Part shown: piece after piece, positions 1 to 64,000 of the stretch
Numbering within the stretch: the first letter of the stretch is position 1
How the letters are laid out: each line of letters begins with the position of its first letter
Sequence record: SRR22947725_1805
Reading direction: 5' to 3' (one strand)
Length of the DNA stretch: 64,000 nucleotides
Position numbers and translations under genes: made by a program
Notes under the pieces: model-generated
Database searches by the model: none
What the model was told of the DNA's origin: nothing
The model's input: the letters and a program-made list of their open reading frames with translations, nothing else

Positions 1-1421
1 AAGTCCTTGGCTATAGCGCCGGGGCGTGGAGTCGCATCGGTTCAATTCTGGTGGGCGACGATGCGGATGACTTTTTTGGAAGTGCAGTGTCGCTTAGTGA
101 TGATGGCACCCGGGTAGCGATCGGTGCCCCCTTCGACGATGACGGGGGAGGGTCCTCCGGTCACGTTCAAGTCTGGGAAAACGTGGGAGGCACCTGGTCC
201 CAAATGGGCGCGACCCTTGTGGGGGAGGACGCAGGCGAGAGGGCAGGGAGCTCTGTAGCAATTAGTGGGGATGGGACCACAGTGGTCATCGGGTCGCCCT
301 TCAATGACGATGGGGGAACAGACCGAGGTGAAGTCCGGGTTTATACCTGGAATAGCGGCACCTCCACGTGGGATCGCACAGGCACCGCCGACCTCCAGGG
401 CGAAGCTGACCAGGACCGCTTGGGGTATTCGGTCGCCATCAATACCGATGGAACGGTCATCGCCGCGGGCGCCAGAGACAACGATGGGACCGGTTCAGCC
501 GCTGGGCACGCGCGTGTCTACACCTGGAACACCGGAACCAGCCAATGGGACCAGCGCGGATCAGATATTGATGGCGAAGCGACCGGTGATCGTTTTGGCA
601 CAGCGGTATCGCTGAGCGCCGATGGCGATGCTCTGGCTGTTGGTGCACCCAAAAACAACATCGGCGGCACGGCCACCGATGCCGGGCACGTCCAGGTATA
701 CGACTGGAATTCGGGAACCTCAGCCTGGGTTCAGCGAGGCAGTGATGTGGATGGAGCGGCAGGGGACTTACTCGGAACCTCGGTCAGTCTCAGCAGTAGC
801 GGAAGTCGCCTCGCAGTGGGAGCACCGGGAGGTGACACCGGCGGAGTGGATGCCGGGTTTGCCAGGTTGTATGAATGGGACGGGGTTTCCTGGACAAGCC
901 TGGGTGTCGACCACGGAGGAAGTGCCGGGGATGAAGCGGGAACCGCCGTTTCTCTTAGTGGTGCTGGCAGTACCTTGGCGATGGGGCTCCCGTTCAACGA
1001 TGACGTAGCAGCGAATGCTGGGTTGGTCCAGGTCTTCACCTACACGCTGAGTGTGAGCGAGGTGGCCCAGGTTGCAGGAACACCGGGGATCTACCTGCAT
1101 GTCGCAGGGCCTGTGGGCAGAAGTGCCCAGGGGTCACCCGTGTATTACGGATCTGACCGGGTTGCCATCACCTCGACCTATCTTTTGAGCCTCACCTCGA
1201 CTACCGGGCGCACCCAGCGCATCCTGGCCACCGGAGTGGTGGATGCCAGGGGAAACCTCGAAGCAATGGCACCCCTGCCAGCACTGATGGCGGGAACCTA
1301 TGACGTGGTGTTCACCGGCCGACACCACGGGGGTGTGGGTCTGAGCTTGAGCGCTCGGATAACGATCGGGGATGATGGTCGAATCGTGAGCCTTCAGGAC
1401 AACGTGGCGGTCATGGACTAG
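1..1421 (+). CDS. FG-GAP/integrin beta-propeller repeat surface protein with a distinct C-terminal domain (5' partial)
   Basis: Six repeats of the pattern D-x-(F/A/L)-G-x-(A/S)-V-(S/A)-(L/I)-S-x-D-G-x-x-(L/V)-A-(V/I)-G-A-P. The frame stays open from base 3 to the ORF-track start at 51, so the gene begins upstream of the window. Confidence 0.85.
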   Translation, partial: VLGYSAGAWSRIGSILVGDDADDFFGSAVSLSDDGTRVAIGAPFDDDGGGSSGHVQVWENVGGTWSQMGATLVGEDAGERAGSSVAISGDGTTVVIGSPFNDDGGTDRGEVRVYTWNSGTSTWDRTGTADLQGEADQDRLGYSVAINTDGTVIAAGARDNDGTGSAAGHARVYTWNTGTSQWDQRGSDIDGEATGDRFGTAVSLSADGDALAVGAPKNNIGGTATDAGHVQVYDWNSGTSAWVQRGSDVDGAAGDLLGTSVSLSSSGSRLAVGAPGGDTGGVDAGFARLYEWDGVSWTSLGVDHGGSAGDEAGTAVSLSGAGSTLAMGLPFNDDVAANAGLVQVFTYTLSVSEVAQVAGTPGIYLHVAGPVGRSAQGSPVYYGSDRVAITSTYLLSLTSTTGRTQRILATGVVDARGNLEAMAPLPALMAGTYDVVFTGRHHGGVGLSLSARITIGDDGRIVSLQDNVAVMD

Positions 1422-1774
1422 TACATCAACAACTTCGAGCGCAAAATGCGCTCGTAGCTGGCGACGTCTCGTGCCAGAGCTAGATCGTTCCAGTCCACGA
1501 TCATGGCGATATCCCCACTGTCGTGGGTAATCAAGACGCAGGGTTCACGCCCAGCGCTTGCCAAGGAGATTTCTGGTGAGGCTTGCGCTGAGGACACCAC
1601 GGTGTGGGTGTGCCCCTCGCCTTCCAGGGTGGCGATCAGTGTTTTCCATGCTGGGGAAAGGCCGCGACGAGACTCGGTGATGGCAGCTAAGTTGCAGGAT
1701 CGAAAGCCCAGGAACCGGGCAAGGGGATACAGCACACCGCGTTTCCCGCGATACACCCCGGTGAGTTGTGCCAT
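1418..1774 (-). CDS. hypothetical protein (118 aa)
   Basis: ATG at 1774 preceded by an AAGGAGG Shine-Dalgarno; convergent 4-bp overlap with the FG-GAP gene; no recognised motif. Confidence 0.6.
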   Translation of the reverse strand: MAQLTGVYRGKRGVLYPLARFLGFRSCNLAAITESRRGLSPAWKTLIATLEGEGHTHTVVSSAQASPEISLASAGREPCVLITHDSGDIAMIVDWNDLALARDVASYERILRSKLLMY

Positions 1775-1779
1775 GAATC

Positions 1780-1813
1780 CTCCTTTTCACCACCCTAGGG
1801 CGGTGAAAAGGAG
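1780..1813 (-). promoter_or_regulatory. strong stem-loop overlapping the SD of the 118-aa gene (terminator-like or translation-occluding)
   Basis: Minus strand CTCCTTTTCACCGCCC-TA-GGGTGGTGAAAAGGAG; the 3' arm contains AAGGAG, 5 nt before the ATG at 1774. Confidence 0.55.
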
Positions 1814-1825
1814 AGACCCTGTGAC

Positions 1826-1930
1826 TTAGGCTCCAAGCCCCGCGAGTTCCGCTTCGGCCATTTCCTGAGCAGCGCTCTTGGCGCGAAGGGGGATTTCTTT
1901 GATGAACCAGCTGATGATGAAGCCCAGGAC
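1826..1930 (-). pseudogene. C-terminal remnant of a DHA2/EmrB-QacA-type MFS transporter
   Basis: Minus strand reads VLGFIISWFIKEIPLRAKSAAQEMAEAELAGLGA*, resembling the last TM helix and KE(I/V)PLR tail of actinobacterial MDR MFS proteins. No ATG/GTG/TTG lies in frame between the ABC stop at 1982 and this helix. Confidence 0.6.
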
Positions 1931-1981
1931 ATTTCCCCGAGAAAACCGAGCTTCTCTATTTACCCAGACTAGGACGAAGCC

Positions 1982-3790
1982 TTAGACGAGGGAATCGAGC
2001 CATGCTTTGTGGAGGGTCGCGAAGCGACCGGTTCCCTTACGCAGTTCCAGGGAAGGCCCATCTTCGACAATCACGCCGCCATCCATGACCAAAATTCGAT
2101 CAGCAATCTCCACGGTGGAAAGGCGGTGGGCGATGATGATCGCGGTTCGATCTGCCAAGAGTGTCTGAAGACCGTGTTGCACCAGGCGCTCACTAGGAAT
2201 GTCGAGGGATGCGGTGGCTTCATCGAGTATCAACACTCGGGGGTCTGCAATAAATGCCCGGGCAAAGGACACCAGCTGGCGCTGACCGGCAGAGAGCCTG
2301 CCCCCGCGCTTATTCACGTCGGTGTCATAGCCCTCGGGCAAAGCCGTAACAAAATCATGCGCTCCCACAGCACGGGCTGCTTGGTGAACTTCCTCGAGCG
2401 TGGCATCTGGTTTTCCCAGGCGAATGTTTTCTGAAACGCTGCCGGAAAACATATACGCCTCTTGGGTGACCAAGACCACGGATTGACGAAGATCGCGATC
2501 GGCGATGTTGCGAAGATCGACCCCATCCAGGGAAACAACACCCTTCGTGGGGTCATAAAAACGCGCAATCAGCTTGGCAAGAGTTGATTTCCCGGCGCCT
2601 GTTGCCCCGACCAGGGCAACAATTTGACCGCCCGGAATATCAAGATCAAAGGGTGGCAACACCTGGGCTTCATCGTTGTAGCGAAAGCTCACCCCCGCAA
2701 AAGACAACCCGCCGGTGTGCGAGGTGAAGGGTTGGGGCTCTGCTGGTTCAGCGAGAGCTGGGACTTCTTCTAAGACACCGGAGATTTTTTCCAACGCAGC
2801 CGAGGCGGATTGGAACGAGTTATAAAACATGGCCAAGTTTTCAATGGGGCTAAAGAAGTTTCGGGTATACAACACCGCAGCCAGCAGCACACCAATTTCA
2901 ATACCGCCCTCGAGCAACCGGAACGCACCCAGTAGCAGCACCACGGCGACCGTGATGCTGCCGATTACTTTCAGCATCGGGTCATAGAGACCAAAAATCG
3001 CAATCGTGCGCCGGGTGGCTTCGCGGTAATCTTCCACTTTTTCTGAGTAGGTTTCGCGGTTGATACTTTCGCGACGAAACGACTTCACCGCACGGATACC
3101 CGCCATGCTTTCCACGAACTGAATAATCAAGCGCGCAGAGAACGTGCGCGAGTTTCTAAACTCGCGCCTGGAGGCAATAGAAAACCACCAGGTGGCAGCC
3201 ATCACGGGAAGAATCGCGCCAACGAGGGGCAGGGCACTCCACGGATCGAGCAACAGCAGAGCACCGGTGGTGAAACCCATGAACAAGACACCTTGAACCA
3301 GGTTCCCCACACCACCATTGAGAAGTTCTCCGAGTGTTGAAATATCACTGGTTTGGCGGGCAATGATACGCCCGGAGGTGTATTTCTCATGAAAGCTCAT
3401 GCTTAAGCGCTGGGTGTGAGCAAAAACACGCAAACGAAGCTCGTTCATGATGTCTTGGCTGATCGTGATGGACCACTTGGTATACACCGCGAGTAATGCC
3501 GCGGCACCAAAGCCAGAGATGAGGAATCCGGCAGCAATCAGAATCAGCGGCGTGAAGTTTCCTTGCTCCATGGCAGCGGGAAGACCCTGGTCAATTCCCA
3601 TAGCGATAAACGCTGGGCCGGCAACTTGGAGACCGACGCTGAAGACGACCACCACCATGGTGGCGATAAAGCGTCGGCGGTGGGGTGTGACGATATCCAG
3701 CAGCAGGGCGAAGGACCGCCGCCTAATCTGTTTGCTTTGTTCTTTGGTGAGAGAGTTCTTGTCTTCGCCTTGGACGCCATGCATGCTCAT
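1982..3790 (-). CDS. ABC exporter half-transporter (TMD+NBD), heterodimer subunit 2
   Basis: Multi-TM N-terminus, Walker A GATGAGKS, signature LSAGQ, Walker B ILDEA, H-loop AHRL. Confidence 0.92.
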   Translation of the reverse strand: MSMHGVQGEDKNSLTKEQSKQIRRRSFALLLDIVTPHRRRFIATMVVVVFSVGLQVAGPAFIAMGIDQGLPAAMEQGNFTPLILIAAGFLISGFGAAALLAVYTKWSITISQDIMNELRLRVFAHTQRLSMSFHEKYTSGRIIARQTSDISTLGELLNGGVGNLVQGVLFMGFTTGALLLLDPWSALPLVGAILPVMAATWWFSIASRREFRNSRTFSARLIIQFVESMAGIRAVKSFRRESINRETYSEKVEDYREATRRTIAIFGLYDPMLKVIGSITVAVVLLLGAFRLLEGGIEIGVLLAAVLYTRNFFSPIENLAMFYNSFQSASAALEKISGVLEEVPALAEPAEPQPFTSHTGGLSFAGVSFRYNDEAQVLPPFDLDIPGGQIVALVGATGAGKSTLAKLIARFYDPTKGVVSLDGVDLRNIADRDLRQSVVLVTQEAYMFSGSVSENIRLGKPDATLEEVHQAARAVGAHDFVTALPEGYDTDVNKRGGRLSAGQRQLVSFARAFIADPRVLILDEATASLDIPSERLVQHGLQTLLADRTAIIIAHRLSTVEIADRILVMDGGVIVEDGPSLELRKGTGRFATLHKAWLDSLV

Positions 3791-5700
3791 GTGCTCACCT
3801 CGTCATCCCGACGAATCAAACGGGCATCATCTTCAAGGCCAGAGGATTCAATAATTTCTAGTTCCACCGTGGAATCGGTGACTTCCCGGTCTTCCCGGGG
3901 GGACTGGTCTGTGTCAGCGAGAGAAGAAATAACACTGCGGTAGCTGGGAGAAGTTTCCAGAAGCTCAGCGTGGGTTCCCACCGCAGCAATTTTTCCCTTT
4001 TCCAGCAGAGCAACCCGGTCCGCCAACATCACGGTGGAGGGTCGATGGGCAACGACTAAAGCGGTTGTGGTGGCTAAGACTTTGCGAAGTGCTGATTCCA
4101 CTCGAGCTTCTGTTGCCACATCCAGTGCCGAGAGTGGATCATCCAGAACCAACACTTCAGGGCCTGCGGCAATCGCTCGCGCAAGCGCTAATCGTTGACG
4201 CTGGCCGCCAGACAGGCTGAGCCCTTGTTCCCCAATGATGGTGTCAACACCGTCTGGCAAATCATAAACAAAGCCCGCCTCGGCGACATCGATGGCCTGG
4301 GTGAGAATCGCCTGAGCTTCGGGGCTGCCTGAGTCAGCCAGGTCGTGCCGACCGAGTAACACGTTGTCTCTGACACTTGCGGAGAACAAGGTGGCATCTT
4401 CAAACGCCATGGCAATGCGGGTGCGAAGCGACTCGAGAGAAATATCTCGAATATCCACACCATCCAAGAGGATGCGACCACCGGTGACGTCATACAGACG
4501 CCCAGGAAGCGCGGTGACCGTTGTTTTGCCGCTGCCGGTCACCCCCACCAAAGCCATGGTTTCACCGGGGCGAATATCCAGTGTGATGCCATCGATGAGG
4601 TCCCTGGTTCCAGGTTCGGTATCGGCATGACGGAAGTGAACATTTTCAAAGACGAGGGATCCCTTCCCCGCTATCGGGGGGATAACCTCACCACTATCGA
4701 TGATCGTGTTGGTTTCCTCCATCACCTCGAAGATGCGGTCCAAGCCGCTACGCGCTTCAAAGGTCAGGGCCAAGAGATAGCCAATGGAAGCAATGGGTCC
4801 CGCCAACACTGCGGCGGTGGCGAAGAAGGCGAAGAGCTCACCGGTGGTGAGCTCGCCTCTACTGGCGAGCCAGATTCCCAGCGCTAAGCAGCTTGCTAGG
4901 GCAAAGTCAGGAATCCACCCCAACCAGAATCCCAGGGTGGCAAGCGTGCTACCTTTTTCAACCTCTAAGTCCCTACCGCGCGAAGCGCGGGTGGTAAATC
5001 GAGCAAGGGCGTCACTGCCGCGTCCAAATGACTTGAGAATTCGGATGCCGTGCACGGATTCCTCGACCGAGGTTGCCACGTCACCCCATTGGTCTTGGGT
5101 GATGCGGGCAAGGCCAGAAAAGCGTTGGCGAAATCGGGAGCCAAAAATCAGCATGGGGATGGAGGAGAGCAGGAACACTGCTGCCAACAGGGGACTCCAG
5201 GTGAAGAGGATGGCCACACCCAAGAGAATCGTGATGGAGTTGGAGATCAACAAAATCATCCCAAAGGACATCCAGCGTCGCACCAGGCTGACATCGGTTT
5301 GGGCCCTGGAGAGGAGCTGTCCGCTCTGCCAGGAATCGTGGAACGAAACGGGCAGATCTTGAACGTGGTTATAGATGGCGGCGCGTAATTTGGCATCGAT
5401 TCGGGTGCCAGGGGTGAGGACTGTGACCCGGCGCAGATAGACAAAGAGTGCTTCCATCAATCCCAAGAGCGCCACAAGCCCCGCTGCACCCCAAATCAGT
5501 GCGGTGTCGCCGGTTTGGAGAGGCCCATCCACGAGGGCTTCCAGTGTGAGAGGAATGGCAAGAGCAAACCCGCTGGAGATGATGGCAATGACAATTCCCA
5601 GGCCTAAGCGCGGCAAATCTGCTTTGGCGTAGGGGAGGACGCGGGCAAGAGACCGGAAGACTCCCGGCTCTCGAGAGGGGATAGATACAGGCTGCGTCAT
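3787..5700 (-). CDS. ABC exporter half-transporter (TMD+NBD), heterodimer subunit 1 with degenerate site
   Basis: Walker A GVTGSGKT, LSGGQ, Walker B LVLDDP (catalytic Glu replaced by Asp); 4-bp overlap with partner gene. Confidence 0.92.
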   Translation of the reverse strand: MTQPVSIPSREPGVFRSLARVLPYAKADLPRLGLGIVIAIISSGFALAIPLTLEALVDGPLQTGDTALIWGAAGLVALLGLMEALFVYLRRVTVLTPGTRIDAKLRAAIYNHVQDLPVSFHDSWQSGQLLSRAQTDVSLVRRWMSFGMILLISNSITILLGVAILFTWSPLLAAVFLLSSIPMLIFGSRFRQRFSGLARITQDQWGDVATSVEESVHGIRILKSFGRGSDALARFTTRASRGRDLEVEKGSTLATLGFWLGWIPDFALASCLALGIWLASRGELTTGELFAFFATAAVLAGPIASIGYLLALTFEARSGLDRIFEVMEETNTIIDSGEVIPPIAGKGSLVFENVHFRHADTEPGTRDLIDGITLDIRPGETMALVGVTGSGKTTVTALPGRLYDVTGGRILLDGVDIRDISLESLRTRIAMAFEDATLFSASVRDNVLLGRHDLADSGSPEAQAILTQAIDVAEAGFVYDLPDGVDTIIGEQGLSLSGGQRQRLALARAIAAGPEVLVLDDPLSALDVATEARVESALRKVLATTTALVVAHRPSTVMLADRVALLEKGKIAAVGTHAELLETSPSYRSVISSLADTDQSPREDREVTDSTVELEIIESSGLEDDARLIRRDDEVST

Positions 5701-5776
5701 GAGTTTTACAGACTACTCCGATGCCCCGACTCGTATCGGGGCGTTCGCTGGAAGGAGTGAAGCTCACACTTTGGCG

Positions 5777-5791
5777 TGATACTTTTCAGCG
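5777..5791 (+). promoter_or_regulatory. extended -10 promoter, probable leaderless transcript for the PKS operon
   Basis: TG-A-TACTTT followed by 6 nt and then the ATG at 5792; no SD. Confidence 0.5.
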
Positions 5792-6841
5792 ATGGTGCGA
5801 ATCCTCAGTGTTGAGCCGGCTCTGCCCGCCTACCCGCACGCTCAAGCGGACATCACCGAAGAACTGGTGGATGGTTTAGCCACCGATGGCACCATGGCAG
5901 AAGTCATCAGGCGCATTCACCGCTCCACCGGCGTGGACACCAGACACTTGGTGATGCCGATCAAGGACTATCGCAGCATTGAGGGCTTCACCCATGCCAA
6001 CACTCTTTTCCGCGAGCACGCTCTTGCGCTTGCCACCACAGCCATCGCGGGGGCACTTGAAAAAGCCGGGCTTACTGCTGCGGAGGTGGATTACCTCTTC
6101 TTCACGACAGTGACAGGTGTGGGCGCACCCTCCCTCGATGTCGAACTGGTGACGACACTCGGTTTTCGACCCGATGTAATCCGGGTGCCAAGCTTTGGGT
6201 TGGGCTGTGTCGCAGGGGCATCAGCGATTGCCCGGGTAGCGGATTATTTGCGCGGTCACCCCACCTCTATTGGGTTAGTGGTTTCCGTTGAATTGTGTTC
6301 TCTGACCGTCCAGTGGGATGACCCCTCCATGGCGAACATCGTGGGAACTGGGCTTTTTGGCGATGGTGCCGCAGCGGTGGTCATGGTGGGAGAGCAATCC
6401 CCCCACATAGGCGGCATCAACGTCACCGGTTCGCGCAGTGCCGTGTATCCCGATAGCTCCGAAGCCATCGGCTGGAACATTGGGACCAGCGGATTTCGCC
6501 TCATGCTGAGCCCCGCTGTGCCCCACCTGATCGATCAGCACCTAGCCGGTGACATCGACGCCCTACTTGCCGAAAAAGGCCTCACCCGGGCCGATATTGG
6601 ATCCTGGATTGCCCACCCTGGGGGACCACGGGTATTAGAAGCATTCTCCGAAGCACTCGATTTAGCCCCGATTGATTTAGCGACCAGCTGGCAAGTGATG
6701 GGAGAGGTGGGAAACCTCTCCTCCAGTGCAGTCCTGCATGTCCTGGCTCGCTCCCTAGAGCGAAAGCCAGGACACAAAGCCCTGCTGTTTGCTTTGGGGC
6801 CAGGAATCAGCGTCGAAATCGTCCTCTTGGAGTGGCCATGA
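5792..6841 (+). CDS. type III polyketide synthase (chalcone/stilbene synthase family, SrsA/AgqA-like)
   Basis: Catalytic triad motifs GLGCVAG (Cys), AHPGG (His), GNLSS (Asn); also ELCSL, LFGDGAAA and C-terminal LGPG. Confidence 0.93.
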   Translation: MVRILSVEPALPAYPHAQADITEELVDGLATDGTMAEVIRRIHRSTGVDTRHLVMPIKDYRSIEGFTHANTLFREHALALATTAIAGALEKAGLTAAEVDYLFFTTVTGVGAPSLDVELVTTLGFRPDVIRVPSFGLGCVAGASAIARVADYLRGHPTSIGLVVSVELCSLTVQWDDPSMANIVGTGLFGDGAAAVVMVGEQSPHIGGINVTGSRSAVYPDSSEAIGWNIGTSGFRLMLSPAVPHLIDQHLAGDIDALLAEKGLTRADIGSWIAHPGGPRVLEAFSEALDLAPIDLATSWQVMGEVGNLSSSAVLHVLARSLERKPGHKALLFALGPGISVEIVLLEWP

Positions 6842-7356
6842 TCCTTTACACCGCCTTCGTTTTTGCCACCGGCTTAGAAAGACTCTGGGAATTACGTATT
6901 TCCCGGCGCAACGCAGCCCTCGCTTTTGAGCGAGGGGGCAAAGAATTTGGTTTTTCCCACTTCCCCTGGATGGTGGTGTTGCACACGGGGTTGCTGTTTG
7001 CCGCCGTTGCAGAAGTGTGGATTTTTGACCGGCCTTTCCTGCCTGTCTGGGGATGGGTGTTTCTCGCGCTTGCCGTCTTATGCCAGGTGGGACGCTACTG
7101 GGTGATTTCTGCGCTGGGAGATCAGTGGAACACCAGAGTGATCGTGGTGCCAGGAGCTACCAGGGTGCGCCGTGGCCCCTACCGCTTCACCTGGCTGTCT
7201 CACCCCAACTACTGGATTGTCGCCATCGAAGGCATTGCGTTGCCGATGATTCATTCGGCCTGGGTGACAGCGATTGCCTTTACGATCCTCAACGCCATCC
7301 TGCTGTTGGGATTCCGTATTCCCACCGAAAATAAAGCGTTAGCGTCCCTGACATGA
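6838..7356 (+). CDS. isoprenylcysteine carboxyl methyltransferase family membrane methyltransferase (SrsB-like)
   Basis: RLWELRIS, LGDQWNTRV, GPYR and HPNY motifs, hydrophobic; overlaps the PKS stop. Confidence 0.88.
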   Translation: MILYTAFVFATGLERLWELRISRRNAALAFERGGKEFGFSHFPWMVVLHTGLLFAAVAEVWIFDRPFLPVWGWVFLALAVLCQVGRYWVISALGDQWNTRVIVVPGATRVRRGPYRFTWLSHPNYWIVAIEGIALPMIHSAWVTAIAFTILNAILLLGFRIPTENKALASLT

Positions 7357-8393
7357 TCACCCACGATGTGACCATCGTGGGGGCGGGCCCTGTGGGCCTC
7401 GCCACCGCCATATTTGCCAGGAATGCCGGGTTGAGTGTCCAGGTCTTAGATGGTGGAGCTATCGATGGCGACAAAGCGTGCGGTGAAGGCTTGATGCCTG
7501 GCACAGCACCTCTTCTGGCGGAGTTGGGGATTGACCCCCCAGGACATGCTTTAGAAGGAGTGGTCTATCACCAGGGTTCCACCCGCGTGGAACATTTGTT
7601 TCCCGGTAAACCAGGACGCGGGGTTCGACGCACAGCGCTTCGGGACGCGCTTGTTCAGAGAGCGCACGATGGTGGCGTGGTTATTGAGCGAGCGAAGTAT
7701 GTTTCCCTCACCCAAGATGCCCACAGCGCCACCGTGACCACTGACTCAGGCCAGCACCTCACGTCCCGCTATGTCATTGGCTGCGATGGTCTGCATTCCC
7801 GTGTTGCCGAGGATTTGGGTGTGGTGAAGAAAGCTCCTCGCGGCGCCAAACGCTACGGGCTTCGTCAACACTTCGCGGTATCACCCTGGTCTTCGAGTAT
7901 CGAGGTGTTTTATAGCCCTGATGCCGAGGTCTACATCACCCCGGTGTCTTCTGACACCGTGGGTGTTGCCGTATTGGGGCCCAAAGGCGTGAACTTAGAC
8001 AGCTCCATTGCTTCGATACCCGCGCTTCACGCCAAGCTCGCAGGGGCACAGCCCGCTTCCACGCTTCGTGGAGCGGGTCCTTTCCCTCACAAAGCCAGGA
8101 CGCAACGCATCGGCCGGGTCCTGTTAGTAGGGGATTCGGGCGGATATGTGGATGCCATTACGGGCGAGGGCCTTCGCGTCGGGTTTGCCCAAGCCAAAGC
8201 AGCCGTTGAAGCACTGAGCAAAGATGCACCGGGGACATACCCACTGGCGTGGAAGCGGGTGACCAGGGAGTTTCGGATTCTGACCAAAGGCTTGGTCGCG
8301 CTCGCTTCGTCACCGCTTCGCAGCAGTATTGTTCCCCTCGCCCACGCCATTCCCGGCCTTTTTGGGATCATCGTCAACCGTCTGGCCCGCTAA
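7353..8393 (+). CDS. FAD-dependent monooxygenase/oxidoreductase (SrsC-like)
   Basis: GAGPVG Rossmann motif, KACGEGL, GCDG, LVGDSGGYVDAITGEG. Confidence 0.88.
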   Translation: MITHDVTIVGAGPVGLATAIFARNAGLSVQVLDGGAIDGDKACGEGLMPGTAPLLAELGIDPPGHALEGVVYHQGSTRVEHLFPGKPGRGVRRTALRDALVQRAHDGGVVIERAKYVSLTQDAHSATVTTDSGQHLTSRYVIGCDGLHSRVAEDLGVVKKAPRGAKRYGLRQHFAVSPWSSSIEVFYSPDAEVYITPVSSDTVGVAVLGPKGVNLDSSIASIPALHAKLAGAQPASTLRGAGPFPHKARTQRIGRVLLVGDSGGYVDAITGEGLRVGFAQAKAAVEALSKDAPGTYPLAWKRVTREFRILTKGLVALASSPLRSSIVPLAHAIPGLFGIIVNRLAR

Positions 8394-9221
8394 ATGGCGA
8401 TGGCCGGGGCTTTATTGCGCTCCACCCACCCCGGCCCCTCTTTCAGCGTTGCGGCTCTTGCGGCGATTCTGTCCTGGGGGTTTGGGGTGGGTCTGATTCC
8501 TGCGATCCTGGTTGTCTTGTCGGTGTTGTTTAATCAGTTCTCCGTGGGACTATCTAATGACGCCATTGACGCACCGCGTGATCACGAAGCGAAACGCAGC
8601 GATAAACCCGTGGTGGCCGGCGAGATTTCCCTGGTGGGCGTGTGGGCATGGGCGATTATCTTCGCGGTGGTGTCTCTGACTCTCGCAGGCCTTCTTCACC
8701 CGGGTGTTTTGATTTCTCAAGCCGTGTTCTTGCTCGCTGGTTGGTTCTATAACGCAGGGCTCAAATCAACGGTGTATTCGGCACTTGCCTATGCGGTGGG
8801 GTTTGGTGCTCTGCCGGCCATCATCAGTTATGCGGCACAGTCCGTCGCTTTTCCACCCTGGTGGAGTGTGGTGATCGCTGCGGGGCTGGGAATAGCGGCC
8901 CACTTTGGCAATGTGGTGCCCGATAGGGAAGATGACGCGGCTCAGGGTGTTCGAGGGTTGCCCCAACGGTTGCCCGCTCGGGTGGCCGCAGGCGTACTGA
9001 CCGGCATGATCATCGTGATGGCTGGCGTTTTGGTCTTAGGCGCAGGGACACAGGCTTTTCCCGCATCAATCCCGAGTGCTGCGGTTGCCATCATGGTCGC
9101 TGTGGCCGGTGGTGTTTGGGCTCTTTCGCGCCCCCAGTCACGCTGGGCTTTTCGGGCATCAATCGTTGCCTCGTTGGTGTTAGCCGCCGGGCTCACCGGA
9201 TCTGTGTTGTTGGCGGGCTAA
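8394..9221 (+). CDS. UbiA family prenyltransferase
   Basis: NDAIDAPRD...RSDKP first Asp-rich motif, YNAGLK, NVVPDREDD second motif, multiple TM helices. Confidence 0.88.
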   Translation: MAMAGALLRSTHPGPSFSVAALAAILSWGFGVGLIPAILVVLSVLFNQFSVGLSNDAIDAPRDHEAKRSDKPVVAGEISLVGVWAWAIIFAVVSLTLAGLLHPGVLISQAVFLLAGWFYNAGLKSTVYSALAYAVGFGALPAIISYAAQSVAFPPWWSVVIAAGLGIAAHFGNVVPDREDDAAQGVRGLPQRLPARVAAGVLTGMIIVMAGVLVLGAGTQAFPASIPSAAVAIMVAVAGGVWALSRPQSRWAFRASIVASLVLAAGLTGSVLLAG

Positions 9222-9274
9222 GTGTGTGGCGGCGGAGGGTTCCCGTTTTCAGCTCCAGGCTCTAGGGTGAGAAA

Positions 9275-9760
9275 ATGACAGATAAGAAAGACCCTAAAAA
9301 GAGCGTTATCCCCTCTCGGTGGGCAGAGGGAATGGAAGAAGTCTTCCATGTCGTACTCGGAGTGTTTCTTTTTGGTATCGCACTGGCAGCGCTCGGTTTT
9401 TCCATCGTCCGGGTGTTCACCACTGACCCGTTTTTCCCCAACGGAATGATTCAGGCGATTAACGACATCTTGTTCATCATCATCATTCTGGAAATCATCC
9501 GTACCGTCATCGCCCGATACACCGATGGTGTGTTCCAACTGCAGAACTTCTTGATTATCGGCATCATCGCCGCCGTTCGACACATCTTGACGGTGGGAGC
9601 TTCGATGACGTTGGGCGCCGAAAAGCCCCAGCAAGCATTTGACCGGGCAGTCATCGAGTTGGGTATCAGCTCCGCGATTGTGGTGGCACTGGTGTTTGCC
9701 ATATTCCTCTCGAAAGCGGCAGACGCCATCACCCAGAAAGAGTCAAAGAAAAAGGGCTAA
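9275..9760 (+). CDS. phosphate-starvation-inducible PsiE family membrane protein
   Basis: Four TM helices with ILFIIIILEIIRTV and FLIIGIIAAVRHIL; TAGGGT 6 nt upstream of the ATG (leaderless-type). Confidence 0.75.
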   Translation: MTDKKDPKKSVIPSRWAEGMEEVFHVVLGVFLFGIALAALGFSIVRVFTTDPFFPNGMIQAINDILFIIIILEIIRTVIARYTDGVFQLQNFLIIGIIAAVRHILTVGASMTLGAEKPQQAFDRAVIELGISSAIVVALVFAIFLSKAADAITQKESKKKG

Positions 9761-9783
9761 CCAGCTGAGTGGATCCTTCTCCC

Positions 9784-9984
9784 CTAGAGGGTGAAGTGCA
9801 GGACAAGGCTTCCCACCAGCAGAACAAGTCCCAGGATTCCTACGAATCGGTGGGCGTTGCCTTTCCACAATCTCTGAACCTGGGACACCACAAAGGCGAT
9901 GGGCTTGGAATCAGAGACCCGCAGTCCACCATCGGCCAACCACGCGCCAATGGCTGCGATAACGAGATAACCGGACACCCCCAC
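9784..9984 (-). CDS. small membrane protein (2 TM); start may be the GTG at 9978
   Basis: Two hydrophobic stretches; TAGTGT lies 6 nt upstream of GTG 9978. Confidence 0.5.
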   Translation of the reverse strand: MGVSGYLVIAAIGAWLADGGLRVSDSKPIAFVVSQVQRLWKGNAHRFVGILGLVLLVGSLVLHFTL

Positions 9985-10050
9985 ACACTACCGCCTAGCT
10001 CTACAGGTGCCTGAGGTAGGGTTCAACAACAGCCAAGGAAAGAGGATGAC

Positions 10051-10446
10051 ATGGGTTTTGGAGCAGCAATTACGTCCTTTTGGAAGAACTTCGCGACCTT
10101 CAAGGCACGTGCGCGTCGCTCGGAGTACTGGTTCATTCAGCTTTTCCTTGTGCTGACTAATCTCGCAGCATTCTTTATTGACCTAGCGCTGCTTGATGGC
10201 GACCTCGAGCGCATTATGGCGATGGGCGGCGGCGGCATCGTCGGCTTGGTCTGGGCGTTGGCCACTATCGTGCCAGCACTGGCAGTACTCATCCGACGCC
10301 TTCACGACACGGATAAGAGCGGTTGGTGGGTATTGATCGGACTGGTTCCCTTCGTCGGCGGCATCGTTTTGTTGGTCTTTACCCTCCAGGACTCCACACC
10401 CGGTGATAACAAGCACGGCGGATCCCCCAAGGCCCTCCAGGGCTAG
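10051..10446 (+). CDS. DUF805 domain membrane protein
   Basis: FKARARRSEYW, RRLHDTDKSGWW and PGDNKHG motifs; AGAGGA SD. Confidence 0.9.
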   Translation: MGFGAAITSFWKNFATFKARARRSEYWFIQLFLVLTNLAAFFIDLALLDGDLERIMAMGGGGIVGLVWALATIVPALAVLIRRLHDTDKSGWWVLIGLVPFVGGIVLLVFTLQDSTPGDNKHGGSPKALQG

Positions 10447-10475
10447 GTTTCCCGACCGCTAGTCGCGGTGGCTTT

Positions 10476-10512
10476 CGCGCCGCTTGCGCGCCGCTTGCGC
10501 GCCGCTTGCGCG
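10476..10512. repeat. 11-bp tandem repeat (CGCGCCGCTTG) x3 plus 4 nt
   Basis: Read directly between the convergent DUF805 and hydrolase genes. Confidence 0.85.
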
Positions 10513-10577
10513 AGTTCTTTCTCGGGTTCTGAATAAGGAGCTCGATCACGAACATCAGGGTCGTGTTTCCAGCTTCT

Positions 10578-12260
10578 CTAGCCCGGACACGTCACATCAA
10601 CAACCTCGGCGGTGCCGAGGAAGTAGTCCACCAGGATGTTGTTGATGCACGAGTTGTCATAGCCTGCAGCCGGCGCGTGCTTGCTAGATTCCACACTCAC
10701 CAGCGGTGCACCAAGAAGTTCTGCGGTGTCTTGCGCAAACGCATACGGGGTGACTGATTCATTAATCGAGCCAATGATTAGCAGCTGCTTGCCGGAAGGA
10801 TTCGAAGGAATAAAGGGAGTGTTTGGAGGATCGGGAATCAGATCGTCAGCTTTGGCGAAGTCATCCCAGCTCAGTCCCTTCGGGGGCCCAATGTATTCAT
10901 AGCCACTGGTGTCAGACGTGAGGGCAGACAGCAGCGGGGCGGCCGCTAAGAGCCTTTCGCTGAGTTCCTGCTGTTCTTCGATGGTCAAAGGGTCACCGGA
11001 GTAATCCATCGTGTTCACGATGACCATGACTTCGTATTGATTCGAACGGATGATGTTTTTAGCTTCGAGTGAGGTGCCGTCCAGGGAATCAGGGTCATAA
11101 CCATCGAGAGAAAGGCCCAACCACTCGAAGGTCCCATTCCAGCTCGAAAAGTACGCGTCATCGATGGCCGTGTTGAAGATTTCTTGCGCGTAATCCTCGG
11201 GGTAGTAATTCAGGGTCCGCACCCCTCTCACAAAGAGCGCTTCTGAGCTGACCATATTCCCCGGGCTCGCTTCGCTTTCGATATAGCCGACATACCCAAC
11301 CAACTGGTCGTCATCCGCTTTTTGGCGGATGGTCAACATGCGCTCCCACGCTTCGTCAAAGCTGATTTCGGAGTAGCTGGCATAGCCCTCGACGAAGCCG
11401 CGAAGCTTCGCTTCGTCGGCCTCGAAGCCCTCCACTGCGCTGGCGATCCGGTCGTTATCCACGGTGGTGGGGCTATCGAAGACGACTTTTCCCACCCCTT
11501 CGGGGAAAAGGCTGACGTAGCGACCAGCAATAGTCGTGCCATAGGAAGCACCAATGAAGTTCAGTGCTTCACCGGGAGTGATGACTTGGCGAAGAAGGTC
11601 GAGGTCCCTGGCAACATTGTCGGTAGAAAGCGTCCACCAATAGGGGTTGGCGTCAACACAATCCTGGTAGTAGGCGTCACTGCCTTCAACCAGGACATCG
11701 AGTTCTGCCTCACTTGCAGGGGATCCTTCCTGGAAATAGCTGATGTAGTCCAATTCACCCGAGCATTCGATTTCGGTGCCATCAGAAAAGTCAGAGAACC
11801 CCACCCCTCGGGGGTCAAAGCCAATAAAGGGGAATTCATCGTGAAGCTCTTTGGGGAAGTTAGAGGTTTGCACCTGTTCCAGGCCAGAACCACCAGGGCC
11901 ACCGGGATTGATGAAAATCCCGGTGGTGGGGTTTGATTCTGCACCGTCACGGATAACCCGCATCACCGCAAGGGAGAAATCAGGGATGTCCTGGTTGCCC
12001 TGGTAGGTAGCGGGGACCAATACGGTGCCACATTCCACTTCAGATTGCGCCAACACCGAACTGGGGCCTTCGACTATCCAGTCGGTGGGGCAGCTACCCC
12101 AGGCAAAGTCTTGATTCAGGTAGGGCGTAATGTCTCGATTCCCCGTCATTAAGAGGGCGGTTTCTTCCTCGCTCAGCGCGGGGGGTTCGGTTGCTGTGGT
12201 GCAAGCGGCGAGGGTTAAGGCCACAACAGCGGCCGACGCGAAAAGCGAGAAACGGATCAT
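10578..12260 (-). CDS. secreted lipoprotein alpha/beta hydrolase (tripeptidyl aminopeptidase/TAP-like, peptidase S33)
   Basis: Lipobox LAAC, NPGGPGGSG, GFDPRGVG, nucleophile GASYG, C-terminal His (SKHAP); start at ATG 12260 gives a clean signal peptide. Confidence 0.87.
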   Translation of the reverse strand: MIRFSLFASAAVVALTLAACTTATEPPALSEEETALLMTGNRDITPYLNQDFAWGSCPTDWIVEGPSSVLAQSEVECGTVLVPATYQGNQDIPDFSLAVMRVIRDGAESNPTTGIFINPGGPGGSGLEQVQTSNFPKELHDEFPFIGFDPRGVGFSDFSDGTEIECSGELDYISYFQEGSPASEAELDVLVEGSDAYYQDCVDANPYWWTLSTDNVARDLDLLRQVITPGEALNFIGASYGTTIAGRYVSLFPEGVGKVVFDSPTTVDNDRIASAVEGFEADEAKLRGFVEGYASYSEISFDEAWERMLTIRQKADDDQLVGYVGYIESEASPGNMVSSEALFVRGVRTLNYYPEDYAQEIFNTAIDDAYFSSWNGTFEWLGLSLDGYDPDSLDGTSLEAKNIIRSNQYEVMVIVNTMDYSGDPLTIEEQQELSERLLAAAPLLSALTSDTSGYEYIGPPKGLSWDDFAKADDLIPDPPNTPFIPSNPSGKQLLIIGSINESVTPYAFAQDTAELLGAPLVSVESSKHAPAAGYDNSCINNILVDYFLGTAEVVDVTCPG

Positions 12261-12466
12261 GGTGTGAGCTCCTGGGAGTCTGTGGAGGGGATTCTTGCCC
12301 CTGTTTTCTTCCACTGCGAGTGTATTCCGCGGTACTGACTTAGTCCCGCGCGATCAATATGGGAAAAAGAGGGTGAGGGCAGGCGGTACCCGCACTGGAC
12401 GCAGAAATCGTTGCCCCAGACCCAGGCAGCGCGACACTTCGGGCAATTCCGGGGTTCTTCTGCCAT
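12257..12466 (-). CDS. small zinc-ribbon protein
   Basis: CPKC-x10-CVQCG; its stop overlaps the hydrolase start (ATGA). Confidence 0.55.
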   Translation of the reverse strand: MAEEPRNCPKCRAAWVWGNDFCVQCGYRLPSPSFSHIDRAGLSQYRGIHSQWKKTGARIPSTDSQELTP

Positions 12467-12580
12467 GGCGGCCCCGTTCCACTACGACCACTTGATAATT
12501 ATTCAAATGACATGATCGCGGGGTGGTGGCCGGAACGATCTGGCACACCTGAATAGGTCGACGCCCCAGGCGGTGCCAAC

Positions 12581-13294
12581 CTAGTCAGGTTTTCTCTGTA
12601 CCTCATAGAAGACGCTGAAGATCTCAGCCTTTTTCGTTGAGATGCAATATTCAACCGGGCGACCGCCGGAATCAAAGCCCACCTGGGTGAATTCCAGGGC
12701 GGGCGCACCTACCTCATCGTCAAGCAATTCAGCGAGCACCGGCGACAATGGGACCGCTGCAACAGAATGGGTTGCCTTTTCAACCCCTCTTCCGTAGGTT
12801 TCCCTGAGCAGGGCATAAATCGACTGCGAAAGATCACGCGAGAGTAAATCGGGCGCTGCCGCAATATCGATGAAAGCCTCCTCAATACACATAGGTTGCC
12901 CGCTGCCTGAGCGCAAACGGTAGATTCTGAAGACTCTTTCCGCAACGTCTCCCCAGGCCTCTCGAACCGCCTGTGGCGTGGGGACAACTTCCGCCTGAAG
13001 AACTGTGGTTGAGGGAATCAGGCCCCGCTGCTCCATATCCTGAGTGAAGGAGGTTAGGTGAGCTCGCTTAGGAATGCGCTGCTCCCTGACGAAGGTTCCA
13101 CTTCCCGGGATGGAATACAGCAAGCCGTCGTCTTGCATGTCACCGATGGCGTGACGAAGTGTCATTCGGCTAACTCCAAGGGCCTCTGAAAGCTCACGCT
13201 CAGAGGGAATCTTCGAATGAGGCTTCAAATCGGAAACTAGCCTATTCAAGGCCCGGGTTGTCACCTGCTTCTTCGTTTCCTTCACCTTGTTCAT
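12581..13294 (-). CDS. GntR/HutC (UTRA) family regulator, NagR/DasR-like
   Basis: HTH PSERELSEALGVSRMTLRHA..GSGTFV and UTRA C-terminus (LTSFTQDM); start at 13294 overlaps the nanE stop (ATGA). Confidence 0.9.
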   Translation of the reverse strand: MNKVKETKKQVTTRALNRLVSDLKPHSKIPSERELSEALGVSRMTLRHAIGDMQDDGLLYSIPGSGTFVREQRIPKRAHLTSFTQDMEQRGLIPSTTVLQAEVVPTPQAVREAWGDVAERVFRIYRLRSGSGQPMCIEEAFIDIAAAPDLLSRDLSQSIYALLRETYGRGVEKATHSVAAVPLSPVLAELLDDEVGAPALEFTQVGFDSGGRPVEYCISTKKAEIFSVFYEVQRKPD

Positions 13295-13965
13295 TTCATC
13301 TTTTCTACTAGACGCTTCGTCAGCGTCCATGGGTCAGTCAGTGACGTGCCTATGCAGACCGCATGAGCTCCAAACTCAAGTGCCCTCCGCACATCGTCGG
13401 AGCTCGAATAACGTCCCTCCGCAATTACGGGGATGTTCAAGGCTGCGGCAATTTCGCGGACCAAATCGAGGTCGGGGTGGAGGGGAATCTTCCCACCGGT
13501 GTAACCGCTGAGGGTTGTCCCCACTAGCGCTGCGCCAGCATGCACGGCGCTAGTGGCGCTGGAGAGCGAATCAACATCAGCCATGATCGGAACCGCTCCG
13601 ATTGCTGCTACCGCCTCGGTGATGAAATCGACAGAAGTTACGCCACCCTCGCGGAGGCGTTGGGTGGCATCTAGGGCGACGATGTTTGCGCCCGCCTCAA
13701 CCAGACTGAGGACATCATCGATTTTGGGCGTTATGTAGATTTCGCTGGTATCAGCGCGCTTGATAAGCCCAATGACCGGTATCGTCACCTCTTTCTTGAT
13801 GGCCTCAACATTCTCAAGGCCTTCCGCCCTGATGGCTACCGCCCCCGCATTTTCTGCGGCAGCGGCAATTCGTCCGAGAATGTATGGGTCTCTCAATGGT
13901 GAGCCCTCTGGGGCCTGGCATGACACCACAAGTCCGCCCTTCAAGCTCTCAAGCATCTTGTTCAT
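13291..13965 (-). CDS. nanE: N-acetylmannosamine-6-phosphate 2-epimerase
   Basis: LVVSCQA, AIRAEG, PVIGLIK, YITP, MADV, GTTLSGYT and IAEGR motifs. Confidence 0.92.
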   Translation of the reverse strand: MNKMLESLKGGLVVSCQAPEGSPLRDPYILGRIAAAAENAGAVAIRAEGLENVEAIKKEVTIPVIGLIKRADTSEIYITPKIDDVLSLVEAGANIVALDATQRLREGGVTSVDFITEAVAAIGAVPIMADVDSLSSATSAVHAGAALVGTTLSGYTGGKIPLHPDLDLVREIAAALNIPVIAEGRYSSSDDVRRALEFGAHAVCIGTSLTDPWTLTKRLVEKMK

Positions 13966-14885
13966 CACGCGCTCCACCACTTCATCAAACTCATGATGTT
14001 CTTCCTTCCAAGTTGCTCCAGCCGTTCTAGTCCATCAAGGGCGTTGCCAACAGGCTCGACGACTTCGAAGTTGTCACGTTCGGACTTGATCCGGCGCCTC
14101 ACCAAATCCCGGTATCCACTGTTTCGCATGAGTCCTCCCCCTAGCGCGACACGAGCTCTCGTGTCCCCAAGGCCGGCTTGCTCTGCAGATGCGACAGCGA
14201 GAGCACCCAAGCGTTCAGCCGCCGATATCACGATTTGTGATGCAATCTCATCGCCGGCTTCAGCTGACTGGAGGACATCTGATGAAAAAGCGATGAAGGC
14301 CTTGTGGATTTCATCTTTAGCGACGTGGGTGCGCACGAACTCATCATGAGGCCCAAATCTCTGGACGAATAATTCGCCCAAAAATGTATGCCGGTCGCTC
14401 CCTTCAATTGCTCGAATTGCCGACCTTATTCCTTTTCGACCCAGCCAATAGGCACTTCCGCTATCCCCGAAATCCGAGCCATTGCCATCGAGATGAACGA
14501 AATTATTCCCGTGTCGTGCCACAACAACAACTCCGCCACCCACGGCTAACGCAACACCGTCTTTCCCTTCCAGGGAGCCTACGCTCCAGGCAAGGCCATC
14601 ATCGCAAACACCGAGGGAGCTGCAACCTGTGAGTTCCACACATACAGAGGCGAGCTCAGTTAGGACTGGCACCTTCCCTCTCAGCCCGGTGAGGCTCATG
14701 ACAACGGTGCCAGCCTGAGATTGGTCTATTTCGGATAACACATCCCTCAGGAGGTCCTCGATCTGAGTCCCTGGGGCGAACCCTTTCGATATCGAGTGCC
14801 GAACCCCCAGCGCGTCTTGAACCCGGGAACCGGTTTGGCCCACATCGACAAATAGCCGACAGCCTGCGGGATTCATGTTTTCCAA
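13965..14885 (-). CDS. BadF/BadG/BcrA/BcrD-type N-acetylhexosamine kinase
   Basis: VDVGQTGS ASKHA phosphate loop, DGNGSDFGDSGSAYWLGRKG, LGGGL; TGATG overlap with nanE. Start uncertain (14885 or 14876). Confidence 0.8.
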   Translation of the reverse strand: MENMNPAGCRLFVDVGQTGSRVQDALGVRHSISKGFAPGTQIEDLLRDVLSEIDQSQAGTVVMSLTGLRGKVPVLTELASVCVELTGCSSLGVCDDGLAWSVGSLEGKDGVALAVGGGVVVVARHGNNFVHLDGNGSDFGDSGSAYWLGRKGIRSAIRAIEGSDRHTFLGELFVQRFGPHDEFVRTHVAKDEIHKAFIAFSSDVLQSAEAGDEIASQIVISAAERLGALAVASAEQAGLGDTRARVALGGGLMRNSGYRDLVRRRIKSERDNFEVVEPVGNALDGLERLEQLGRKNIMSLMKWWSA

Positions 14886-14953
14886 GATACCCGTCCTTAG
14901 CCTTCCGGGGGAGAAACTCTCAATAACTAGCTGACACTGGTAATTTGTTACTC

Positions 14954-14987
14954 TGGTCTAGAGTGTAGTCTAATTGGTACGTACCAA
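14954..14987. promoter_or_regulatory. probable HutC/DasR-type GntR operators in the divergent promoter
   Basis: Perfect palindrome TTGGTACGTACCAA (14974-14987) and partial site TGGTCTAGA (14954-14962), similar to the dre TGGTCTAGACCA core. Confidence 0.7.
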
Positions 14988-15027
14988 AAATCACAGGTAC
15001 CCCTGTGGCATTAAAATTGGAGGAAAA

Positions 15028-16386
15028 ATGCAATCCAAGAAACTGATGGCTGTCGCGAGCTCGTTATTTGCGTCAGCGCTGGTGTTGGCTGGCTGCACAT
15101 CCACGGCAAGCAGCGATGGTGCTGCTGACACGAGTGGAGCATCCGAATCAACCGCAACCGAGGCGACAAATGTATCGATGGTTCTCTGGCCTGGGCCAGA
15201 GGGTGAAGCGATGCAGAAAGTTGTCGACTCCTACAACGCTGGTCAAGGCGTTGCAGATGGTGTTGAGGTCGAGCAAATTTTGCTCAGCCGGGAAGACACC
15301 TTCTCCAAGGAGGCCGCTTTGATGAAGGCTGAGAGTAGTGAGTATGACATTTACTTCACGGCCTCGTATCTCATCGGCCAGCACGCTGGCTATCTGACAC
15401 CCGCTACGGGTGTGGACGCATCGGTCTACCTGGCGGCATCTGTTGAATCGCTGCAGGTGGACGGCATGCAATATGGTGTCCCGCTCGACACCAGTCTTCA
15501 CTTCATGTACTACCGTGAGGACCTAGTCGAGACCCTTAGTGATGCTGCGAACGCCGATTTGTACTCGTCGATCGCAAATGAGGTCTTGGGCAAGTCGCTC
15601 ACCCCGAATGCGGATCCATCCACCTGGACCTGGGAAGACGCGATTGCGACAGCAGCCTTCTTCACTCAGGAATACAACCCCAATTCACCCACCAAGTACG
15701 GCTACGCTTTGCCCGCAAAGAACCTGCTGTATAACACCATGATTTGGAACAACCTGTTGTGGGGGCTTGGTGGTAACTGGGTAGATAGCTCTGGAGCGCC
15801 AGCAATTTCAAGCGACGCTGGTATCGAAGCTATCGAACTCTACGCAACCATCTACGACAAGGGTCTTACCTCTCCAGACTCTGCCCAATGGGAGTATGGA
15901 GAAACCAATGCAGCCCTCACCACGGGTAATGCCATGATGGCTCTTCAATGGAACGCAGCATTCTCCGAACTCAGTACAACCGGTGAAACTGCGGGCAAGC
16001 TGGGTATCGCCCCCCCACCGGGTAGCGGACCACGCACGCACGTGCACTCCCTCGCGGTTGCTCTGAACAAATTCAGTGCAAACCAGGAAGCTGCGCAGAA
16101 GTGGCTTGCATTCCTCGCAACCGAAGAAGCAATGGCAATCTATGCCGAGAATGGTGGCGTCCCTTCGATGCCCGGAATTCTCACTGGAATGGTTGACACC
16201 AATGCCTCGTTTGAGAACATGATTGAGTATGCAAACGAGATTGGCTACTCCGAGCCGAAAGTTGCCCGGGAGTTCGACATTTATGCCGCACTCGCCGAGG
16301 AACTGAGCGTGGCTTGGCTTGGCCAAGAGTCTGCCAGCGCAGCAGCGGAAGCTGCCGACGCTGCGATGGCGGAACTCCTCGAGTAG
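15028..16386 (+). CDS. carbohydrate ABC transporter substrate-binding lipoprotein (CUT1)
   Basis: GGAGG SD, lipobox LAGC, VDGMQYGVP..MYYREDL, WTWED. Confidence 0.9.
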   Translation: MQSKKLMAVASSLFASALVLAGCTSTASSDGAADTSGASESTATEATNVSMVLWPGPEGEAMQKVVDSYNAGQGVADGVEVEQILLSREDTFSKEAALMKAESSEYDIYFTASYLIGQHAGYLTPATGVDASVYLAASVESLQVDGMQYGVPLDTSLHFMYYREDLVETLSDAANADLYSSIANEVLGKSLTPNADPSTWTWEDAIATAAFFTQEYNPNSPTKYGYALPAKNLLYNTMIWNNLLWGLGGNWVDSSGAPAISSDAGIEAIELYATIYDKGLTSPDSAQWEYGETNAALTTGNAMMALQWNAAFSELSTTGETAGKLGIAPPPGSGPRTHVHSLAVALNKFSANQEAAQKWLAFLATEEAMAIYAENGGVPSMPGILTGMVDTNASFENMIEYANEIGYSEPKVAREFDIYAALAEELSVAWLGQESASAAAEAADAAMAELLE

Positions 16387-16419
16387 GGTCCAGCACCTCT
16401 CGAAGACAGCATTATGGAA

Positions 16420-16451
16420 AGGTGGGCACCCCATACGTGGGGTGCCCACCT
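16420..16451 (+). terminator. 14-bp stem-loop after the SBP gene (partial terminator or mRNA stabiliser)
   Basis: AGGTGGGCACCCCA-TACG-TGGGGTGCCCACCT perfect inverted repeat, no U-tail. Confidence 0.7.
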
Positions 16452-16472
16452 CTGTAAGAAGGGAGATGAGAG

Positions 16473-17345
16473 ATGATTCCGCGAACTCGTGATTCACGAA
16501 TTGCAGCGTGGATTCTCACTGCTCCACTACTGGCGTTCTTCGCGTTGATGCTCGGGTACCCGCTACTTGTTGGTCTGCAGACTTCGGTCTCGAGAAACCA
16601 ATTGTCTGAACCGATTGTGTCTTTCTCTGGGCTTGACAACTTCTTCAGAATTTTGACAGACCCTGATTTTTGGGGGTCTATTGGATTCACCTTGCAGTTC
16701 GCCTTCGTCGCGACGTCCCTTCAGCTAGTCCTGGGCTTTCTGCTAGCCCTCGTGTTTGATCGAAAAATCCCGGCAAAAGCTGCGCTTTTTAGCGCTGTGT
16801 TGGTTCCCATCATGATCGCACCGTCGCTGATGGCAGTCATGTTTCGACTGATACTGAATGAAAACATTGGTGCCATTCCCGCAGTCTTCTCACTATTCGG
16901 GGCACAAGTTTCGCTTTTTGATCCCGCTAAGGTCTTTCCCCTACTTATTCTTTTGGACTGCATTCAGTTCATTCCTTTTACTTTTCTCCTCTTCTACGCG
17001 TCTCTGCAAAACATCTCTGACGAGCTTTACGAAGCCGCAAGTATCGATGGAGCTCGATATTCATCCACAATCTGGAGAATCGTCCTCCCCATCCTCAAGC
17101 CTGCGATCGTCGTGGTCGTCCTGCTCAGAATCCTCGAAAGCATCAGGAACTTTGACGTCATCTACATCCTTACTGGGGGCGGACCAGGAACCACCACCCA
17201 AACGGTAGGAATTTTCATCTACAAGACCGCTTTCCAGCAGGGAGACTTTGGGGCAGCGGCAGCGGCATCGGTCATATTGGTACTCCTGTTGGCACCCTTT
17301 ACTCCTTGGATCATCAAGAAGCTCTCAACATCGGAGAAACAATGA
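16473..17345 (+). CDS. carbohydrate ABC transporter permease (MalF-like)
   Basis: GLDNF, EAA loop LYEAASIDGA, FDVIYILTGGGP. Confidence 0.92.
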   Translation: MIPRTRDSRIAAWILTAPLLAFFALMLGYPLLVGLQTSVSRNQLSEPIVSFSGLDNFFRILTDPDFWGSIGFTLQFAFVATSLQLVLGFLLALVFDRKIPAKAALFSAVLVPIMIAPSLMAVMFRLILNENIGAIPAVFSLFGAQVSLFDPAKVFPLLILLDCIQFIPFTFLLFYASLQNISDELYEAASIDGARYSSTIWRIVLPILKPAIVVVVLLRILESIRNFDVIYILTGGGPGTTTQTVGIFIYKTAFQQGDFGAAAAASVILVLLLAPFTPWIIKKLSTSEKQ

Positions 17346-18166
17346 GATTCAGAAAGAGTTCGGGGGGTGCCTTCGCCATTGCCCTGTCTGCCGCTTTTCT
17401 GTTCAACGTGCCCCTCTTGGGCGCAATCTTTAATTCTCTCAGAAGCGACGAAGCCATTGCTTCTGGGGCGTTAGTGTGGGAATTTGATTCTGGGTTCACC
17501 CATTTTCAAAACGCCCTCGGAGCGGCTGGGTACGACTTCCCCTTGTTCTTTCGCAACAGCATCCTGATTTCGTTGGGGGCCGTAATCTTGGTGACCGTTC
17601 TCGCTGTACCGGCTTCTTACGCCGTCGTTCGATTGGGATTCGGGGGGCCTTGGATCCTGCGCATTGCCGTGGCGCTTCGAGTTATTCCCGCAATTTTCTT
17701 CCTCATCCCGTTTTATTTGATGTTTTCTAGATTCGGGTTAATTGATTCAATCTGGGTCCTGATCCTGGTTGATAGCTTTATCAACCTCACGCTCGCCTTG
17801 CTGATTTTCGCCAATGCCTTGGCTGAAATCCCACTTGAGATCGAGGAGTCAGCTGCGATAGATGGTGCAAATGTGTACCAGCGGTTGAGACATATCGTTC
17901 TCCCACTTCTTGCACCAGCTATGGTCTCGGTGGCAGTACTTACCTTCTTGTTCACGTGGGCGGACTATATCTTTGCAGTCGTGCTTACCGCGAGCGATGC
18001 GACCACAGTAACCGTGGGAGCAGCGAACTTTGTGACCAGCTATGGAATCAGGTGGGGTGACATCTCCGCTGCTGTGGTTTTGTCCATCTTTCCCCCCCTA
18101 GTTTTCGCTCTCTTCGCTCAGAAATTCCTCGTGCGCGGACTCGCCTCCGGCGCGGTAAAGGGTTAG
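17342..18166 (+). CDS. carbohydrate ABC transporter permease (MalG-like)
   Basis: IPLEIEESAAIDGA, C-terminal QKFLVRGLASGAVKG; ATGA overlap. Confidence 0.92.
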   Translation: MRFRKSSGGAFAIALSAAFLFNVPLLGAIFNSLRSDEAIASGALVWEFDSGFTHFQNALGAAGYDFPLFFRNSILISLGAVILVTVLAVPASYAVVRLGFGGPWILRIAVALRVIPAIFFLIPFYLMFSRFGLIDSIWVLILVDSFINLTLALLIFANALAEIPLEIEESAAIDGANVYQRLRHIVLPLLAPAMVSVAVLTFLFTWADYIFAVVLTASDATTVTVGAANFVTSYGIRWGDISAAVVLSIFPPLVFALFAQKFLVRGLASGAVKG

Positions 18167-18171
18167 GTCAC

Positions 18172-19287
18172 GTGGCTCGCTTGGGCGTCAAAGGCGCAAT
18201 CATCGGTGGCGAGTACATCGCGGGCGACCTGAGCATTGTCGATGGATTGATTGACCAAGTAGGCCTTCCGGCTGGGGATAGCGGAATGGCGGTGCCAGGG
18301 TTTGTAGATGTTCAGGTCAACGGCTTTGGCGGGATTGACTTGAGCTCGGCGAGCACTGACGAGTGGTTCCACGCCAATCGACTCCTCGCGAACACGGGAG
18401 TTACGTCATACCTGGCGAATATCATTTCTAACGACGCGACTGCTATTGACAGAATTCTCCTTGTCGCAGAGGACGTGTGTAGGCAAGATTACGCCGCCGC
18501 ATCCCACTTGCTCGGCCTCCACCTCGAGGGCCCCTTCCTAGCGCCAGTCAAGGCCGGGATTCACTCCAGAGAATTCCTTACGGACCCAACGCCGGACCTG
18601 TTTGCTAAATGGTGCGAGCTCGGCCCGGTGGTGATGACAACTATCGCTCCAGAACTCCCGGGGGCGCTTCAGCTGATTCGAGAGGCAGCTACGTCCGGTG
18701 TGGTGGTTTCTCTGGGGCACAGCAATTGCACGGCCGAGGAAGCACAATTAGGTTTTGAAGCAGGCGCTGCGACTGTGACCCATATTTTTAATGCCATGGC
18801 GGCAGTGTCCGCTAGAGCTCCGGGTTTGGCCGGAATGGCGCTGTCTCGCGAAGAAGTCTGGCTTCAACTGATTCTCGATTTCGTTCACGTCGATCAGACT
18901 CTTGCGAAGGTACTGATATCGCTCGCGCCACAGCGACTAATTCTCGTCACAGACTGTCTTCCGGCCACTGGAACTTCGGGTACCAGTTTCGCGTTGGGAG
19001 GTACTGGGCTTCAATGGCTCGATGGGAAAGCGGTCAACAGTGAAGGGACACTGGCCGGAAGTGTCTTGACTATGGATCAAGCACTGCGTAACGCGGTGTC
19101 ACTGGGGATGAGTGAAATCGACGCGGTCAATGCCACATCTCTTAACCCGATGAGGTTGCTCGACCCGCTTAGTCAGGGACCTCTCAACCCAGGCATGCCT
19201 GCTGACGTAATTGTCCTAAACGACAACTTAGAAATCGTTGACGTCTTGTGTAAGGGCGCCACTTTCAGCAGGCAGGAGGTCGTCTAG
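18172..19287 (+). CDS. nagA: N-acetylglucosamine-6-phosphate deacetylase
   Basis: PGFVDVQVNG, HLEGPF, GHS, THIFNAM, LVTD, LAGS. Confidence 0.92.
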   Translation: MARLGVKGAIIGGEYIAGDLSIVDGLIDQVGLPAGDSGMAVPGFVDVQVNGFGGIDLSSASTDEWFHANRLLANTGVTSYLANIISNDATAIDRILLVAEDVCRQDYAAASHLLGLHLEGPFLAPVKAGIHSREFLTDPTPDLFAKWCELGPVVMTTIAPELPGALQLIREAATSGVVVSLGHSNCTAEEAQLGFEAGAATVTHIFNAMAAVSARAPGLAGMALSREEVWLQLILDFVHVDQTLAKVLISLAPQRLILVTDCLPATGTSGTSFALGGTGLQWLDGKAVNSEGTLAGSVLTMDQALRNAVSLGMSEIDAVNATSLNPMRLLDPLSQGPLNPGMPADVIVLNDNLEIVDVLCKGATFSRQEVV

Positions 19288-20049
19288 GTGGATCTCGTTG
19301 TCCAAGACACCCCAGAAGCTGTCGCAGAATGTGCTGCGCAGCATGTGGCTAGCCGTGTTTTAGCACTTCCCTCAGCCCACCTTGGGTTGGCAACCGGCGC
19401 AACCCCGCATGGTGTCTACCAGCGCCTGACCAACGCTCATCAGCGAGGCATGCTGCCTTTGTCTGAAGTCAGGTATTTCATGCTTGATGAGTACGTAGGT
19501 ATCGACACAAAAGAGCCAACCTCATTCCAAAACGTCTTACGCAGGGAGCTACTTTCGCCAGTAGGAGCAGAGCCTCATTCACTCGAAATCCTCGACGGTA
19601 ATGCGGCCGATCTGTCCGCCGAAGCGGAAAGGTTTGAGGAGGCACTCCGCTCCTCAGGAGGAATTGACCTTCAGATTCTTGGCATTGGGACAAACGGCCA
19701 TATTGGGTTCAACGAACCTGGCTCGAGTTTCACCTCCAGGACGCGGATGGTGGAGCTCCATGAGGAGACCGTGCAGAGCAACTCGCGGTACTTCGACTCC
19801 CCCGAAGAGGTCCCCAGGAAAGCTCTTTCCCAAGGCTTGGCAACAATCTTCGAGGCGCGGTCTATTCTGCTCCTTGCAACCGGCGATTCCAAAGCCCGTG
19901 CCATTTCGTCGATGGTAGAAAGCCCTTCCTCTCCAAGCAACCCTGCGTCCATCCTCCAGCGCCACCCAGATGTGACTGTCATTATGGACGCCGCAGCGGC
20001 TTCTCGCCTTCGATCGGCACAGTCGGCAATATCGAAGGTAAGCGCCTAA
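19288..20049 (+). CDS. nagB: glucosamine-6-phosphate deaminase
   Basis: LGLATGATP, LDEYVG, LGIGTNGHIGFNEPG, PASILQRH. Confidence 0.95.
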   Translation: MDLVVQDTPEAVAECAAQHVASRVLALPSAHLGLATGATPHGVYQRLTNAHQRGMLPLSEVRYFMLDEYVGIDTKEPTSFQNVLRRELLSPVGAEPHSLEILDGNAADLSAEAERFEEALRSSGGIDLQILGIGTNGHIGFNEPGSSFTSRTRMVELHEETVQSNSRYFDSPEEVPRKALSQGLATIFEARSILLLATGDSKARAISSMVESPSSPSNPASILQRHPDVTVIMDAAAASRLRSAQSAISKVSA

Positions 20050-20254
20050 GGAGGCACCCGAGTTTCCCAGCTTGCTCCCATGGAGCGGGGTGCCCCGGCG
20101 AAAGATCTGGCCGTTGACCGCGTGGTTGGGGGCACGTCATGGTTCCACGGGGGCCGAGAAGCCCTCCAGATGCTGTGATTGCGCTCCCTGAAATCCTGCC
20201 CGGCGACGAGGTCTCCCCGAAGCCCCAGACCGCATCCCAATTATGCTCTGTAAG

Positions 20255-20488
20255 GTGGATTCCTCTGCACGTGACTTTCTGTCCCAAGTGGATATCGGCA
20301 CCCGAGTGGTGGTGCGGTATCGAATCGAGGGAGGGTTGAGTGATGCACTCGGTGTTCTTTCTTCCCGCACCCCCACACACTGTGTGATTGACACCAGACG
20401 GGGTCTCACTACCGTTGACCTTACTGAGGTGGTTCTTGCCAAGCAGGTTCCACCACCTCCACAAAGGCGATCAGCCTCACACCCCTAA
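20255..20488 (+). CDS. small SH3-like protein resembling the N-terminal domain of actinobacterial Rv0428c-type acetyltransferases
   Basis: IGTRVVVRYRIEGGLSDALGVL..VVLAKQVPPPP pattern; TATGCT 7 nt before GTG 20255. Confidence 0.65.
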   Translation: MDSSARDFLSQVDIGTRVVVRYRIEGGLSDALGVLSSRTPTHCVIDTRRGLTTVDLTEVVLAKQVPPPPQRRSASHP

Positions 20489-20528
20489 GGCTCCTGTGAA
20501 CGCTAAACCCCCCCCGGGGGCTCCTAGA

Positions 20529-20557
20529 GGGGTGGCGGCGGGGCTAGTTGCCACCCT
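20529..20557 (+). terminator. stem-loop downstream of the SH3-like gene
   Basis: GGGGTGGCGGC...GTTGCCACCCT, 11-bp stem with G-U pairs. Confidence 0.45.
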
Positions 20558-20813
20558 TAAAGATGCGTGCTGCGGCAAGAATGATGGTTTTTCGGGGAAC
20601 AAAGCGCTGGATGTTCGTCATTGTGGCATTGAGCCTTCCCACCACCACGCTGGGCGGTGTTCCCTCGGTGATTGTGGGGACCTGACCGGAGGTTTTGTGC
20701 ACGACGCGAAACACGGTGCAACGACCACCTGAGCGGTATATCGCTCTCTCAATTCCGCTGACTGTTCCTAGAATATTCCGTCGTCGTGGAACCGGGATTG
20801 GTCCTCACGCGGG

Positions 20814-22232
20814 TTACTTTTTTGACGAGCTCCGTGTGGCGGATTCCGAATCATTCAGGACTGCAGGATCAAAAACTTTGCCCGGATTGAGAATTCCATG
20901 GGGATCAAAAAGCTTTTTGATACTCCACTGCAAGTCCCACAGTGGTTGGCCAATTTCGGCCATCATCCACTGTCTCTTGAGGAGCCCAACACCGTGCTCA
21001 CCGGTGAGCGTTCCGCCCAGAGCGACGGCCCGACGGAAGAGCGCATCGGCGGCATCCCAAATGTGAGGGGGAACGTCATCTCCGGAGTAAATGAAGTTGG
21101 GGTGAATGTTCCCATCTCCGGCATGAGCAACAGTGGGTATCTGGACATCGTATTCTTCTTCGATGCGCCGAATCTCACTAAACATCTCTCCCAAGCGGGA
21201 TCGAGGGACTGCGATGTCTTCGATGAGGACTTGGCCCACGGCCTCCATCGCAGGATGCATCGCCCGTCGGAACTGAATAAGGTCCTCACGGTCCTGACCA
21301 ACCTCCACCTCGAGTCCACATTCCCTCCAGATGGCGGCGATCGCCTCTGCTTCATCTTGTGCCGCTGCGCCATCAGTTTGGGCAATGAGTTGCGCCGAAT
21401 CCGTCGCAATGGCGGAGCGGCCCAAGTAATTCGCGACATGACCCACTGAGGGGCCATCCATGAGTTCCATAATTGCAGGCTGGCGCCCTCTGGTGATTGT
21501 TTCTTGCACCGACAGCGTCGCTATATCGATGTCACGAGCCGTTCCGCTAATAGTCCACACGGGATGGGGGTCTACCGGTTTGAGGGCGACTCTCGCCTCG
21601 GTAATGACTGCCAAGGTTCCCTCGCTCCCGACCATCAAGGAGGTGAGGTCGTATCCTGTGACGCCCTTCACGGTCTTGTGGCCCAGGGTGAGGATCTCTC
21701 CACCGGGTAGGACGACCGTGAGGTCGAGAACTGCTTCGCGGGTCACCCCGTATTTCACGCAGAGCAGGCCACCCGCGTTGGTTGCAATATTTCCTCCCAC
21801 GGTTGACCAGTGCCTGCTCGCGGGATCCGGTGCAAACCAGAGGCCGAGTTTTTTGGAAGCGTTGTTGAGGTCCAGATTGATGACACCAGCCTCAACGACG
21901 GCCCAACGGTCCTCGCGAGAGATCTCGATAATCCGATTCATGCTGGCAAGTGAGAGAACAATTTCGCCGGGACTTCCGATGGCTCCACCGGCCAGGCCAC
22001 TGCCACCACCTCGAGTGACGACAGGAGTCTTTGCCTCGTGGGCAATGCGGAGGACGTGTGCGACATCGTCGGTACTGTGAGCTTCCACAACACAGAGGGG
22101 AGGTCCGTGGCTGACCTGACCAGATTTATCAGCCTGCGCCTCAGCGAGTCGCGCAGGGTCAACGATGACGCGCTCCCCCAAAACCTCACGAAGGAGCGTA
22201 AGAACATCGAGTGCGCCCGTTATGGTTGTCAT
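20814..22232 (-). CDS. FAD-linked 2-hydroxyacid oxidase/dehydrogenase (GlcD/D-lactate dehydrogenase family)
   Basis: RGGGSGLAGG, PDPAS, TVGGNIATNAGG, GSEGTL, HAGDGNIH, GEHGVG. Confidence 0.9.
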   Translation of the reverse strand: MTTITGALDVLTLLREVLGERVIVDPARLAEAQADKSGQVSHGPPLCVVEAHSTDDVAHVLRIAHEAKTPVVTRGGGSGLAGGAIGSPGEIVLSLASMNRIIEISREDRWAVVEAGVINLDLNNASKKLGLWFAPDPASRHWSTVGGNIATNAGGLLCVKYGVTREAVLDLTVVLPGGEILTLGHKTVKGVTGYDLTSLMVGSEGTLAVITEARVALKPVDPHPVWTISGTARDIDIATLSVQETITRGRQPAIMELMDGPSVGHVANYLGRSAIATDSAQLIAQTDGAAAQDEAEAIAAIWRECGLEVEVGQDREDLIQFRRAMHPAMEAVGQVLIEDIAVPRSRLGEMFSEIRRIEEEYDVQIPTVAHAGDGNIHPNFIYSGDDVPPHIWDAADALFRRAVALGGTLTGEHGVGLLKRQWMMAEIGQPLWDLQWSIKKLFDPHGILNPGKVFDPAVLNDSESATRSSSKK

Positions 22233-22249
22233 CGCAGATCCCTCCGCCC

Positions 22250-23389
22250 CTAGTGTCCGCCAGAGCTGGCAACGTGGAACTGGGCGACTACGTTTTCGTC
22301 GACGTCGACACCGAGTCCCGGAGCTGTGGGAACATGCGCATATCCGTCAATGACGGGCTGCTCGGTGCTGACCAAGCTTTGTGACAGGGGGTTATCGGCG
22401 GTTGACCATTCCTGAATTCTCTCGCCGGCAAGGATGGCATTCAGGTGCAACGACGCGGCCTTCAGAATTCCAGACTTCCAGGCGTGCGGGACCACCCGAA
22501 CGCCGTGGCGTTCGGCCACCTCCGCAATCTTGACCATCTCGGAAATTCCTCCGCATCGCGCAATGTCGGGTTGCCAAATGTCGAGGGCTTGTGCCCGAGC
22601 GAGCTCCCCAAACTCCCATCGAGTGACGTTTTGTTCTCCGGCAGCAATGGGAACGATCTTCTTCGCTGTCAGGGCAGAGTATGCATCGATCTCGTCGGGG
22701 AAGAAGGGCTCCTCCAGCCACTTGTAGTCAAGCTCTGCCAGGGCGGAGGCAATGTAGGCGGCATCCTCGACGTTGTGTCCGTAGCCGTAGCCAGCGTCGA
22801 GCATGAGTTCCATCTCTGTCCCCGCCTCGTCACGGGCCGCGTGGATGAGGCGCAGGTCTAATTCACGGCTCTCACCGATGGGCCCCCAGCCCAACTTGAG
22901 GGCACTAAACCCAGCCTCCTTGCTCTCCGCAACTGTCTGCCTGACAAGCTTCTCAGTTCGCTCCATGAGACGAGAGGCGTATGTTCGAATCTCTGTCTTG
23001 GGGTTGTCTCCCAGGAGTTGTGCAATCGGTTGACCCTGTGCTTTTCCAAAGATATCCCATAACGCCATGTCCACTCCACTGAGGGCGTGAATTCCTGCCC
23101 CTCGGCGTCCTGCGTAAATGGAGCCTTTGTAGAGGGAGTCCCACATGGTCTGCGGATCTACCAGGGTCTGACCGACCAAGAGTTCACGAAGACCGCTCGT
23201 GATGGAGTGAGACGGCGGAGCATCAATCACGGCTTTGCACACTTCGGGAGACGAATCCACTTCCCCCACTCCGACGAGGCCAGTGTCGGTCGTGATACGA
23301 ATCAGGAGACCATCTTGGCCACCGTCAGCGCGACTGGCGTCAACAGTTCCTTGACGGAGAATTATGGCTTCCACCTGGGAGATTTTCAT
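22250..23389 (-). CDS. mandelate racemase/muconate lactonizing family acid-sugar dehydratase
   Basis: SGVDMALWDIFGK, metal ligands MLDA / WLEEP / AGEQ, QPD, PHAW. Confidence 0.88.
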   Translation of the reverse strand: MKISQVEAIILRQGTVDASRADGGQDGLLIRITTDTGLVGVGEVDSSPEVCKAVIDAPPSHSITSGLRELLVGQTLVDPQTMWDSLYKGSIYAGRRGAGIHALSGVDMALWDIFGKAQGQPIAQLLGDNPKTEIRTYASRLMERTEKLVRQTVAESKEAGFSALKLGWGPIGESRELDLRLIHAARDEAGTEMELMLDAGYGYGHNVEDAAYIASALAELDYKWLEEPFFPDEIDAYSALTAKKIVPIAAGEQNVTRWEFGELARAQALDIWQPDIARCGGISEMVKIAEVAERHGVRVVPHAWKSGILKAASLHLNAILAGERIQEWSTADNPLSQSLVSTEQPVIDGYAHVPTAPGLGVDVDENVVAQFHVASSGGH

Positions 23390-23396
23390 GAATCTT

Positions 23397-24659
23397 CTAC
23401 CTTTCCTTGTTCCCTGAGTAGGGAAGTGTGCCCTGCGCCGAGAGTTCCAACAGTCGATTCCACTTGGCCGTTCGTTCTGACCTCATAGTCGATCCCACCT
23501 TAATTTGACCGGCACCGGTGCCCACAGCAAGATCGACGAGCCAGTGTTCTTCGGTGTCTCCCGAGCGTGCCGACACGATGGTCCCCCATGTTGCGCTCTG
23601 GGCCAGTGCTACGGCCGACATGGTGTGCCACAGAGATCCCGCCTGGTTTGGCTTGATTAACACGCTGTTGGCCTCCTGAAGCTCGATGCCTGTGGCAAGT
23701 CGGGTCAACGATGTTGCGTAGCGGTCATCACCCACTACCTGCGATGTGCCGAGCAGTGGTGACGCAACAGACCAATCATCATCTTCGGCGAGCGGGTCTT
23801 CGATGCTTGCAATCGGCCAACGCTCGCACCATCGGGAAATTATCTCAATGATGTCGCGATTCGAGACGGTACTTCCTTCGAACTCATAGAGCGAACCCGA
23901 GGAGTGAAATTGATTTGCCGCGATGTCAAGAGCCAGCGTGGCATCCGTTCCCAACGCCAGGTCCGCTCTTTCGATTCCCTGGGCAACAATGGCCAGAGCG
24001 GCTTCGCTATCGGCGAAGCCTGCGGCGAGGCCGCCTTCGTCGGCGACGAGGGCGGTAGCAAACCCTTGGTCACGCATGACCTGACTGGCCCCGTGCCGCA
24101 CTCGCCAGACGTATTCAATGGCGTCCTCGAGTGTGGTGGCGGAGAGCGGGATTGTCAGGATGTCCTGGATGTCGACAGCCCGATCGGCGTGAGCTCCACC
24201 CGAGATGATATTCACCATCGGAACCGGGAGCGAGGGGGTGCTTCCCGTCCACCCCGCCATGACCTCCCACGGTGCAATCGCGCGAGCGTTGGCCACCGCG
24301 AGCCACGCGGCAATCGTGACGGCTGTGGTGACGTTCCCCCCCAGAATTGACCAGTTCGGGGTCGAATCAAGAGAGGTCAGAGCGTGGTGGAGCGACTCCG
24401 GGTTATCCGCATCAACCCCCACAATGACCTCCCGAATAAGAGGAATTGACCGCGCAATAACTCCTCGCACGGACAGGCCCGAATAGTGCGGAGAGTTGTC
24501 GCGAAGGAAGAGCGCTTCGTGCCCACCGGCGCTGGCGCCAGCGGGCGCGAGTGCGACACCGCGACCCCCGGTGTCGGTCACAATTCTCACAGCAACGGTG
24601 GGATTGCCCCGAGAATCGAGGGCTTCCCAGGAGAAGACGTCACGAATCAGGTGAGCCAT
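23397..24659 (-). CDS. divergent enolase (phosphopyruvate hydratase family paralog)
   Basis: DSRGNPTV, GAS, GGAHA, DEGG, SIEDP, VGDD, LIKPNQ, QIKVG, RSER; non-canonical DIQD and SARSGDTE. Confidence 0.88.
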   Translation of the reverse strand: MAHLIRDVFSWEALDSRGNPTVAVRIVTDTGGRGVALAPAGASAGGHEALFLRDNSPHYSGLSVRGVIARSIPLIREVIVGVDADNPESLHHALTSLDSTPNWSILGGNVTTAVTIAAWLAVANARAIAPWEVMAGWTGSTPSLPVPMVNIISGGAHADRAVDIQDILTIPLSATTLEDAIEYVWRVRHGASQVMRDQGFATALVADEGGLAAGFADSEAALAIVAQGIERADLALGTDATLALDIAANQFHSSGSLYEFEGSTVSNRDIIEIISRWCERWPIASIEDPLAEDDDWSVASPLLGTSQVVGDDRYATSLTRLATGIELQEANSVLIKPNQAGSLWHTMSAVALAQSATWGTIVSARSGDTEEHWLVDLAVGTGAGQIKVGSTMRSERTAKWNRLLELSAQGTLPYSGNKER

Positions 24660-25609
24660 TTTTCACACTCGTTCTCTAGGTTGGCGCCCTCAAGGAGGGC
24701 GCGGGCCATACCAGCGATGTGGTGTGTGCTGGATTCGTCGAGGTAGGACACCTGGGCTCTTCCGGCAACTCTGACCGCAAGGAAAAGTCCAATGTGTGCG
24801 CCCAAGCTAGCAGGGCGACTCGTCGGCGCCAGCGCATCCAGGAACCCTTGGCGAGCAAGGTGGAGGTAGGCGGCGGTGTCTGTGTCGGCTCGGTAGCGAA
24901 AAATCTTCAAGATCAGGTGGGCAAGCATCGATGCGGTGTCAAGAACCGGGTTACCGATGTGAGCGACCTCTGTGTCCACGACCCAGAGATTTCCCTCGGG
25001 AAGGCACAACACATTCTTGGGGGTGAAATCGCCGTGCACCACTGTTGCCTTGACGGAAAGTAGCTCGTGGACGAGTTCGTCGATTCTGGGGGAGTGCTCG
25101 GGCCATCGACGAGCAATGTCGAGATAGAACGGATTGATGCGCAAATCAATGAGGCGCGAGGTATCATCCAGAGCGGTGCCCAGGGCAGGCTGGTAATCAG
25201 CCAGGTGCCATGTGCCAAGAATGGTGCCGAGCAGCGAGGGCCAACCAGCATCGCACTCATCGGGGGTCTCCAACAGAACAGTTCTCAGGTCGGGACTGGG
25301 CTGAGGAGCCATCGGCAGAACCAGGCCATAGAGGTGCTCCACCACCGAGATGGGTCGGGGAACGTGATGCGGAGTGAGCCGGTTGAACCAGGTCAAACCT
25401 TCAGCCTCGGCGACAACGCGATCGGGATTTGCGGTCCATTCCTCGGCGACGTCTAGTTGTGCGAGCGCCTGCTTAATAATGAGACCCCCATCGGGTAGGT
25501 CGACAGCAAACGTGGCCGAGGAAACACCTCCCGTAATCCGACGGAAAGTTGCATCGTTTCTCGAGATTCCTGAGGCGTCAAGAATTTCGTGGGCGGACTG
25601 GAACTCCAC
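24647..25609 (-). CDS. APH/methylthioribose-kinase-fold phosphotransferase
   Basis: GGVSS loop, IIKQAL, Brenner motif HGDFTPKN, VDTE. Start uncertain (GTG 25609 with GAGG SD; alternatives 25636, 25645). Confidence 0.8.
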   Translation of the reverse strand: MEFQSAHEILDASGISRNDATFRRITGGVSSATFAVDLPDGGLIIKQALAQLDVAEEWTANPDRVVAEAEGLTWFNRLTPHHVPRPISVVEHLYGLVLPMAPQPSPDLRTVLLETPDECDAGWPSLLGTILGTWHLADYQPALGTALDDTSRLIDLRINPFYLDIARRWPEHSPRIDELVHELLSVKATVVHGDFTPKNVLCLPEGNLWVVDTEVAHIGNPVLDTASMLAHLILKIFRYRADTDTAAYLHLARQGFLDALAPTSRPASLGAHIGLFLAVRVAGRAQVSYLDESSTHHIAGMARALLEGANLENECEKWLT

Positions 25610-25616
25610 ATCAGCC

Positions 25617-26378
25617 TCAGTAGGTTGCTCGTCCACCGGAGGCATCAAAAACGAAGCCGGTGGTGAAACTGCAGGCCGGTGACGCCGCGAAGGCAATGAC
25701 TTCCGCAACCTCAGAGGGTTCGCCCATGCGGTGCATGGGGATTTTCCCGAGCATGTATTCGATTTGCTCAGGGGGCTCACCCTCGACCATGGGACTGCGG
25801 ATGACCGCGGGAGCGATGGCGTTCACCGAAATACCGTGCGTTGCATACTCTTTAGCGCACCCCTTCACAAAGCCGATCAGACCGGATTTCGCCATGTTGT
25901 AGGGCGCCATGTTGGGGTTTCCCTCTTTTCCTGCAATGGAAGCGACATGCACAATTCTTCCGTAGCCAGCCTCCACCATGTCGGGCAGGACCGCCATGGT
26001 GAGCAGGATTGCTCCCCTGAGATTGATCGAATAGGTCGCATCAAAATCAGCAATATCGAGCTGATGAGTTTTTCGATCGAGGGGCCCTGTGATTCCTGCA
26101 GAATTCACCAGTATTGCCGGGGTTCCCTGACTCCGGGCAAAATCGAGCAACGCAGACACATCGCTGGCTTGTGAAATATCGGTGACATGGTGAGACACCG
26201 AGACTCCCTCAGATTCCCATGCTGCGTGTCGTTCGAGGAGTTTTGCCTCGTCGCGATCGACGAGAACAACGTGGGCTCCGCGCAGCCCCAAGAGCTGAGC
26301 TGTTGCCGCTCCGATTCCGCTGGCGGCCCCCGTCACGAGGGCCAGCTGACCCTCGAGGGGTGAAGTGGGTGTTGTCAC
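25617..26378 (-). CDS. SDR oxidoreductase, resembles 2-keto-3-deoxy-sugar-acid 4-dehydrogenases (LRA5-like)
   Basis: TGAASGIG, NSAG, ASIAGKEGNP..YNMAK, C-terminal FDASGGRATY; GTG 26378 with GAGGAG SD. Confidence 0.82.
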   Translation of the reverse strand: MTTPTSPLEGQLALVTGAASGIGAATAQLLGLRGAHVVLVDRDEAKLLERHAAWESEGVSVSHHVTDISQASDVSALLDFARSQGTPAILVNSAGITGPLDRKTHQLDIADFDATYSINLRGAILLTMAVLPDMVEAGYGRIVHVASIAGKEGNPNMAPYNMAKSGLIGFVKGCAKEYATHGISVNAIAPAVIRSPMVEGEPPEQIEYMLGKIPMHRMGEPSEVAEVIAFAASPACSFTTGFVFDASGGRATY

Positions 26379-26388
26379 GCTGTCTCCT

Positions 26389-27249
26389 CTAATTGTGCGG
26401 ACCGGCTGTTGCCGATACCTGAGCGCGTTGGGTTCCCAAGCCCTCGATTGCTGTCTCCACTGTGTCACCGGGAGAGAGATAGCGGGGCGGTGTGAAGCCG
26501 AATCCGACTCCTTGGGGGGTTCCGGTGTTGATGACATCACCGGGGCTCAGCGCCATCACGTTGCTGATGTACCGAACAATCTCGCCGACGCCGAAAATCA
26601 TGTCTGACGTTGCGGAGTCCTGGCGGGATTCGCCATTGACCGAACAGGACATTCTCTTCTTGTTCGGATCCCATTCATCGGGGGTGAGAAGGTAGGGACC
26701 GAAGGGGTTAAACGAGGGAAAAGATTTGCCTTTGTCCCATTGCCCGCCGCGTTCAAGTTGCCAGTACCGCTCGCTGACATCCTGACTAATGGCGAACCCG
26801 GCGATGACCCCGAGCGCTTCCTTCTCGCTGGTGAGGTAGAGGGCGGGAGCCCCAATGACAATCGCGAGCTCCACCTCGTAGTCCGTTGCAGTGCTGCCCG
26901 GGGGAATGAGAATGTCATCGAAAGGCCCTTGCATCGTGTCGGCAGACTTCATAAACAAGACGGGTTCCTGAGGTATGTCGGCCCCTGACTCTCGCGCATG
27001 TTCTCGATAGTTCAAACCCACACAGATGATCTTTGTCGGGCGAGCAATCGGGCTGCCGATGCGTTCATCTGTCAGCTCGACCACAGGTCTTCCGGAGAGG
27101 TCCAGTGCTGTCAGTTTCTCGAGCGCGCCCGCTCCCAGAGTGTCGCGGGACAATTCAGCGACAACGTCATCGACGTAGATGGCGCTGGATTCAGTGGGCA
27201 TGATCGCGAGGCGTTCGTGCCCCACCTCACCTATCCGCGCAATCCTCAT
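26389..27249 (-). CDS. fumarylacetoacetate hydrolase family protein (2,4-diketo-acid hydrolase, LRA6-like)
   Basis: KIICVGLNY, DYEVEL, QDVSER, GQWDKGK, GDVINTGTP. Confidence 0.88.
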   Translation of the reverse strand: MRIARIGEVGHERLAIMPTESSAIYVDDVVAELSRDTLGAGALEKLTALDLSGRPVVELTDERIGSPIARPTKIICVGLNYREHARESGADIPQEPVLFMKSADTMQGPFDDILIPPGSTATDYEVELAIVIGAPALYLTSEKEALGVIAGFAISQDVSERYWQLERGGQWDKGKSFPSFNPFGPYLLTPDEWDPNKKRMSCSVNGESRQDSATSDMIFGVGEIVRYISNVMALSPGDVINTGTPQGVGFGFTPPRYLSPGDTVETAIEGLGTQRAQVSATAGPHN

Positions 27250-28415
27250 GAGACGTAATTCTTCACGTCTTGCCGCTTTTCCCAACCCTCGTTGTAGAGA
27301 GCTAACCGGCCTCCAGTGCGGGGGTGCTCCAGTGCGACAGCTTCATTGAGCTCGATCCCCAACCCGGGTTTCATGGGTTTTGCGAACGCTCCTGTTTTTT
27401 CGTCGACGCGAGGTGCGTCGGACACCAGATCGTGCACCCACGGGTCAGCGAAGTCGTTGAAATGCTCCAACACCTTGACATTCGGAGCGGCGATGCAGCA
27501 GTGCAAAGCGGCCGCCGTTCCAATGGGGCCACACACGTTGTGCGGCGCAAGTTGCACGTTGTAGGCATCGGTCCAGCCAACGAGGCGCATGAACCCGGTA
27601 ATTCCGCCATGGTGGGTGACGTCAATTTGCACGATGTCGACCAGATTTTCCTCGAGGAACGGGCGGAGCTCCGCAGCGTGATGGATTCGCTCACCCAAGG
27701 CAATTGGGTACGTGGTCGCGGCCCTCACCTGTCGCAAACCTCCGAGGTCTAGTGGCAGAGTCGGTTCCTCGAGCCAGCCAGGTTCGATCTGTTCGGCATC
27801 GGCGACAACTCTCGCTGCTGCTGCGCCGGTGAAGCGCCCATGCATTTCGACGAAGATTTCGATGTCGGGGCCAACGGCATCTCGGACAGCGTGGAGGATG
27901 TCTTGGGACGTGCGGTGCTCTTGGCGACTGAGAGCGCTTGCTGAAGCACCAAAGGGATCGATTTTGAGCCCTCGATATCCTCTCTCCACGACTTTGTTGG
28001 CCATCTCCCCGATGAGCTTGGGGTCCCGATCGCCTTGATACCACCCGTTGGCGTAGGCCGGTACTTCGTCACGGAAGGCACCTCCAAGGAGCTTCCAAAT
28101 TGGTTGACCCAGAGCTTTGCCCATGACATCCCAGCAGGCGATGTCAAAAGCGGCGAGCGCGGATTGGCCCACCTCGCCGGGGAGCCCATATTCGGCCACT
28201 TGAATGTTCCAGGCCAGCCGGGACACATCGAAGGGGTCCATTCCGATGACATAGCGCTCTGCCAATTCGTTGATTGCAGCGACGAGAGTGTCGGTCTTGT
28301 TCACCATCCGCACCTCGCCAAGTCCGGTGATTCCCTCGTCGGTCTGAACTTGAACGATGGTGAGTTCGCGCCATGGCGCACCGACCACTAGTGTTCGGAA
28401 GCCCGTGATTTTCAT
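27246..28415 (-). CDS. mandelate racemase family acid-sugar dehydratase (galactonate/gluconate dehydratase-like)
   Basis: DIACWDVMGK, YANGWY, KIDPF, EMHG, WLEEP, LGER, APHN. Confidence 0.87.
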   Translation of the reverse strand: MKITGFRTLVVGAPWRELTIVQVQTDEGITGLGEVRMVNKTDTLVAAINELAERYVIGMDPFDVSRLAWNIQVAEYGLPGEVGQSALAAFDIACWDVMGKALGQPIWKLLGGAFRDEVPAYANGWYQGDRDPKLIGEMANKVVERGYRGLKIDPFGASASALSRQEHRTSQDILHAVRDAVGPDIEIFVEMHGRFTGAAAARVVADAEQIEPGWLEEPTLPLDLGGLRQVRAATTYPIALGERIHHAAELRPFLEENLVDIVQIDVTHHGGITGFMRLVGWTDAYNVQLAPHNVCGPIGTAAALHCCIAAPNVKVLEHFNDFADPWVHDLVSDAPRVDEKTGAFAKPMKPGLGIELNEAVALEHPRTGGRLALYNEGWEKRQDVKNYVS

Positions 28416-29260
28416 TGTTGTCCTTTCAGTGCTGGGGTGGGTTGTGGGGATTGGTCACGCGCGGTGTTGTCCGGAGCTGTTGTACCTTTGGCCAAATAGG
28501 TTTTCAAATCCTTTTCCGATTGCTGAAGATGTTCACGCATCGCGTTCATGGCTTTCCTGGCGTCTCGCGCTTCAATGAACTGGAAGATTTTGAGGTGCGC
28601 CCGGTAGGGATCGAGAGCGGAGCCACCCCGAGAGGCGTTTCCTTCGAAAGAGGCATCAAATGCCCGCAGTAGGGAATCTTCGAGTGCTTCGAGAACATGT
28701 GCCAACATGCGATTCCCCGAGGACAGGGCGATAGCTTCGTGAAAAGATACGTCCGCTCTTTGGAATTCAGCCCGAGCGATGGTTTTCTGCTCATCTGAGC
28801 TGGTGGCATCTATGAGGATGTCGGCAGATTCCTTCATCGCCCGCAGGCATGCCTCCATCGCCGTCAGACCGGCCCTGGTGACTTTTCGCGCCGCAAGTCC
28901 CACGCTTTGAACTTCCAGAGCGCGGCGTACTTCGACGAGTTCCAAGAGAGCACTCGGGTCACGTCGCACATAGGACACAAAGATGCTCGAAATGACCTCA
29001 CTCGAGGGTTCGGTCACAACAGCTTTGCGACCCTGCCTGATTTCCGCGAGACCGCGCCCCGCGAGGACTTTCAGGGCCTCTCGAACGGTGAGCCGACTCA
29101 CCCCAAACTGTTCAGCAAGAGCCGCTTCAGCAGGAAGACTGGCTCCAATGGGGAGCGATTCGACGACCGTTTGCAACACTGAAACAAGCTGAAATGTTGA
29201 TTCGCCGACAGAGCGCACGGGAGTGGAGTGACGCCTTAAAGCGCCCAAACTTCTGGTCAC
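28412..29260 (-). CDS. FadR/GntR family regulator
   Basis: LPAEAALAEQFGVSRLTVREAL and FCD domain (EVRRALE, DVSFH, SGN, H). Start uncertain. Confidence 0.9.
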   Translation of the reverse strand: MTRSLGALRRHSTPVRSVGESTFQLVSVLQTVVESLPIGASLPAEAALAEQFGVSRLTVREALKVLAGRGLAEIRQGRKAVVTEPSSEVISSIFVSYVRRDPSALLELVEVRRALEVQSVGLAARKVTRAGLTAMEACLRAMKESADILIDATSSDEQKTIARAEFQRADVSFHEAIALSSGNRMLAHVLEALEDSLLRAFDASFEGNASRGGSALDPYRAHLKIFQFIEARDARKAMNAMREHLQQSEKDLKTYLAKGTTAPDNTARDQSPQPTPALKGQQ

Positions 29261-29284
29261 GTGAACTCCTCCTCGAGCACTCAG

Positions 29285-29435
29285 CCTATCAGATAGGTTA
29301 GCGCCGCTTCCAGACTAGGATAAAAAATTATCGGCCGACGACCGGCTTCCTGTCAATGAATCTATAACTATTCGGTTACAGCAAACTATTCCTAATAGGA
29401 ATCAAGTTGACATCTTGTCTGATATTCAACACAAT
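29285..29435 (+). promoter_or_regulatory. divergent promoter region with sigma70-type promoter and candidate FadR operators
   Basis: TTGACA (29407-29412), 17-nt spacer, CACAAT (29430-29435); palindromes CCTATC-A-GATAGG (29285-29297) and CTATT-CCT-AATAG (29386-29398). Confidence 0.65.
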
Positions 29436-29486
29436 AGCGTCTACTGAAGGTCCACACCGGATCTTCGTATTGTGAAAGGAAGGTTC

Positions 29487-30557
29487 ATGATAACTCTTGC
29501 TACCAAAAAGAGGTTAACAATCGGCATCTCAGCGGCGCTGCTGTTGGCGACGGTTGGATGTACAACCGCCACCACCGCGGAAGACACGAGTGCTGCTGGT
29601 GGCGACTCAGATGCAACTGAAGCGGTTGCGCCCTCTGGCGAAACTGGTTGGTGCAGCGGCGTCAAGATTGCTGCATTCCCCGGTGGCCCACAGGGTGGTG
29701 TCTTCGCCAACAACGTGTACAACGGTTTCCAGCAGGCTGAGGCTGACCTGGGAGCTGACGTAACGTACTACTTCTCTGACTGGGACGCTGCAAAGCTCGT
29801 CTCTCAGGGTAAGGAAGCTCTCTCAACCGACATTGACGGCATCGCTACCTATGGTTTCGGTGGCGAGGATGCCATGGGGCAGCTGGCTGATGAGGCCTTC
29901 GAAAAGGGCATTATCTTCACGACCCTGAACACCGAACTTCCTGACACCTTTGCTTCTTACCAGGCTGAGGGAAGTGGCTTCGTAGGAGCAATCAACTACA
30001 ACGCCGGATACGATCTCGCCGCCAAGACTGTCCAGGAAGCTGGTCTGGTTTCAGGTGACGAGGTTCTCGTCTGGGGTCTCGTGTCCCTGCCAGGTCGTGG
30101 CGACAGGACTCAGGGTGTTATTGATGCCTTCGAAGAGGCTGGCCTCACCGTGGTCTATCAAGAAATTGATCAGGCCACTAACGCTGACCCCCAGGCCGGT
30201 ACGCCGACCTTTGTTGGTTTGCTCGGAGCCAACCCGGGAATCAAGGCAGTTGTCACCGACCACGGTGGACTCACTGCAACTCTTGAGACCTACCTGACCG
30301 CTGCTGGTAAGGGACCGGATGACGTTTACGGAGCAGGCTTCGATGTCTCTCCTGCAACCGTCACCGCGATCGAATCCGGCTACACGGACCTGGTCATTGA
30401 CCAGCAGCCGTTCCTTCAGGGTTACATTCCTATCCTGAACATTTGCTTGACTGAAAAGTTTGGTTTCTCCGGACTCTTCATCAACACTGGTGCTGGATTC
30501 GTAACCCAGGACAACGTGGCAGCTGTTGCACCGTTGGCTGCGGTTGAAATCCGCTAA
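29487..30557 (+). CDS. monosaccharide ABC transporter substrate-binding lipoprotein (CUT2/RbsB-like)
   Basis: Lipobox TVGC, AGFD, IDQQPFLQGY; AAGGAAGG SD. Confidence 0.88.
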   Translation: MITLATKKRLTIGISAALLLATVGCTTATTAEDTSAAGGDSDATEAVAPSGETGWCSGVKIAAFPGGPQGGVFANNVYNGFQQAEADLGADVTYYFSDWDAAKLVSQGKEALSTDIDGIATYGFGGEDAMGQLADEAFEKGIIFTTLNTELPDTFASYQAEGSGFVGAINYNAGYDLAAKTVQEAGLVSGDEVLVWGLVSLPGRGDRTQGVIDAFEEAGLTVVYQEIDQATNADPQAGTPTFVGLLGANPGIKAVVTDHGGLTATLETYLTAAGKGPDDVYGAGFDVSPATVTAIESGYTDLVIDQQPFLQGYIPILNICLTEKFGFSGLFINTGAGFVTQDNVAAVAPLAAVEIR

Positions 30558-30583
30558 GCACCCTTAGCAAATACCATCGAGAT

Positions 30584-30616
30584 GCTGGGGGTCACCCGTT
30601 ACGGGTGGCCCCTAGC
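30584..30616 (+). terminator. stem-loop after the SBP gene (mRNA stabiliser or partial terminator)
   Basis: GCTGGGGGTCACCCG-TTA-CGGGTGGCCCCTAGC, 15-bp stem with two G-U pairs. Confidence 0.65.
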
Positions 30617-30640
30617 TTCCCCACGTCAGGAGGAACTGTA

Positions 30641-31420
30641 ATGAGCGACACCGCGGTCGTGACACCAGTAATTGAACTCAAGAACGTTAGTAAGACTTTT
30701 GGAGAAGTTCAGTCCATCAAGGACATCGATTTCCACATCAATGCAGGCGAGATTGTCGGGCTTCTTGGCGACAACGGTGCCGGGAAATCTACTCTCATCA
30801 AAACCATCATGGGATTCCACACTCCTGATCCCGGTGGAGAGATTTACTTTAAGGGCGAGCTTCTGAAGGACTGGAACGTCCATAAAGCCCGCGATATTGG
30901 TATCGAGACCGTGTACCAGGAACGCGCACTGTGTGATCAGCAGTCAATTTGGCGCAACATGTTTATGGGCCGCGAGCGTCGAGGCAAGCTCGGTTTGTTG
31001 GACGTTGCGGGGATGCGAAAAGAAGCAGCCCGCCTCATGAGTGAGCACATGGGGTTCACCTCGAATGCTGTGCACCCCGAAAACACCGTCATGACGATGT
31101 CCGGCGGTGAGAAACAGGGTGTTGCGATCGCAAGGGCTTTGTATTTCCACGCAGAGGTCGTCATCTTGGACGAACCAACCATGGGTTTGTCACTCTCGGA
31201 GACCAAGAAGACCCTGAACTTTATCCGCTCCATCAAGGAGGCTGGAAAGAGTGCGATATTCATCGATCACAACATTTTCCATGTCTATCCCGTGGTGGAC
31301 CGCATCATTATTCTCGACCGTGGCTCCATCGCCGCAAGTCTTGTCAAGGATGAAATTCCGATTGAAAATCTGATGGAAGGCCTGCAACATTTGGCCCGTA
31401 CAGGAAGCTGGAGCGCATAA
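30641..31420 (+). CDS. sugar ABC transporter ATP-binding protein (single NBD)
   Basis: GDNGAGKS, MSGGE, ILDEPT, DHN; AGGAGG SD. Confidence 0.93.
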   Translation: MSDTAVVTPVIELKNVSKTFGEVQSIKDIDFHINAGEIVGLLGDNGAGKSTLIKTIMGFHTPDPGGEIYFKGELLKDWNVHKARDIGIETVYQERALCDQQSIWRNMFMGRERRGKLGLLDVAGMRKEAARLMSEHMGFTSNAVHPENTVMTMSGGEKQGVAIARALYFHAEVVILDEPTMGLSLSETKKTLNFIRSIKEAGKSAIFIDHNIFHVYPVVDRIIILDRGSIAASLVKDEIPIENLMEGLQHLARTGSWSA

Positions 31421-31421
31421 C

Positions 31422-32468
31422 GTGGCAATTGATGAAACCTACCTGGCCCAAGAACCCTCGGGAGACTCTCGGGCTGACGCAGAAGAAGTAAAGGCCGACC
31501 GCTCGAAGCCGCCATCGGTGTGGCGCAGATTTGGGCTCCAAATCGGCATCGGAGCCGTCGGAGCACTCATTTGGTTGCTGTTCCTGATTTCGGCGCCGGT
31601 GGTCTTCTTGAAGCCCTCCATCTACCTCGCGTTCGCCTCCACGACGCCTCTGTTCCTCATCATCGCCCTGGCCTTGACCTTCGTGATCATCACCGGGGAG
31701 ATAGACCTCTCCTTCCCCGCGGTGATGGCCTTATCGATGGTGTCGTTCACCTGGGTATTCCAAAACGGTGGATTCTTGGGAATGGCATTCCTTGCCGCCA
31801 TTGTGACAGGAGCCCTAGCGGGAGCCTTCAACGGCTACCTTGTGGGCAAAATGGGCATACCTGCGGTGGTGATCACCATTGGGACGAGCTTCCTGTTCAG
31901 AGGGTTAGAACTCGCGGCAATGTCCGGGAGTGGTTTCCCCCTCACCGACCCCGCAATGGACCCACTCAAGCAGGTGTTAGTGGGCAGGTGGTTCTTCGGA
32001 ATCCCGATGCAGTTCATTTGGGTTGTGATTTTCGCTATCCTCCTGTGGGCTTTGCTCAACCGCACCAGGTTCGGTTCGCACGTGTTCCTCATTGGTGACA
32101 ATGCGACATCGGCCAAGCTGATGGGTGTCAACGTGATGTGGACCAAAGTCGGCGTCTTCATGCTCGTCGGTGCGATGGCAGCCTTCGCGGGTATGGTCGC
32201 ATCATTTGAGGTGAGCTACTTCTGGCCCACACTGGGAGAAGGAACTCTGCTCAACACCATTGCCGCGGTATTCGTGGGAGGGACAAGTCCCTTCGGCGGG
32301 GCTGGAAGCATCTTCGGGACGCTGATTGGCGGGCTCATCATCGGTGCATTGAACGCGGGAATTGTGTCGGCAGGTATTAATGCCTTCTGGACCCAGGCTG
32401 TGTTCGGCTTCGTGATTGTGGTCTCCCTGATTATGCAGGTCGTCATTCAGAAGCGCGTCCGCAACTAA
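31422..32468 (+). CDS. sugar ABC transporter permease (RbsC family)
   Basis: GEIDLS, RTRFG..IGDN, IAAVFVGGTS. Confidence 0.92.
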   Translation: MAIDETYLAQEPSGDSRADAEEVKADRSKPPSVWRRFGLQIGIGAVGALIWLLFLISAPVVFLKPSIYLAFASTTPLFLIIALALTFVIITGEIDLSFPAVMALSMVSFTWVFQNGGFLGMAFLAAIVTGALAGAFNGYLVGKMGIPAVVITIGTSFLFRGLELAAMSGSGFPLTDPAMDPLKQVLVGRWFFGIPMQFIWVVIFAILLWALLNRTRFGSHVFLIGDNATSAKLMGVNVMWTKVGVFMLVGAMAAFAGMVASFEVSYFWPTLGEGTLLNTIAAVFVGGTSPFGGAGSIFGTLIGGLIIGALNAGIVSAGINAFWTQAVFGFVIVVSLIMQVVIQKRVRN

Positions 32469-32485
32469 GCAGTGCAGATTCGAGA

Positions 32486-33388
32486 GTGAATAACGTGACC
32501 GTTAACAGCTCTCTGGGAGGTGCGGGAATCTTTGATTCCCGCACCTGCACCCTAGGGGAGGGCCCGATCTGGCACCCAGAATCGGGCCGGGTGCTCTGGG
32601 TGGATATTCTCCAGAATGCGGTCCACTGGCGCCGCCTTGGCGACGGGACTTCTGGCTCATTCTCGATGCCCTCGAATGTCGGAGCTTTTCTTCCTCGAGA
32701 CGATGGAACATGGCTCGCTCTCCTGCAGGACGGAGCCTATTCCTTCGACGAGACTCGATCATCCTGTGACCTCATTGCGCTATTCCCTCACCAGCTGCCG
32801 CCGGAAAACGGTGTTGCTCGGATGAGAGCTAACGACGCTGCGGTGTCCCCCTGGGGCCAGGTGGTCTGCGGAACGATGCCCTACGACGTCGAGGCTTTCC
32901 CGCGAACGGCTCAGCTCTATCACCTGGAGGGCACGAACCTGACAACCCTGGTGGATGGCATGACAATCAGTAACGGCATTGGCTGGTCACCGGATGACTC
33001 CCAGATGTATTACGTGGATACGCCCACCGGACGCATCGATGTTTTCGATTGCTCGCCATCTCTCGAGCTCTCCCACCGTCGCGTTTTTGCCACCGTTGAC
33101 GATAGCTTGGGCTGGCCCGATGGCTTAGCCGTCGATCGAGATGGGTTTGTCTGGTTGGCGTTATGGGGTGGGAGCCGGGTTCAGAGGTTCGCCCCGGACG
33201 GATCACTCGCGGGATATGTGGAGGTCCCCTGCACTAACGTCACCAGCTGTGCTTTTGTGGGCGATGACCTCTCCCGACTCGTCATCACCACCTCGCAGCT
33301 TGACCACGAAGGTGATGAGGCCGCCGGCAAGACCTACATTTTTGATACGAAGACCGCGGGCCTCCCCCTCGTCGCGGCGGGGGTATGA
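32486..33388 (+). CDS. SMP-30/gluconolactonase family sugar lactonase
   Basis: LGEGPIW, RAND, ISNGIGWSPD, PDGLAVD. Confidence 0.92.
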   Translation: MNNVTVNSSLGGAGIFDSRTCTLGEGPIWHPESGRVLWVDILQNAVHWRRLGDGTSGSFSMPSNVGAFLPRDDGTWLALLQDGAYSFDETRSSCDLIALFPHQLPPENGVARMRANDAAVSPWGQVVCGTMPYDVEAFPRTAQLYHLEGTNLTTLVDGMTISNGIGWSPDDSQMYYVDTPTGRIDVFDCSPSLELSHRRVFATVDDSLGWPDGLAVDRDGFVWLALWGGSRVQRFAPDGSLAGYVEVPCTNVTSCAFVGDDLSRLVITTSQLDHEGDEAAGKTYIFDTKTAGLPLVAAGV

Positions 33389-34305
33389 CGATGACTGCTC
33401 CCACGGTCACCGGAGTCTGTCCTGTCCTCTCCGCAGCCTTCGATGACGACGGCGCAGTTGATCTCTCCGGTTTTGCATCCCTGTGTCGTTATGTAGTGGA
33501 TTCCGGGGTTAAGTCCTTGATGGTGTTTGGCGTTGCGACAGAGAATTCGAAGCTGAACGATCAGGAAAGAGACGCGATGCTCGAGACTCTGGTCCGAGAG
33601 CGCGGGAGCGCGCCGGTGGCGATTGTGGCGACCGTGGCTGACCATTCCACTGAATTGGCTATGGCCAGGGCACACGCGTGGGTTGAAGCAGGTGCCGATG
33701 CCATCAATATCCTGCCCTCCTACTTTCTTGCCCCACCGCAACCGGAGGTGCTCCGCCACCTGTCCTCGATCCTGGACTCCGTATCAGTACCCGTGATCAT
33801 CCAGTCCTTGCCCTCGGGGGGTAACGAGGTGTCGCTGCGCGACATCGTCGCGCTGCACGCAGAACACCCCAACCTCACGCAGGTGAAAGTGGAGAACACC
33901 CCCGCAGCGGACCTCATCCGAGATGTCACCCGATTCTCTGCGGGACAGGTGTCCTCACTCGTGGGCTGGGGAGGACTCGAATGGGAAGAAGCGGCTCAGG
34001 CAGGTGCACTCGGCGTTCAACCCGGCTGCTCCTTTATCGAGTTGTATCTCGATGCCCAGGCCTACCTGGAATCTGACGATCACGAGGGTTTTGCCCGCGC
34101 CTTCAGCCCCCTTCGCCCTGCGCTGACATCCTGGATGCGCCATCCCGAGGTGCTGATTGCGATCGAGAAGCACATTCTGAGGGAACGAGGAATCATTTCC
34201 TCACCGAGAACCCGTCACCCCTCCGCCACGCTGAGTGCTGATGATTATGCCTTTGCGGATCAGATTCTGTCTCTTCTTGCAAGCAGGGGCGTGACAGTTG
34301 ACTGA
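33385..34305 (+). CDS. DHDPS/NAL family lyase (keto-deoxy-sugar-acid aldolase or dehydratase)
   Basis: FDDDGAVD, FGVATE, Schiff-base Lys in VKVE; IIQ where DapA has the catalytic Tyr. Confidence 0.82.
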   Translation: MTMTAPTVTGVCPVLSAAFDDDGAVDLSGFASLCRYVVDSGVKSLMVFGVATENSKLNDQERDAMLETLVRERGSAPVAIVATVADHSTELAMARAHAWVEAGADAINILPSYFLAPPQPEVLRHLSSILDSVSVPVIIQSLPSGGNEVSLRDIVALHAEHPNLTQVKVENTPAADLIRDVTRFSAGQVSSLVGWGGLEWEEAAQAGALGVQPGCSFIELYLDAQAYLESDDHEGFARAFSPLRPALTSWMRHPEVLIAIEKHILRERGIISSPRTRHPSATLSADDYAFADQILSLLASRGVTVD

Positions 34306-35260
34306 GCACAGCAACAGAGACTCAAGAGACCTTGTTGTGCTGGGCGAAGCGCTGGTGGGTCTTGTGCCGGAGGAGCACGGTGTCGTTCGCCGCAGTGAAA
34401 CTCTCCGACGATTTACCGTGGGTGCGGAGGTCAACGTCGCTGTCGCAGCGTCACGGCTTGGACATCGAGTGAGCTGGATTGGCCGAGTAGGGGAGGACCT
34501 TTCGGGAGAGGCAATTCTCGATGACCTGCGGCGCGAAGGGGTCCTCATCGACCATGTGCGCCGTGACACGAGCGCCCCCACTGGTCTCCTGCTCAGAGAA
34601 AAGTCTCCTTTGGGTGCAACACGTGTTTCCTACGTCAGAAAGGGCAGCGCGGGTTCGCTCGTCAGCGACGAGGACATCGACGAGAAGTTCGTTGCCCTTC
34701 ACAAGATGGCGCATGTGTCCGGAGTCACACCGGCTCTTAGCCCCTCAGCCCTTCGCGCAGCTGACACATTCTTGCGGGTCGCGCGAGACGCAGGGGTAAC
34801 CACTGTTTTTGATCTGAACTACCGGTCCAAGCTCTGGTCTGCCGACGATGCTGCGCCCGCCCTGGCTGGGCTTGCTAACAAAGCCGACATTGTGATGGGG
34901 GGAGCTGCCGAATGGACACTAGCTTTCGGTAGCGACGACCTGAGAAAAATCTCCCTCGCCTCAGCATCAGTTCTGGTGCGCACCGATGGGCCCCACCCGG
35001 TAACGGCGCTCGTGGAGGGACAGCTGATCTCACAGGACACGATGACGACGCACGTCGTCGATGTCGTGGGTGCGGGAGACGCGTTCGTCGGGGGAGTTTT
35101 ATCAGCACGATTGGCCGGAGCCGATTGGCCAAGCGCCCTGCGACAAGGAACCTACTGCGGTGCGCGAGTGGTCTCCAGTTTCGGTGACTGGACGAATCTT
35201 CCCTGGGGGACACACGGTCTGGTGACGGGTCCACTCGATGAGCAGGAAGTCCTCCGATGA
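34298..35260 (+). CDS. kdgK: PfkB family 2-keto-3-deoxygluconate kinase-like sugar kinase
   Basis: GAEVNVA, FDLNYRSKLW, DVVGAGDAF; adjacent to eda. Confidence 0.8.
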   Translation: MTEHSNRDSRDLVVLGEALVGLVPEEHGVVRRSETLRRFTVGAEVNVAVAASRLGHRVSWIGRVGEDLSGEAILDDLRREGVLIDHVRRDTSAPTGLLLREKSPLGATRVSYVRKGSAGSLVSDEDIDEKFVALHKMAHVSGVTPALSPSALRAADTFLRVARDAGVTTVFDLNYRSKLWSADDAAPALAGLANKADIVMGGAAEWTLAFGSDDLRKISLASASVLVRTDGPHPVTALVEGQLISQDTMTTHVVDVVGAGDAFVGGVLSARLAGADWPSALRQGTYCGARVVSSFGDWTNLPWGTHGLVTGPLDEQEVLR

Positions 35261-35898
35261 CCCTCCAGACTGTTATGGATCAGATTGCTCGCTCTCGAGT
35301 GGTCGCGATTCTTCGCCTCCAGAACTCCCACGAAGCTCACGAACTGGGTAAGGCCATCATTTCTGGTGGACTCCCCGTTGTCGAGGTGTCCTTGAACACC
35401 CCCGGAGCTGTAGACGCGATCGAGCGACTGGCGAAGGACACCGAGGGGATCATCGGAGCGGGCACAGTTCTGGACGTGTCCGATGTGGCTCGGGTGGCCA
35501 AGGCAGGAGCTCACTTTATGGTGACGCCCAATCTCAATCCTGATGTGGTGAAAGCCGGACTGGACGCGGGTCTGATGGTTGGCCCTGGCGTTTTCACGGC
35601 AACAGAATGTCATCAGGCCATCACCCTGGGAGCTCACGCTCTTAAGTTGTTTCCCGCCGCGCAGGCGGGAATCTCGGGGTTTAGGGCGCTGCGGGATCCT
35701 TTTCCTGATGCAGTCTGGTTGCCCACCGGAGGAGTATCGGAGTCCACCATGAGTGACTGGCTCAACGCTGGGGCGCTTGCGGTAGGAATTGGCTCGGCTC
35801 TGACCAGCGGGGATGCGGACCATGCGATGCGGACTGCCCGGCGAATTGCCGACATCGTCGAGAGCCTTGAGTCGCCCGGGCACGAGGAGGTCAGGTAG
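35257..35898 (+). CDS. eda: KDPG/KHG (2-keto-3-deoxy-6-phospho-aldonate) aldolase
   Basis: VAILR, EVSL, IGAGTVL, TATE, LKLFPA, PTGGV. Confidence 0.9.
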   Translation: MTLQTVMDQIARSRVVAILRLQNSHEAHELGKAIISGGLPVVEVSLNTPGAVDAIERLAKDTEGIIGAGTVLDVSDVARVAKAGAHFMVTPNLNPDVVKAGLDAGLMVGPGVFTATECHQAITLGAHALKLFPAAQAGISGFRALRDPFPDAVWLPTGGVSESTMSDWLNAGALAVGIGSALTSGDADHAMRTARRIADIVESLESPGHEEVR

Positions 35899-37062
35899 AT
35901 GCACATCACGAAAGTCAGTGCGATGCTGGTCAACGCACATCTCAGGAACTGGGTATTTGTGAGAGTGGACACGAGTGAACCTGGGCTCTATGGGTTGGGC
36001 GAAGCCACACTGGAGTTTCAGTCCCGAGCAGTAGCGGCACGAGTTGACGAGTTCGAAGAATTACTGCTGAACAAGGACCCGCGGGATATCGCCATGCTCT
36101 GGGAAGCAATGTTCCGGTACCCCTTCTTCCGCGGGGGCGCCGTCACAATGTCGGCAATCAGCGGAATTGACCAGGCTTTGCATGACATCCAGGCGAAAGC
36201 TCTCGGTGTTCCCCTGTGGCGTGTGCTCGGTGGGCTTGCTCGCACCAGGGTGCAAATGTATGACCACGTCGGGGGCGGAGATTCGTCTGCCGTTTATGGT
36301 GATCTTGATGAGGGCATAGCCGAACGAGTCTCCGCGAGTAAAGCGGAGGGGTTCAGCGCAATCAAAATTCTCGCGGTGCCGCAGACCCGCGCCATTGATG
36401 GCATAGGGGCTCTCCGTGAAGCGGAGAGAATTATGCACTCGGCGCGCGAGGCGGGTGGTGACGACATGGACATCATGGTCGATTTTCACGGTCGAACCAC
36501 GTCTGCGATGGCCATCCAATATGCGAAAGTCCTCGAACCGTTTAACCCGTTCTTCATTGAGGAAGTAGTTGGTCCAGAAATCCCGGCCCGGGAAATGGCG
36601 CGCGTGGCGCAGTCCACCGTTATTCCTGTCGCCGCGGGGGAGCGCCTCTTCCATCGCAAAGAGTTCCTCGCTTTGCTAGAAGTTGGGGCCATTAGTGTGG
36701 CGCAGCCGGATGTGTGCCATGCCGGAGGAATAACAGAGACGATGAGGATCGGGGCCCTTGCTGGCGCCTTCGGGGCCCACCTTGCTCCGCACAATCCCTT
36801 GGGACCGATTGCCACGATGGTGAATATTCATCTCGGCTTTGCTCTGCCCAACTTTATGATCCAGGAAGTAATGCGCAACGATGTTCCCTGGCGATACGAC
36901 GTCGTCAAGGGGTCGGTCCCGATCATTGACGGTTTCGTCTCGCCACCCCAGGCACCAGGTATTGGGGTAGAAATTGATGAGAAGGCCGCGGCTCTCCACC
37001 CGTATGAGGCAAGTCAGCCGGTTCAATGGACGCATGCGGATGGGAGTGTAGCGGAATGGTGA
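35899..37062 (+). CDS. dgoD: galactonate dehydratase-like enolase-superfamily enzyme
   Basis: GLGEATLE, SGIDQALHDI, DFHGR, FIEE, AGER, QPD, APHNPLGP, IQE. Confidence 0.78.
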   Translation: MHITKVSAMLVNAHLRNWVFVRVDTSEPGLYGLGEATLEFQSRAVAARVDEFEELLLNKDPRDIAMLWEAMFRYPFFRGGAVTMSAISGIDQALHDIQAKALGVPLWRVLGGLARTRVQMYDHVGGGDSSAVYGDLDEGIAERVSASKAEGFSAIKILAVPQTRAIDGIGALREAERIMHSAREAGGDDMDIMVDFHGRTTSAMAIQYAKVLEPFNPFFIEEVVGPEIPAREMARVAQSTVIPVAAGERLFHRKEFLALLEVGAISVAQPDVCHAGGITETMRIGALAGAFGAHLAPHNPLGPIATMVNIHLGFALPNFMIQEVMRNDVPWRYDVVKGSVPIIDGFVSPPQAPGIGVEIDEKAAALHPYEASQPVQWTHADGSVAEW

Positions 37063-37850
37063 CTCGATCTCAGCAGGGAATGTTGGAGGGGCACCACGTT
37101 GTGGTGACCGGTGGCGCCCAGGGCATTGGCGAAGCAATCGTCGAGGACGCCCTGACTCGTGGCGCTCGGGTGTCGTTCTTTGACATCAACCAGGAGCAGG
37201 CTCAGATTCTGCTCCAACGGCTGGAGGGGCTCGGGTTCCACAGTGGTCAGGATGTTGATTTTCAGACCTGCGACGTCACGAACTTCAGCGCTATTGAGTC
37301 AGCGGTCGCCGCCTGCACCTCGGCCCTGGGGCCGGTCACGGGTTTGGTGAATAACGCGGGCCGAAATTCCTATGCAGATCCTGTGGAGATGACGGAGGAG
37401 CAGTGGGATTCTTTCTTTGATCTAGACCTCAAGTCCTCCTGGTTGATGTGCAAAGCCACCTTGCCGATGATGCGTAAGGCAGGCAAGGGAAGCATTGTCA
37501 ACATCGCCAGCATTCACGCCCACATGAGCTACCCGCAGTATTTTCCCTACGCGGCGGCAAAGTCCGGTTTGCTGGGTCTCACCAGGAATTTGGCTTTGGA
37601 CGAAGGCAAGTACGGGGTCAGAGTGAATACCGTCAGTCCCGGCTACACCCAGACACCGTTACTGCGCGAGTGGTTTGACAATAACCCGGGTTCCGAGGAA
37701 AAGGCTCTGTCGGTGCATGCTCTGGGTATGTTCGGCGAGCCTCGGGACATCGCTTCGGTCGTGAGTTTCTTGCTCTCCGACGAGACTCGCTTTGTCAGCG
37801 GAGCTGACTGGCGAGTCGATGGAGCACTGAGCGCGCGCTTTGCAGGCTAG
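37056..37850 (+). CDS. SDR oxidoreductase, probable aldose 1-dehydrogenase
   Basis: TGGAQGIG, NNAG, NIASIH..FPYAAAK; context with lactonase and dehydratase. Confidence 0.82.
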   Translation: MVTRSQQGMLEGHHVVVTGGAQGIGEAIVEDALTRGARVSFFDINQEQAQILLQRLEGLGFHSGQDVDFQTCDVTNFSAIESAVAACTSALGPVTGLVNNAGRNSYADPVEMTEEQWDSFFDLDLKSSWLMCKATLPMMRKAGKGSIVNIASIHAHMSYPQYFPYAAAKSGLLGLTRNLALDEGKYGVRVNTVSPGYTQTPLLREWFDNNPGSEEKALSVHALGMFGEPRDIASVVSFLLSDETRFVSGADWRVDGALSARFAG

Positions 37851-37874
37851 TTTCCCCATCAGAAGGAGAGAATC

Positions 37875-38807
37875 ATGACGTCGTTGAGTACCCGAGACCC
37901 GCAAGGCACGATGGGCGACACCATTGCGGTGCTGCACAAGCAGGAGCTTCCCTCGAGTGACGCCGATTCTCTCCCCGAATCATCGGCCCGATTCGAGGAC
38001 GGACGGAGCTGGCGGTTAGAGATTCCTTCTGTGGAGGGCCCGGGGGCTATGCGGGCAGTCCTGGACGAGGCACAAACTCGCGGAATCGGCGTCGACCGAG
38101 TCAGCCAGGGCAGTGGGATTTTCATGCTCAGCGAATCGGAGATCGCCGACATGCTGGATCAGGGGAAGGCCTCGGGAACAGAAGTGTGTTTGTTTGTGGG
38201 CCCACGCGCATCCTGGGATGTGGGCAAGCAGCCTGCGAGCAGTTCCGGAGTTGTTGCCGCACCTACTCTGCGAGGGGCGGATCAGGTGCGCTATGCCCTG
38301 GAGGACGTCCGGCACGCTGTGGGGCGGGGGCTGCGCAGCATTCTCGTCGGGGATGTGGGTTTGCTCGCCGTTATTGGCCGAGCGACAAGAGAAGGAGATC
38401 TCCCGGCCGACCTTGTCGTCAAAACATCGGTGGCACTGCCGTGCACAAATCCGGCAACCGCGCGAGTTCTGGAGGACTTGGGTGCCACGTCAATTAACTT
38501 GGGTACGGACTTGTCACTGGGGCAGATTGCCGCAATCCGCCAGGCCATTGATGTTCCCGTGGATGTCTACTGCGAGGCACCCGATGATTTTGGGGGGGCT
38601 GTACGACACTATGAGGTCATTGACATGGTCCGAGTAGCGGCACCTATCTACATCAAGTTCACTGTCCGCAATGCTCCGGGGATTTACCCCTCGGGTTTGC
38701 ACTTGGAAAACACTGTGCTCGCAACAGCGAGGGAGAGAGTCAGGCGAGCAAGCCTCGCTATCGACCTCCTCCAGCGCTATTCGAGCACCGCATCGGCTGG
38801 AGAGTAA
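37875..38807 (+). CDS. uncharacterised TIM-barrel protein (resembles proteins labelled peptidase U32 family)
   Basis: Strong SD (AAGGAGAG), co-operonic; RLEIPSVEGP, RVSQGSG, SILVGDVG, NPATARVLEDLGATSIN. Family call from recall only. Confidence 0.55.
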   Translation: MTSLSTRDPQGTMGDTIAVLHKQELPSSDADSLPESSARFEDGRSWRLEIPSVEGPGAMRAVLDEAQTRGIGVDRVSQGSGIFMLSESEIADMLDQGKASGTEVCLFVGPRASWDVGKQPASSSGVVAAPTLRGADQVRYALEDVRHAVGRGLRSILVGDVGLLAVIGRATREGDLPADLVVKTSVALPCTNPATARVLEDLGATSINLGTDLSLGQIAAIRQAIDVPVDVYCEAPDDFGGAVRHYEVIDMVRVAAPIYIKFTVRNAPGIYPSGLHLENTVLATARERVRRASLAIDLLQRYSSTASAGE

Positions 38808-38812
38808 TCCGC

Positions 38813-40264
38813 ATGGCCCCTCGCGAATGGACAAACCCGCGCACCGGCGCAACGCTCACCCTGGCGATTGAGGATCACTCCGACTCCGACGTGGTTGCGC
38901 TGTGTGAAACCTCGTATCAAGCCTGGCTGACATACCGGGGGTTTAGTTTCCCCGACCGCGTTCGGGTCCTCTCGGCGCTTGCCGATGGATTAGCCGCGAG
39001 CTCCGATGAGGTGGTGGCGATTGCGGACGAGGAGACGGCACTGGGTGAGCCCCGGTTAGTGGGCGAGGTCGCTCGGACAGTCTTCCAGCTGAGAATGTTT
39101 GCGGAAGCTCTCGAGAACGACACACTCTTTCCGCGACAGATTGATGAGGCTGTTGAGGGGCCGCCACCGGCCGGCCACCCAGAGCTGGTCCGAAGCCTCA
39201 TCCCGCTGGGGCCCGTTGCCGTTTTCGGAGCAAGCAATTTTCCGTTTGCTTTTGGGGTTCTGGGCGGTGATGTCGCGTCGGCGCTTGCCGCTGGATGCTC
39301 CGTCATTGTTAAGGAACACTCCGCGCAGCCGCGCCTCTCCCAGAGGTTGGTTGAGCTCGCGCGGGACGTGTTGGAGAAAGAGTTCCCCGGACTTGACATC
39401 TTTCTCTCGGTTCGAGGCACTCAGGCTGGAGCTCAGGTAGTCCAGAACCCGAGAGTGTCGGCCGTCGGGTTCACCGGATCCGTCAGTGGTGGTCGACACC
39501 TCTTTGACCTCGCTCAGGCACGCCCGAATCCCATTCCTTTTTACGGCGAGCTGGGAAGCATTAACCCTGTCGTTGTGTCCCGTCAAGCGGCAGAGTCACG
39601 GGGGGACCAGATTGCTCAAGGTTTTGTTGACTCGCTCCTGTTGGGCGGGGGGCAATTCTGCACGAAGCCATCAGTTCTGGTGATCCCAGAAGACTCAACG
39701 ATTCTGGAAACCATAAAGGTCTCGTTGGCCAGCGCACAGCCGGTGGCCTTGCTGACTACCCGCATTGCGAGTGCCTATCGGGCTCGAGTCGACGAGATGA
39801 CCTCGGCAAACGCCACCAACGTGGTGACCGCTCCGGATAGCTCAGAACCAGGTTCCTGGGTTCATCCCGCGCTGTTTGTGACCAGTGTCGAGGAAATGCT
39901 CACAGAGACGACAATGTTGCGCGAAGAATGCTTCGGTCCAGCCGCCGTCGTTGTTCCCTACGCCACTGATGACGAAGCACTCGCTGTGAGCTCAGTGGGG
40001 GGTGGAGTCTTGGTGGGCAGTGTTCATGGGGAAGATGACGATCCCCTGGCGCAGGCGATAGTCCAGGCCCTCATCCCGAGGGCAGGTCGAATTGTGTGGA
40101 ACGGCTGGCCGACCGGGGTTGCTGTCTCGCCAGCGCAAATGCACGGCGGGCCCTACCCCGCGGCAACTGTTCCTGGAGCAACATCTGTGGGCCTGCACGC
40201 AGCGTCCCGCTTCGTCAGGCCACTGGTGTTGCAATCGATGCCCCCGGGCATGCAGGTGTCATGA
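38813..40264 (+). CDS. NADP-dependent aldehyde dehydrogenase (2,5-dioxopentanoate dehydrogenase-like)
   Basis: VFGASNFPFAF, GFTGS, YGELGSINP, GQFCTKP, EECFGP, GWPTGV..HGGPYPA. Confidence 0.88.
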   Translation: MAPREWTNPRTGATLTLAIEDHSDSDVVALCETSYQAWLTYRGFSFPDRVRVLSALADGLAASSDEVVAIADEETALGEPRLVGEVARTVFQLRMFAEALENDTLFPRQIDEAVEGPPPAGHPELVRSLIPLGPVAVFGASNFPFAFGVLGGDVASALAAGCSVIVKEHSAQPRLSQRLVELARDVLEKEFPGLDIFLSVRGTQAGAQVVQNPRVSAVGFTGSVSGGRHLFDLAQARPNPIPFYGELGSINPVVVSRQAAESRGDQIAQGFVDSLLLGGGQFCTKPSVLVIPEDSTILETIKVSLASAQPVALLTTRIASAYRARVDEMTSANATNVVTAPDSSEPGSWVHPALFVTSVEEMLTETTMLREECFGPAAVVVPYATDDEALAVSSVGGGVLVGSVHGEDDDPLAQAIVQALIPRAGRIVWNGWPTGVAVSPAQMHGGPYPAATVPGATSVGLHAASRFVRPLVLQSMPPGMQVS

Positions 40265-40291
40265 ACGCCCACATGTCTTGCTAGGACCTAG

Positions 40292-40331
40292 TTGCTAAAA
40301 CTCCTCGGGTAGTGTATATATCATATTATGA
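40292..40331 (+). promoter_or_regulatory. AT-rich promoter with palindrome overlapping the first start codon (candidate FadR operator)
   Basis: TTGCTA at 40292, TATATATCAT at 40315-40324, perfect palindrome TCATA-T-TATGA at 40321-40331; no SD. Confidence 0.5.
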
Positions 40332-41359
40332 TTACCCCAGCCGACCTGGCGATGACGCCAGACAATGCTCTTCGTCTCTCTGCACGGCGCAGCAATGACT
40401 ATGACTTTGGGGTGTGGTTTTGGGGCGATGCCATTGCCCTTGATGGCCTCCTTGACGCCGCAGAATTATTGGGCGATGAGAAATCCCTACATCAAGCGGG
40501 GCGGGCCTTTGAGCGCTGGGCCGCCCGCCCGCTGAGTTGGGCCGATCACCTCACTCCAGGTTCCGCCCTGCTGAGATACGGGGAACTGGCGGGGGAGTCA
40601 TGGCCGCTCGAGCGCGCGCAGGAGTTGGCGGCATACCTGGGATCGGTCCCGAGGTCTAGCGGAGCACCTCTCTACCGTCCTGATCTTCCGGAGTATCGCT
40701 ACACGGTGTGGGTGGACACTCTCTACCATGTTCCGGTTTTCTATGCCCGGCTCGCTCACCTCCTGGCAGATGATGCCTGGATTGACAAAGCCGTCGAGGA
40801 ATGGCACTCGCATTGGAATCTGCTGACTGACTCCAGGGGTCCCTTTCTGGCTCACTCGTGGGATACCGGCATGCACAGACTGCACGGGTATGGATGGGGG
40901 CGCGGTTCAGGGTGGGCTCTCTACGGAATGATCGAGACCTTGGAGCACATTCCCCAGAGCTATGCGGGTCGGTCTGCTCTGGTCGCAGACACGCAGAGTT
41001 TTGCCCAGGCTCTTCTGAGCGTTCAAGACCACACGGGATATTGGCACACCCTGCTTCACGACCGGGAATCGTATTTGGAGACCAGTACAGCGTCGTTCTT
41101 CGCAGCAGCATTCCGCAGAGGTATGCGCACCGGCATCCTCGGTCCAGAGTTTGCCGAGGCAACAGACTCTGCATGGCGGGCCACCCTGGGGCGTCTTGAT
41201 GATCGGGGCGAGCTGTGGGGGGTCTCGGCCTGCACCTACGCCAGTGTTGCCAACATTGATGACGTCGTGATGTATCACACGCTCCCCACCGAAGTGAATG
41301 TGTGGGGGCAGGGCTCAGCCATGCGCGCGGCCGCAGAGAACATCAGGTCGGGTCTCTAA
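40328..41359 (+). CDS. GH88/GH105-family (alpha/alpha)6 protein, copy 1
   Basis: WFWGDA, VWVDTLY, AHSWD, WGRGSGW, GYWHTLL, ETSTASF; no signal peptide. Confidence 0.82.
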   Translation: MITPADLAMTPDNALRLSARRSNDYDFGVWFWGDAIALDGLLDAAELLGDEKSLHQAGRAFERWAARPLSWADHLTPGSALLRYGELAGESWPLERAQELAAYLGSVPRSSGAPLYRPDLPEYRYTVWVDTLYHVPVFYARLAHLLADDAWIDKAVEEWHSHWNLLTDSRGPFLAHSWDTGMHRLHGYGWGRGSGWALYGMIETLEHIPQSYAGRSALVADTQSFAQALLSVQDHTGYWHTLLHDRESYLETSTASFFAAAFRRGMRTGILGPEFAEATDSAWRATLGRLDDRGELWGVSACTYASVANIDDVVMYHTLPTEVNVWGQGSAMRAAAENIRSGL

Positions 41360-42132
41360 TGGCCACAGATAACATTCACTGTGAGGTTGCCTCCGGTGTA
41401 GCGCGAATCCTGATTGATCGGCCCGCCAAGCTCAACACCATGACACCCGAGATGGGGGTCGAGCTGATGGGTCTCGTCCCGAGAATCAACGGTGATGACG
41501 AGGTTCGAGTCGTGATTCTCAGTGGTGTGGGCGAGAAGGCTTTCAGCGCTGGCAGCGACGTCTCGGTACTCGACCAGTACGGGACCAATTGGCAGCTTCG
41601 AAACAGACTGGATTATGCCCGCGCCATCTGGGCCATCCGCAAGCCCGTCATCAGCAAAATCAGGGGGTATTGCATTGGCGGCGGGCTCGAAATGGCCCTC
41701 ATGGGTGACCTGCGATACAGCGATGAGACAGCGCAGTTTGGTGCAGGAGAAATCAAGCTTGGCTGGCACGGCGGGGCGGGCAATACCCAGTTACTTCCCC
41801 GGGTCACGGGGCCAGGAATTGCCCTGGAGATGCTCCTCACCGGAGATCTCATCTCGGCTCAGGAAGCTTTGCGAGTAGGGCTCGTGCAAAGGGTTTACCC
41901 TGCCAGCGACCTCGATGCGGAAGTGGACGGTATCGCCCAGCGAATCGCCAAGTCTGCCCCGATTGCCGCCGAGCTGGCCAAACACCTTGTGCGCATCAGC
42001 CAATCCACCAGTCTCGACGTGGGGTTGGCCTATGAGAATGACACGTTCACCTACTGCTTCACCACTGAGGACAGCGCTGAGGGGCGCGAAGCTTTTGCAG
42101 AAAAACGTCCACCCAATTTTCGCGGACGCTAG
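41359..42132 (+). CDS. enoyl-CoA hydratase/isomerase (crotonase), copy 1
   Basis: RPAKLN, FSAGSD, GGGLE, GAGEIKLG, AFAEKRPPNF; TAATG coupling to the GH gene. Confidence 0.92.
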   Translation: MATDNIHCEVASGVARILIDRPAKLNTMTPEMGVELMGLVPRINGDDEVRVVILSGVGEKAFSAGSDVSVLDQYGTNWQLRNRLDYARAIWAIRKPVISKIRGYCIGGGLEMALMGDLRYSDETAQFGAGEIKLGWHGGAGNTQLLPRVTGPGIALEMLLTGDLISAQEALRVGLVQRVYPASDLDAEVDGIAQRIAKSAPIAAELAKHLVRISQSTSLDVGLAYENDTFTYCFTTEDSAEGREAFAEKRPPNFRGR

Positions 42133-42159
42133 TGCGACACAGAACGAGGAAGGCGCGAC

Positions 42160-42933
42160 ATGGCTGAGGGTAGCGACAATCCCGGGGTGACCCTTGTCAC
42201 CGGAGGCGCGCAAGGAATTGGACTCGCCACCGTGGGACTAGTTCTCGAGCGAGGGGGACGTGCCGTTGCTCTGGATAAGAACACCGCAGCACTCGAGCAC
42301 GTGCGCAGCTCGTTCCCGAGCGATTCAGTCCTAGCCCTGGAGTGTGATGTCACACAGGAGGACGATATCCAAGCCGCGGTTGATCAGACCATGGCGAAGT
42401 TTGGTCGTATTGATTCCCTCGTGAACAATGCCGGCATCGGGTCATATTTCGATGCGACGACAATGAGCCAAGAGGACTGGGATCTCGTCTTTTCTGTCGA
42501 TTTGAAATCAGTATGGCTTGTCAGCAAGTGGGTCCTCCCCCACATGATTTCGCAGCAATCCGGGAGCATCGTGAATATTGCCTCGATTCACGCTCGCATG
42601 ACCGTGGGGGGTATGTTCCCCTACGCGGCGGCGAAGAGCGGGGTGATTGGTCTTACGCGGAGCCTGGCTCTGGATATGGCACAGCACCAAATTCGTGTGA
42701 ACGCCGTGAGTCCGGGATGGACCAGAACCTGGCTGGTGCAGGAATGGTTTGAGAAACAGCCCGATCCGATTGCGGCAGAGGAGTCAGTCGTGGGGGTCCA
42801 CCCTTTGGGGCGGATCTGCGAGCCCCTGGAGGTTGCCGAAGTCATTTGCTTTCTCGCGAGCCCACGATCCCACGCAGTGACGGGGGCAGAGTTCTCTGTC
42901 GATGCTGGGCTCAGTGCACGATTTGCCACCTAG
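42160..42933 (+). CDS. SDR oxidoreductase (paralog of 37056-37850)
   Basis: TGGAQGIG, NNAG, NIASIH..FPYAAAKSG, LSARFA. Confidence 0.88.
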   Translation: MAEGSDNPGVTLVTGGAQGIGLATVGLVLERGGRAVALDKNTAALEHVRSSFPSDSVLALECDVTQEDDIQAAVDQTMAKFGRIDSLVNNAGIGSYFDATTMSQEDWDLVFSVDLKSVWLVSKWVLPHMISQQSGSIVNIASIHARMTVGGMFPYAAAKSGVIGLTRSLALDMAQHQIRVNAVSPGWTRTWLVQEWFEKQPDPIAAEESVVGVHPLGRICEPLEVAEVICFLASPRSHAVTGAEFSVDAGLSARFAT

Positions 42934-42958
42934 ATAACTACCACCTGAAAGGAACCTT

Positions 42959-44170
42959 GTGAATCACGGAGCGCTCTCGGATGTCCGAGTACTGGATGCA
43001 ACACAGATGTTGGCAGGCCCCATGGCGGGGACACGGCTCGGAGATTTAGGAGCGGATGTCATCAAAGTGGAGCCCCCGATCGGGGGGGAATTCAACCGCA
43101 CGCATGGATTTGGAGACTCACGAGCTAACGGTGAGATGACAACGTTCCTGGCCATGAACCGCAACAAGCGCAGTCTTGCCGTCGACCTCAAATCAGAGGG
43201 TGGGCTCGACGTGATCTACCAACTGGCCAAGAATTCCGACGTGTTCATTCAGAACTTCCGCCGCGGAACCGCCGAGCGCTTGGGAATCGGCTACGAGAAG
43301 CTTCGGGAGATCAACCCCGGGATCATCTACTGCTCGATTACCGGGTATGGAACGACTGGCCCGCACCGCGATCGTCCAGGTCAGGATCTCATCATGCAGG
43401 GCTACAGCGGCTCGATGTTTTCCGTGGGCAAAGAGGGGGATCCTCCCCTTGCCAGTGCGCTGTGGGCGGCTGATGTGATGACCGGGTATCAAGCGGTGAT
43501 TGGGATCTTGGCGGCTCTCAATAGCCGTCGAGAGAGTGGTCTTGGCCAGAACATTGAGATTGACATGCTCGCTGTGGTGCTGGATTGCCAGTTGCAGGAG
43601 ATCGTGACCTACCTGAACGCTGGATTTATTCCGGAGAGAACTGCTGAAGACAGCGCCCATGGCGCTATGCCCGCACCGTATGGAAGTTACAAAACGAAAG
43701 ACGGATGGCTCAACCTGGCCATGACGCCTCTTCCCGCTTTGGCAGAGGTGATCGACAATGACTGGCTTCGGACCCTGGTGAACTACGACGACGGTCATCG
43801 CCTTCGGGACAAGATTTACGCCATGCTTCGGGACGCGTTCGTCGATAAGACGACAGCGGAATGGATTGAGTTGTGTGACACGCACGGAGTGTGGGCGGGA
43901 CCGGTCTATGACTTCCCCGCCCTCGCCCAGGATCCTCACATCATTGAGGAGAACTACTTTGTGCCGCAACCTCAAAGAGTGGGTGGCTCAGCCCAAACCG
44001 TGAGAGTCCCCATCAAAATGTCCGGCACACCGCCCGAGATTCGGCGGGGGGCGCCAGGGCTTGGGGAACACACCCGAGAAATCCTGGCTGATGTCGGCAT
44101 GGACGACAGCGCAATCGAGGCATTGGTTGCCTCGGGAGCGGTAGGAACAATCGACAAGGAGACATCATGA
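42959..44170 (+). CDS. family III CoA-transferase (CaiB/BaiF)
   Basis: LAGP, LGDLGADVIKVEPP, NRNKRSLAVDLK, QNFR, AADVMTG (catalytic Asp), APGLGEHT. Confidence 0.93.
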   Translation: MNHGALSDVRVLDATQMLAGPMAGTRLGDLGADVIKVEPPIGGEFNRTHGFGDSRANGEMTTFLAMNRNKRSLAVDLKSEGGLDVIYQLAKNSDVFIQNFRRGTAERLGIGYEKLREINPGIIYCSITGYGTTGPHRDRPGQDLIMQGYSGSMFSVGKEGDPPLASALWAADVMTGYQAVIGILAALNSRRESGLGQNIEIDMLAVVLDCQLQEIVTYLNAGFIPERTAEDSAHGAMPAPYGSYKTKDGWLNLAMTPLPALAEVIDNDWLRTLVNYDDGHRLRDKIYAMLRDAFVDKTTAEWIELCDTHGVWAGPVYDFPALAQDPHIIEENYFVPQPQRVGGSAQTVRVPIKMSGTPPEIRRGAPGLGEHTREILADVGMDDSAIEALVASGAVGTIDKETS

Positions 44171-44952
44171 CCTCGAAAGACCTTCTGCTGGAGCGGCACG
44201 GTCACGTTGCGGTGATCAGACTGAACCGTCCCGACAAACTCAACGCCATGACGGCTGACATGGATCGGATGATGAACGATTTCACGTTCACCATCAACAA
44301 TGACGCGAGCATCAGGGCCGTCGTGCTGACCGGGAACGGTGAGCGGGCCTTTTGTGCGGGGAGTGACATCACAGAACTTGATGAGTACGGGGAGAACTGG
44401 GAATACCGCAATCGATTCGATGCCCGGATGGATTACGCCAGGGCCATCCACTTGATTCGTAAGCCCATCGTTGCTGCCCTCTTTGGCTACGTCATTGGTG
44501 GGGGACTGGAAATGGCCTGCGCGAGCGATATTCGATTGGGAACCCCTGATTCGCAGTTTGGGGCCGGCGAAATCAACTGGGGATGGCACGGAGGCTCCGG
44601 CCAAACCCAGTATTTGACGCGAGCGATAGGTCCGGGCAACGCTGCGCGATTGCTTCTCACGGGGGAGAGGTTCGATGCTGATTTTGCGTTGCGGACCGGG
44701 TTGCTTCAGGAAATTCACCCCAGAGAAAAACTGGAGAGTGCTGCCCTGGCTTTGGCCGAGAGCATTGCGGCAAAATCCCCGATTGCGATCCAAATGACCA
44801 AACACATGATTCGGGTAGCCCAAAACACAGCACTCGATGTGGGCCTCATGGTCGAGAACGACTCCTTCAGCTATTGCATGACCACCGAGGATTCGGTGGA
44901 GGGTCAGAAAGCGTTCGCCGAGAAGCGGACGCCGAACTTTCAGGGAAAGTGA
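44167..44952 (+). CDS. enoyl-CoA hydratase/isomerase (crotonase), copy 2
   Basis: NRPDKLNA, FCAGSD, GGGLE, GAGEINWG, AFAEKRTPNF. Confidence 0.92.
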   Translation: MTSKDLLLERHGHVAVIRLNRPDKLNAMTADMDRMMNDFTFTINNDASIRAVVLTGNGERAFCAGSDITELDEYGENWEYRNRFDARMDYARAIHLIRKPIVAALFGYVIGGGLEMACASDIRLGTPDSQFGAGEINWGWHGGSGQTQYLTRAIGPGNAARLLLTGERFDADFALRTGLLQEIHPREKLESAALALAESIAAKSPIAIQMTKHMIRVAQNTALDVGLMVENDSFSYCMTTEDSVEGQKAFAEKRTPNFQGK

Positions 44953-44959
44953 GGGCACG

Positions 44960-45913
44960 ATGGCTGACAGAGCGCTTCATCATCGGGTGAGGATTCCCCT
45001 CGGGCCGAGATTTGCCGATCTCTGGCTCTTTCTGGGGGAGAAGCACCATGTGTTATTCGATAGCGGAACGAGGGGAACCCTCACCGAATCGGTCCTCCCC
45101 GCCTTGGAGAGCCTGGGTTATGGTCCGGAGAGTGTCAGCACTGTTGTCATCAGCCATTTGGATGTTGACCACTGTGGCGAGGCAGGCAATATTCGCTCGG
45201 TCCTGCCCGAGGCGGTAACTATGGCTCACGCTGGCGATTCCGATGCAATTTCTGATTGGGACACCTTCAGCGCGCAGCGGGGACGAGAGTTTGCTGAGGG
45301 ATGGGGCTTAGACGAGTCCCCGGAAGCGATGGCGTGGATGCGCGACGTTTTCCTTCCCGGGCCAGTCGACACTGTCCTGACCTCGGAAACGACGCTGACA
45401 CTCGATGATGGGCGAGACCTCGAGGTGTGGCATGTTCCAGGCCACAGCCTGGGCCACCTGGCACTGTATGACTCCCAGTGCGACACCCTCGCTATTTCAG
45501 ATGCGATTCTGGGAAGTGCTGTGCCGCTCGCGGAGGGAGCTCCATCTTTCCCCCCCACCTATCGACACGTTGATTCCTATCTCCAGACCATCGCTCGGGT
45601 GCGAGACCTCATGCCCCGCCTTCTCTTGACAGCCCATTACGGGGATTACCGAGACGAGGAGGTTGCAGCCTTTGTGGACGAGTCCGAAGCGTTTGTGCAC
45701 GCGCTGGATGAGGTTGTCCGCAGTGTGCTCGGCTCGCAGCCGAAAACCCTCGAGGACTTGGTCCATGAGATCAACCCCCTCGTGGCGACGTGGCCGATAG
45801 AGGGGACCTACACGGCGTTGGCGTTCCCGGTAGCCGGGCATCTTGAACAGCTCCACCAGTCTCAGACCATTACTCGACACGACGGCCCTCGGGGCTGGGA
45901 ATGGACACGATGA
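44960..45913 (+). CDS. MBL-fold metallo-hydrolase (possible lactonase/thioesterase)
   Basis: LFDSG, SHLDVDH (HxDxDH variant), PGHSLGH, SDA, TAH. Confidence 0.83.
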   Translation: MADRALHHRVRIPLGPRFADLWLFLGEKHHVLFDSGTRGTLTESVLPALESLGYGPESVSTVVISHLDVDHCGEAGNIRSVLPEAVTMAHAGDSDAISDWDTFSAQRGREFAEGWGLDESPEAMAWMRDVFLPGPVDTVLTSETTLTLDDGRDLEVWHVPGHSLGHLALYDSQCDTLAISDAILGSAVPLAEGAPSFPPTYRHVDSYLQTIARVRDLMPRLLLTAHYGDYRDEEVAAFVDESEAFVHALDEVVRSVLGSQPKTLEDLVHEINPLVATWPIEGTYTALAFPVAGHLEQLHQSQTITRHDGPRGWEWTR

Positions 45914-46968
45914 ATCACGACGCGCTGAGAGCACTGCTGCAGAAGGCGGCACCTCAACTGATGGAGCTGGAGTACGAAACCTGGAACTTTGGAGATTCGA
46001 CGGGTTTCGAAGCCATGATTCGCTCCGCTGACACGCTGAACTCAGAGGATTTGCGAAACTTTGCCTACGGCTGGTTCCGCTCCTGGGCCACGCGCGCCCA
46101 GCCCTACGAGCGTCTCGACTGCACTGCGCCTGGCCTCGCCATCGTGTTGGCAGCGGAGAGAGCAAAAAACCAGAGTTTGCTCGATGCTGCTCTGGGGCTT
46201 GCGGACTATCTCACCAGCCGCCGAAAAATTGGTGCTGTGTATGAAACGTGGGAGCGCTCCCCCCTGATGGCGCCCTACGGGGGAGAGGAACTCCCGGAGG
46301 AAGAAAAGGCGATTCTTGACTCTCGACCCGGGGGTTTCTTCGTCGACTGTCTTCACTTTGATCCTCCTTTCTTCGCTGCTTTGGCTCGCGTGACGGGGGA
46401 TGAGAGGTGGCGACAAGAGGCACTGGAGCAAGCCGAAGGATATATCCGAGCCCTCCAGAAGCCTTCGGGGCTTTTTGACCATTTCGTGTTGGATGGTTGG
46501 CCAGACCGGACCTTCGGTCCCGGCTGGGGTCGCGGACAAGGGTGGGCACTCTTGGGCTTGGTTGATGTCGTCGAGCAACTCCATCTAGATTCCGATCACG
46601 AGGTGGCCCGCTCTGCAGTGTCCTTGATCGACGCCATGGTGACACTGCAATCCTCGGATGGGAGCTGGCCGGTCGTGATTACACATCCCGAGTCCGGCGA
46701 GGAGCCCAGCACTGCTGCCTTCATGGCGACAGGGTTCCTGAGAGCGCTCAAATTGGGGCTGGTCTCAGGTGACGAGGTTAGGCAATCTGCCGAGCGCGCC
46801 CTGGAATCTGTGATGAGTCAGTGCGATGACCAGGGACTACTCTCGGGTGTTTCGCGGGCCGTGATGGCGTGCACCAGAGCATCACACTACGGCCACGTCC
46901 CCCGCGGTTTCAATGTTCCGTGGGGGCAAGGCCCTCTTGTCCTCGCACTATGCGAAGCTTTGGAGTGA
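45901..46968 (+). CDS. GH88/GH105-family (alpha/alpha)6 protein, copy 2
   Basis: WNFGD, FFVDCLHF, GLFDH, WGRGQGW, EPSTAAF, WGQG; no signal peptide. Confidence 0.8.
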   Translation: MDTMNHDALRALLQKAAPQLMELEYETWNFGDSTGFEAMIRSADTLNSEDLRNFAYGWFRSWATRAQPYERLDCTAPGLAIVLAAERAKNQSLLDAALGLADYLTSRRKIGAVYETWERSPLMAPYGGEELPEEEKAILDSRPGGFFVDCLHFDPPFFAALARVTGDERWRQEALEQAEGYIRALQKPSGLFDHFVLDGWPDRTFGPGWGRGQGWALLGLVDVVEQLHLDSDHEVARSAVSLIDAMVTLQSSDGSWPVVITHPESGEEPSTAAFMATGFLRALKLGLVSGDEVRQSAERALESVMSQCDDQGLLSGVSRAVMACTRASHYGHVPRGFNVPWGQGPLVLALCEALE

Positions 46969-47690
46969 TGAAGACCGCAATTGTCACAGGTGCTGCTTCG
47001 GGTATTGGGTTGGCGACCACTCGGCAGCTAGTCGAGGCTGGTTACCGGGTCCACGCGGTGGATCGGGCCGAGGACGGTTTATCTCGTGAGAGTAAAAACC
47101 ACGACTCTTCCTCGTTCATCCCCCACGTCGGAGATGTCAGTGATGAACAGCTCTGGTCGAGCCTTTCCGCTGCGGTTGACGGTCAGGTGGATGTCCTTGT
47201 GCACAACGCCTTTGCTCTGCATCTCAAGCCACTCCACCTGCAGACGAAAGATGAATGGACTCTGCAGTGGGAGGTGATGGTGGGGGCAGTGTTTTATTCG
47301 GTGGCTCATCTGCACGATGCCCTCCTGAGCGCGTCAGGGTCGATGGTGTTGGTCTCGAGTGTCCATTCCCGGATCGGCATTCCAGGCCACCCCGCATACG
47401 CGGCGGCCAAAGGAGCCCTGAATGCGCTTGCCCGGCAGCTTGCAGTCGAGTACGGTCCCAGAATTCGCGTCAATTCCGTGATACCCGGTCCCATTCGCAC
47501 CCCGGTCTGGGATTCCGCTTCGAAGGAGGATCTTGCTCAGGTCGCTCACCAAACACCTCTTGGCCGTTTAGGTGACCCAGACGAGGTTGCACGCGTGATT
47601 TGTTTTCTTGGGTCCACAGACTCGAGTTATATCCACGGCGCTGAGATTGTTGTCGACGGCGGTTGGAGCATCGCCAAAGACTCGCGCTGA
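46968..47690 (+). CDS. SDR oxidoreductase
   Basis: TGAASGIG, HNA, SSVH..YAAAK, VVDGG. Confidence 0.88.
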   Translation: MKTAIVTGAASGIGLATTRQLVEAGYRVHAVDRAEDGLSRESKNHDSSSFIPHVGDVSDEQLWSSLSAAVDGQVDVLVHNAFALHLKPLHLQTKDEWTLQWEVMVGAVFYSVAHLHDALLSASGSMVLVSSVHSRIGIPGHPAYAAAKGALNALARQLAVEYGPRIRVNSVIPGPIRTPVWDSASKEDLAQVAHQTPLGRLGDPDEVARVICFLGSTDSSYIHGAEIVVDGGWSIAKDSR

Positions 47691-47733
47691 TTATGCTCAT
47701 GTGTATGCACCACCGCAGGGAAATGGAGCTGTA

Positions 47734-48432
47734 ATGGCTCGACTCCGTGGCCTGTCTCCCGAGATAGCGGGGGATTTGGGCAGAAAAATTATTTCCGGGG
47801 AGCTCCCCGAGGACAGCACCTTTCGACTTCAGGATGTCGAGGGTTGGTATGGGGTGAGTGTCACTGTTGCCCGAGAAGTCATGCACGCTTTGCAAAGCAA
47901 AGGTCTCGTTGAAGCCCGTCCTCGCCGGGGGATCACCGTCCTGGGACGGGACTCGTGGGACCTTTTGGATGCTGATGTGTTGCAGTGGCACGAGAACCAC
48001 CTGGGCCACATCATCGCCGACTTGGAGGAGTCCCGACTGCTGATTGAACCCTGGGCGGCAAAAACTGCAGCGATAGCAGGCTCCCCGGGAGATATTCAGC
48101 GGTTGCGCGAGGCCATGACCGCGCTGACTGTTGCCGCAGATTCAGCCGATGTCGCCGCCATGACACGGGCCGACCTGGCCTTCCACCGAGTCTTGCTCGA
48201 GGTCAGCGGGAATTCGATTCTCTCCCGCATTGGCCGAGTCATTGAGCCGGCACTGAGGCGCCGTGACGAACTCACCCTGCACGACAAAAAACGCGAAGAC
48301 CTCACCTTTCTGCCCCTTCATGAGGGAATTGTGGCGGCCATTGAACGGCGAGAGCCAGAGGCAGCGGAGATCGCCGCAACCCTGCTCATTACCGAGAGTG
48401 GCTCTGACAGCTCTCAAGTCCTCGGACGATGA
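47734..48432 (+). CDS. FadR/GntR family regulator (DgoR-like)
   Basis: GVSVTVAREVM..KGLVEARPRRG, WDLLDADVLQW, RLLIEP, DLAFH, SGN. Confidence 0.88.
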   Translation: MARLRGLSPEIAGDLGRKIISGELPEDSTFRLQDVEGWYGVSVTVAREVMHALQSKGLVEARPRRGITVLGRDSWDLLDADVLQWHENHLGHIIADLEESRLLIEPWAAKTAAIAGSPGDIQRLREAMTALTVAADSADVAAMTRADLAFHRVLLEVSGNSILSRIGRVIEPALRRRDELTLHDKKREDLTFLPLHEGIVAAIERREPEAAEIAATLLITESGSDSSQVLGR

Positions 48433-48472
48433 CGATCCTGAGGGGAAACGTGGTTCCCTCCGAGGCGTCACG

Positions 48473-48772
48473 ATGAATGTTTCTCGGCTGGGAGCAACGG
48501 ATCTCATGGTCAGTGACCTGAGTTTGGGCACGATGACCTTTGGGAAAGAAGCGGATGAGCAGACTGCTCATCACCTTCTGGATACGTTCGTCGGCGCCGG
48601 TGGAACCATGATCGATACCGCGGATCGATATGCGATGGGTCTGAGTGAGGAAATCATCGGGCGCTGGGTAGAAAAGTCGGGCCATCGCGATCGTGTCATT
48701 CTGGCCACCTTAGATCGGAAAATGGCCTCATCCGCCGCCGCGTATTGCGTGGTGCTGGTGGGGCCCGAATAA
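48473..48772 (+). pseudogene. truncated aldo/keto reductase (N-terminal ~80 codons only)
   Basis: RLGATDLMVSDLSLGTMTFG, DTADRY, SEEIIG, RDRVILAT; similarity stops at ~48709 where the catalytic Lys of ATK should be, with a stop at 48772. Confidence 0.85.
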
Positions 48773-48952
48773 GACAGCTGGGGGACGCGGTGGACTAAAG
48801 GTTTTCCACAACGCGGGAAGCTCATCACTTCAGTGCGCTTGCCCGTGTTTCCGCCTCTTATTCGGGTGTGACTCCGTTTCACCTTTCTCTCGGTGAAGCC
48901 AATGATCGCGTGCATCGGCTAGCGTGAACTGATTACCTGACCCTGTCCGGGA

Positions 48953-49678
48953 GTGAAGATGAAAACCAAAGTTGTTGCCTCTGCCGCCGAAGCCCTTGCC
49001 GAGCGCGTGAAGGATGGCATGACCATCGCGGTGGGGGGTTTTGGCCTCTCCGGGATACCCACAAACCTTATTCAGGCCCTGCGCGATTCCGGGGCAAGTG
49101 ACTTGACCATCGTCTCCAACAACATGGGGGTCGATGGCAAAGGGTTGGGGCTTGTCCTAGAAAACAAACAGGTCAGTCGGGTCTTAGCTTCCTACGTGGG
49201 CGAAAACAAGCTCTTTGCCGAACAGTTCCTCGACGGGTCTCTGGAAGTGGAATTTGTTCCCCAGGGGACGCTTGCAGAGCGGCTCCGCGCCGGCGGCGCA
49301 GGAATCCCCGCCTTTTATACGCCCACCGGCGTGGGCACGCCGGTGGCAGAAGGTAAAGAAGTGCAAGTTTTTGATGGCGTCACGGCCATTCTTGAACGAG
49401 GAATCACGGCTGACATTTCTTTGGTCCGGGCATATCAGGCAGATCGGGAGGGAAATCTGACTTATCGGCTGACTGCGAGGAATTTCAATCCCTTGGTTGC
49501 TGCCGCTGGCCGCTTCACCGTCGCCGAAGCAGAGTCGGTGGTTGATGATTACCTGACGCCAGACGCGGTGATGACACCGGGAATCTATGTCCAGGCCGTC
49601 GTGGTCGTCGACGATTCGGTGAAACACATTGAACAACGCACCACACGTGGTGAAAGGAATGCAGCAGATGTGGACTAG
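48953..49678 (+). CDS. scoA: 3-oxoacid CoA-transferase subunit A (ScoA/PcaI family)
   Basis: [45 protein letters not shown]. Confidence 0.88.
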
Positions 49679-50330
49679 AGACGAAATGGCAGCCATCGCG
49701 GCAAGCGAGCTTCAGGATGGCCAATATGTGAACCTCGGCATTGGGATCCCCACCCTTGTTGCTAACCATCTCCCCGCAGGTGTCGACGTCACCTTGCAGT
49801 CTGAAAACGGAATCTTAGGCATGGGTCCTTTCCCCTTTGATGGGGAAGAGGATGCTGACCTCATCAACGCGGGCAAGCAAACAGTGACACTGCTTCCCGG
49901 CGCCAGTATTTTTGACTCCGCCACCTCCTTTGGCATGATCCGTGGCGGGCATGTCCAGGTTGCGATTCTGGGTGCACTGGAGGTTTCCGAACACGGTGAT
50001 CTCGCTAACTGGACCATTCCTGGAAAAATGGTCAAGGGAATGGGAGGTGCGATGGATCTCGTCGCCGGCACACCCCGCGTCATCGTGTTGACCGACCATG
50101 TCTCCAAAGACGGCTCGCCCAAGATCGTGAAGCACTGCAGCCTGCCCTTGACCGGAGTGGGCGTTGTTTCCCGGATCATCTCTGACCAGGCCGTGTTCGA
50201 TATCGACGATGAGGGACTGGTTTTGGTGAGGAGTGCGCCAGGAGTTGACCTCGATTCGTTGCACGCCTGCACCGGAGCGCCGTTTCGCGTGGGACCCTCT
50301 TTCATGAGTGCAGAGCCTGCGCCATCATGA
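49659..50330 (+). CDS. scoB: 3-oxoacid CoA-transferase subunit B (ScoB/PcaJ family)
   Basis: [14 protein letters not shown] (catalytic Glu), [12 protein letters not shown]. Confidence 0.88.
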
Positions 50331-51496
50331 GCATCATTGTCGGCTACCGCAGAACCCCCTATGGCCGTCTTCTGGGTGGCCTTTCCACCCTCGCAGCCAG
50401 TGATCTCGGCGGTTATGCGCTGAGTGCCGCACTCGAGTCAGCCGGTGTGCCGGCTGACGACGTCGACTATGTGATTGCTGGCCAGGTGTTGCAAGCAGGG
50501 CAGGGACAAAACCCCGCCCGCCAGGCCGCCGTTACTGCTGGTCTGCCCTTGAGCACACCGGCCACCACACTGAATGCGGTGTGTCTTTCGGGAATGGAAG
50601 CCATCGTGGCGGGGCATCGCCTGATTGCCTCGGGGGAAGCCTCCATCGTGGCGTGTATCGGGCAAGAATCCATGTCACGCGCCCCACACGTTCTGCCCGG
50701 GTCGCGGGTGGGACAAAAATATGGCGCAATCGAAATGGTGGACACTCTTGAGCTTGATGGGCTCACCGATGCCATCCTCGGCCGCTCGATGGGCAGCGTC
50801 ACGGAAGAAGGAAACGCGGAGCGGTCTCTTTCGCGCCAAGCCCAGGATGCCTGGGCAGCGCTCTCCCACCAGCGAGCTGCCAAATCCAGGGATTTCTTCG
50901 CAGGAGAAATCACCCCGGTCACCATCGCGTCGCGTCGAGGCGATGTGACGGTATCCGAGGATGAAGGAATTAGAGCCGATTCTGATGAGGCGAGCATGGC
51001 CGCGTTGCGCCCTGCCTTTTCACGTGAGGGAACAATCACAGCGGGCAATGCGTCGCCCATTTCTGATGGGGCGGCTGCGGTGGTGTTGATGAGCGAGGCA
51101 GAGGCTCAGAGGCGCGGGATCACCGGGTTAGCAAGGATCATCGGGCATGCACTGGTGGGCGGTCCCGATACCCAACTCCACTCCCAGCCTTCCTTAGCCA
51201 TACGGCGAGCGCTCGAGCAAACGGGCCGAGAGGTTAAGGATGTAGCACTGGTGGAAATCAACGAAGCTTTTGCCTCGGTCGCGCTCCAGTCGATGGCTGA
51301 CCTGGGACTGTCCCAGGACAACGTGAATATCCACGGCGGCGCTATCGCGCTGGGTCACCCCATTGGCAGCTCTGGTGCCCGCATTGTCGGCACGCTTTCC
51401 AGGATGCTGGCCCAGCGCGAATCCGGAACCCTGGGTGCGGCTGGAATTTGCGGTGGTGGGGGTCAAGGATCTGCCATCATTCTCGAGGCTAGGTAA
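50327..51496 (+). CDS. acetyl-CoA C-acyltransferase (thiolase)
   Basis: [38 protein letters not shown]. Confidence 0.93.
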
Positions 51497-51534
51497 AGGA
51501 TTTTCCCAACCCCCGCGGCGCCACCAATCAGGAC

Positions 51535-52257
51535 TTATTCGTGCGCCGTGCTCGGTCCTTCCAGGCGCACATGAAGCTCATCAATCCAAAGGGCGGCGAC
51601 TACGCGCTGGGATAGGGTGGCACTTCTCAGGTGGCCGCCTGATGTTCTGTCGGCACTAATCGCATGCAGGTGCAGACCGGGGATGGTAGCGCCGGTGCTG
51701 GCATCGGGGTATCGAAAGCCCACCAGGGTGCCCGACCACTGCTCAAAGGCGAACCGAGACTCAGCTTCGATTACTTCGTCCAGTGTTTCCCCCTCGTATT
51801 CGGGGGTCCCCACGGTCCGCAACAACACATCATTGAAGTTGCCCTCAATTTTGAGAGCACAGACCACCTGTTCGTGGTCGACATGGGTGTCTTTGAGGTA
51901 TCGATCGAGGGCACCTTTGATGCCTTCGAAATCGAGACCCTGCTCGAGGGGAAGGTAGTGTGCGATACCGCCGCGGGCGGCAATGCCAAAAGCGAGTGTG
52001 TCTGCCGGGGAAGCGATCTGAGGTCTTCCGTTTTCGGGAACAAACCAGGTGGTGCCGGAGATACTGATGACTTCGCCCCCTAGGTTATCCATGACCCCTA
52101 GCCCCAAAATGCTTCGGGAAAACTCAGCCTCGATGGTTGTTGTTCCCACAAAGTCACCGGCAAATAGTGAAGAGGCTTCGCGATCTTGGTCAACGTGACC
52201 GCGGCCCAGCCTGCCTAGTCGGCTCGCGCGAAGGGTTTGCAGGACAGCGTCAAACAT
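51535..52257 (-). CDS. budA: alpha-acetolactate decarboxylase family protein
   Basis: GLG..DNLGGEVI, GTLVGF, zinc motif HLHAISADRTSGGH; TAGGCT 7 nt upstream of the ATG. Confidence 0.78.
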   Translation of the reverse strand: MFDAVLQTLRASRLGRLGRGHVDQDREASSLFAGDFVGTTTIEAEFSRSILGLGVMDNLGGEVISISGTTWFVPENGRPQIASPADTLAFGIAARGGIAHYLPLEQGLDFEGIKGALDRYLKDTHVDHEQVVCALKIEGNFNDVLLRTVGTPEYEGETLDEVIEAESRFAFEQWSGTLVGFRYPDASTGATIPGLHLHAISADRTSGGHLRSATLSQRVVAALWIDELHVRLEGPSTAHE

Positions 52258-52443
52258 GCGAACCAGCCTAGGTGGGTGGCTAGCTCAAGGGCTCCGGCCC
52301 GCGCGGCTGGGGAGGGAACAAGAAGGGCGCGCGGCCACTCGCACGGGAGGAACGGTAGGCCTCACTGAGGGAGTTGCGGAGGGTCTTTAGCCCGCAGGAA
52401 CTTCGGGCACTCCTCGCCTGTCACACCGGCGTCGGGGGTGACT

Positions 52444-52470
52444 TTGTCATAACATAGTTTCAAACATGTC
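52444..52470. promoter_or_regulatory. candidate operator for the inositol GntR regulator
   Basis: TTGTCATAACAT (TGT-N4-ACA) and ACATGTC in an AT-rich patch just upstream of the GntR gene. Confidence 0.4.
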
Positions 52471-52487
52471 CCTTTGTTAGGTGCCCC

Positions 52488-53249
52488 GTGCGTAAAACTG
52501 AAGTACTTCTCCCTCACACTCTCTTTGCGGATTTAGACCGCGATGGCATTACGCCGCTTTATCAGCAGGTGGCCACAAAAATAGAGACCGCAATTCGCGA
52601 AGGGACGTTGCCCTCAGGTTCGCGAATTGAAAACGAAGTGTCCCTTGCGGAGCGTGTGAAACTGTCCCGTCCCACCATTCGCAGGGCGATTCAGTCGCTG
52701 GTGGATGCTGGGCTTGTGGTGAGGCGCCGCGGCGTCGGTAGCCAGGTTGTTCACGGTCAATTGACGAGAGGGTTGGAGTTGACCTCGCTGTTTGACGACA
52801 TCCGACGCGGTGGCGCCAAAGCTGAGACGGTTGTCGTCAGTTTGGAGACCGCGCCTGCACCGAACCATGTTGCTCAGCAGCTCGGTCTGGCACCTGGCAC
52901 GCTCGTCACTGAGTTTGTCCGGATTCGTTTGGCAGACGGTGTTCCCATAGCCCTGCTCCACAACTGGATTCCCCCGTCAGTGGGAACCATTAAGTCCGAA
53001 GAGCTCAAGTCAGATGGTCTCTATGAGACTCTGCGTCGAAGAGGGCTTGTCCCCCAGGTGGGAAAGCAAAAAATGAGTGCCCGCAAAGTGAACGCTCTCG
53101 AGGCTCAACAGCTGGACATTGATTCGGGTGCTGCCGTGCTCACCATGGAAAGAACCGCTTACGACTCGATGGGACATGCTCTCGAGCACGGCGAACACAT
53201 TTACCGAACTGACCTCTTCGCCTTGGAATTCACCGTTGTTAACAAGTAG
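52488..53249 (+). CDS. GntR/HutC family regulator (actinobacterial IolR-like)
   Basis: PLYQQV, ENEVSLAERVKLSRPTIRRAI..RRRGVG, ELTSLFDD, UTRA domain; adjacent to iol genes. Confidence 0.85.
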   Translation: MRKTEVLLPHTLFADLDRDGITPLYQQVATKIETAIREGTLPSGSRIENEVSLAERVKLSRPTIRRAIQSLVDAGLVVRRRGVGSQVVHGQLTRGLELTSLFDDIRRGGAKAETVVVSLETAPAPNHVAQQLGLAPGTLVTEFVRIRLADGVPIALLHNWIPPSVGTIKSEELKSDGLYETLRRRGLVPQVGKQKMSARKVNALEAQQLDIDSGAAVLTMERTAYDSMGHALEHGEHIYRTDLFALEFTVVNK

Positions 53250-53291
53250 TGCGGAGCGAGCGCGAGATGCGCCGCCCCGCAGTACCAGCTG

Positions 53292-55142
53292 CTAAATCCC
53301 TGGACGTTGAGCGCGTAGGCCCTCGTCCATGGCAGACCTGGCCGCGGTAACGCTGGCACGAGGCGATACTTCAGGAACCCCCACCTGCCAGAAGGCACCA
53401 CCTTCGGTGAAGTCTTTGGCGCGGACCTGTGTCACGATGACGGCGGTGTGATCGGCGGCACGGGCTTTGACAAGGGCTTTGGTAAACTCATCAAGGCTGG
53501 AGACCTCGAAGGTTTCTGCCCCCATGGCTGCTGCGTGAGCGCGGAAATCCACGCGAGCATCGGTTCCCGTTCCTGCGGAGTCAGCCAACATGTTGTTATA
53601 CGAAGCCCCACCCTGGCTGACCTGAAGCCTCTCGATCACGGCGTAACCCTCGTTGTCGCAGACAACGAGGATCATCTTGTGACCGGAGAGAACCGAGGCG
53701 TAGATGTCCTGGTTCATCATCATGTAGGAACCATCTCCCACCATGGAGTACACCTCGCCCCGGGGGCGTGCCATCGCAGCACCCCAGGCGCCGGATGTTT
53801 CGTATCCCATGCAGGAAAACCCGTATTCGCAGTCAAAGCTGGCGATGGCTTTGCTCATCCAGTTGATGTTCAGCTCACCCGGTAACCCACCGGCTGCGGT
53901 GAGGACGTAGTCCTCAGCTGTCGCCGATTCATGAACAAGACCGATGAGTTGGGCATAGCTGGGGGGCCAGACACCATCATCGGCAATCCGGGATGCCACA
54001 AATGTGTCCAGATCCTTGCGGCAGGCAACTGCGTGGTCGCGCCATGAAGAATCTACCGACCAGCCCTCAAGCGCTTGACTCAGTTCGAGCAGTGCTTCTT
54101 TGGCATCCGCGACCAGCGGAAGAGATTGGTGCTTCATCGCGTCAAAGCGGGCAGCGTTAATCCCCACAAACGTGGTGTCGGCATCAAAAAGTGTCCATGA
54201 CCCGGTGGTGAAGTCTTCCAGGCGCGTCCCCACCGCAAGGACAAGGTCAGCTTTGCTGACGACAGCGTTTGCCGCTGCGGCACCGGTGACACCGAGGGGG
54301 CCGGAGTACTGGGGGTGATCCGACAGTAGCGAAGATTTGCCCGCCACCGTTTCCACCACGGGAATCCCGAACTTCTCAGCGAACGCTGCGAGTTCGGCCT
54401 CTGCAAGGGAATAATGCACACCTCCGCCGGCGATAATCACCGGACGCTTCGCAGACCTAATCGCCGCCACAGCTTTGGCAAGCTGTGTGAGATCCGGGCG
54501 AGGTCTGGGGATGGTGTGAACGTGGGTATCGAAGAAGGCTTCGGGGAAGTCATAAGCCTCTGCCGCGATGTCTTGAGGGAGGCCGATAAAGGCTGGACCA
54601 CAGTCTCCTGGATCGAGCATGGTTGCAACAGCCTGGGGGAGCGAGCTAAGAATTTGCGCGGGGTGGGTAATCCGGTCCCAGTAGCGCACAACCGGCTTGA
54701 AAGCATCATTCACCGTGATGGAGGGTGTCCCGAAGTGCTCAACCTGTTGCAGCACAGGGTCAGGCAACCTCGACACAAATGTGTCGCCGGAAAGGAACAA
54801 CACCGGAAGACGGTTAGACATTGCGACCCCAGCGGCGGTGACCATGTTGGTGGCACCGGGACCAATCGAGGAAGTTGCCACCATGATTTGCTGGCGCCTG
54901 GATGCCTTCGCAAAGGCTGCGGCAGCGAGTCCCATGCCCTGTTCGTTCTGGCCACGCCAGACAGGAATCTCTTCGCGGTGGGTTTCCAGCGAGTGCCCCA
55001 GAGCGGTCACGTTTCCGTGACCGAAGATGCCATACACGCCCGGGAACAGCGGGACGTCCGTGCCATCAACGACGGTGCGCTGAGCAATCAGGTACCGCAC
55101 AATCGCTTCGGCTGGGGTGATGCGAAGTGTTTTAGGGGTCAT
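53292..55142 (-). CDS. iolD: 3D-(3,5/4)-trihydroxycyclohexane-1,2-dione acylhydrolase
   Basis: IFGHGNV, QNEQGM, SIGPG, PDPVLQQ, EYGFSCMGYE, ThDP motif GDGSY..N. Confidence 0.95.
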   Translation of the reverse strand: MTPKTLRITPAEAIVRYLIAQRTVVDGTDVPLFPGVYGIFGHGNVTALGHSLETHREEIPVWRGQNEQGMGLAAAAFAKASRRQQIMVATSSIGPGATNMVTAAGVAMSNRLPVLFLSGDTFVSRLPDPVLQQVEHFGTPSITVNDAFKPVVRYWDRITHPAQILSSLPQAVATMLDPGDCGPAFIGLPQDIAAEAYDFPEAFFDTHVHTIPRPRPDLTQLAKAVAAIRSAKRPVIIAGGGVHYSLAEAELAAFAEKFGIPVVETVAGKSSLLSDHPQYSGPLGVTGAAAANAVVSKADLVLAVGTRLEDFTTGSWTLFDADTTFVGINAARFDAMKHQSLPLVADAKEALLELSQALEGWSVDSSWRDHAVACRKDLDTFVASRIADDGVWPPSYAQLIGLVHESATAEDYVLTAAGGLPGELNINWMSKAIASFDCEYGFSCMGYETSGAWGAAMARPRGEVYSMVGDGSYMMMNQDIYASVLSGHKMILVVCDNEGYAVIERLQVSQGGASYNNMLADSAGTGTDARVDFRAHAAAMGAETFEVSSLDEFTKALVKARAADHTAVIVTQVRAKDFTEGGAFWQVGVPEVSPRASVTAARSAMDEGLRAQRPGI

Positions 55143-56317
55143 TTTTTCTCTCCGGCTAAGTCGATGACGGGCTCCCAGCTGCGGGAATCCCAGGAATTGA
55201 TCAGGGCCTGCTGCACACTGACAACATCCACAGCTTCACGGAAGCTCGGGGAGAAAGCGGTGCCGGTGGCGATGGAGTCCAAGAAGGATAGGTCTTCGAT
55301 CGCGACGATGTCTTCAAAACCAATCGCATTGGCCTGTCCGGGAGCGAAAGCACCGTGGAAGGGGAACCGGTCACCGCCATAAATGGTGGTGTAGCCGGAG
55401 CTGGGGTCCTCGGTGAGCTTGTAGTACTGGAGCTCGTTCATCTTCTCCAGGTTCCAGGACAGGGAACCCTTGGTCCCATACACCTCAAACGCATTTTGGC
55501 TCTCTGGCCCGACGACGGTTCTGCTGGTTTCAAAAGTTCCCGTCGCACCGTTGTCAAACGTGCAGAGCATGGAAGCGAAGTCTTCATTCTCAACAGCAGC
55601 CATGGGGTCCCCAGGGTTGCCGCGCCCGTAATGGCTGGCGGCACCGGTGGGGAGGGGGCGTTGCGGGATGGTGGTGTTTCGCATTCCGACAACTTCCTTG
55701 ATTCCGCCGACCAAGAACTGGGCCATCGACACCGAATGGCTGAGAATGTCACTGCTGACGCCGTATCCTGCCTGGTCCATCAAGAAACGCCAGGTCAGCA
55801 GGCCCATTTCGTCACTGCCATACATCGAGAAGAAGCGACCTCGGTAGTGGGTGATATCCCCTAGCTCGCCCGATTCGATGAGGTTTCGTGCGTGAATGAC
55901 CAGGGGAGCCCAGAGGTAGTTGTAGCCAACACCTGTGGGAACACCGGCGGCGGTGGCTGCGTGAAATGCTGCCAAAGTCTGCTCGGGCTTGCCTCCGATG
56001 GGCTTTTCGCTAAAGACTGCTTTTCCGGCTGCGGTGGCTGCTTCGATCATCGGGACATGGAGCATGTTGGGGGCTGTCACCCACACGGCATCAACGTCAT
56101 CAGATTCGACGGCTTCGCGCCAATCAGCGACGGCCCTTTGGAACCCAAAGTCGTTCACCGCGCGTTCGCGACGCTCTTCCTCTGTGTCAGCACAGACAAC
56201 GAGGACGGGGTCGAAGGAACGGTTGGGGAAGAGGGAGGGAATACGGAGCATCGAGCGACTGTGCGCCTGCCCCATCCAGCCCAGGCCTAACACGGCAATA
56301 CCGATGCGACGATTCAT
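55139..56317 (-). CDS. Gfo/Idh/MocA family oxidoreductase (inositol/inosose dehydrogenase-like)
   Basis: GLGWMG, EKP, VGYNY, DILSH, NED. Confidence 0.85.
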   Translation of the reverse strand: MNRRIGIAVLGLGWMGQAHSRSMLRIPSLFPNRSFDPVLVVCADTEEERRERAVNDFGFQRAVADWREAVESDDVDAVWVTAPNMLHVPMIEAATAAGKAVFSEKPIGGKPEQTLAAFHAATAAGVPTGVGYNYLWAPLVIHARNLIESGELGDITHYRGRFFSMYGSDEMGLLTWRFLMDQAGYGVSSDILSHSVSMAQFLVGGIKEVVGMRNTTIPQRPLPTGAASHYGRGNPGDPMAAVENEDFASMLCTFDNGATGTFETSRTVVGPESQNAFEVYGTKGSLSWNLEKMNELQYYKLTEDPSSGYTTIYGGDRFPFHGAFAPGQANAIGFEDIVAIEDLSFLDSIATGTAFSPSFREAVDVVSVQQALINSWDSRSWEPVIDLAGEKK

Positions 56318-56437
56318 GGTTACTTCACCTTTCGTGGCCTTGTCGCTGAAATCTCAGCGGCAAGGAATGTGGTTTTTTGGGCGGTAAGGGGGGTGGTGCG
56401 TGTGGTGATGGTGTGGCGAGGGCCCTTCGGCCCGGGG

Positions 56438-57334
56438 TTAGAACTGGGTGGGGTGAACAATGGCGCCGGCGCGAACAGCGGCGCTTTCTGAGTCTCCATC
56501 CGAGGGATAGAGCAACGCTCGACCGGCGGTGAGGCCGCGAATGTTGGGTTCTTTCATCGCCGTCGACCACTGGTCGAAAATGTCGCCGCTAGCCCCTTTG
56601 GGCTCACCGCCAAGCATCAAGATTGGAAGCGTGGTGGCTGCTGCTACCTCATCCATCCGATCACTGGTGGGAAGCTTCAACCAGGAATAGGCCGAGGATG
56701 ATCCCAGGCCAGAGGCAATGGCGACGACCTTGATGAGGGCATCGGGGTTGGTGTCCAAAATGGCACCGCCGTTGGCGTCTTTGAGATAAGGCAGCGGCTC
56801 GATCAATGACATCAGACGGCGGTCTGCCAGCTCCGTGGTGATGGACGCCACCGTTTCGAGTGTGCGGGCAACACCAGGGTCGTGGTGGTCGATGCGGATC
56901 AGGGTTTTCCCACCATCAAGGCCGCTGGATTCGACGTGGTCCACGTCATAGGCGGTGACCCGGTCATCGAGTTCCCACGTGGCGCCAATGATGCCCCCGC
57001 GGTTCATGGTACCGATCGCCAGCTTGTTATCGAGTGCTCCCAACCAGGCGAGTTCTTCCAAAATGTCAGCACTGGCTAGCACTCCATCCACCTGGGGCAG
57101 CGCAAGACAGCGAACCAGGCGATCCAGCAGGGTGTAACGGTCGGCCATAGCCACCGTGTCCTTGCCGAGCGAAATCTTTCCCCGCGCGGTGTGGTCGGCC
57201 GCAAGAATCAGCAGGTTGCCATCGTCCCCTGCGATGCTGCGGCGGCTCCTCGATACGAGGGCTTCGGACAAAGCGTGGGGGGCGAAGACTCGCTCATCCA
57301 GGAGGGCTTGATATTTTTCACGGCTCAGGGTCAT
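56438..57334 (-). CDS. class I aldolase, Cgl0159-like (probable 5-dehydro-2-deoxyphosphogluconate aldolase)
   Basis: LAADHTARG, GTMNRGG, DDR, WLKLP, LGG, GRALLYP; ATGA coupling to iolC. Confidence 0.8.
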   Translation of the reverse strand: MTLSREKYQALLDERVFAPHALSEALVSRSRRSIAGDDGNLLILAADHTARGKISLGKDTVAMADRYTLLDRLVRCLALPQVDGVLASADILEELAWLGALDNKLAIGTMNRGGIIGATWELDDRVTAYDVDHVESSGLDGGKTLIRIDHHDPGVARTLETVASITTELADRRLMSLIEPLPYLKDANGGAILDTNPDALIKVVAIASGLGSSSAYSWLKLPTSDRMDEVAAATTLPILMLGGEPKGASGDIFDQWSTAMKEPNIRGLTAGRALLYPSDGDSESAAVRAGAIVHPTQF

Positions 57335-58275
57335 CGGGATGCTCCAATCATTGTCTCTAATTCTGCAACAGTGGGCATCGCATCTGCACACGTGAGACGC
57401 GTGGCGACGAGTGCGCCTGCAGCATTGGCGAACTCTCCGATGCGTTCTAAGTCCCACTCACTCAGCACACCGTGACACAGGGCACCACCAAAAGCGTCCC
57501 CGGCGCCGAGTCCACACACCACCTCAATGGGAGTGGGTGCCACGCGAACGCGTTCCTTGGACGTAGCCAAGAGGGCGCCGTCTCCACCAAGTTTGATGAT
57601 GGCAAGGCGCACACCCATCGCCAGTAGCTCATCGGCAGCAGCGTCGGGGTCACTGATTCCTAGGGCAATCTCGCATTCTTCGCGATTGCCCACCACGATG
57701 GTGGCCCGGGCAATGGCGCGCTGGGCCATCGCGGTTGCTTCTGCCGGGGAAGCCCAGAGGCTGGGGCGGTAATCAAGATCGAGGATGGTGTGCTGGGACC
57801 TATCCCTGAGTTCCATCCACGAAAGACAGGTTTCAGCGGTCGAGCCCTGAGATAGGGATGCTTGGGAGATCCACAAAATTTGGGCACCCTGAACAACATC
57901 CGCGGGAAGGTGATCTTCCTGCAGCGTGGTGTCGGGGGCTGCGACGCCTCGATAAAACATGACGGTGGGGGTTTCGGGGGGAGTGAGGGCGGCAAAAGCC
58001 AGCGGGGTTTGCGAACCCTCTTGCGAGGTGATGTAGGTGGTGTCAACGCCCCAGTCAGTCATCCGTTGGCGCACATAGTCACCAAAAGCGTCTGCGCCAA
58101 CCTTTGTGGCCAACATGACGCTGTGGCCAAGTCGTGCTGCAGCCACTGCAACGTTGCTGGGGCTACCGCCCACAGACTTTTGAAAACTCTGCTGTCCCTC
58201 AAATCCCACGTCAGGCTCGGTGGCGTAAAGATCGACGCTGATGCGCCCGACACTGAGGACGTCTACAGCGCTCAT
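57331..58275 (-). CDS. iolC: 5-dehydro-2-deoxygluconokinase
   Basis: GRISVDLY, GGSPSNVAVAAARLG, DLDYRP, GLGAGDAFGG. Confidence 0.93.
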   Translation of the reverse strand: MSAVDVLSVGRISVDLYATEPDVGFEGQQSFQKSVGGSPSNVAVAAARLGHSVMLATKVGADAFGDYVRQRMTDWGVDTTYITSQEGSQTPLAFAALTPPETPTVMFYRGVAAPDTTLQEDHLPADVVQGAQILWISQASLSQGSTAETCLSWMELRDRSQHTILDLDYRPSLWASPAEATAMAQRAIARATIVVGNREECEIALGISDPDAAADELLAMGVRLAIIKLGGDGALLATSKERVRVAPTPIEVVCGLGAGDAFGGALCHGVLSEWDLERIGEFANAAGALVATRLTCADAMPTVAELETMIGASR

Positions 58276-59177
58276 GAGGCTGGCTGAAGTGTCGGAGCAA
58301 CGATTTTGGTGAGGTATTCCAAAGAAGTCGTGATCTGGTGGATGGGTCCATCACCCTCAGCGGGCATGCCATCGGTGATGGCGGTGTCCTGCTCGATGAC
58401 ATACCAACCCTGGTAGCCAGCACCTTCGAGCGCTTGGACGACACCCATGATGTCGACGTCACCCTGACCCAGTGGAGTAAAGATACCCGCCTGGGTGGCG
58501 GCCATCAGTGTTACTTCCCGGCGCAAAACGGGGTCCACCATGTCCAGGCGGATGTCTTTGAGGTGGACGTGGCCCACGCGGTCCATGGAGTCTTTGGCGA
58601 ACTCGACAGGATCTTGGCCGCCAAAGGCCATGTGTCCGGTGTCGAGGCAAAAGTGAACGTCACAGGTGTCGAGTACCCGGGAAATATCATCCTTGGTTTC
58701 CACCAGAGTTTGAACGTGGGGGTGGAGAACTTGTTCCAGGCCGTGCTCGCCGCAGATGTCATCGATGATGGCAAACATTTCTGCCATGTGGGTGACTTCG
58801 GACGATGAGAGTGCGCGGGGGATTGACCAATCCATATCGAGCACGGGGCACGAAATGAATTTTGATGCTCCCGCACTCTGAAGAAAACGAGCGGCGTCTT
58901 TCGCGCCGGCAATTGCTTCTGCTCTGTGGGCGGAATCATGAATCACCACGGGGGTGAAGGCGCCTAGGAGGCTCATGTCGTAGTTGCCGAGCTCTGATTT
59001 CACATCCCCTGGTTCTGCGGGAAGAAACCCGGGTGCGCCTAACTCTGTCGCCCTAAAGCCCAGACCCGCCATTTCGCCAAGGACCCGGGGGCTTGGCATC
59101 ATGGCCCCCCAACCGGGGACTTCACAGATGCCCCAGGAGATGGGGGCGGATGCTACGCGAGAAAGAAAGTCAGACAC
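58272..59177 (-). CDS. iolE: inosose dehydratase-like TIM barrel, copy 1
   Basis: APISWGICE, HPH, LDTGH, HVHLKD, PLGQG, IEQD. Confidence 0.8.
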   Translation of the reverse strand: MSDFLSRVASAPISWGICEVPGWGAMMPSPRVLGEMAGLGFRATELGAPGFLPAEPGDVKSELGNYDMSLLGAFTPVVIHDSAHRAEAIAGAKDAARFLQSAGASKFISCPVLDMDWSIPRALSSSEVTHMAEMFAIIDDICGEHGLEQVLHPHVQTLVETKDDISRVLDTCDVHFCLDTGHMAFGGQDPVEFAKDSMDRVGHVHLKDIRLDMVDPVLRREVTLMAATQAGIFTPLGQGDVDIMGVVQALEGAGYQGWYVIEQDTAITDGMPAEGDGPIHQITTSLEYLTKIVAPTLQPAS

Positions 59178-59190
59178 CGTTGGCCTCTCA

Positions 59191-59204
59191 TTGGAACGTT
59201 CCAA
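59191..59204. promoter_or_regulatory. LacI-family operator
   Basis: Perfect palindrome TTGGAACGTTCCAA with central CG, between divergent iolE and iolG-lacI. Confidence 0.8.
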
Positions 59205-59263
59205 CAAGTATGGCAGTATGGGCGATAACAGTGCAACATTCGTTTGCCATACAGGAGGATGAC

Positions 59264-60256
59264 ATGAAAGTTTTGGTCATGGGTGCGGGGCGCATGGGCG
59301 CGATCCGGGTCGAAGATTTAGCTGCGGATCCGAGAGTGACCGAAGTGATGATCACCAACCGCAACCAACCAAAAGCACAAGCGTTGGCCGATCAGTTTGG
59401 CGCCACCGTGGTGCCGTGGGACAACGCCACCGACAAGGTTGCCGACGCCGTTGTCGTTGCCGTGGGAACAGATGGTCACGAATTTGTCCTCAACGGCGTT
59501 CTCCCCCACGCACTGCCCGTGCTCTGCGAAAAGCCGATAGCCCTGACCGTAGAAGCAACCCAAGCCGTGATTGATCTTGCCAGGCACAGTGGTTCCGGCT
59601 TGCAGATTGGTTTCCAGCGTCGATTTGATTCAGCAATTCGCGAAGTCCACGACACCATCGAGTCTGGTGCTGTGGGAACGCTCTATGCCCTCACCATGAC
59701 CGCTCATGATTTCACCCCGAGCACCAAAGAGTTCATGGGGGGAAGTGGTGGAATTTTCCGCGATCTCCACGTTCACGATTTCGATTTGATTCGTTGGCTC
59801 ACCGGGAGCGAAATCGAGAAGGTATATGCGACGAAAGCAGTGCGGGAATTCCCCGACTACGCCGAGTTCGATGATGCTGATGTGACCTCGATCAACGTGA
59901 CCACCGTCAGTGGTGTTCAGGTCACTGTCAGTGGCACCCGACACGGGGCCCTCGGTCACGATGTCCGCCTCGAAGTATTCGGATCCACGGACACGCTCTC
60001 GGCGGGGTTGAATCAGCGAACCCCGTTGCGAACCATGGAGGGTGACCTCGCCCTCAACACCAACGCCTATCACGGGTTTGTTGATCGCTTCCGGGATGCT
60101 TTTCGTAATGAAACACAGTCTTTTGTGTCGTTTGCCCTCGGGGACATCGCTAACCCGTGCCCGCCTGAGTCGGCACTGGAAAGCCTGCGCGCTGCGATCG
60201 CCTGCGAGCACTCCATCCTCAGCGGCAGCGCAGTCGAGGTTGCGCAGGTCGCCTAA
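59264..60256 (+). CDS. iolG: myo-inositol 2-dehydrogenase
   Basis: GAGRMG, CEKP, IGFQRRFD, SGGIFRDLHVHDFD, GHDVRLEVFG; AGGAGG SD. Confidence 0.85.
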   Translation: MKVLVMGAGRMGAIRVEDLAADPRVTEVMITNRNQPKAQALADQFGATVVPWDNATDKVADAVVVAVGTDGHEFVLNGVLPHALPVLCEKPIALTVEATQAVIDLARHSGSGLQIGFQRRFDSAIREVHDTIESGAVGTLYALTMTAHDFTPSTKEFMGGSGGIFRDLHVHDFDLIRWLTGSEIEKVYATKAVREFPDYAEFDDADVTSINVTTVSGVQVTVSGTRHGALGHDVRLEVFGSTDTLSAGLNQRTPLRTMEGDLALNTNAYHGFVDRFRDAFRNETQSFVSFALGDIANPCPPESALESLRAAIACEHSILSGSAVEVAQVA

Positions 60257-60260
60257 AGAC

Positions 60261-61271
60261 ATGTCTCTTCAGCGCCCTACCATTCACGACGTGGCATCCC
60301 GCGCGGGGATGTCCAAGTCGCTGGTGTCTTTAGCGCTATCAGGGTCTCCCAAAGTCAGCGAGAAAAGTCGCCGCAGAATCCTTCGTGCGGCGCAAGAGTT
60401 GGGGTATCGGCCCAACGCCGCTGCGAGAAGCCTCGCGGCTAATCGATCTCGAACGATAGGGGTGTTGATCCTGGATCTTCATAACCCTGTCTTTGCAGAA
60501 ATCTTGGATGCCGTTCAAGCCGAGGTTCGCCAGCATTCCTTCAGCATGATGTTGGTCAGCGGTGGGGAGGACGCAGCCCTTGAAAAAACCGAAATCGGCA
60601 CTCTTCAAGAATTCCAAATCGAAGGCCTGATTCTTATTTCCCACCAGTTGCCGGCTGATTTCTTGAAACAGGTCGCCTCAGAGGTTCCCACCGTGACGGT
60701 GACGAGAAGCGATATCTCCGTCGCAGGCATGGACACCGTTAGCAACGACGATGTGGCAGGCGCGAGCCTGGCAGTTGATCACCTAGTCAGCCTCGGACAC
60801 ACTCGCATCACCCACCTTGATGGCGGGGATAACCCGGTGTCCCACCTTCGCGCGCAAGGGTATCGAGAAGCGATGGCTCGTCACGGGCTAGAAAGCCACA
60901 CCACCCAGGTGAGTGGGGGATTGAGTGATCAGGCCGGATATTTGGCGGCACAGAAAGCGTTGGCTTCATCCCCCACCGCCCTTTTTGTGGCCAACGACTT
61001 TTCTGCGATGGGTGCGATTGCCGCAGTGGAAGAGGCAGGTTTGGATGTCCCTGGCGATATTTCCATCATCGGGTATGACGGAATTAGCCTCGGTGGGTTG
61101 CGCAGTGTGAACCTCACTTCGGTCGCGCAACCGCTCGCTGAGCTCGGTCGCCTCGCCGCCACGCGCTTGCTCGAGCGGATTGAAACCCCTGGCGGGAAAG
61201 CCCACCACGACCATGTGGCCTCCGAGGTCATCGTGCGCGGGACGACAGGACCTGTTCCCGCAAAGCCCTAA
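60261..61271 (+). CDS. LacI family transcriptional regulator
   Basis: TIHDVASRAGMSKSLVSLAL, LGYRPN, AND, IIGYD, LTSV. Confidence 0.93.
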   Translation: MSLQRPTIHDVASRAGMSKSLVSLALSGSPKVSEKSRRRILRAAQELGYRPNAAARSLAANRSRTIGVLILDLHNPVFAEILDAVQAEVRQHSFSMMLVSGGEDAALEKTEIGTLQEFQIEGLILISHQLPADFLKQVASEVPTVTVTRSDISVAGMDTVSNDDVAGASLAVDHLVSLGHTRITHLDGGDNPVSHLRAQGYREAMARHGLESHTTQVSGGLSDQAGYLAAQKALASSPTALFVANDFSAMGAIAAVEEAGLDVPGDISIIGYDGISLGGLRSVNLTSVAQPLAELGRLAATRLLERIETPGGKAHHDHVASEVIVRGTTGPVPAKP

Positions 61272-61283
61272 AGCGCTTGGACG

Positions 61284-62180
61284 TTAGGCGATGTAGGGAA
61301 GGCGAGGGTCTTGAACCTCGTTGTCCCAGGTTTCTCGAATCCATTGGTGTCGCGGGTCATCGACGGCTTTCCAGGTCCGGTCTGGGTCAGGGCCTGCCAT
61401 GACATTCATGAAATACAGGTCATAGCCGGGCATTGCTGCGGCAGGTCCGTGATATCCAAAAGGCACCAAGACAACATCGCCGTTTCGAATTTCAAGAAGT
61501 TCATCCATTTCCCGCTCGTCCGAGCTGTAGCAACGGAAATACGCCACGGGATCGGCGGGACCCTGCGGGTCATACGCACGATCCGGCGCCAACTCGAAGT
61601 AATAGATTTCTTCCAGGTTTGATTCGATTCCTGGAACGTAGGTGTCGTGTTTGTGTGGGGGGATGCCCGACCAGTTCCCGGCTGGCGCGATGACTTCCAC
61701 GGCAATCATTCGGTCAGCATCTAGGTGTTCCTCGCCGCCGAAGTCGTGAATCTGTCGGGTAGATCGTCCTGCGCCCCGCAAGAGAAGGGGCACATCGGCA
61801 GCTTTCCGTAACTGCACGGGTTTGGCGTTGGTTGCGGGAGCTTCCACCACCATCACCCTGCCATCAGTCTCAAATTCGAGAGCGGTGTTGATCGGAAGAT
61901 AGAGGTAGTCCACGGCACCGTGAAAGACAGACTGGCGCCCTTTCAGCACGACGGTTTCCTCTGTAGTGGATCCATCGAGGACATATTTCACGGTCGTTAT
62001 GCTGCCGTGGAGCATGTATATGACGCGTTCGATCAGATCGGGCAGGATGGTGAAGCGCGGCGAATCCTTGACATCACCGATCCGCATTCCGGTGTGTTTC
62101 CACCCGGGAATGCTGGAATCCACAACGGTGTCCCAGACACCTTGGCGAAGGATTCCTCGCGGATAAAACCACTGATTCAT
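61284..62180 (-). CDS. iolB: 5-deoxy-glucuronate isomerase
   Basis: GNWSGIPPHKHD, LEEIYYF, GYHGP, NVMAGP. Confidence 0.92.
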   Translation of the reverse strand: MNQWFYPRGILRQGVWDTVVDSSIPGWKHTGMRIGDVKDSPRFTILPDLIERVIYMLHGSITTVKYVLDGSTTEETVVLKGRQSVFHGAVDYLYLPINTALEFETDGRVMVVEAPATNAKPVQLRKAADVPLLLRGAGRSTRQIHDFGGEEHLDADRMIAVEVIAPAGNWSGIPPHKHDTYVPGIESNLEEIYYFELAPDRAYDPQGPADPVAYFRCYSSDEREMDELLEIRNGDVVLVPFGYHGPAAAMPGYDLYFMNVMAGPDPDRTWKAVDDPRHQWIRETWDNEVQDPRLPYIA

Positions 62181-63067
62181 GAGGCTCCTGCTTTCTGCGC
62201 CGCTTGGCGCAAGAACTCTACGCTAGCGGCCGCATCCACTTGGGGGCCTTCCTCTGTTGCTGGTTCGATGCTCAAGACAAGGTCTTGTTCCAGGACAAAC
62301 CATCCGGTGTATCCCTGATTCAACAGGGACCCAATGATCGCTGTGACATCAACGTCACCCTGGCCAAGGGGGGTGTAAAGCCCTTCCTTGACAGCGTCGT
62401 AGTAGGAGAGGGCACCATCACGAACTCTTTGAGCAATGGCAAGCACCACGTCTTTGAAGTGAACGTGTCCCACCCGGTCACCGTGATCCTTTGCAAAAGC
62501 GACTGGGTCAGTTCCGCCAATCCACATGTGACCGGTGTCGAGGCAGAAGGGAATGGCGGTGCGGGTGAGCACCTCTTGGACGTCAGCCCAGGTTTCCACC
62601 ATCGTGCCAGCGTGCGGGTGGATGACGGCCATCACGCCTCGCTCCTGGGCGCGCTGGGAAATACGGCCCAAATTATTGGCCATTGCCTGCCAGTTCTCTT
62701 CCCGCATCTCTGGCCTCGTGGCGTCATAGCCATCGAGCCCGGTGTTCGCGGCTAATACAAGGACTTCGGCGCCGGCCGCGACGTAGGCGTCGAGCTCGGT
62801 ATCTACCTCGGGGAGCGGGTCAAAACCCGGGTCGTGAAGCACGACGGGAACGAAACCGCCGACTGCTTTCATGCCGTGCTTCTCGAGCGTTGCTCGCCTG
62901 CCCTCCGCGTCTTCGGGCAAAAAGCCAAGGGGACCAAACTCTGTTGCTTCGACACCCAGAGATGCCATTTCGGTCAGGACCCGATCAGCGTCCATTTGGT
63001 GACCCCAACCGGGCACTTCACACACGCCCCAGGAAATGGGTGCTGCTGCGATACGGATATTACTCAT
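62177..63067 (-). CDS. iolE: inosose dehydratase-like TIM barrel, copy 2
   Basis: APISWGVCE, HPH, LDTGH, HVHFKD, PLGQG, LEQD. Confidence 0.8.
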   Translation of the reverse strand: MSNIRIAAAPISWGVCEVPGWGHQMDADRVLTEMASLGVEATEFGPLGFLPEDAEGRRATLEKHGMKAVGGFVPVVLHDPGFDPLPEVDTELDAYVAAGAEVLVLAANTGLDGYDATRPEMREENWQAMANNLGRISQRAQERGVMAVIHPHAGTMVETWADVQEVLTRTAIPFCLDTGHMWIGGTDPVAFAKDHGDRVGHVHFKDVVLAIAQRVRDGALSYYDAVKEGLYTPLGQGDVDVTAIIGSLLNQGYTGWFVLEQDLVLSIEPATEEGPQVDAAASVEFLRQAAQKAGAS

Positions 63068-64000
63068 GACTATCTCCATTCGAAGGGTTGGGCGGTGGGG
63101 CGATATGGGCTGGTGTGCGGCCAGCGAGAACCTCGAGGATTCCCTGCGCTGCCTGCCGGAACGTTTCTGCGGTGCTGGCGGTAGTGAGACCCATCACGTG
63201 GGGAGTGAGAACCACGTTGGGGTGATCGAAAATCGCATGGAGTTGCGGGGGTTCCTGATCAAACACATCCAGCCCCACCCCACCCAGCACACCAGTGATC
63301 AACCCCCAGAGAGCGGCATCCAGGTCAAGCACTTCGCCGCGCGCCACGTTCACGATGATCGTGCCGGGTGCGAGAGATTCGATGACGCCTCGATTGAGCA
63401 GACCGTGAGTTTCTGGTGTGGCTGGCAGATGACAGCTGATGTGGGTGGCGCCACGAAGGGCTTCTTCCACGGTGGCGGCAAGCGGGACATCCGCGTCCGT
63501 CACGTAGGGGTCATACGCTACGACGTTCATGCCAAAGGCCTGGGCGAGCTGGGCTACCTTCCGGCCAATGCGGCCATACCCCAAAATGGCCAGAGTTCCG
63601 CCTTCAAGATCTCCTACCTTCACTCCCTCCCGCTCGGTCCACCGGTTATCTCTCACCAGTGTCGTGAGCTCCGGGAGGGCTTTGGTTAGCGCGAGGAGGT
63701 GCGCAAGCGTCCCCTCGGCCACAGCATTCGTGTTCGAGCCTGGGGTGATGATGACTGGGATTCCGCGGTCATGCGCTTGCTGCACATCCACTTTTTCCAC
63801 GCCCACACCGGTGCGAGCGAGGGCCCGAAGCTGGGGCATCGAATTCAGGAGAGTGGTATCCACCCTGACGTGGGCGCGAACGATTGCCCCCACTGCCACA
63901 GCAAGATCAGCTGGTCCAGGGTTGGCAACGAAACGCGCGTGGCCGCTCACAACGGAATCCACAATGCTTGCCTCAACCGGGCCTAAGCCCACGACAACGG
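63060..64000 (-). CDS. D-isomer-specific 2-hydroxyacid dehydrogenase (SerA-like; 5' end probably beyond the window)
   Basis: RTGVGVE, GYGRIG, HLP, NVARG, LDVFDQEP, TPHV; frame open to the window edge. Confidence 0.87.
   Translation of the reverse strand, partial: VVVGLGPVEASIVDSVVSGHARFVANPGPADLAVAVGAIVRAHVRVDTTLLNSMPQLRALARTGVGVEKVDVQQAHDRGIPVIITPGSNTNAVAEGTLAHLLALTKALPELTTLVRDNRWTEREGVKVGDLEGGTLAILGYGRIGRKVAQLAQAFGMNVVAYDPYVTDADVPLAATVEEALRGATHISCHLPATPETHGLLNRGVIESLAPGTIIVNVARGEVLDLDAALWGLITGVLGGVGLDVFDQEPPQLHAIFDHPNVVLTPHVMGLTTASTAETFRQAAQGILEVLAGRTPAHIAPPPNPSNGDSHE

Follow-up and report, generated by a model that had tools for sequence, protein, structure and literature searches.

A sugar-acid operon enclosing a kinase-enolase pair

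The window, which is the whole stretch of 64,000 nucleotides (64 kb) analysed here, carries on its minus strand a sugar-acid operon of eight genes that encloses a pair encoding a small-molecule kinase and a variant enolase. The operon begins with a GntR/FCD regulator (28412–29260, assigned by domain and family profile matches), followed by an MR/MLE acid-sugar dehydratase (27246–28415, from profile and structure-relative matches), an FAH-family hydrolase (26389–27219, reading frame open to 27285) and an SDR dehydrogenase (25617–26378, reading frame open to 26540), with the three enzyme genes lying in a row. By its profile matches the SDR protein is a candidate 2-keto-3-deoxy-acid 4-dehydrogenase. 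The hydrolase is nearest to L-2,4-diketo-3-deoxyrhamnonate hydrolase (PDB 8gsr, 213 bits); its best NCBIfam match, NF053535, scored 270 bits, below the cut-off of 500. The kinase (24647–25609) and the enolase (23397–24659) come next, then a second MR/MLE acid-sugar dehydratase (22250–23389, assigned in the same way as the first) and, as the last gene, a GlcD-like FAD-linked D-2-hydroxyacid oxidase or dehydrogenase (20814–22232), which was recognised by Pfam and scored 350 bits with TIGR00387 (cut-off 568). Solved structures related to the SDR protein and to either dehydratase did not reveal which sugar the operon acts on. The family matches of the neighbour genes confirm the sugar-acid context that an initial annotation of this DNA had given to the pair.

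A divergent sugar-acid cluster, also delimited by domain and family profile matches, occupies 29472–40264 on the plus strand. Its genes encode a sugar transporter of the ABC type, a lactonase (SMP-30), two aldolases (one DHDPS-type, the other a KDPG aldolase at 35257–35898), a PfkB kinase, an MR/MLE dehydratase, an SDR protein and an aldehyde dehydrogenase. The cluster also specifies a U32-like protein (37875–38807) with a TIM-barrel fold; its best matches are class II aldolases, but a TM score of about 0.5 does not suffice to assign a function.

The APH-fold kinase

The kinase matched a single Pfam family, APH (PF01636), with 46.5 bits (cut-off 23.2). Its likely start is the GTG at 25609, which yields a protein of 320 aa, because a ribosome-binding site, GAGG, is found 5 nt ahead of this codon; the longer reading frame, open up to 25780 (24647–25780), would overlap the SDR gene. 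The kinase stop codon (24649–24647) and the ATG of the enolase (24659) overlap by 13 nt (24647–24659, minus strand). An overlapping kinase with an HGDxxPKN motif and this GTG start had both been proposed from inspection of the sequence, and the catalytic loop indeed reads HGDFTPKN. Among 16 kinase relatives the motifs GGVS, VVK, HGDFTPKN and DxE are invariant, with residues G27, G28, K46, H192, G193, D194, N199, D212 and E214 the same in all sequences. A kinase profile matched 1217 clusters at E-values up to 1e-30, and the ESM Atlas returned only generic phosphotransferase clusters.

The closest solved or curated APH relative is methylthioribose kinase (MtnK), yet the match is marginal. The structures 2olc and 2pyw were found with E-values of 4e-5 and 1e-3, and the curated model TIGR01767 scored 39 bits (cut-off 275), covering residues 72–149 only. 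By that model the protein is not a methylthioribose kinase, in keeping with the earlier proposal of a different substrate, and a role in methionine salvage was rejected as no such genes occur in the neighbourhood. Synthesis of 2-phospholactate for F420 was also rejected, as lactate would offer the enolase no leaving group. Pfam revealed no homology of the kinase to the glycerate kinase families PF02595 and PF05161.

A clade of enolases with an altered active site

The 420-aa enolase matches Enolase_N (97.8 bits) and Enolase_C (218.4 bits) and scores 361 bits with TIGR01060, above the cut-off of 300; it shares the two-domain fold of glycolytic enolase (EC 4.2.1.11; PF03952 plus PF00113). A residue alignment with the solved enolase 7ckp bore out the motifs noted initially, with DIQD in place of DIQE and SARSGDTE in place of SHRSGETE, while LDIA, SIEDP, VGDD, LIKPNQ, ADEGG and GQIK are retained. 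In the numbering of yeast enolase, Asp replaces Glu168, Ala replaces His373 and Val replaces Thr397. The metal ligands Asp246, Glu295 and Asp320 and the catalytic residues Lys345, Glu211 and Lys396 are conserved, as are Arg374/Ser375, His159 and the Ser39 loop.

In the yeast enzyme Glu168 and His373 form the site of the C3 hydroxyl and the water; Lys345 is the base for a D-substrate, and His373 is on the opposite face. Mutation of Glu168 or His373 in yeast enolase strongly lowers its activity. A literature search on the roles of these two residues gave nothing usable. With Ala373 and Val397 the surroundings of Glu211 become less polar, and the pocket becomes more hydrophobic rather than more cationic.

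The Asp/Ala signature was found in all 20 kinase-linked enolases, the one in the window included, and in none of six housekeeping enolases from the same genomes, all six of which have Glu and His. Within a set of 137 clade members Ala occupies the His373 position without exception and Asp the Glu168 position in 136; both changes were seen in 114 of the best 120 homologues of the window enolase (48–98% identical), and none of the 120 has His or Glu, all being variant enolases. The tree separates kinase-linked from housekeeping enolases by a single branch (support 100/99). Bit scores differ as well, with 336–567 bits for the variant enolases and 644–678 bits for the housekeeping copies of the same genomes. 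Such a canonical enolase accompanies the variant in five of five related carrier genomes, as the initial annotation had predicted; none is encoded within the 64-kb window. Judged by sequence, the variant enolases make up a clade of their own, in which the site next to the leaving group has been remodelled. They thus differ from glycolytic enolase in having Asp168, Ala373 and Val397 throughout the clade, in their own branch and in their tie to an APH kinase.

Linkage and fusion of the two genes

The kinase and the variant enolase form a conserved, widespread module. When genomes were searched with the kinase as anchor, an enolase was found directly downstream in 23 of 32 loci, with representatives in Actinomycetota, Planctomycetota, Verrucomicrobiota and Acidobacteriota, although in four of the 23 (L011, L012, L020 and L027) the enolase match was fragmented or partial. 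The nine loci lacking an enolase match comprise two at a contig end, one with a marginal kinase match and six where sequence is present but encodes no enolase. The corresponding search of metagenomes gave an enolase directly downstream in 66 of the 70 loci that had at least 400 bp of sequence beyond the kinase. In the opposite direction, among 401 Actinomycetota genomes, the kinase lay upstream of all four variant enolases and of none of the 26 other best enolase loci. Co-conservation of the kinase with the SARS-type enolase, part of the original proposal, therefore holds in both search directions and is reinforced by frequent fusion. The arrangement is far beyond chance, as about 90 independent loci share it.

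The enolase start lies between −41 and +18 nt from the kinase stop in 89 of 92 loci, and the 13-nt overlap in the window equals the median spacing. Such a stop/start overlap indicates translational coupling. Fusion proteins with APH and enolase domains account for 40 of 120 long kinase relatives, the named sources including one Polaribacter staleyi, whose fusion is 763 aa long, and one Gaiellaceae MAG; among 31 full-length fusions the His373 position is Ala in 30 and Gly in one. Terrabacter terrigena is a further carrier of the pair named by the sources. A further seven of the 120 are fusions of a 2-Hacid_dh domain to the kinase, and FGGY, PfkB and 3-hydroxyacyl-CoA-dehydrogenase-type domains also occur as partners. 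Prediction of a complex between kinase and enolase returned a score of 0.00 in both runs, which speaks neither for nor against an interaction. In metagenomes the module is abundant in low-GC contigs (GC 0.39–0.48), and it is present in MAGs of Verrucomicrobiota, Acidobacteriota and Planctomycetota. A literature search found no published description of a kinase/enolase-paralog pair or cluster, and the pair is apparently uncharacterised so far.

Neighbouring enzymes and known pathways

Several enzymes that form carboxylic acids recur beside the pair. Across loci these are FAH proteins like diketo-deoxyrhamnonate hydrolase, 2-Hacid_dh proteins, and an aldolase-like protein with an aldehyde dehydrogenase, the latter set together with an isomerase and PfkB. 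In several loci a D-isomer-specific 2-hydroxyacid dehydrogenase is encoded directly upstream of the kinase, and the kinase-associated members of this family are nearest to phosphoglycerate and glycerate dehydrogenases. Among the neighbour proteins checked by Pfam there was no conserved enzyme 3' of the enolase. Loci also exist where the pair has no acid-forming enzyme beside it, for example one with AraA and an ABC transporter (L153) and one with MR/MLE only (L083), and these contexts count against the reading that we favour below. The same applies to the canonical glycerate kinases that coexist with the pair in two of the five carrier genomes, a GlxK type in G003 and a MOFRL type in G004.

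The SDR and FAH enzymes of the window operon are shared with the non-phosphorylative sugar-acid pathways known as route III, as far as these are set out in the available parts of PMC6336799 and PMC11199699. In those parts the route ends in pyruvate plus lactate or glycolate, pentonates being converted to pyruvate and glycolate (PMC6336799), and it includes no kinase-enolase pair acting on the second product. Apart from L-KDF itself, L-KDF dehydrogenase oxidises L-KDGal and D-KDGlu, according to the accessible text of PMC11199699. The title of a 1979 JBC article, cited in PMC13406643, names lactate and glycerate as the products of L-galactose, and the Luteolibacter pathway for L-glucose and L-galactose runs on other enzymes, going by the accessible portion of PMC12632266. 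The likeness to 8gsr and the routes described make it plausible that SDR and FAH together would yield a C3 acid from a hexonate, as had been suggested for this operon.

Glycerate kinase followed by enolase is the established sequence in the non-phosphorylative Entner-Doudoroff branch and in the serine cycle. The same chemistry, from glycerate via 2-phosphoglycerate to phosphoenolpyruvate (PEP), is proposed for the pair, and glycerate kinases (GlxK/GarK, PF02595; MOFRL, PF05161) are likewise placed after aldehyde dehydrogenases or enzymes of the hydroxypyruvate-reductase type. In contrast to both of these families, the kinase found here has the unrelated, protein-kinase-like APH fold and brings its own enolase.

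A proposed route to phosphoenolpyruvate and its alternatives

Of several possible explanations we favour, somewhat beyond an even chance, a two-step module where phosphorylation and elimination convert a C3 hydroxy acid, most likely glycerate, to PEP. This reading is chosen because the neighbours make carboxylic acids (FAH; aldolase plus aldehyde dehydrogenase; D-2-hydroxyacid dehydrogenase). Upstream enzymes would supply a small carboxylic acid with a 2-hydroxyl group, in the window through the acid-sugar dehydratase, then the SDR and then the FAH hydrolase, and at other loci through an aldolase plus an aldehyde dehydrogenase or through a D-2-hydroxyacid dehydrogenase. The APH-fold kinase would then phosphorylate the 2-hydroxyl of the acid with ATP, and the enolase paralog would hold the resulting 2-phospho acid by two Mg2+, Arg374/Ser375 and Lys396. 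Lys345 would take the C2 proton and the C3 group would be expelled, leaving PEP, a product for which no further dedicated enzyme would be required. As to the acid itself, the sequences point to glycerate as the most likely substrate and make a D configuration at C2 more likely than L. A difficulty is that ordinary D-2-phosphoglycerate would be served by the housekeeping enolase found in all five genomes, and if it is the intermediate, nothing would explain why Glu168 and His373 are invariably lost.

The initial annotation had instead suggested, as an example, L-glycerate arising from an L-hexonate via SDR and FAH, with the kinase producing L-2-phosphoglycerate, said to be unusable by housekeeping enolase, and the paralog converting this to PEP. 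L-glyceraldehyde could equally be the source in such a scheme, and the acid and base roles in the paralog would be reversed. This reading would account for the need of a second, remodelled enolase beside the canonical one; L-KDF dehydrogenase takes L-KDGal well (kcat/Km 1480, compared with 7900 on L-KDF, in the accessible text of PMC11199699), and the less polar environment created by Ala373 and Val397 could suit Glu211 as the base. We nevertheless consider it quite unlikely, as the dehydrogenase fused or adjacent to the kinase (seven fusions in 120) belongs to the D-isomer-specific family, the window operon contains the GlcD-type, D-specific oxidase, and the D-substrate base Lys345 is invariant while His373, on the opposite face, has been removed and not kept. 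A literature search found neither an L-glycerate kinase nor an L-2-phosphoglycerate enolase; L-2-phosphoglycerate itself is obtainable for assays (CpgD paper). Of the earlier interpretation, the co-conserved kinase/enolase pair, the separate canonical enolase and a plausible C3 acid from a hexonate are supported, and the L configuration is not. A bolder alternative is an acid with a bulkier C3 leaving group, either 3-sulfolactate, the C3 compound in which the breakdown of sulfoquinovose commonly ends, or a lactate of similar kind. The kinase would form 2-phospho-3-sulfolactate and the paralog would expel sulfite to give PEP, a new carbon-sulfur bond-cleaving route that would complete the breakdown of sulfoquinovose or cysteate. 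With the residue roles given above, the changes at the Glu168, His373 and Thr397 sites all lie at the C3 substituent and would enlarge the pocket; Lys345 is kept, and (S)-sulfolactate derived from sulfoquinovose would, by our reasoning, be spatially like D-glycerate. Some contexts also parallel sulfoglycolysis schemes, either isomerase, PfkB, aldolase and aldehyde dehydrogenase, or dehydrogenase, lactonase, dehydratase, aldolase and aldehyde dehydrogenase, and one locus has a transaldolase with two GFO/IDH/MocA proteins and another a YihS-family isomerase. We regard this as unlikely: neither the window nor the 215 neighbour proteins examined by Pfam include a TauE sulfite exporter, a GH31 sulfoquinovosidase or a sulfite oxidase, transport is represented by neutral-sugar types (Sugar_tr MFS, ABC), the pocket has not become more cationic, and a literature search found no sulfolactate kinase or phosphosulfolactate lyase.

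The room and hydrophobic surface gained near C3 through the substitutions of His373, Glu168 and Thr397, the other catalytic residues being kept, could also accommodate the extra carbons of a D-2,3-dihydroxy acid of greater length, a tetronate or an aldonate for instance, with a PEP homologue as the product, and the fusions of the kinase to FGGY, PfkB and 3-hydroxyacyl-CoA-dehydrogenase-type domains imply varied sugar contexts. However, when the diketo acid derives from a hexonate, the acid released by FAH cleavage has three carbons, a heptonate would be required for a C4 acid, and no conserved downstream enzyme could process a PEP homologue, which makes this decidedly improbable. It is extremely unlikely that the two genes are linked and yet act on different metabolites, the kinase on a sugar, as its marginal likeness to methylthioribose kinases might suggest, and the enolase being either a regulated isozyme or catalytically inactive. 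The recurrent fusion into one polypeptide and the conserved stop/start overlap speak for consecutive steps, the enolase retains every metal-binding and catalytic residue save the three signature positions, and the score with the methylthioribose kinase model is far below its cut-off.

Implications

The enolase fold is usually taken to have one job. In this large clade the leaving-group site is altered, and the enolase is wired, in many cases by fusion, to a kinase whose fold is not known to act on acids of the glycerate type. The clade members seen carry the source labels enolase or phosphopyruvate hydratase, and many such database labels may therefore name the wrong reaction. If the pair acts on glycerate, its kinase would add a fourth, unrelated class to the glycerate kinases, and oxidative sugar routes would have a dedicated exit to PEP; should the acid be a different one, the pair would constitute a new phosphorylate-then-eliminate pathway. 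As the module is abundant in low-GC metagenome contigs and occurs in MAGs, it bears on sugar use by common environmental bacteria.

Organisation of the gene pair

The kinase and the enolase-family protein are encoded within a minus-strand operon of eight ORFs, each abutting or overlapping the next: a GntR/FCD regulator (28412-29260), an MR/MLE acid-sugar dehydratase (27246-28415), an FAH-family hydrolase (26389-27219), an SDR (25617-26378), the APH-fold kinase (24647-25609), the enolase-family protein (23397-24659), a second MR/MLE dehydratase (22250-23389) and, as the last gene, a GlcD-like FAD oxidase (20814-22232). The kinase start is most likely, from its sequence setting, the GTG at 25609, which lies 5 bases past a GAGG and 8 bases past the SDR stop; the kinase stop is overlapped by 13 nt by the enolase ATG at 24659.

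A divergent plus-strand cluster adjoins the operon and encodes an ABC sugar transporter, an SMP-30 lactonase, a DHDPS-type aldolase, a PfkB kinase, a KDPG aldolase, a third MR/MLE dehydratase, an SDR, a U32-like protein and an aldehyde dehydrogenase. Elsewhere in the window, a small plus-strand cluster at 5792-9221 encodes a type III polyketide synthase, an ICMT-family methyltransferase, an FAD monooxygenase and a UbiA prenyltransferase, with a pair of oppositely oriented ABC exporter genes ahead of it. The regions 12581-20049 and 53292-63992 between them hold one amino-sugar/sialic-acid-type cluster (NanE, BadF/BcrA-type kinase, ABC transporter, amidohydrolase, NagB-like protein) and one inositol-type catabolic cluster (TPP enzyme, GFO/IDH/MocA proteins, Cgl0159-like aldolase, PfkB, IolB/KduI, LacI regulator), and there are two GH88 genes (40328-41359 and 45901-46968).

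A distinct clade of enolases

The initial annotation described both proteins accurately: the kinase matches Pfam APH and carries an HGDFTPKN motif, and the enolase matches both Pfam enolase domains and scores 361 bits on a curated enolase model (cut-off 300). Aligned with the solved enolase 7ckp, it retains the metal-ligand and catalytic Lys/Glu motifs but has DIQD in place of DIQE and SARSGDTE in place of SHRSGETE, substitutions at the positions of Glu168 and His373 in yeast enolase.

All 20 kinase-linked enolases examined, that of the window among them, have QD and SARSG, while the six housekeeping enolases of those same genomes all have QE and SHRSG. Among database homologues of the window enolase, the best 120 include 114 with both changes by pattern and none with His or Glu at these positions. 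A third change, Thr397 to Val, runs through the variant clade, such that among 137 members Ala373 occurs in 137, Asp168 in 136 and Val397 in 134. A 37-row maximum-likelihood tree places 31 variant and six housekeeping enolases on opposite sides of a single branch (support 100/99); judged by sequence, the kinase-linked enolases are a distinct clade. There is no second enolase within the 64-kb window; all five carrier genomes searched have a canonical copy elsewhere (644-678 bits, vs 336-567 bits for the kinase-linked copies).

Kinase and enolase are co-conserved

A scan for kinase relatives, with one genome per species, returned 32 loci, 23 of which have an enolase match directly downstream on the same strand (fragmented or partial in four). 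Among the nine others, two contigs end less than 250 bp further on, one has a marginal kinase match and six do have sequence there, but no enolase in it. In three MAG loci (L011, L012 and L027) the downstream enolase match breaks up into two or three pieces; a frameshift, a pseudogene or an error of assembly may account for this. By their labels, the carrier MAGs belong to Actinomycetota (including Acidimicrobiia), Planctomycetota, Verrucomicrobiota and Acidobacteriota.

When metagenomes were scanned with a 16-sequence kinase alignment, at least 586 relatives were found and 80 loci kept, 70 of them with at least 400 bp downstream of the kinase. The enolase adjoins the kinase in 66 of these 70 and is about 4.2 kb away in two; in the remaining two the contig stops after 850 or 1589 bp, with no enolase by then. 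The estimated enolase start lies -41 to +18 nt from the kinase stop in 89 of 92 two-gene loci, with a median over the 92 of -13, identical to the window.

Some metagenome loci differ in their surroundings. In L080 and L082, and in the cut contigs L081 and L087, the kinase is preceded by a GlcD-like oxidase and a GlcF-like Fe-S (CCG) protein; the enolase of L080 and L082 lies about 4.2 kb downstream, past an ABC transporter and beside an RraA-like aldolase/decarboxylase. A high-GC locus, L131, has a DDE-type transposase gene (L131:3890-4984) about 650 bp downstream of the pair.

The reverse search gave a matching picture. The window enolase was compared with 401 Actinomycetota genomes, and among the best 30 loci the kinase lies directly upstream of all four variant enolases, while no kinase match was found at the other 26 (25 canonical with SHRSG and QE, one without a motif match). 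Twelve genomes in the genome tallies are flagged unpublished, and one of the 26 non-variant loci comes from such a genome. The co-conservation of this kinase with SARS-type enolases, on which the proposed route depended, is thus borne out from both directions, and on sequence grounds we regard the coupling as established.

The kinase portion of a 745-aa match served to search proteins of 409-1304 residues for fusions. Among the matches listed, 40 of 120 long kinase relatives combine APH and enolase domains, including a protein named at source as from Polaribacter staleyi and one from a Gaiellaceae MAG. In the 31 full-length fusions the His373 position is Ala in 30 and Gly in one, and 29 have the QD motif by pattern. 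A D-isomer-specific 2-hydroxyacid dehydrogenase family is fused to the kinase in seven of the 120 (P0281-P0284, P0339, P0354 and P0361). Other partners are FGGY sugar kinases (eight of the nine proteins P0286, P0288-P0293, P0295 and P0301), 3-hydroxyacyl-CoA-dehydrogenase-type domains (three, P0273-P0275), a PF09370 PEP-hydrolase-like domain (two, P0303 and P0331), a MobA-like nucleotidyltransferase (two, P0135 and P0342) and PfkB (one, P0205).

Gene contexts and the likely substrate

The window and its close relatives L075-L077 share the order dehydratase, FAH, SDR, kinase, enolase, and the closest solved relative of the window FAH is L-2,4-diketo-3-deoxyrhamnonate hydrolase. This set of genes corresponds to the dehydrogenase-plus-hydrolase route that turns pentonates into pyruvate and glycolate (PMC6336799). 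The dehydrogenase of the fucose form of this route also oxidises L-2-keto-3-deoxygalactonate and D-2-keto-3-deoxygluconate, according to PMC11199699. A hexonate taken through the route would yield glycerate, and a 1979 JBC paper has, by its title, L-galactose converted to lactate and glycerate.

Other contexts are of different composition. The operon of the Verrucomicrobiota and Acidobacteriota, with a sugar MFS transporter close by, comprises a weak class-I-aldolase-like protein, an aldehyde dehydrogenase, kinase, enolase, a lyxose/mannose-type isomerase and a PfkB kinase. Acidimicrobiia-type loci have a D-isomer-specific 2-hydroxyacid dehydrogenase immediately upstream of the kinase, often preceded by FAH. 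Among the 80 metagenome loci (L075-L154), at least 30 (GC 0.39-0.48) have a U32-like protein and then a short SDR ahead of the kinase, with an L-arabinonate-dehydratase-like IlvD protein, FAH and aldehyde dehydrogenases near the pair. The U32-like protein (307-310 aa, weak Peptidase_U32 match; window 37875-38807 (+), L115:5268-6191) is strongly conserved, the window and low-GC copies sharing 59-63% identity; it is modelled as a TIM barrel (pLDDT 79), and class II aldolases match this structure best, though at a TM of only about 0.5.

The simplest common reading of these contexts, we infer, is that an acid bearing a 2-hydroxyl and a C3 leaving group would be phosphorylated on O2, and that an enolase-type elimination would then turn it into PEP. 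All three acid-forming contexts are compatible with glycerate, which is probably the substrate, more likely as D than L. The initial annotation had proposed L-glycerate, and here the evidence leans the other way. Besides the dehydrogenase fusions, the dehydrogenase adjoining the kinase is closest to phosphoglycerate and glycerate dehydrogenases, and the GlcD-type oxidase ending the window operon was also counted toward the D configuration. The variant enolase retains Lys345, the base that takes the C2 proton from a D-substrate, and has lost His373 on the opposite face. These points fall short of proof, since the kinase substrate may not be what the dehydrogenase makes. Canonical glycerate kinases occur in two of the five carrier genomes; the remaining three, all MAGs whose completeness is not established, yielded none.

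Were ordinary D-2-phosphoglycerate the intermediate, a housekeeping enolase would suffice to process it, and a clade-wide loss of Glu168 and His373, which in yeast enolase serve the hydroxyl-leaving step, would be odd. It is possible that the variant is a dedicated isozyme whose active-site changes are tolerated, or that it processes L-2-phosphoglycerate with the acid/base roles reversed. A longer dihydroxy acid is a further possible substrate, as is a compound with a bulkier leaving group, for example the sulfonate of 3-sulfolactate; the gene contexts do resemble known sulfoquinovose routes, but a sulfite exporter, a GH31 sulfoquinovosidase and a sulfite oxidase are absent among the annotated neighbour proteins, and the variant pocket turns more hydrophobic rather than more cationic.

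The closest known enzymes and systems are glycolytic enolase, the two unrelated glycerate kinase families and the SDR-plus-FAH sugar-acid routes, with methylthioribose kinase a distant relative of the kinase. A literature search covering few subscription journals found no description of this kinase-enolase pair, an L-glycerate kinase or a sulfolactate kinase. Since none of the gene contexts has a conserved enzyme after the enolase, the enolase product probably enters central metabolism directly.

Follow-up and report, generated by a model that had tools for sequence, protein, structure and literature searches.

A candidate CoA-dependent sugar-acid catabolic array pairing GH105-like proteins with a family III CoA-transferase and crotonases

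The window, that is, the whole stretch of 64,000 nucleotides analysed here (sequence record SRR22947725_1805), has an aquatic actinobacterium as its probable source. An earlier sequence-only reading had singled out nine genes at 40328-48432, and open reading frames and Pfam assignments reproduce their order and coordinates: GH105-like protein, crotonase, SDR, family III CoA-transferase, crotonase, MBL-fold hydrolase, second GH105-like protein, SDR, and FadR-type regulator. The borders of that reading are too narrow: at 29472-40264, upstream of the nine, lie 11 genes in the same orientation whose families are found again in related loci. The latter are drawn from a comparison set of 80 loci, retrieved from genomes by means of the GH protein. 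The features are as follows (Pfam E-values unless bit scores are given).

29472..30557, +, ABC sugar-binding protein, CUT2-type (Peripla_BP_4), opening the co-directional array; Pfam 4.5e-26
30605..31420, +, ABC transporter ATPase; PF00005, 8.6e-30
31422..32468, +, ABC transporter permease (BPD_transp_2, monosaccharide type); PF02653, 8.1e-45
32486..33388, +, SMP-30/gluconolactonase-family lactonase; PF08450, 5.4e-72
33385..34305, +, DHDPS-family enzyme; PF00701, 1.1e-21
34298..35260, +, PfkB kinase, KDG/KDGal-kinase-like; PF00294, 4.3e-46
35257..35898, +, KDPG/KHG aldolase (Eda family); PF01081, 2.4e-45
35899..37062, +, enolase-superfamily dehydratase, galactonate-dehydratase type; NF010624, 345 bits, cut-off 311
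37026..37850, +, SDR0, sugar-1-dehydrogenase-like short-chain dehydrogenase; PF13561, 1.1e-56
37875..38807, +, U32-like protein; weak PF01136 match, 1.1e-7
38813..40264, +, divergent aldehyde dehydrogenase (ALDH); PF00171, 3.6e-40
40328..41359, +, GH1, cytoplasmic GH105-like protein; PF07470, 2e-47
41359..42132 (ORF 41302-42132), +, ECH1, crotonase; PF00378, 9.5e-58
42160..42933, +, SDR1, short-chain dehydrogenase; PF13561, 9.4e-61
42959..44170, +, family III (CaiB/Frc-type) CoA-transferase; PF02515, 3.7e-106
44167..44952, +, ECH2, crotonase; PF00378, 9e-55
44960..45913, +, MBL-fold hydrolase; PF00753, 6.6e-17
45901..46968, +, GH2, second cytoplasmic GH105-like protein; PF07470, 6.7e-32
46968..47690, +, SDR2, short-chain dehydrogenase; PF13561, 1.2e-52
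47734..48432 (ORF 47608-48432), +, FadR-type regulator (GntR HTH + FCD); FCD 6.8e-21, GntR 1.6e-9
48474..48772, +, truncated aldo-keto reductase remnant, marking the downstream edge of the array; partial Pfam match

The core genes are tightly coupled and several overlap. The likely ATG of ECH1 is at 41359, since homology begins at residue 20, and it shares one base with the GH1 stop. ECH2 overlaps the CoA-transferase gene by 4 bases, and GH2 overlaps the MBL gene by 13. SDR2 would start at a Met sharing one base with the GH2 stop, the FadR-type regulator likely starts at about 47734, and the real start of SDR0 is probably later than the ORF start. The core genes had been credited with a promoter of their own, for which a consensus scan gives no support: the 63-bp gap at 40265-40327 contains no plus-strand site, and the best promoter-like site on that strand (10/12) lies at 29407-29435, upstream of the transporter genes. 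The gap is AT-rich, has a TATA-like stretch immediately in front of the ATG, and lacks a clear ribosome-binding site, so a leaderless promoter is possible. Downstream, what had been listed as an AKR gene turns out to be a truncated remnant that matches only positions 2-69 of the 291 in the Pfam model, in a reading frame ending at 48772. A DNA contig from a lake metagenome diverges from the window sequence at 48709. Contigs from RNA libraries cover the core genes at a depth of only 3-5.

Several upstream products can be placed more closely. The binding protein has homologues of 64-66% identity adjoining GH genes in loci L026 and L040. The DHDPS-family enzyme, a family present in 19 of the 80 loci, may act on a 2-keto-3-deoxy sugar acid, either as an aldolase or as a dehydratase. 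The top NCBIfam match of the kinase is KDG/KDGal kinase (170 bits, under the model cut-off), and the aldolase passes TIGR01182 (175 bits against a cut-off of 156). For the galactonate-dehydratase-type protein, the top PDB match is 3rr1 (1.2e-79), and relatives of 53-65% identity occur in L010, L012, L013, L026, L037, L038, L040, L064, and L072; the window and many loci carry such a gene together with sugar-dehydrogenase-like SDRs. SDR0 is 47% identical to SDR1. The Atlas matches of the U32-like protein are U32-like clusters only, mostly of Actinomycetota, and this protein is also paired with the same type of ALDH in L007 and L047. The ALDH itself exceeds the cut-off of none of the NCBIfam models compared and has relatives of 39-43% identity in L001, L007, and L047.

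The core proteins likewise have counterparts beside other GH genes. ECH1 is 72% identical to the ECH of L001 and L072, SDR1 has relatives in L001, L005, and L007 (53-58%), and the CoA-transferase is 62-69% identical to those of L044, L048, L056, L058, L065, L072, and L074. ECH2, 50.6% identical to ECH1, has as its best solved relative the 3-hydroxypropionyl-CoA dehydratase 5zai (1.2e-51). A counterpart of SDR2 lies downstream of GH2 in L044, L054, L056, L058, L062, L065, and L074, and the cluster of the FadR-type regulator (at least 30% identity) has members in 27 loci.

Alignment to solved relatives bears out the earlier judgement that the catalytic residues are intact in GH1, GH2, both crotonases, and the CoA-transferase. 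For GH1 the comparison uses the functional residues of YteR as listed in PMC4528949. Asp130, His176, and Asp73 align with YteR Asp143, His189, and Asp88, and Trp190-x-Arg192-x-x-x-Trp196 aligns with YteR Trp211..Trp217. By that list, GH1 keeps the −1 site residues for the unsaturated uronate ring, namely Asp88, Trp141, Asp143, His189, Trp211, and Trp217 in YteR numbering. The pocket differs from that of characterised GH105 enzymes in that YteR His132 and Lys133 are replaced by Arg117 and Pro118. The GH1 model (pLDDT 87.7) has the (alpha/alpha)6 fold, with a TM-score of 0.82 to YteR 2gh4, and we propose that GH1 is a vinyl-ether hydratase. GH2 is 31% identical to GH1; it retains Asp73, Asp149, and the WGRGQGW motif, with His194 shifted by one position in the pairwise alignment. 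Neither GH N-terminus shows a signal peptide when judged by eye, as had been noted before, and the nearest NCBIfam model for both is NF051900 ("beta-galactosidase"), far under its cut-off. Both catalytic Glu residues are present in ECH1 and in ECH2, and Asp172 of the CoA-transferase falls, in the alignment, on the Asp that solved family III enzymes conserve.

The motif of the MBL-fold enzyme is HxDxDH and not HxHxDH, and it is invariant in 16 of 16 aligned relatives. Its model (pLDDT 94) has TTHA1429, LACTB2, and PqsE as Foldseek neighbours, of which PqsE, a 2-aminobenzoylacetyl-CoA thioesterase, is the closest characterised one. We propose that the enzyme is an acyl-CoA thioesterase, with a lactonase as the alternative.

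The sequence-only reading staked its case on the gene combination recurring elsewhere, and the comparison favours it. Of the 80 loci, 45 have both a CoA-transferase gene and an enoyl-CoA hydratase gene (crotonase or MaoC) at most 10 kb from the GH gene, and the two are no more than 150 bp apart in 43 of these 45. The loci span six phyla: Actinomycetota, Chloroflexota, Acidobacteriota, Pseudomonadota, Dormiibacterota, and Poribacteria. On the GH tree the CoA-gene label is clustered, requiring 10 changes where shuffled labels need 26.3 on average, a value as low being reached in 0 of 500 shuffles; in the clade of GH2, 13 of 14 rows have CoA genes. PfkB and KDPG-aldolase genes flank CoAT-ECH2-GH2 in the window and in L044, L052, L054, L065, L074, and L077, and PfkB only does so in L062. 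In L047, a MaoC dehydratase takes the place of the crotonase beside the CoA-transferase and the GH (non-orthologous REPLACEMENTS). In sister clades, the neighbour of the GH is an enolase-superfamily gene instead. Such a gene, without CoA genes, is present in 16 of the 80 loci; in 11 of these 16 its distance from the GH is less than 500 bp, and in 10 it is on the same strand. Enzymes of that superfamily catalyse alpha-proton abstraction and beta-elimination, as proposed here, on free carboxylates. P0190, a distant GH relative, is a fusion protein that also contains alginate-lyase and heparinase II/III domains, and such lyase domains are the canonical route to the double bond. The sole apparent CoA-transferase-GH fusion, P0204, is probably a frameshift artefact, with an Arg/Pro/Gly-rich linker.

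A Pfam scan of 59 window ORFs found no polysaccharide lyase, in agreement with the earlier reading. The accompanying statement that the window lacks kduI has to be corrected: a KduI/IolB-family gene, probably iolB, lies at 61284-62180 on the minus strand within a myo-inositol cluster, and the array itself (29472-48432) has no KduI or KduD orthologue. Four actinobacterial isolates with the cluster (G001 to G004) have one PF07470 match per genome, the cluster GH (lyase INDEPENDENCE), and searches of these genomes for eight lyase Pfam families gave no match. Two of five genomes with the cluster also encode UxaC, so the cluster does not simply take the place of the isomerase pathway. The scanned window ORFs include no CoA ligase that could prime the route.

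We propose that 29472-48432 encodes a cytoplasmic sugar-acid catabolic system with a core triad of family III CoA-transferase, crotonase, and GH105-like protein. The reading that we prefer, which we regard as plausible while stopping short of calling it probable, is that a pyranuronate, free or glycosidic, is made into a CoA thioester and loses its C4 substituent by elimination; the resulting vinyl ether is then hydrated by the GH105-like protein, and its product is passed to KDG or oxidative routes. The ABC transporter would import the pyranuronic acid, which could be a hexuronate, either free or with a 4-O-substituent (e.g., 4-O-methyl-glucuronate), or else a small uronide (e.g., an aldobiouronic acid). 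Judging from its family and intact Asp, the CoA-transferase would convert the C6 carboxylate to the thioester, the donor being succinyl-CoA or the pathway's own product-CoA, as with CaiB in carnitine metabolism. A crotonase with both Glu residues present may then take H5 and expel the C4 substituent; since C5 is alpha and C4 beta to the thioester, this would be the ordinary 3-hydroxyacyl-CoA dehydratase reaction. The predicted product, 4,5-unsaturated uronyl-CoA, is an alpha-alkoxy-acrylyl thioester and thus a vinyl ether. The transferase would hand the CoA on, or the MBL-fold enzyme would remove it. Hydration of the vinyl ether by the GH105-like protein would take place at C5, in the manner of YteR and UGL acting on lyase products, so that the ring opens, the aglycone (if any) is released, and 4-deoxy-5-hexosulose uronate is formed. 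From their families, the SDRs, the PfkB kinase, and the KDPG aldolase could carry this on to pyruvate and glyceraldehyde-3-phosphate, or an oxidative branch could run via the ALDH and the DHDPS-family enzyme.

The central idea, that CoA-dependent dehydration creates an enol ether for the GH to hydrate, had been put forward in the earlier reading, and it fits the MaoC of L047, the enolase-superfamily gene of the sister clades, and P0190. We infer its chemical steps and substrate, as against the gene content, coupling, intact residues, and conserved association described above, which are observed. In a uronate the C4 substituent sits beta to the C6 carboxyl, and a substrate of this kind is the better fit to the chemistry and to the downstream genes. 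The monosaccharide-type transporter, an AraF-like binding protein found in related loci, and a mutarotase-like gene (20 of 80 loci) count for a small substrate. Against the preferred reading stand the galactonate-dehydratase-type gene and the sugar-dehydrogenase-like SDRs, which would be superfluous in a pure uronate route and fit released galactose or another substrate, as well as the GH1 pocket at the positions of YteR His132 and Lys133. Against it, too, 14 of the 80 loci have no partner gene (seven of these are shorter than 14 kb) and a further 5 of 80 have one of the two CoA genes. The lack of a priming ligase among the scanned ORFs, the UxaC genes, the probable artefact P0204, and the low RNA depth also count against it.

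The same chemistry could act on a 2-O-glycosyl-glycerate or another alpha-alkoxy-beta-hydroxy acid, which we consider unlikely. CoA activation and crotonase dehydration would then give 2-(glycosyloxy)acrylyl-CoA, an enolpyruvyl ether, whose hydration by the GH105-like protein would free a sugar (e.g., galactose) and pyruvate or pyruvyl-CoA, the sugar being oxidised via lactonase, galactonate dehydratase, kinase, and aldolase. Such a substrate would account for the galactonate dehydratase (over the NCBIfam cut-off in the window and at 594 bits in L036), the sugar-dehydrogenase-like SDRs, the lactonase, and the mutarotase-like gene, and it is consistent with the AraF-like binding protein and with the name of NF051900. 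The −1 site residues kept by GH1 speak instead for a vinyl ether within a ring. The transporters belong to the monosaccharide type, and loci such as L052 have the triad, kinase, and aldolase but lack any sugar dehydrogenase or dehydratase nearby. A non-carbohydrate substrate seems improbable; it would be a heterocyclic or alicyclic hydroxy acid (for instance, a tetrahydropyran or tetrahydrofuran carboxylate, or a secondary metabolite from plants or algae) that undergoes CoA activation, dehydration, and enol-ether hydration as above. Family III transferases and crotonases usually process organic acids, and the GH1 pocket departs from that of YteR at His132 and Lys133. There is also a precedent in phenylacetate catabolism, where oxepin-CoA hydrolase (the ECH domain of PaaZ or an alternative crotonase) opens a cyclic enol-ether CoA thioester hydrolytically, according to PMC9007349. 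The neighbours of the triad are nevertheless consistently sugar-acid genes (sugar ABC transporters, lactonase, galactonate dehydratase), with KDG kinase, KDPG aldolase, and the mutarotase-like gene also in the surroundings.

The order of steps in the sequence-only reading fares worse than its central idea. It had an SDR oxidise a neutral sugar or glycoside and the MBL enzyme open the lactone, followed by CoA activation of the aldonate and formation of the enol ether by a crotonase. Every family named is present, and MBL-fold lactonases exist and give weak NCBIfam matches; however, dehydration of an open-chain aldonyl-CoA yields a 2-keto-3-deoxy acid and not an enol ether, and the enolase-superfamily dehydratase in the window already dehydrates aldonates without CoA. 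The MBL gene occurs in only 19 of 80 loci as against 45 for the CoA-transferase and hydratase, its product's nearest characterised fold neighbour is PqsE, and a separate SMP-30 lactonase is encoded upstream, all of which makes this order quite improbable. Least probable, and already disfavoured, is that the adjacency is meaningless. In that case the GHs would act on lyase-derived oligosaccharides as unsaturated uronyl hydrolases of the ordinary kind, and the substrates of the CoA enzymes would be unrelated acids. The GH105 catalytic residues and the label "unsaturated rhamnogalacturonyl hydrolase" given to homologues in source databases would suit it. Against it stand the clade-structured association in 45 of 80 loci and six phyla, the gene overlaps in the window, which indicate co-translation, the MaoC of L047, and the four isolate genomes, in which the cluster GH is the sole PF07470 gene and the eight lyase families were not found.

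Our literature search, like the sequence-only reading, found no described pathway with the combination of GH105-like protein, CoA-transferase, and crotonase. GH88/GH105-kind enzymes normally complete the breakdown of lyase-cut pectin or glycosaminoglycan fragments (YteR/YesR, UGL; KduI/KduD or DhuI/DhuD, KdgK, KdgA). The array shares with that pathway the PF07470 family, the (alpha/alpha)6 fold of the GH1 model with the YteR Asp, His, and Trp-x-Arg-x-x-x-Trp kept, and KDG-kinase-type and KDPG-aldolase genes beside the module. It differs in the cytoplasmic GH1 and GH2, in the replaced His132 and Lys133, in having no lyase in the scanned window ORFs or, for eight families, in the four carrier genomes, and no KduI or KduD orthologue in the array; the CoA-transferase and crotonase stand in for the double-bond-forming enzyme. 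In the carnitine CaiB/CaiD cycle, the same enzyme pair dehydrates a beta-hydroxy acid as its CoA ester, and the proposed logic (activate, dehydrate, pass the CoA to the next substrate molecule) is alike. The NCBIfam carnitine CoA-transferase model gives a weak match (141 bits), and carnitinyl-CoA dehydratases are among the PDB matches of ECH2; all scores are under the cut-offs, and the array is therefore not orthologous to the carnitine system. It differs further in its sugar-acid gene context, in the lack of a CaiC-type ligase among the window ORFs scanned, and in the proposed product, a vinyl ether passed to a GH-fold hydratase.

The NCBIfam model "oxepin-CoA hydrolase, alternative type" is among the weaker matches of ECH2. 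In the oxepin-CoA system, the hydratase opens the ring itself and no GH-fold protein is involved, whereas the two crotonases of the window keep the Glu pair of true hydratases. Galactonate dehydratase and galactarolactone cycloisomerase resemble the proposed route in alpha-proton abstraction and beta-elimination beside a carboxylate; unlike it, enolase-superfamily enzymes use Mg2+-stabilised enolates of free acids and are CoA-free, and we know of no member that dehydrates a pyranuronate across C4-C5. The NAD-dependent GH4/GH109 enzymes and the 3-keto-glycoside pathways also cleave glycosides by cofactor-dependent elimination, in which a cofactor acidifies the proton and elimination is followed by hydration in place of direct hydrolysis; those routes oxidise C3 with NAD or FAD, whereas a C6 thioester is proposed here. 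If the preferred uronate reading is true, the array may represent an undescribed, lyase-free breakdown of uronic acids or their glycosides, in which the GH105-like and CoA-transferase/crotonase pairing recurs across six bacterial phyla, beyond the probable actinobacterial source of the window.

The window has two GH/crotonase/SDR sets, yet a single transferase gene and a single MBL gene. Two modules that are found separately elsewhere seem to have been merged here, and the merged modules perhaps serve two stereochemical series.

An unbroken array of genes occupies 29472–48432 of the window, with all genes co-directional on the + strand. Eleven genes lie upstream of the first GH88/GH105-domain protein, GH1, and from GH1 the array runs on to a FadR-type regulator, as follows.

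Gene families of the array, with domain matches and E-values
upstream of GH1, +, monosaccharide-type ABC transporter (binding-protein gene 29472–30557)
upstream of GH1, +, SMP-30 lactonase
upstream of GH1, +, DHDPS-family enzyme
upstream of GH1, +, PfkB kinase
upstream of GH1, +, KDPG aldolase
35899–37062, +, enolase-superfamily dehydratase, passing the galactonate dehydratase model NF010624 (345 bits vs a cut-off of 311)
upstream of GH1, +, short-chain dehydrogenase (SDR)
upstream of GH1, within 37875–40264, +, U32-like protein
upstream of GH1, within 37875–40264, +, divergent aldehyde dehydrogenase (ALDH)
40328–41359, +, GH1, PF07470 (GH88/GH105), 2e-47
second in order, +, ECH1, crotonase, PF00378, 9.5e-58
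third, +, SDR1, SDR
fourth, +, CoAT, family III CoA-transferase, PF02515, 3.7e-106, profile positions 1–366
fifth, +, ECH2, crotonase, PF00378, 9e-55
sixth, 44960–45913, +, MBL, metallo-beta-lactamase-fold protein, 6.6e-17
45901–46968, +, GH2, second PF07470 protein, 6.7e-32
after GH2, +, SDR2, second SDR
after SDR2, +, FadR-type regulator, N-terminal GntR HTH (1.6e-9) and C-terminal FCD domain (6.8e-21)

The domain matches, the overlaps and the short gaps bear out the gene order and tight coupling described in the sequence-only reading. The GH1 stop and the likely ECH1 start have one base in common (41359), as do the GH2 stop and the likely SDR2 start (46968). There is an overlap of 4 bases between CoAT and ECH2 and one of 13 bases between MBL and GH2, and the remaining intergenic gaps from GH1 to the regulator are under 45 bp. 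The regulator, having both the GntR HTH and the FCD domain, belongs to the FadR subfamily. The promoter earlier assigned to GH1 was not recovered: no promoter-like site was scored on the + strand in the 63-bp gap before the gene (40265–40327), although this gap is AT-rich; totals of the consensus scan are near the shuffled expectation (promoters, 9 vs 5.8; terminators, 18 vs 16.4). Likewise, the aldo-keto reductase (AKR) noted after the regulator is a truncated remnant of about 75 AKR-like residues at 48474–48772. A lake-metagenome DNA contig matches the array up to 48709 and then continues into different sequence. Given the truncated AKR and the departure of the lake contig, a rearrangement or deletion seems to have brought the array next to the atoD/atoA/thiolase genes at 48953–51496.

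Is the combination of GH and CoA genes conserved? A scan of the genome collection with the GH1 sequence alone found no relative; when repeated with an alignment of GH1 relatives, it gave 80 loci from named genomes and MAGs, which were fetched with 10 kb on either side and searched with the window proteins by tblastn. A family III CoA-transferase together with a crotonase or MaoC-type hydratase is found in 45 of the 80 loci, a count that covers the surroundings of GH genes only. The transferase and hydratase genes are less than 150 bp apart in 43 of these 45. Just one of the two CoA genes is present in five loci, and an enolase-superfamily gene without either CoA gene in 16. The other 14 have neither CoA nor enolase-superfamily genes, and half of them (7) are shorter than 14 kb. 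Synteny of GH105, CaiB and crotonase genes across taxa, the check proposed for the earlier reading, extends over at least six phyla. Three types of arrangement occur repeatedly, as follows.

Type A: FadR, GH1-type, CoAT, ECH1-type, MBL, then ABC transporter, SDR, ALDH or dehydratase; Nocardioides, Chloroflexota, Bryobacterales
Type B: CoAT, ECH2-type, (MBL), GH2-type, SDR2, FadR, with PfkB, KDPG-aldolase and DHDPS genes near; Actinomycetota, Dormiibacterota, and a MAG labelled Pseudomonas
Type C: FadR and GH, then SDR, AraF-like transporter, mutarotase-like gene, ECH, CoAT, galactonate dehydratase; Alphaproteobacteria, Vibrio, Poribacteria

By gene content, the window appears to combine a complete type B module with what is left of type A (GH1, ECH1, SDR1). 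In tblastn comparisons, the window CoAT is closer to the transferases of type B (62–69% identity) than to those of type A (about 50%). Presence of the CoA genes also follows the GH phylogeny: mapped onto 82 GH sequences by a quick maximum-likelihood tree, it requires 10 changes vs 26.3 when shuffled, a value as low being reached in none of 500 shuffles, and 13 of the 14 rows of the GH2 clade have CoA genes. To obtain canonical GH105 loci for comparison, 121 Actinomycetota genomes were searched with PF07470, and only the seed genome rose above the cut-off. Comparative support for the cluster as a functional unit is strong.

Both GH proteins are GH105-like. GH1 has the PF07470 domain and an (alpha/alpha)6 barrel, and its model (pLDDT 87.7) superimposes on the GH105 structures 3pmm, 3qwt, 4wu0 and YteR, a characterised GH105 enzyme, with TM of 0.80–0.82, vs 0.67 for the GH88 enzyme UGL (1vd5). 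The YteR active-site residues listed in PMC4528949 are Asp88, Asp143, His189, Trp211 and Trp217. A profile of GH1 relatives aligned with YteR places W128-V-D130, H176, D73 and W190-G-R192-G-S-G-W196 of GH1 on W141-x-D143, H189, D88 and W211..W217. GH2, 31% identical to GH1, retains the Asp residues and the WGRGxGW motif: in the pairwise alignment F147-V-D149, D73 and WGRGQGW are kept and His194 is one position off. With that one shift, the GH catalytic residues are intact, as had been read from the sequence. YteR His132, which is listed as conserved, and Lys133 are replaced in GH1 by Arg117 and Pro118, both invariant in the alignment of GH1 relatives. This replacement leads us to call the proteins GH105-like rather than canonical GH105; activity on 4,5-unsaturated uronides is predicted. 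In the GH1/YteR alignment the Arg between the two Trp residues is conserved, and we take it to be part of a carboxylate site. If so, a reading in which the GH acts on the free acid, with CoA recycled in the manner of CaiB, would be favoured.

Automatic annotation names the relatives of GH1 "unsaturated rhamnogalacturonyl hydrolase". Among 50%-identity representatives, 52 match GH1 at E ≤ 1e-30 and 935 at E ≤ 1e-10. The nearest named NCBIfam model, NF051900 ("beta-galactosidase BglB"), was rejected as an identity, with 106 bits for GH1 and 90 bits for GH2 vs a cut-off of 420; ten locus GHs score 46–92 bits, and a literature search on this model found nothing relevant. Longer, fused relatives of GH1 were sought and none was found, which is weak evidence. 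One related protein, P0204, looks like a CoAT-GH fusion. Its linker is rich in Arg, Pro and Gly and its GH part starts with its own Met, so that it is probably a frameshift or gene-calling artefact, and we counted it as adjacency only.

The CoA enzymes also have the residues expected of them, in agreement with the sequence-only reading. ECH2 matches its best solved relative, 3-hydroxypropionyl-CoA dehydratase (5zai), at both catalytic Glu residues, and ECH1 has the same Glu motifs by eye; each thus combines PF00378 with both Glu residues of a crotonase/enoyl-CoA hydratase. CoAT matches PF02515 over its full length, and its Asp172 aligns with the conserved Asp of the solved formyl-CoA transferase and succinate-hydroxymethylglutarate CoA-transferase, placing it in family III; it exceeds the cut-off of no equivalog model.

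The MBL protein had been proposed to act as a lactonase. The metallo-beta-lactamase fold is confirmed by its model (TM 0.76 to 2zo4), and the nearest characterised fold neighbour is PqsE, at a TM of about 0.65–0.70. PqsE is a CoA thioesterase. This likeness, and the presence of the gene in only 19 of the 80 loci, weakly favour an accessory thioesterase over a lactonase. In an alignment of MBL relatives the metal motif is H66-x-D68-x-D70-H71, that is, HxDxDH in place of HxHxDH, and is invariant in 16 of 16 sequences, with H162, D181 and H226 kept. The subfamily, comprising the window protein and those of 15 related loci, also has invariant FPPTYR and C-terminal GHLE motifs.

How could these enzymes act together? 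Relative to the C6 carboxyl of a pyranuronate, the alpha carbon is C5, which also carries the ring oxygen, and the beta carbon is C4. This geometry suggests a sequence of CoA transfer, dehydration and hydration. CoA would be transferred onto C6, and an ordinary 3-hydroxyacyl-CoA dehydration over C4–C5 would give the 4,5-unsaturated uronate skeleton that GH88/GH105 enzymes hydrate. Hydration by the GH105-like protein would then yield 4-deoxy-5-hexosulose uronate, which an SDR could convert to KDG for the PfkB kinase and KDPG aldolase; ALDH and the DHDPS-family enzyme could form an alternative, oxidative branch. Members of the SDR, PfkB, KDPG aldolase, ALDH and DHDPS families are all found in the window and again in type B loci. 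Support for this mechanism is moderate. We read the cluster as an unsaturated-uronate hydrolase pathway in which a CaiB/CaiD-like front end replaces the lyase. It differs from the known pathway in that the double bond made there by a lyase is proposed here to be made by CoAT and crotonase. It differs from the CaiB/CaiD cycle in that the CaiC ligase expected there has no counterpart here, no CaiC-type priming CoA ligase (AMP-binding) being found among the 59 window ORFs scanned.

Other neighbours of the GH could make the same bond. In L047, a Conexibacter locus, a MaoC-type dehydratase replaces the crotonase immediately 5′ of CoAT and GH, and in whole sister clades of the GH an enolase-superfamily gene is directly next to the GH and the CoA genes are absent. 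Alpha-proton removal and beta-elimination next to a carboxyl group have two standard solutions, crotonase or MaoC acting on a thioester and an enolase-superfamily enzyme acting on the free acid. The enolase-superfamily genes beside these GHs are candidates for a pyranuronate 4,5-dehydratase, and the lyase domains of P0190, a distant relative fused to alginate-lyase and heparinase II/III domains, would be a third solution. In each case, judging by gene content, the GH-fold protein has a partner that could introduce a double bond between the carbons alpha and beta to a carboxylate. Loci with an adjoining enolase-superfamily gene and no CoA genes include L008, L018, L027, L042, L045, L051, L055, L063 and L067 (around position 10000).

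Lyases were also looked for in cluster-bearing genomes (lyase INDEPENDENCE). In four actinobacterial isolates (G001–G004) the cluster GH is the sole PF07470 match, and eight lyase Pfam families gave no match, two of which, PF08787 and PF09284, were silent in control genomes too. A fifth carrier, a marine alphaproteobacterium, has two heparinase II/III-type matches. UxaC is missing from three of the five carrier genomes and present in two.

As to the substrate, the monosaccharide-type transporters, the AraF-like binding protein and the mutarotase-like gene, present in 20 of the 80 loci, point to a molecule of monosaccharide size. The mutarotase-like protein (about 300 aa, with faint similarity to aldose-1-epimerase and DUF4432; e.g., L036 15623–16459 and L065 11174–12088) is absent from the window. 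The galactonate dehydratase and sugar-dehydrogenase-like SDRs suggest processing of galactose as well, which a uronyl-galactose disaccharide would fit. The same genes fit a different substrate, a glycosyl-glycerate dehydrated to an enolpyruvyl glycoside; this involves the same alpha-alkoxy-acrylate chemistry and would release the sugar, for example galactose. Within the uronate scheme, loss of methanol by 4-O-methyl-glucuronyl-CoA would be an appealing special case, though a purely speculative one.

It is tempting to propose, as a tentative scheme that we consider rather unlikely, a lyase-free, thioester-driven cleavage of uronic-acid linkages in at least six phyla. CoAT with a crotonase or MaoC would introduce the 4,5 double bond into a uronyl-CoA (in sister lineages the enolase superfamily may do so on the free acid), expelling the O4 substituent (water, methanol or a sugar), and the cytoplasmic GH105-like enzyme would hydrate the vinyl ether and free the C1 substituent. 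This would amount to a new class of cofactor-dependent cleavage of glycosides or ethers, and it could be the missing route for the breakdown of recalcitrant uronides, 4-O-methyl-glucuronate and aldobiouronic acids among them.

To our knowledge, the only role understood for GH88 and GH105 enzymes is alongside polysaccharide lyases. In this clade, the conserved partnership with CoA or enolase-superfamily enzymes suggests a second, intracellular way of making and consuming 4,5-unsaturated uronates. The earlier remark that no pathway with this combination is described agrees with our search, in which no link of GH88/GH105 with CoA-transferases or crotonases, nor any uronyl-CoA ester, was found in the full-text literature covered, which takes in few subscription journals, so a prior description may exist. 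If such a second way exists, it would bring a new logic to carbohydrate catabolism, with a thioester doing the job of a lyase's metal or arginine. It would give a function to a widespread clade now named automatically, and candidate enzymes for uronides resistant to ordinary glycosidases.

The nearest relative of GH1 is from Nocardioides (60% identity), and other window genes look actinobacterial. Half or more of the sampled words from 40000–48500 are found in each of 14 runs, from five studies, that are labelled as aquatic, lake-water, salt-lake or marine metagenomes, from which the route may matter to carbon turnover in waters. Two metatranscriptome libraries contain contigs 90–97% alike on the CoAT, ECH2, MBL and GH2 genes at a depth of 3–5, and the ECH2/MBL and MBL/GH2 junctions are each spanned by single contigs. 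Contigs 90–95% alike on the binding-protein gene (29472–30557) reach a depth of 140–270, vs 3–28 for the remaining array. These RNA-library contigs, in which DNA carry-over is possible and uncovered stretches have no weight, are compatible with expression in relatives.

Several neighbouring genes deserve mention. The U32-peptidase-like protein (about 310 aa) and the divergent ALDH form a pair at 37875–40264 that recurs near GH/CoA genes in two Actinomycetota loci (L007 1764–4165 and L047 15485–17995); an Atlas search with the U32-like protein returned U32-like proteins only. Divergent from the main array, on the - strand at 22250–29260, is a second sugar-acid cluster, with an enolase-superfamily protein, an enolase, an APH-family kinase, an SDR, an FAH-family hydrolase, a second enolase-superfamily dehydratase and a GntR+FCD regulator. 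A myo-inositol catabolic cluster is on the - strand at 53292–63079, with a LacI regulator on the + strand. It encodes a TPP enzyme (IolD-like), a GFO/IDH/MocA dehydrogenase, a Cgl0159-like aldolase, a PfkB kinase and two xylose-isomerase-like TIM barrels, together with a KduI/IolB-family gene (61284–62180), probably iolB, which qualifies the earlier statement that the window has no kduI. An amino-sugar utilisation cluster at 12581–20049 comprises a GntR/UTRA regulator, NanE, a BadF-type kinase, a CUT1 ABC transporter, an amidohydrolase and a glucosamine-6-phosphate isomerase family protein. Finally, a type III polyketide synthase, an ICMT-family methyltransferase, an FAD monooxygenase and a UbiA prenyltransferase are encoded at 5792–9221, a cluster similar to the alkylresorcinol or alkylquinone loci of actinomycetes.
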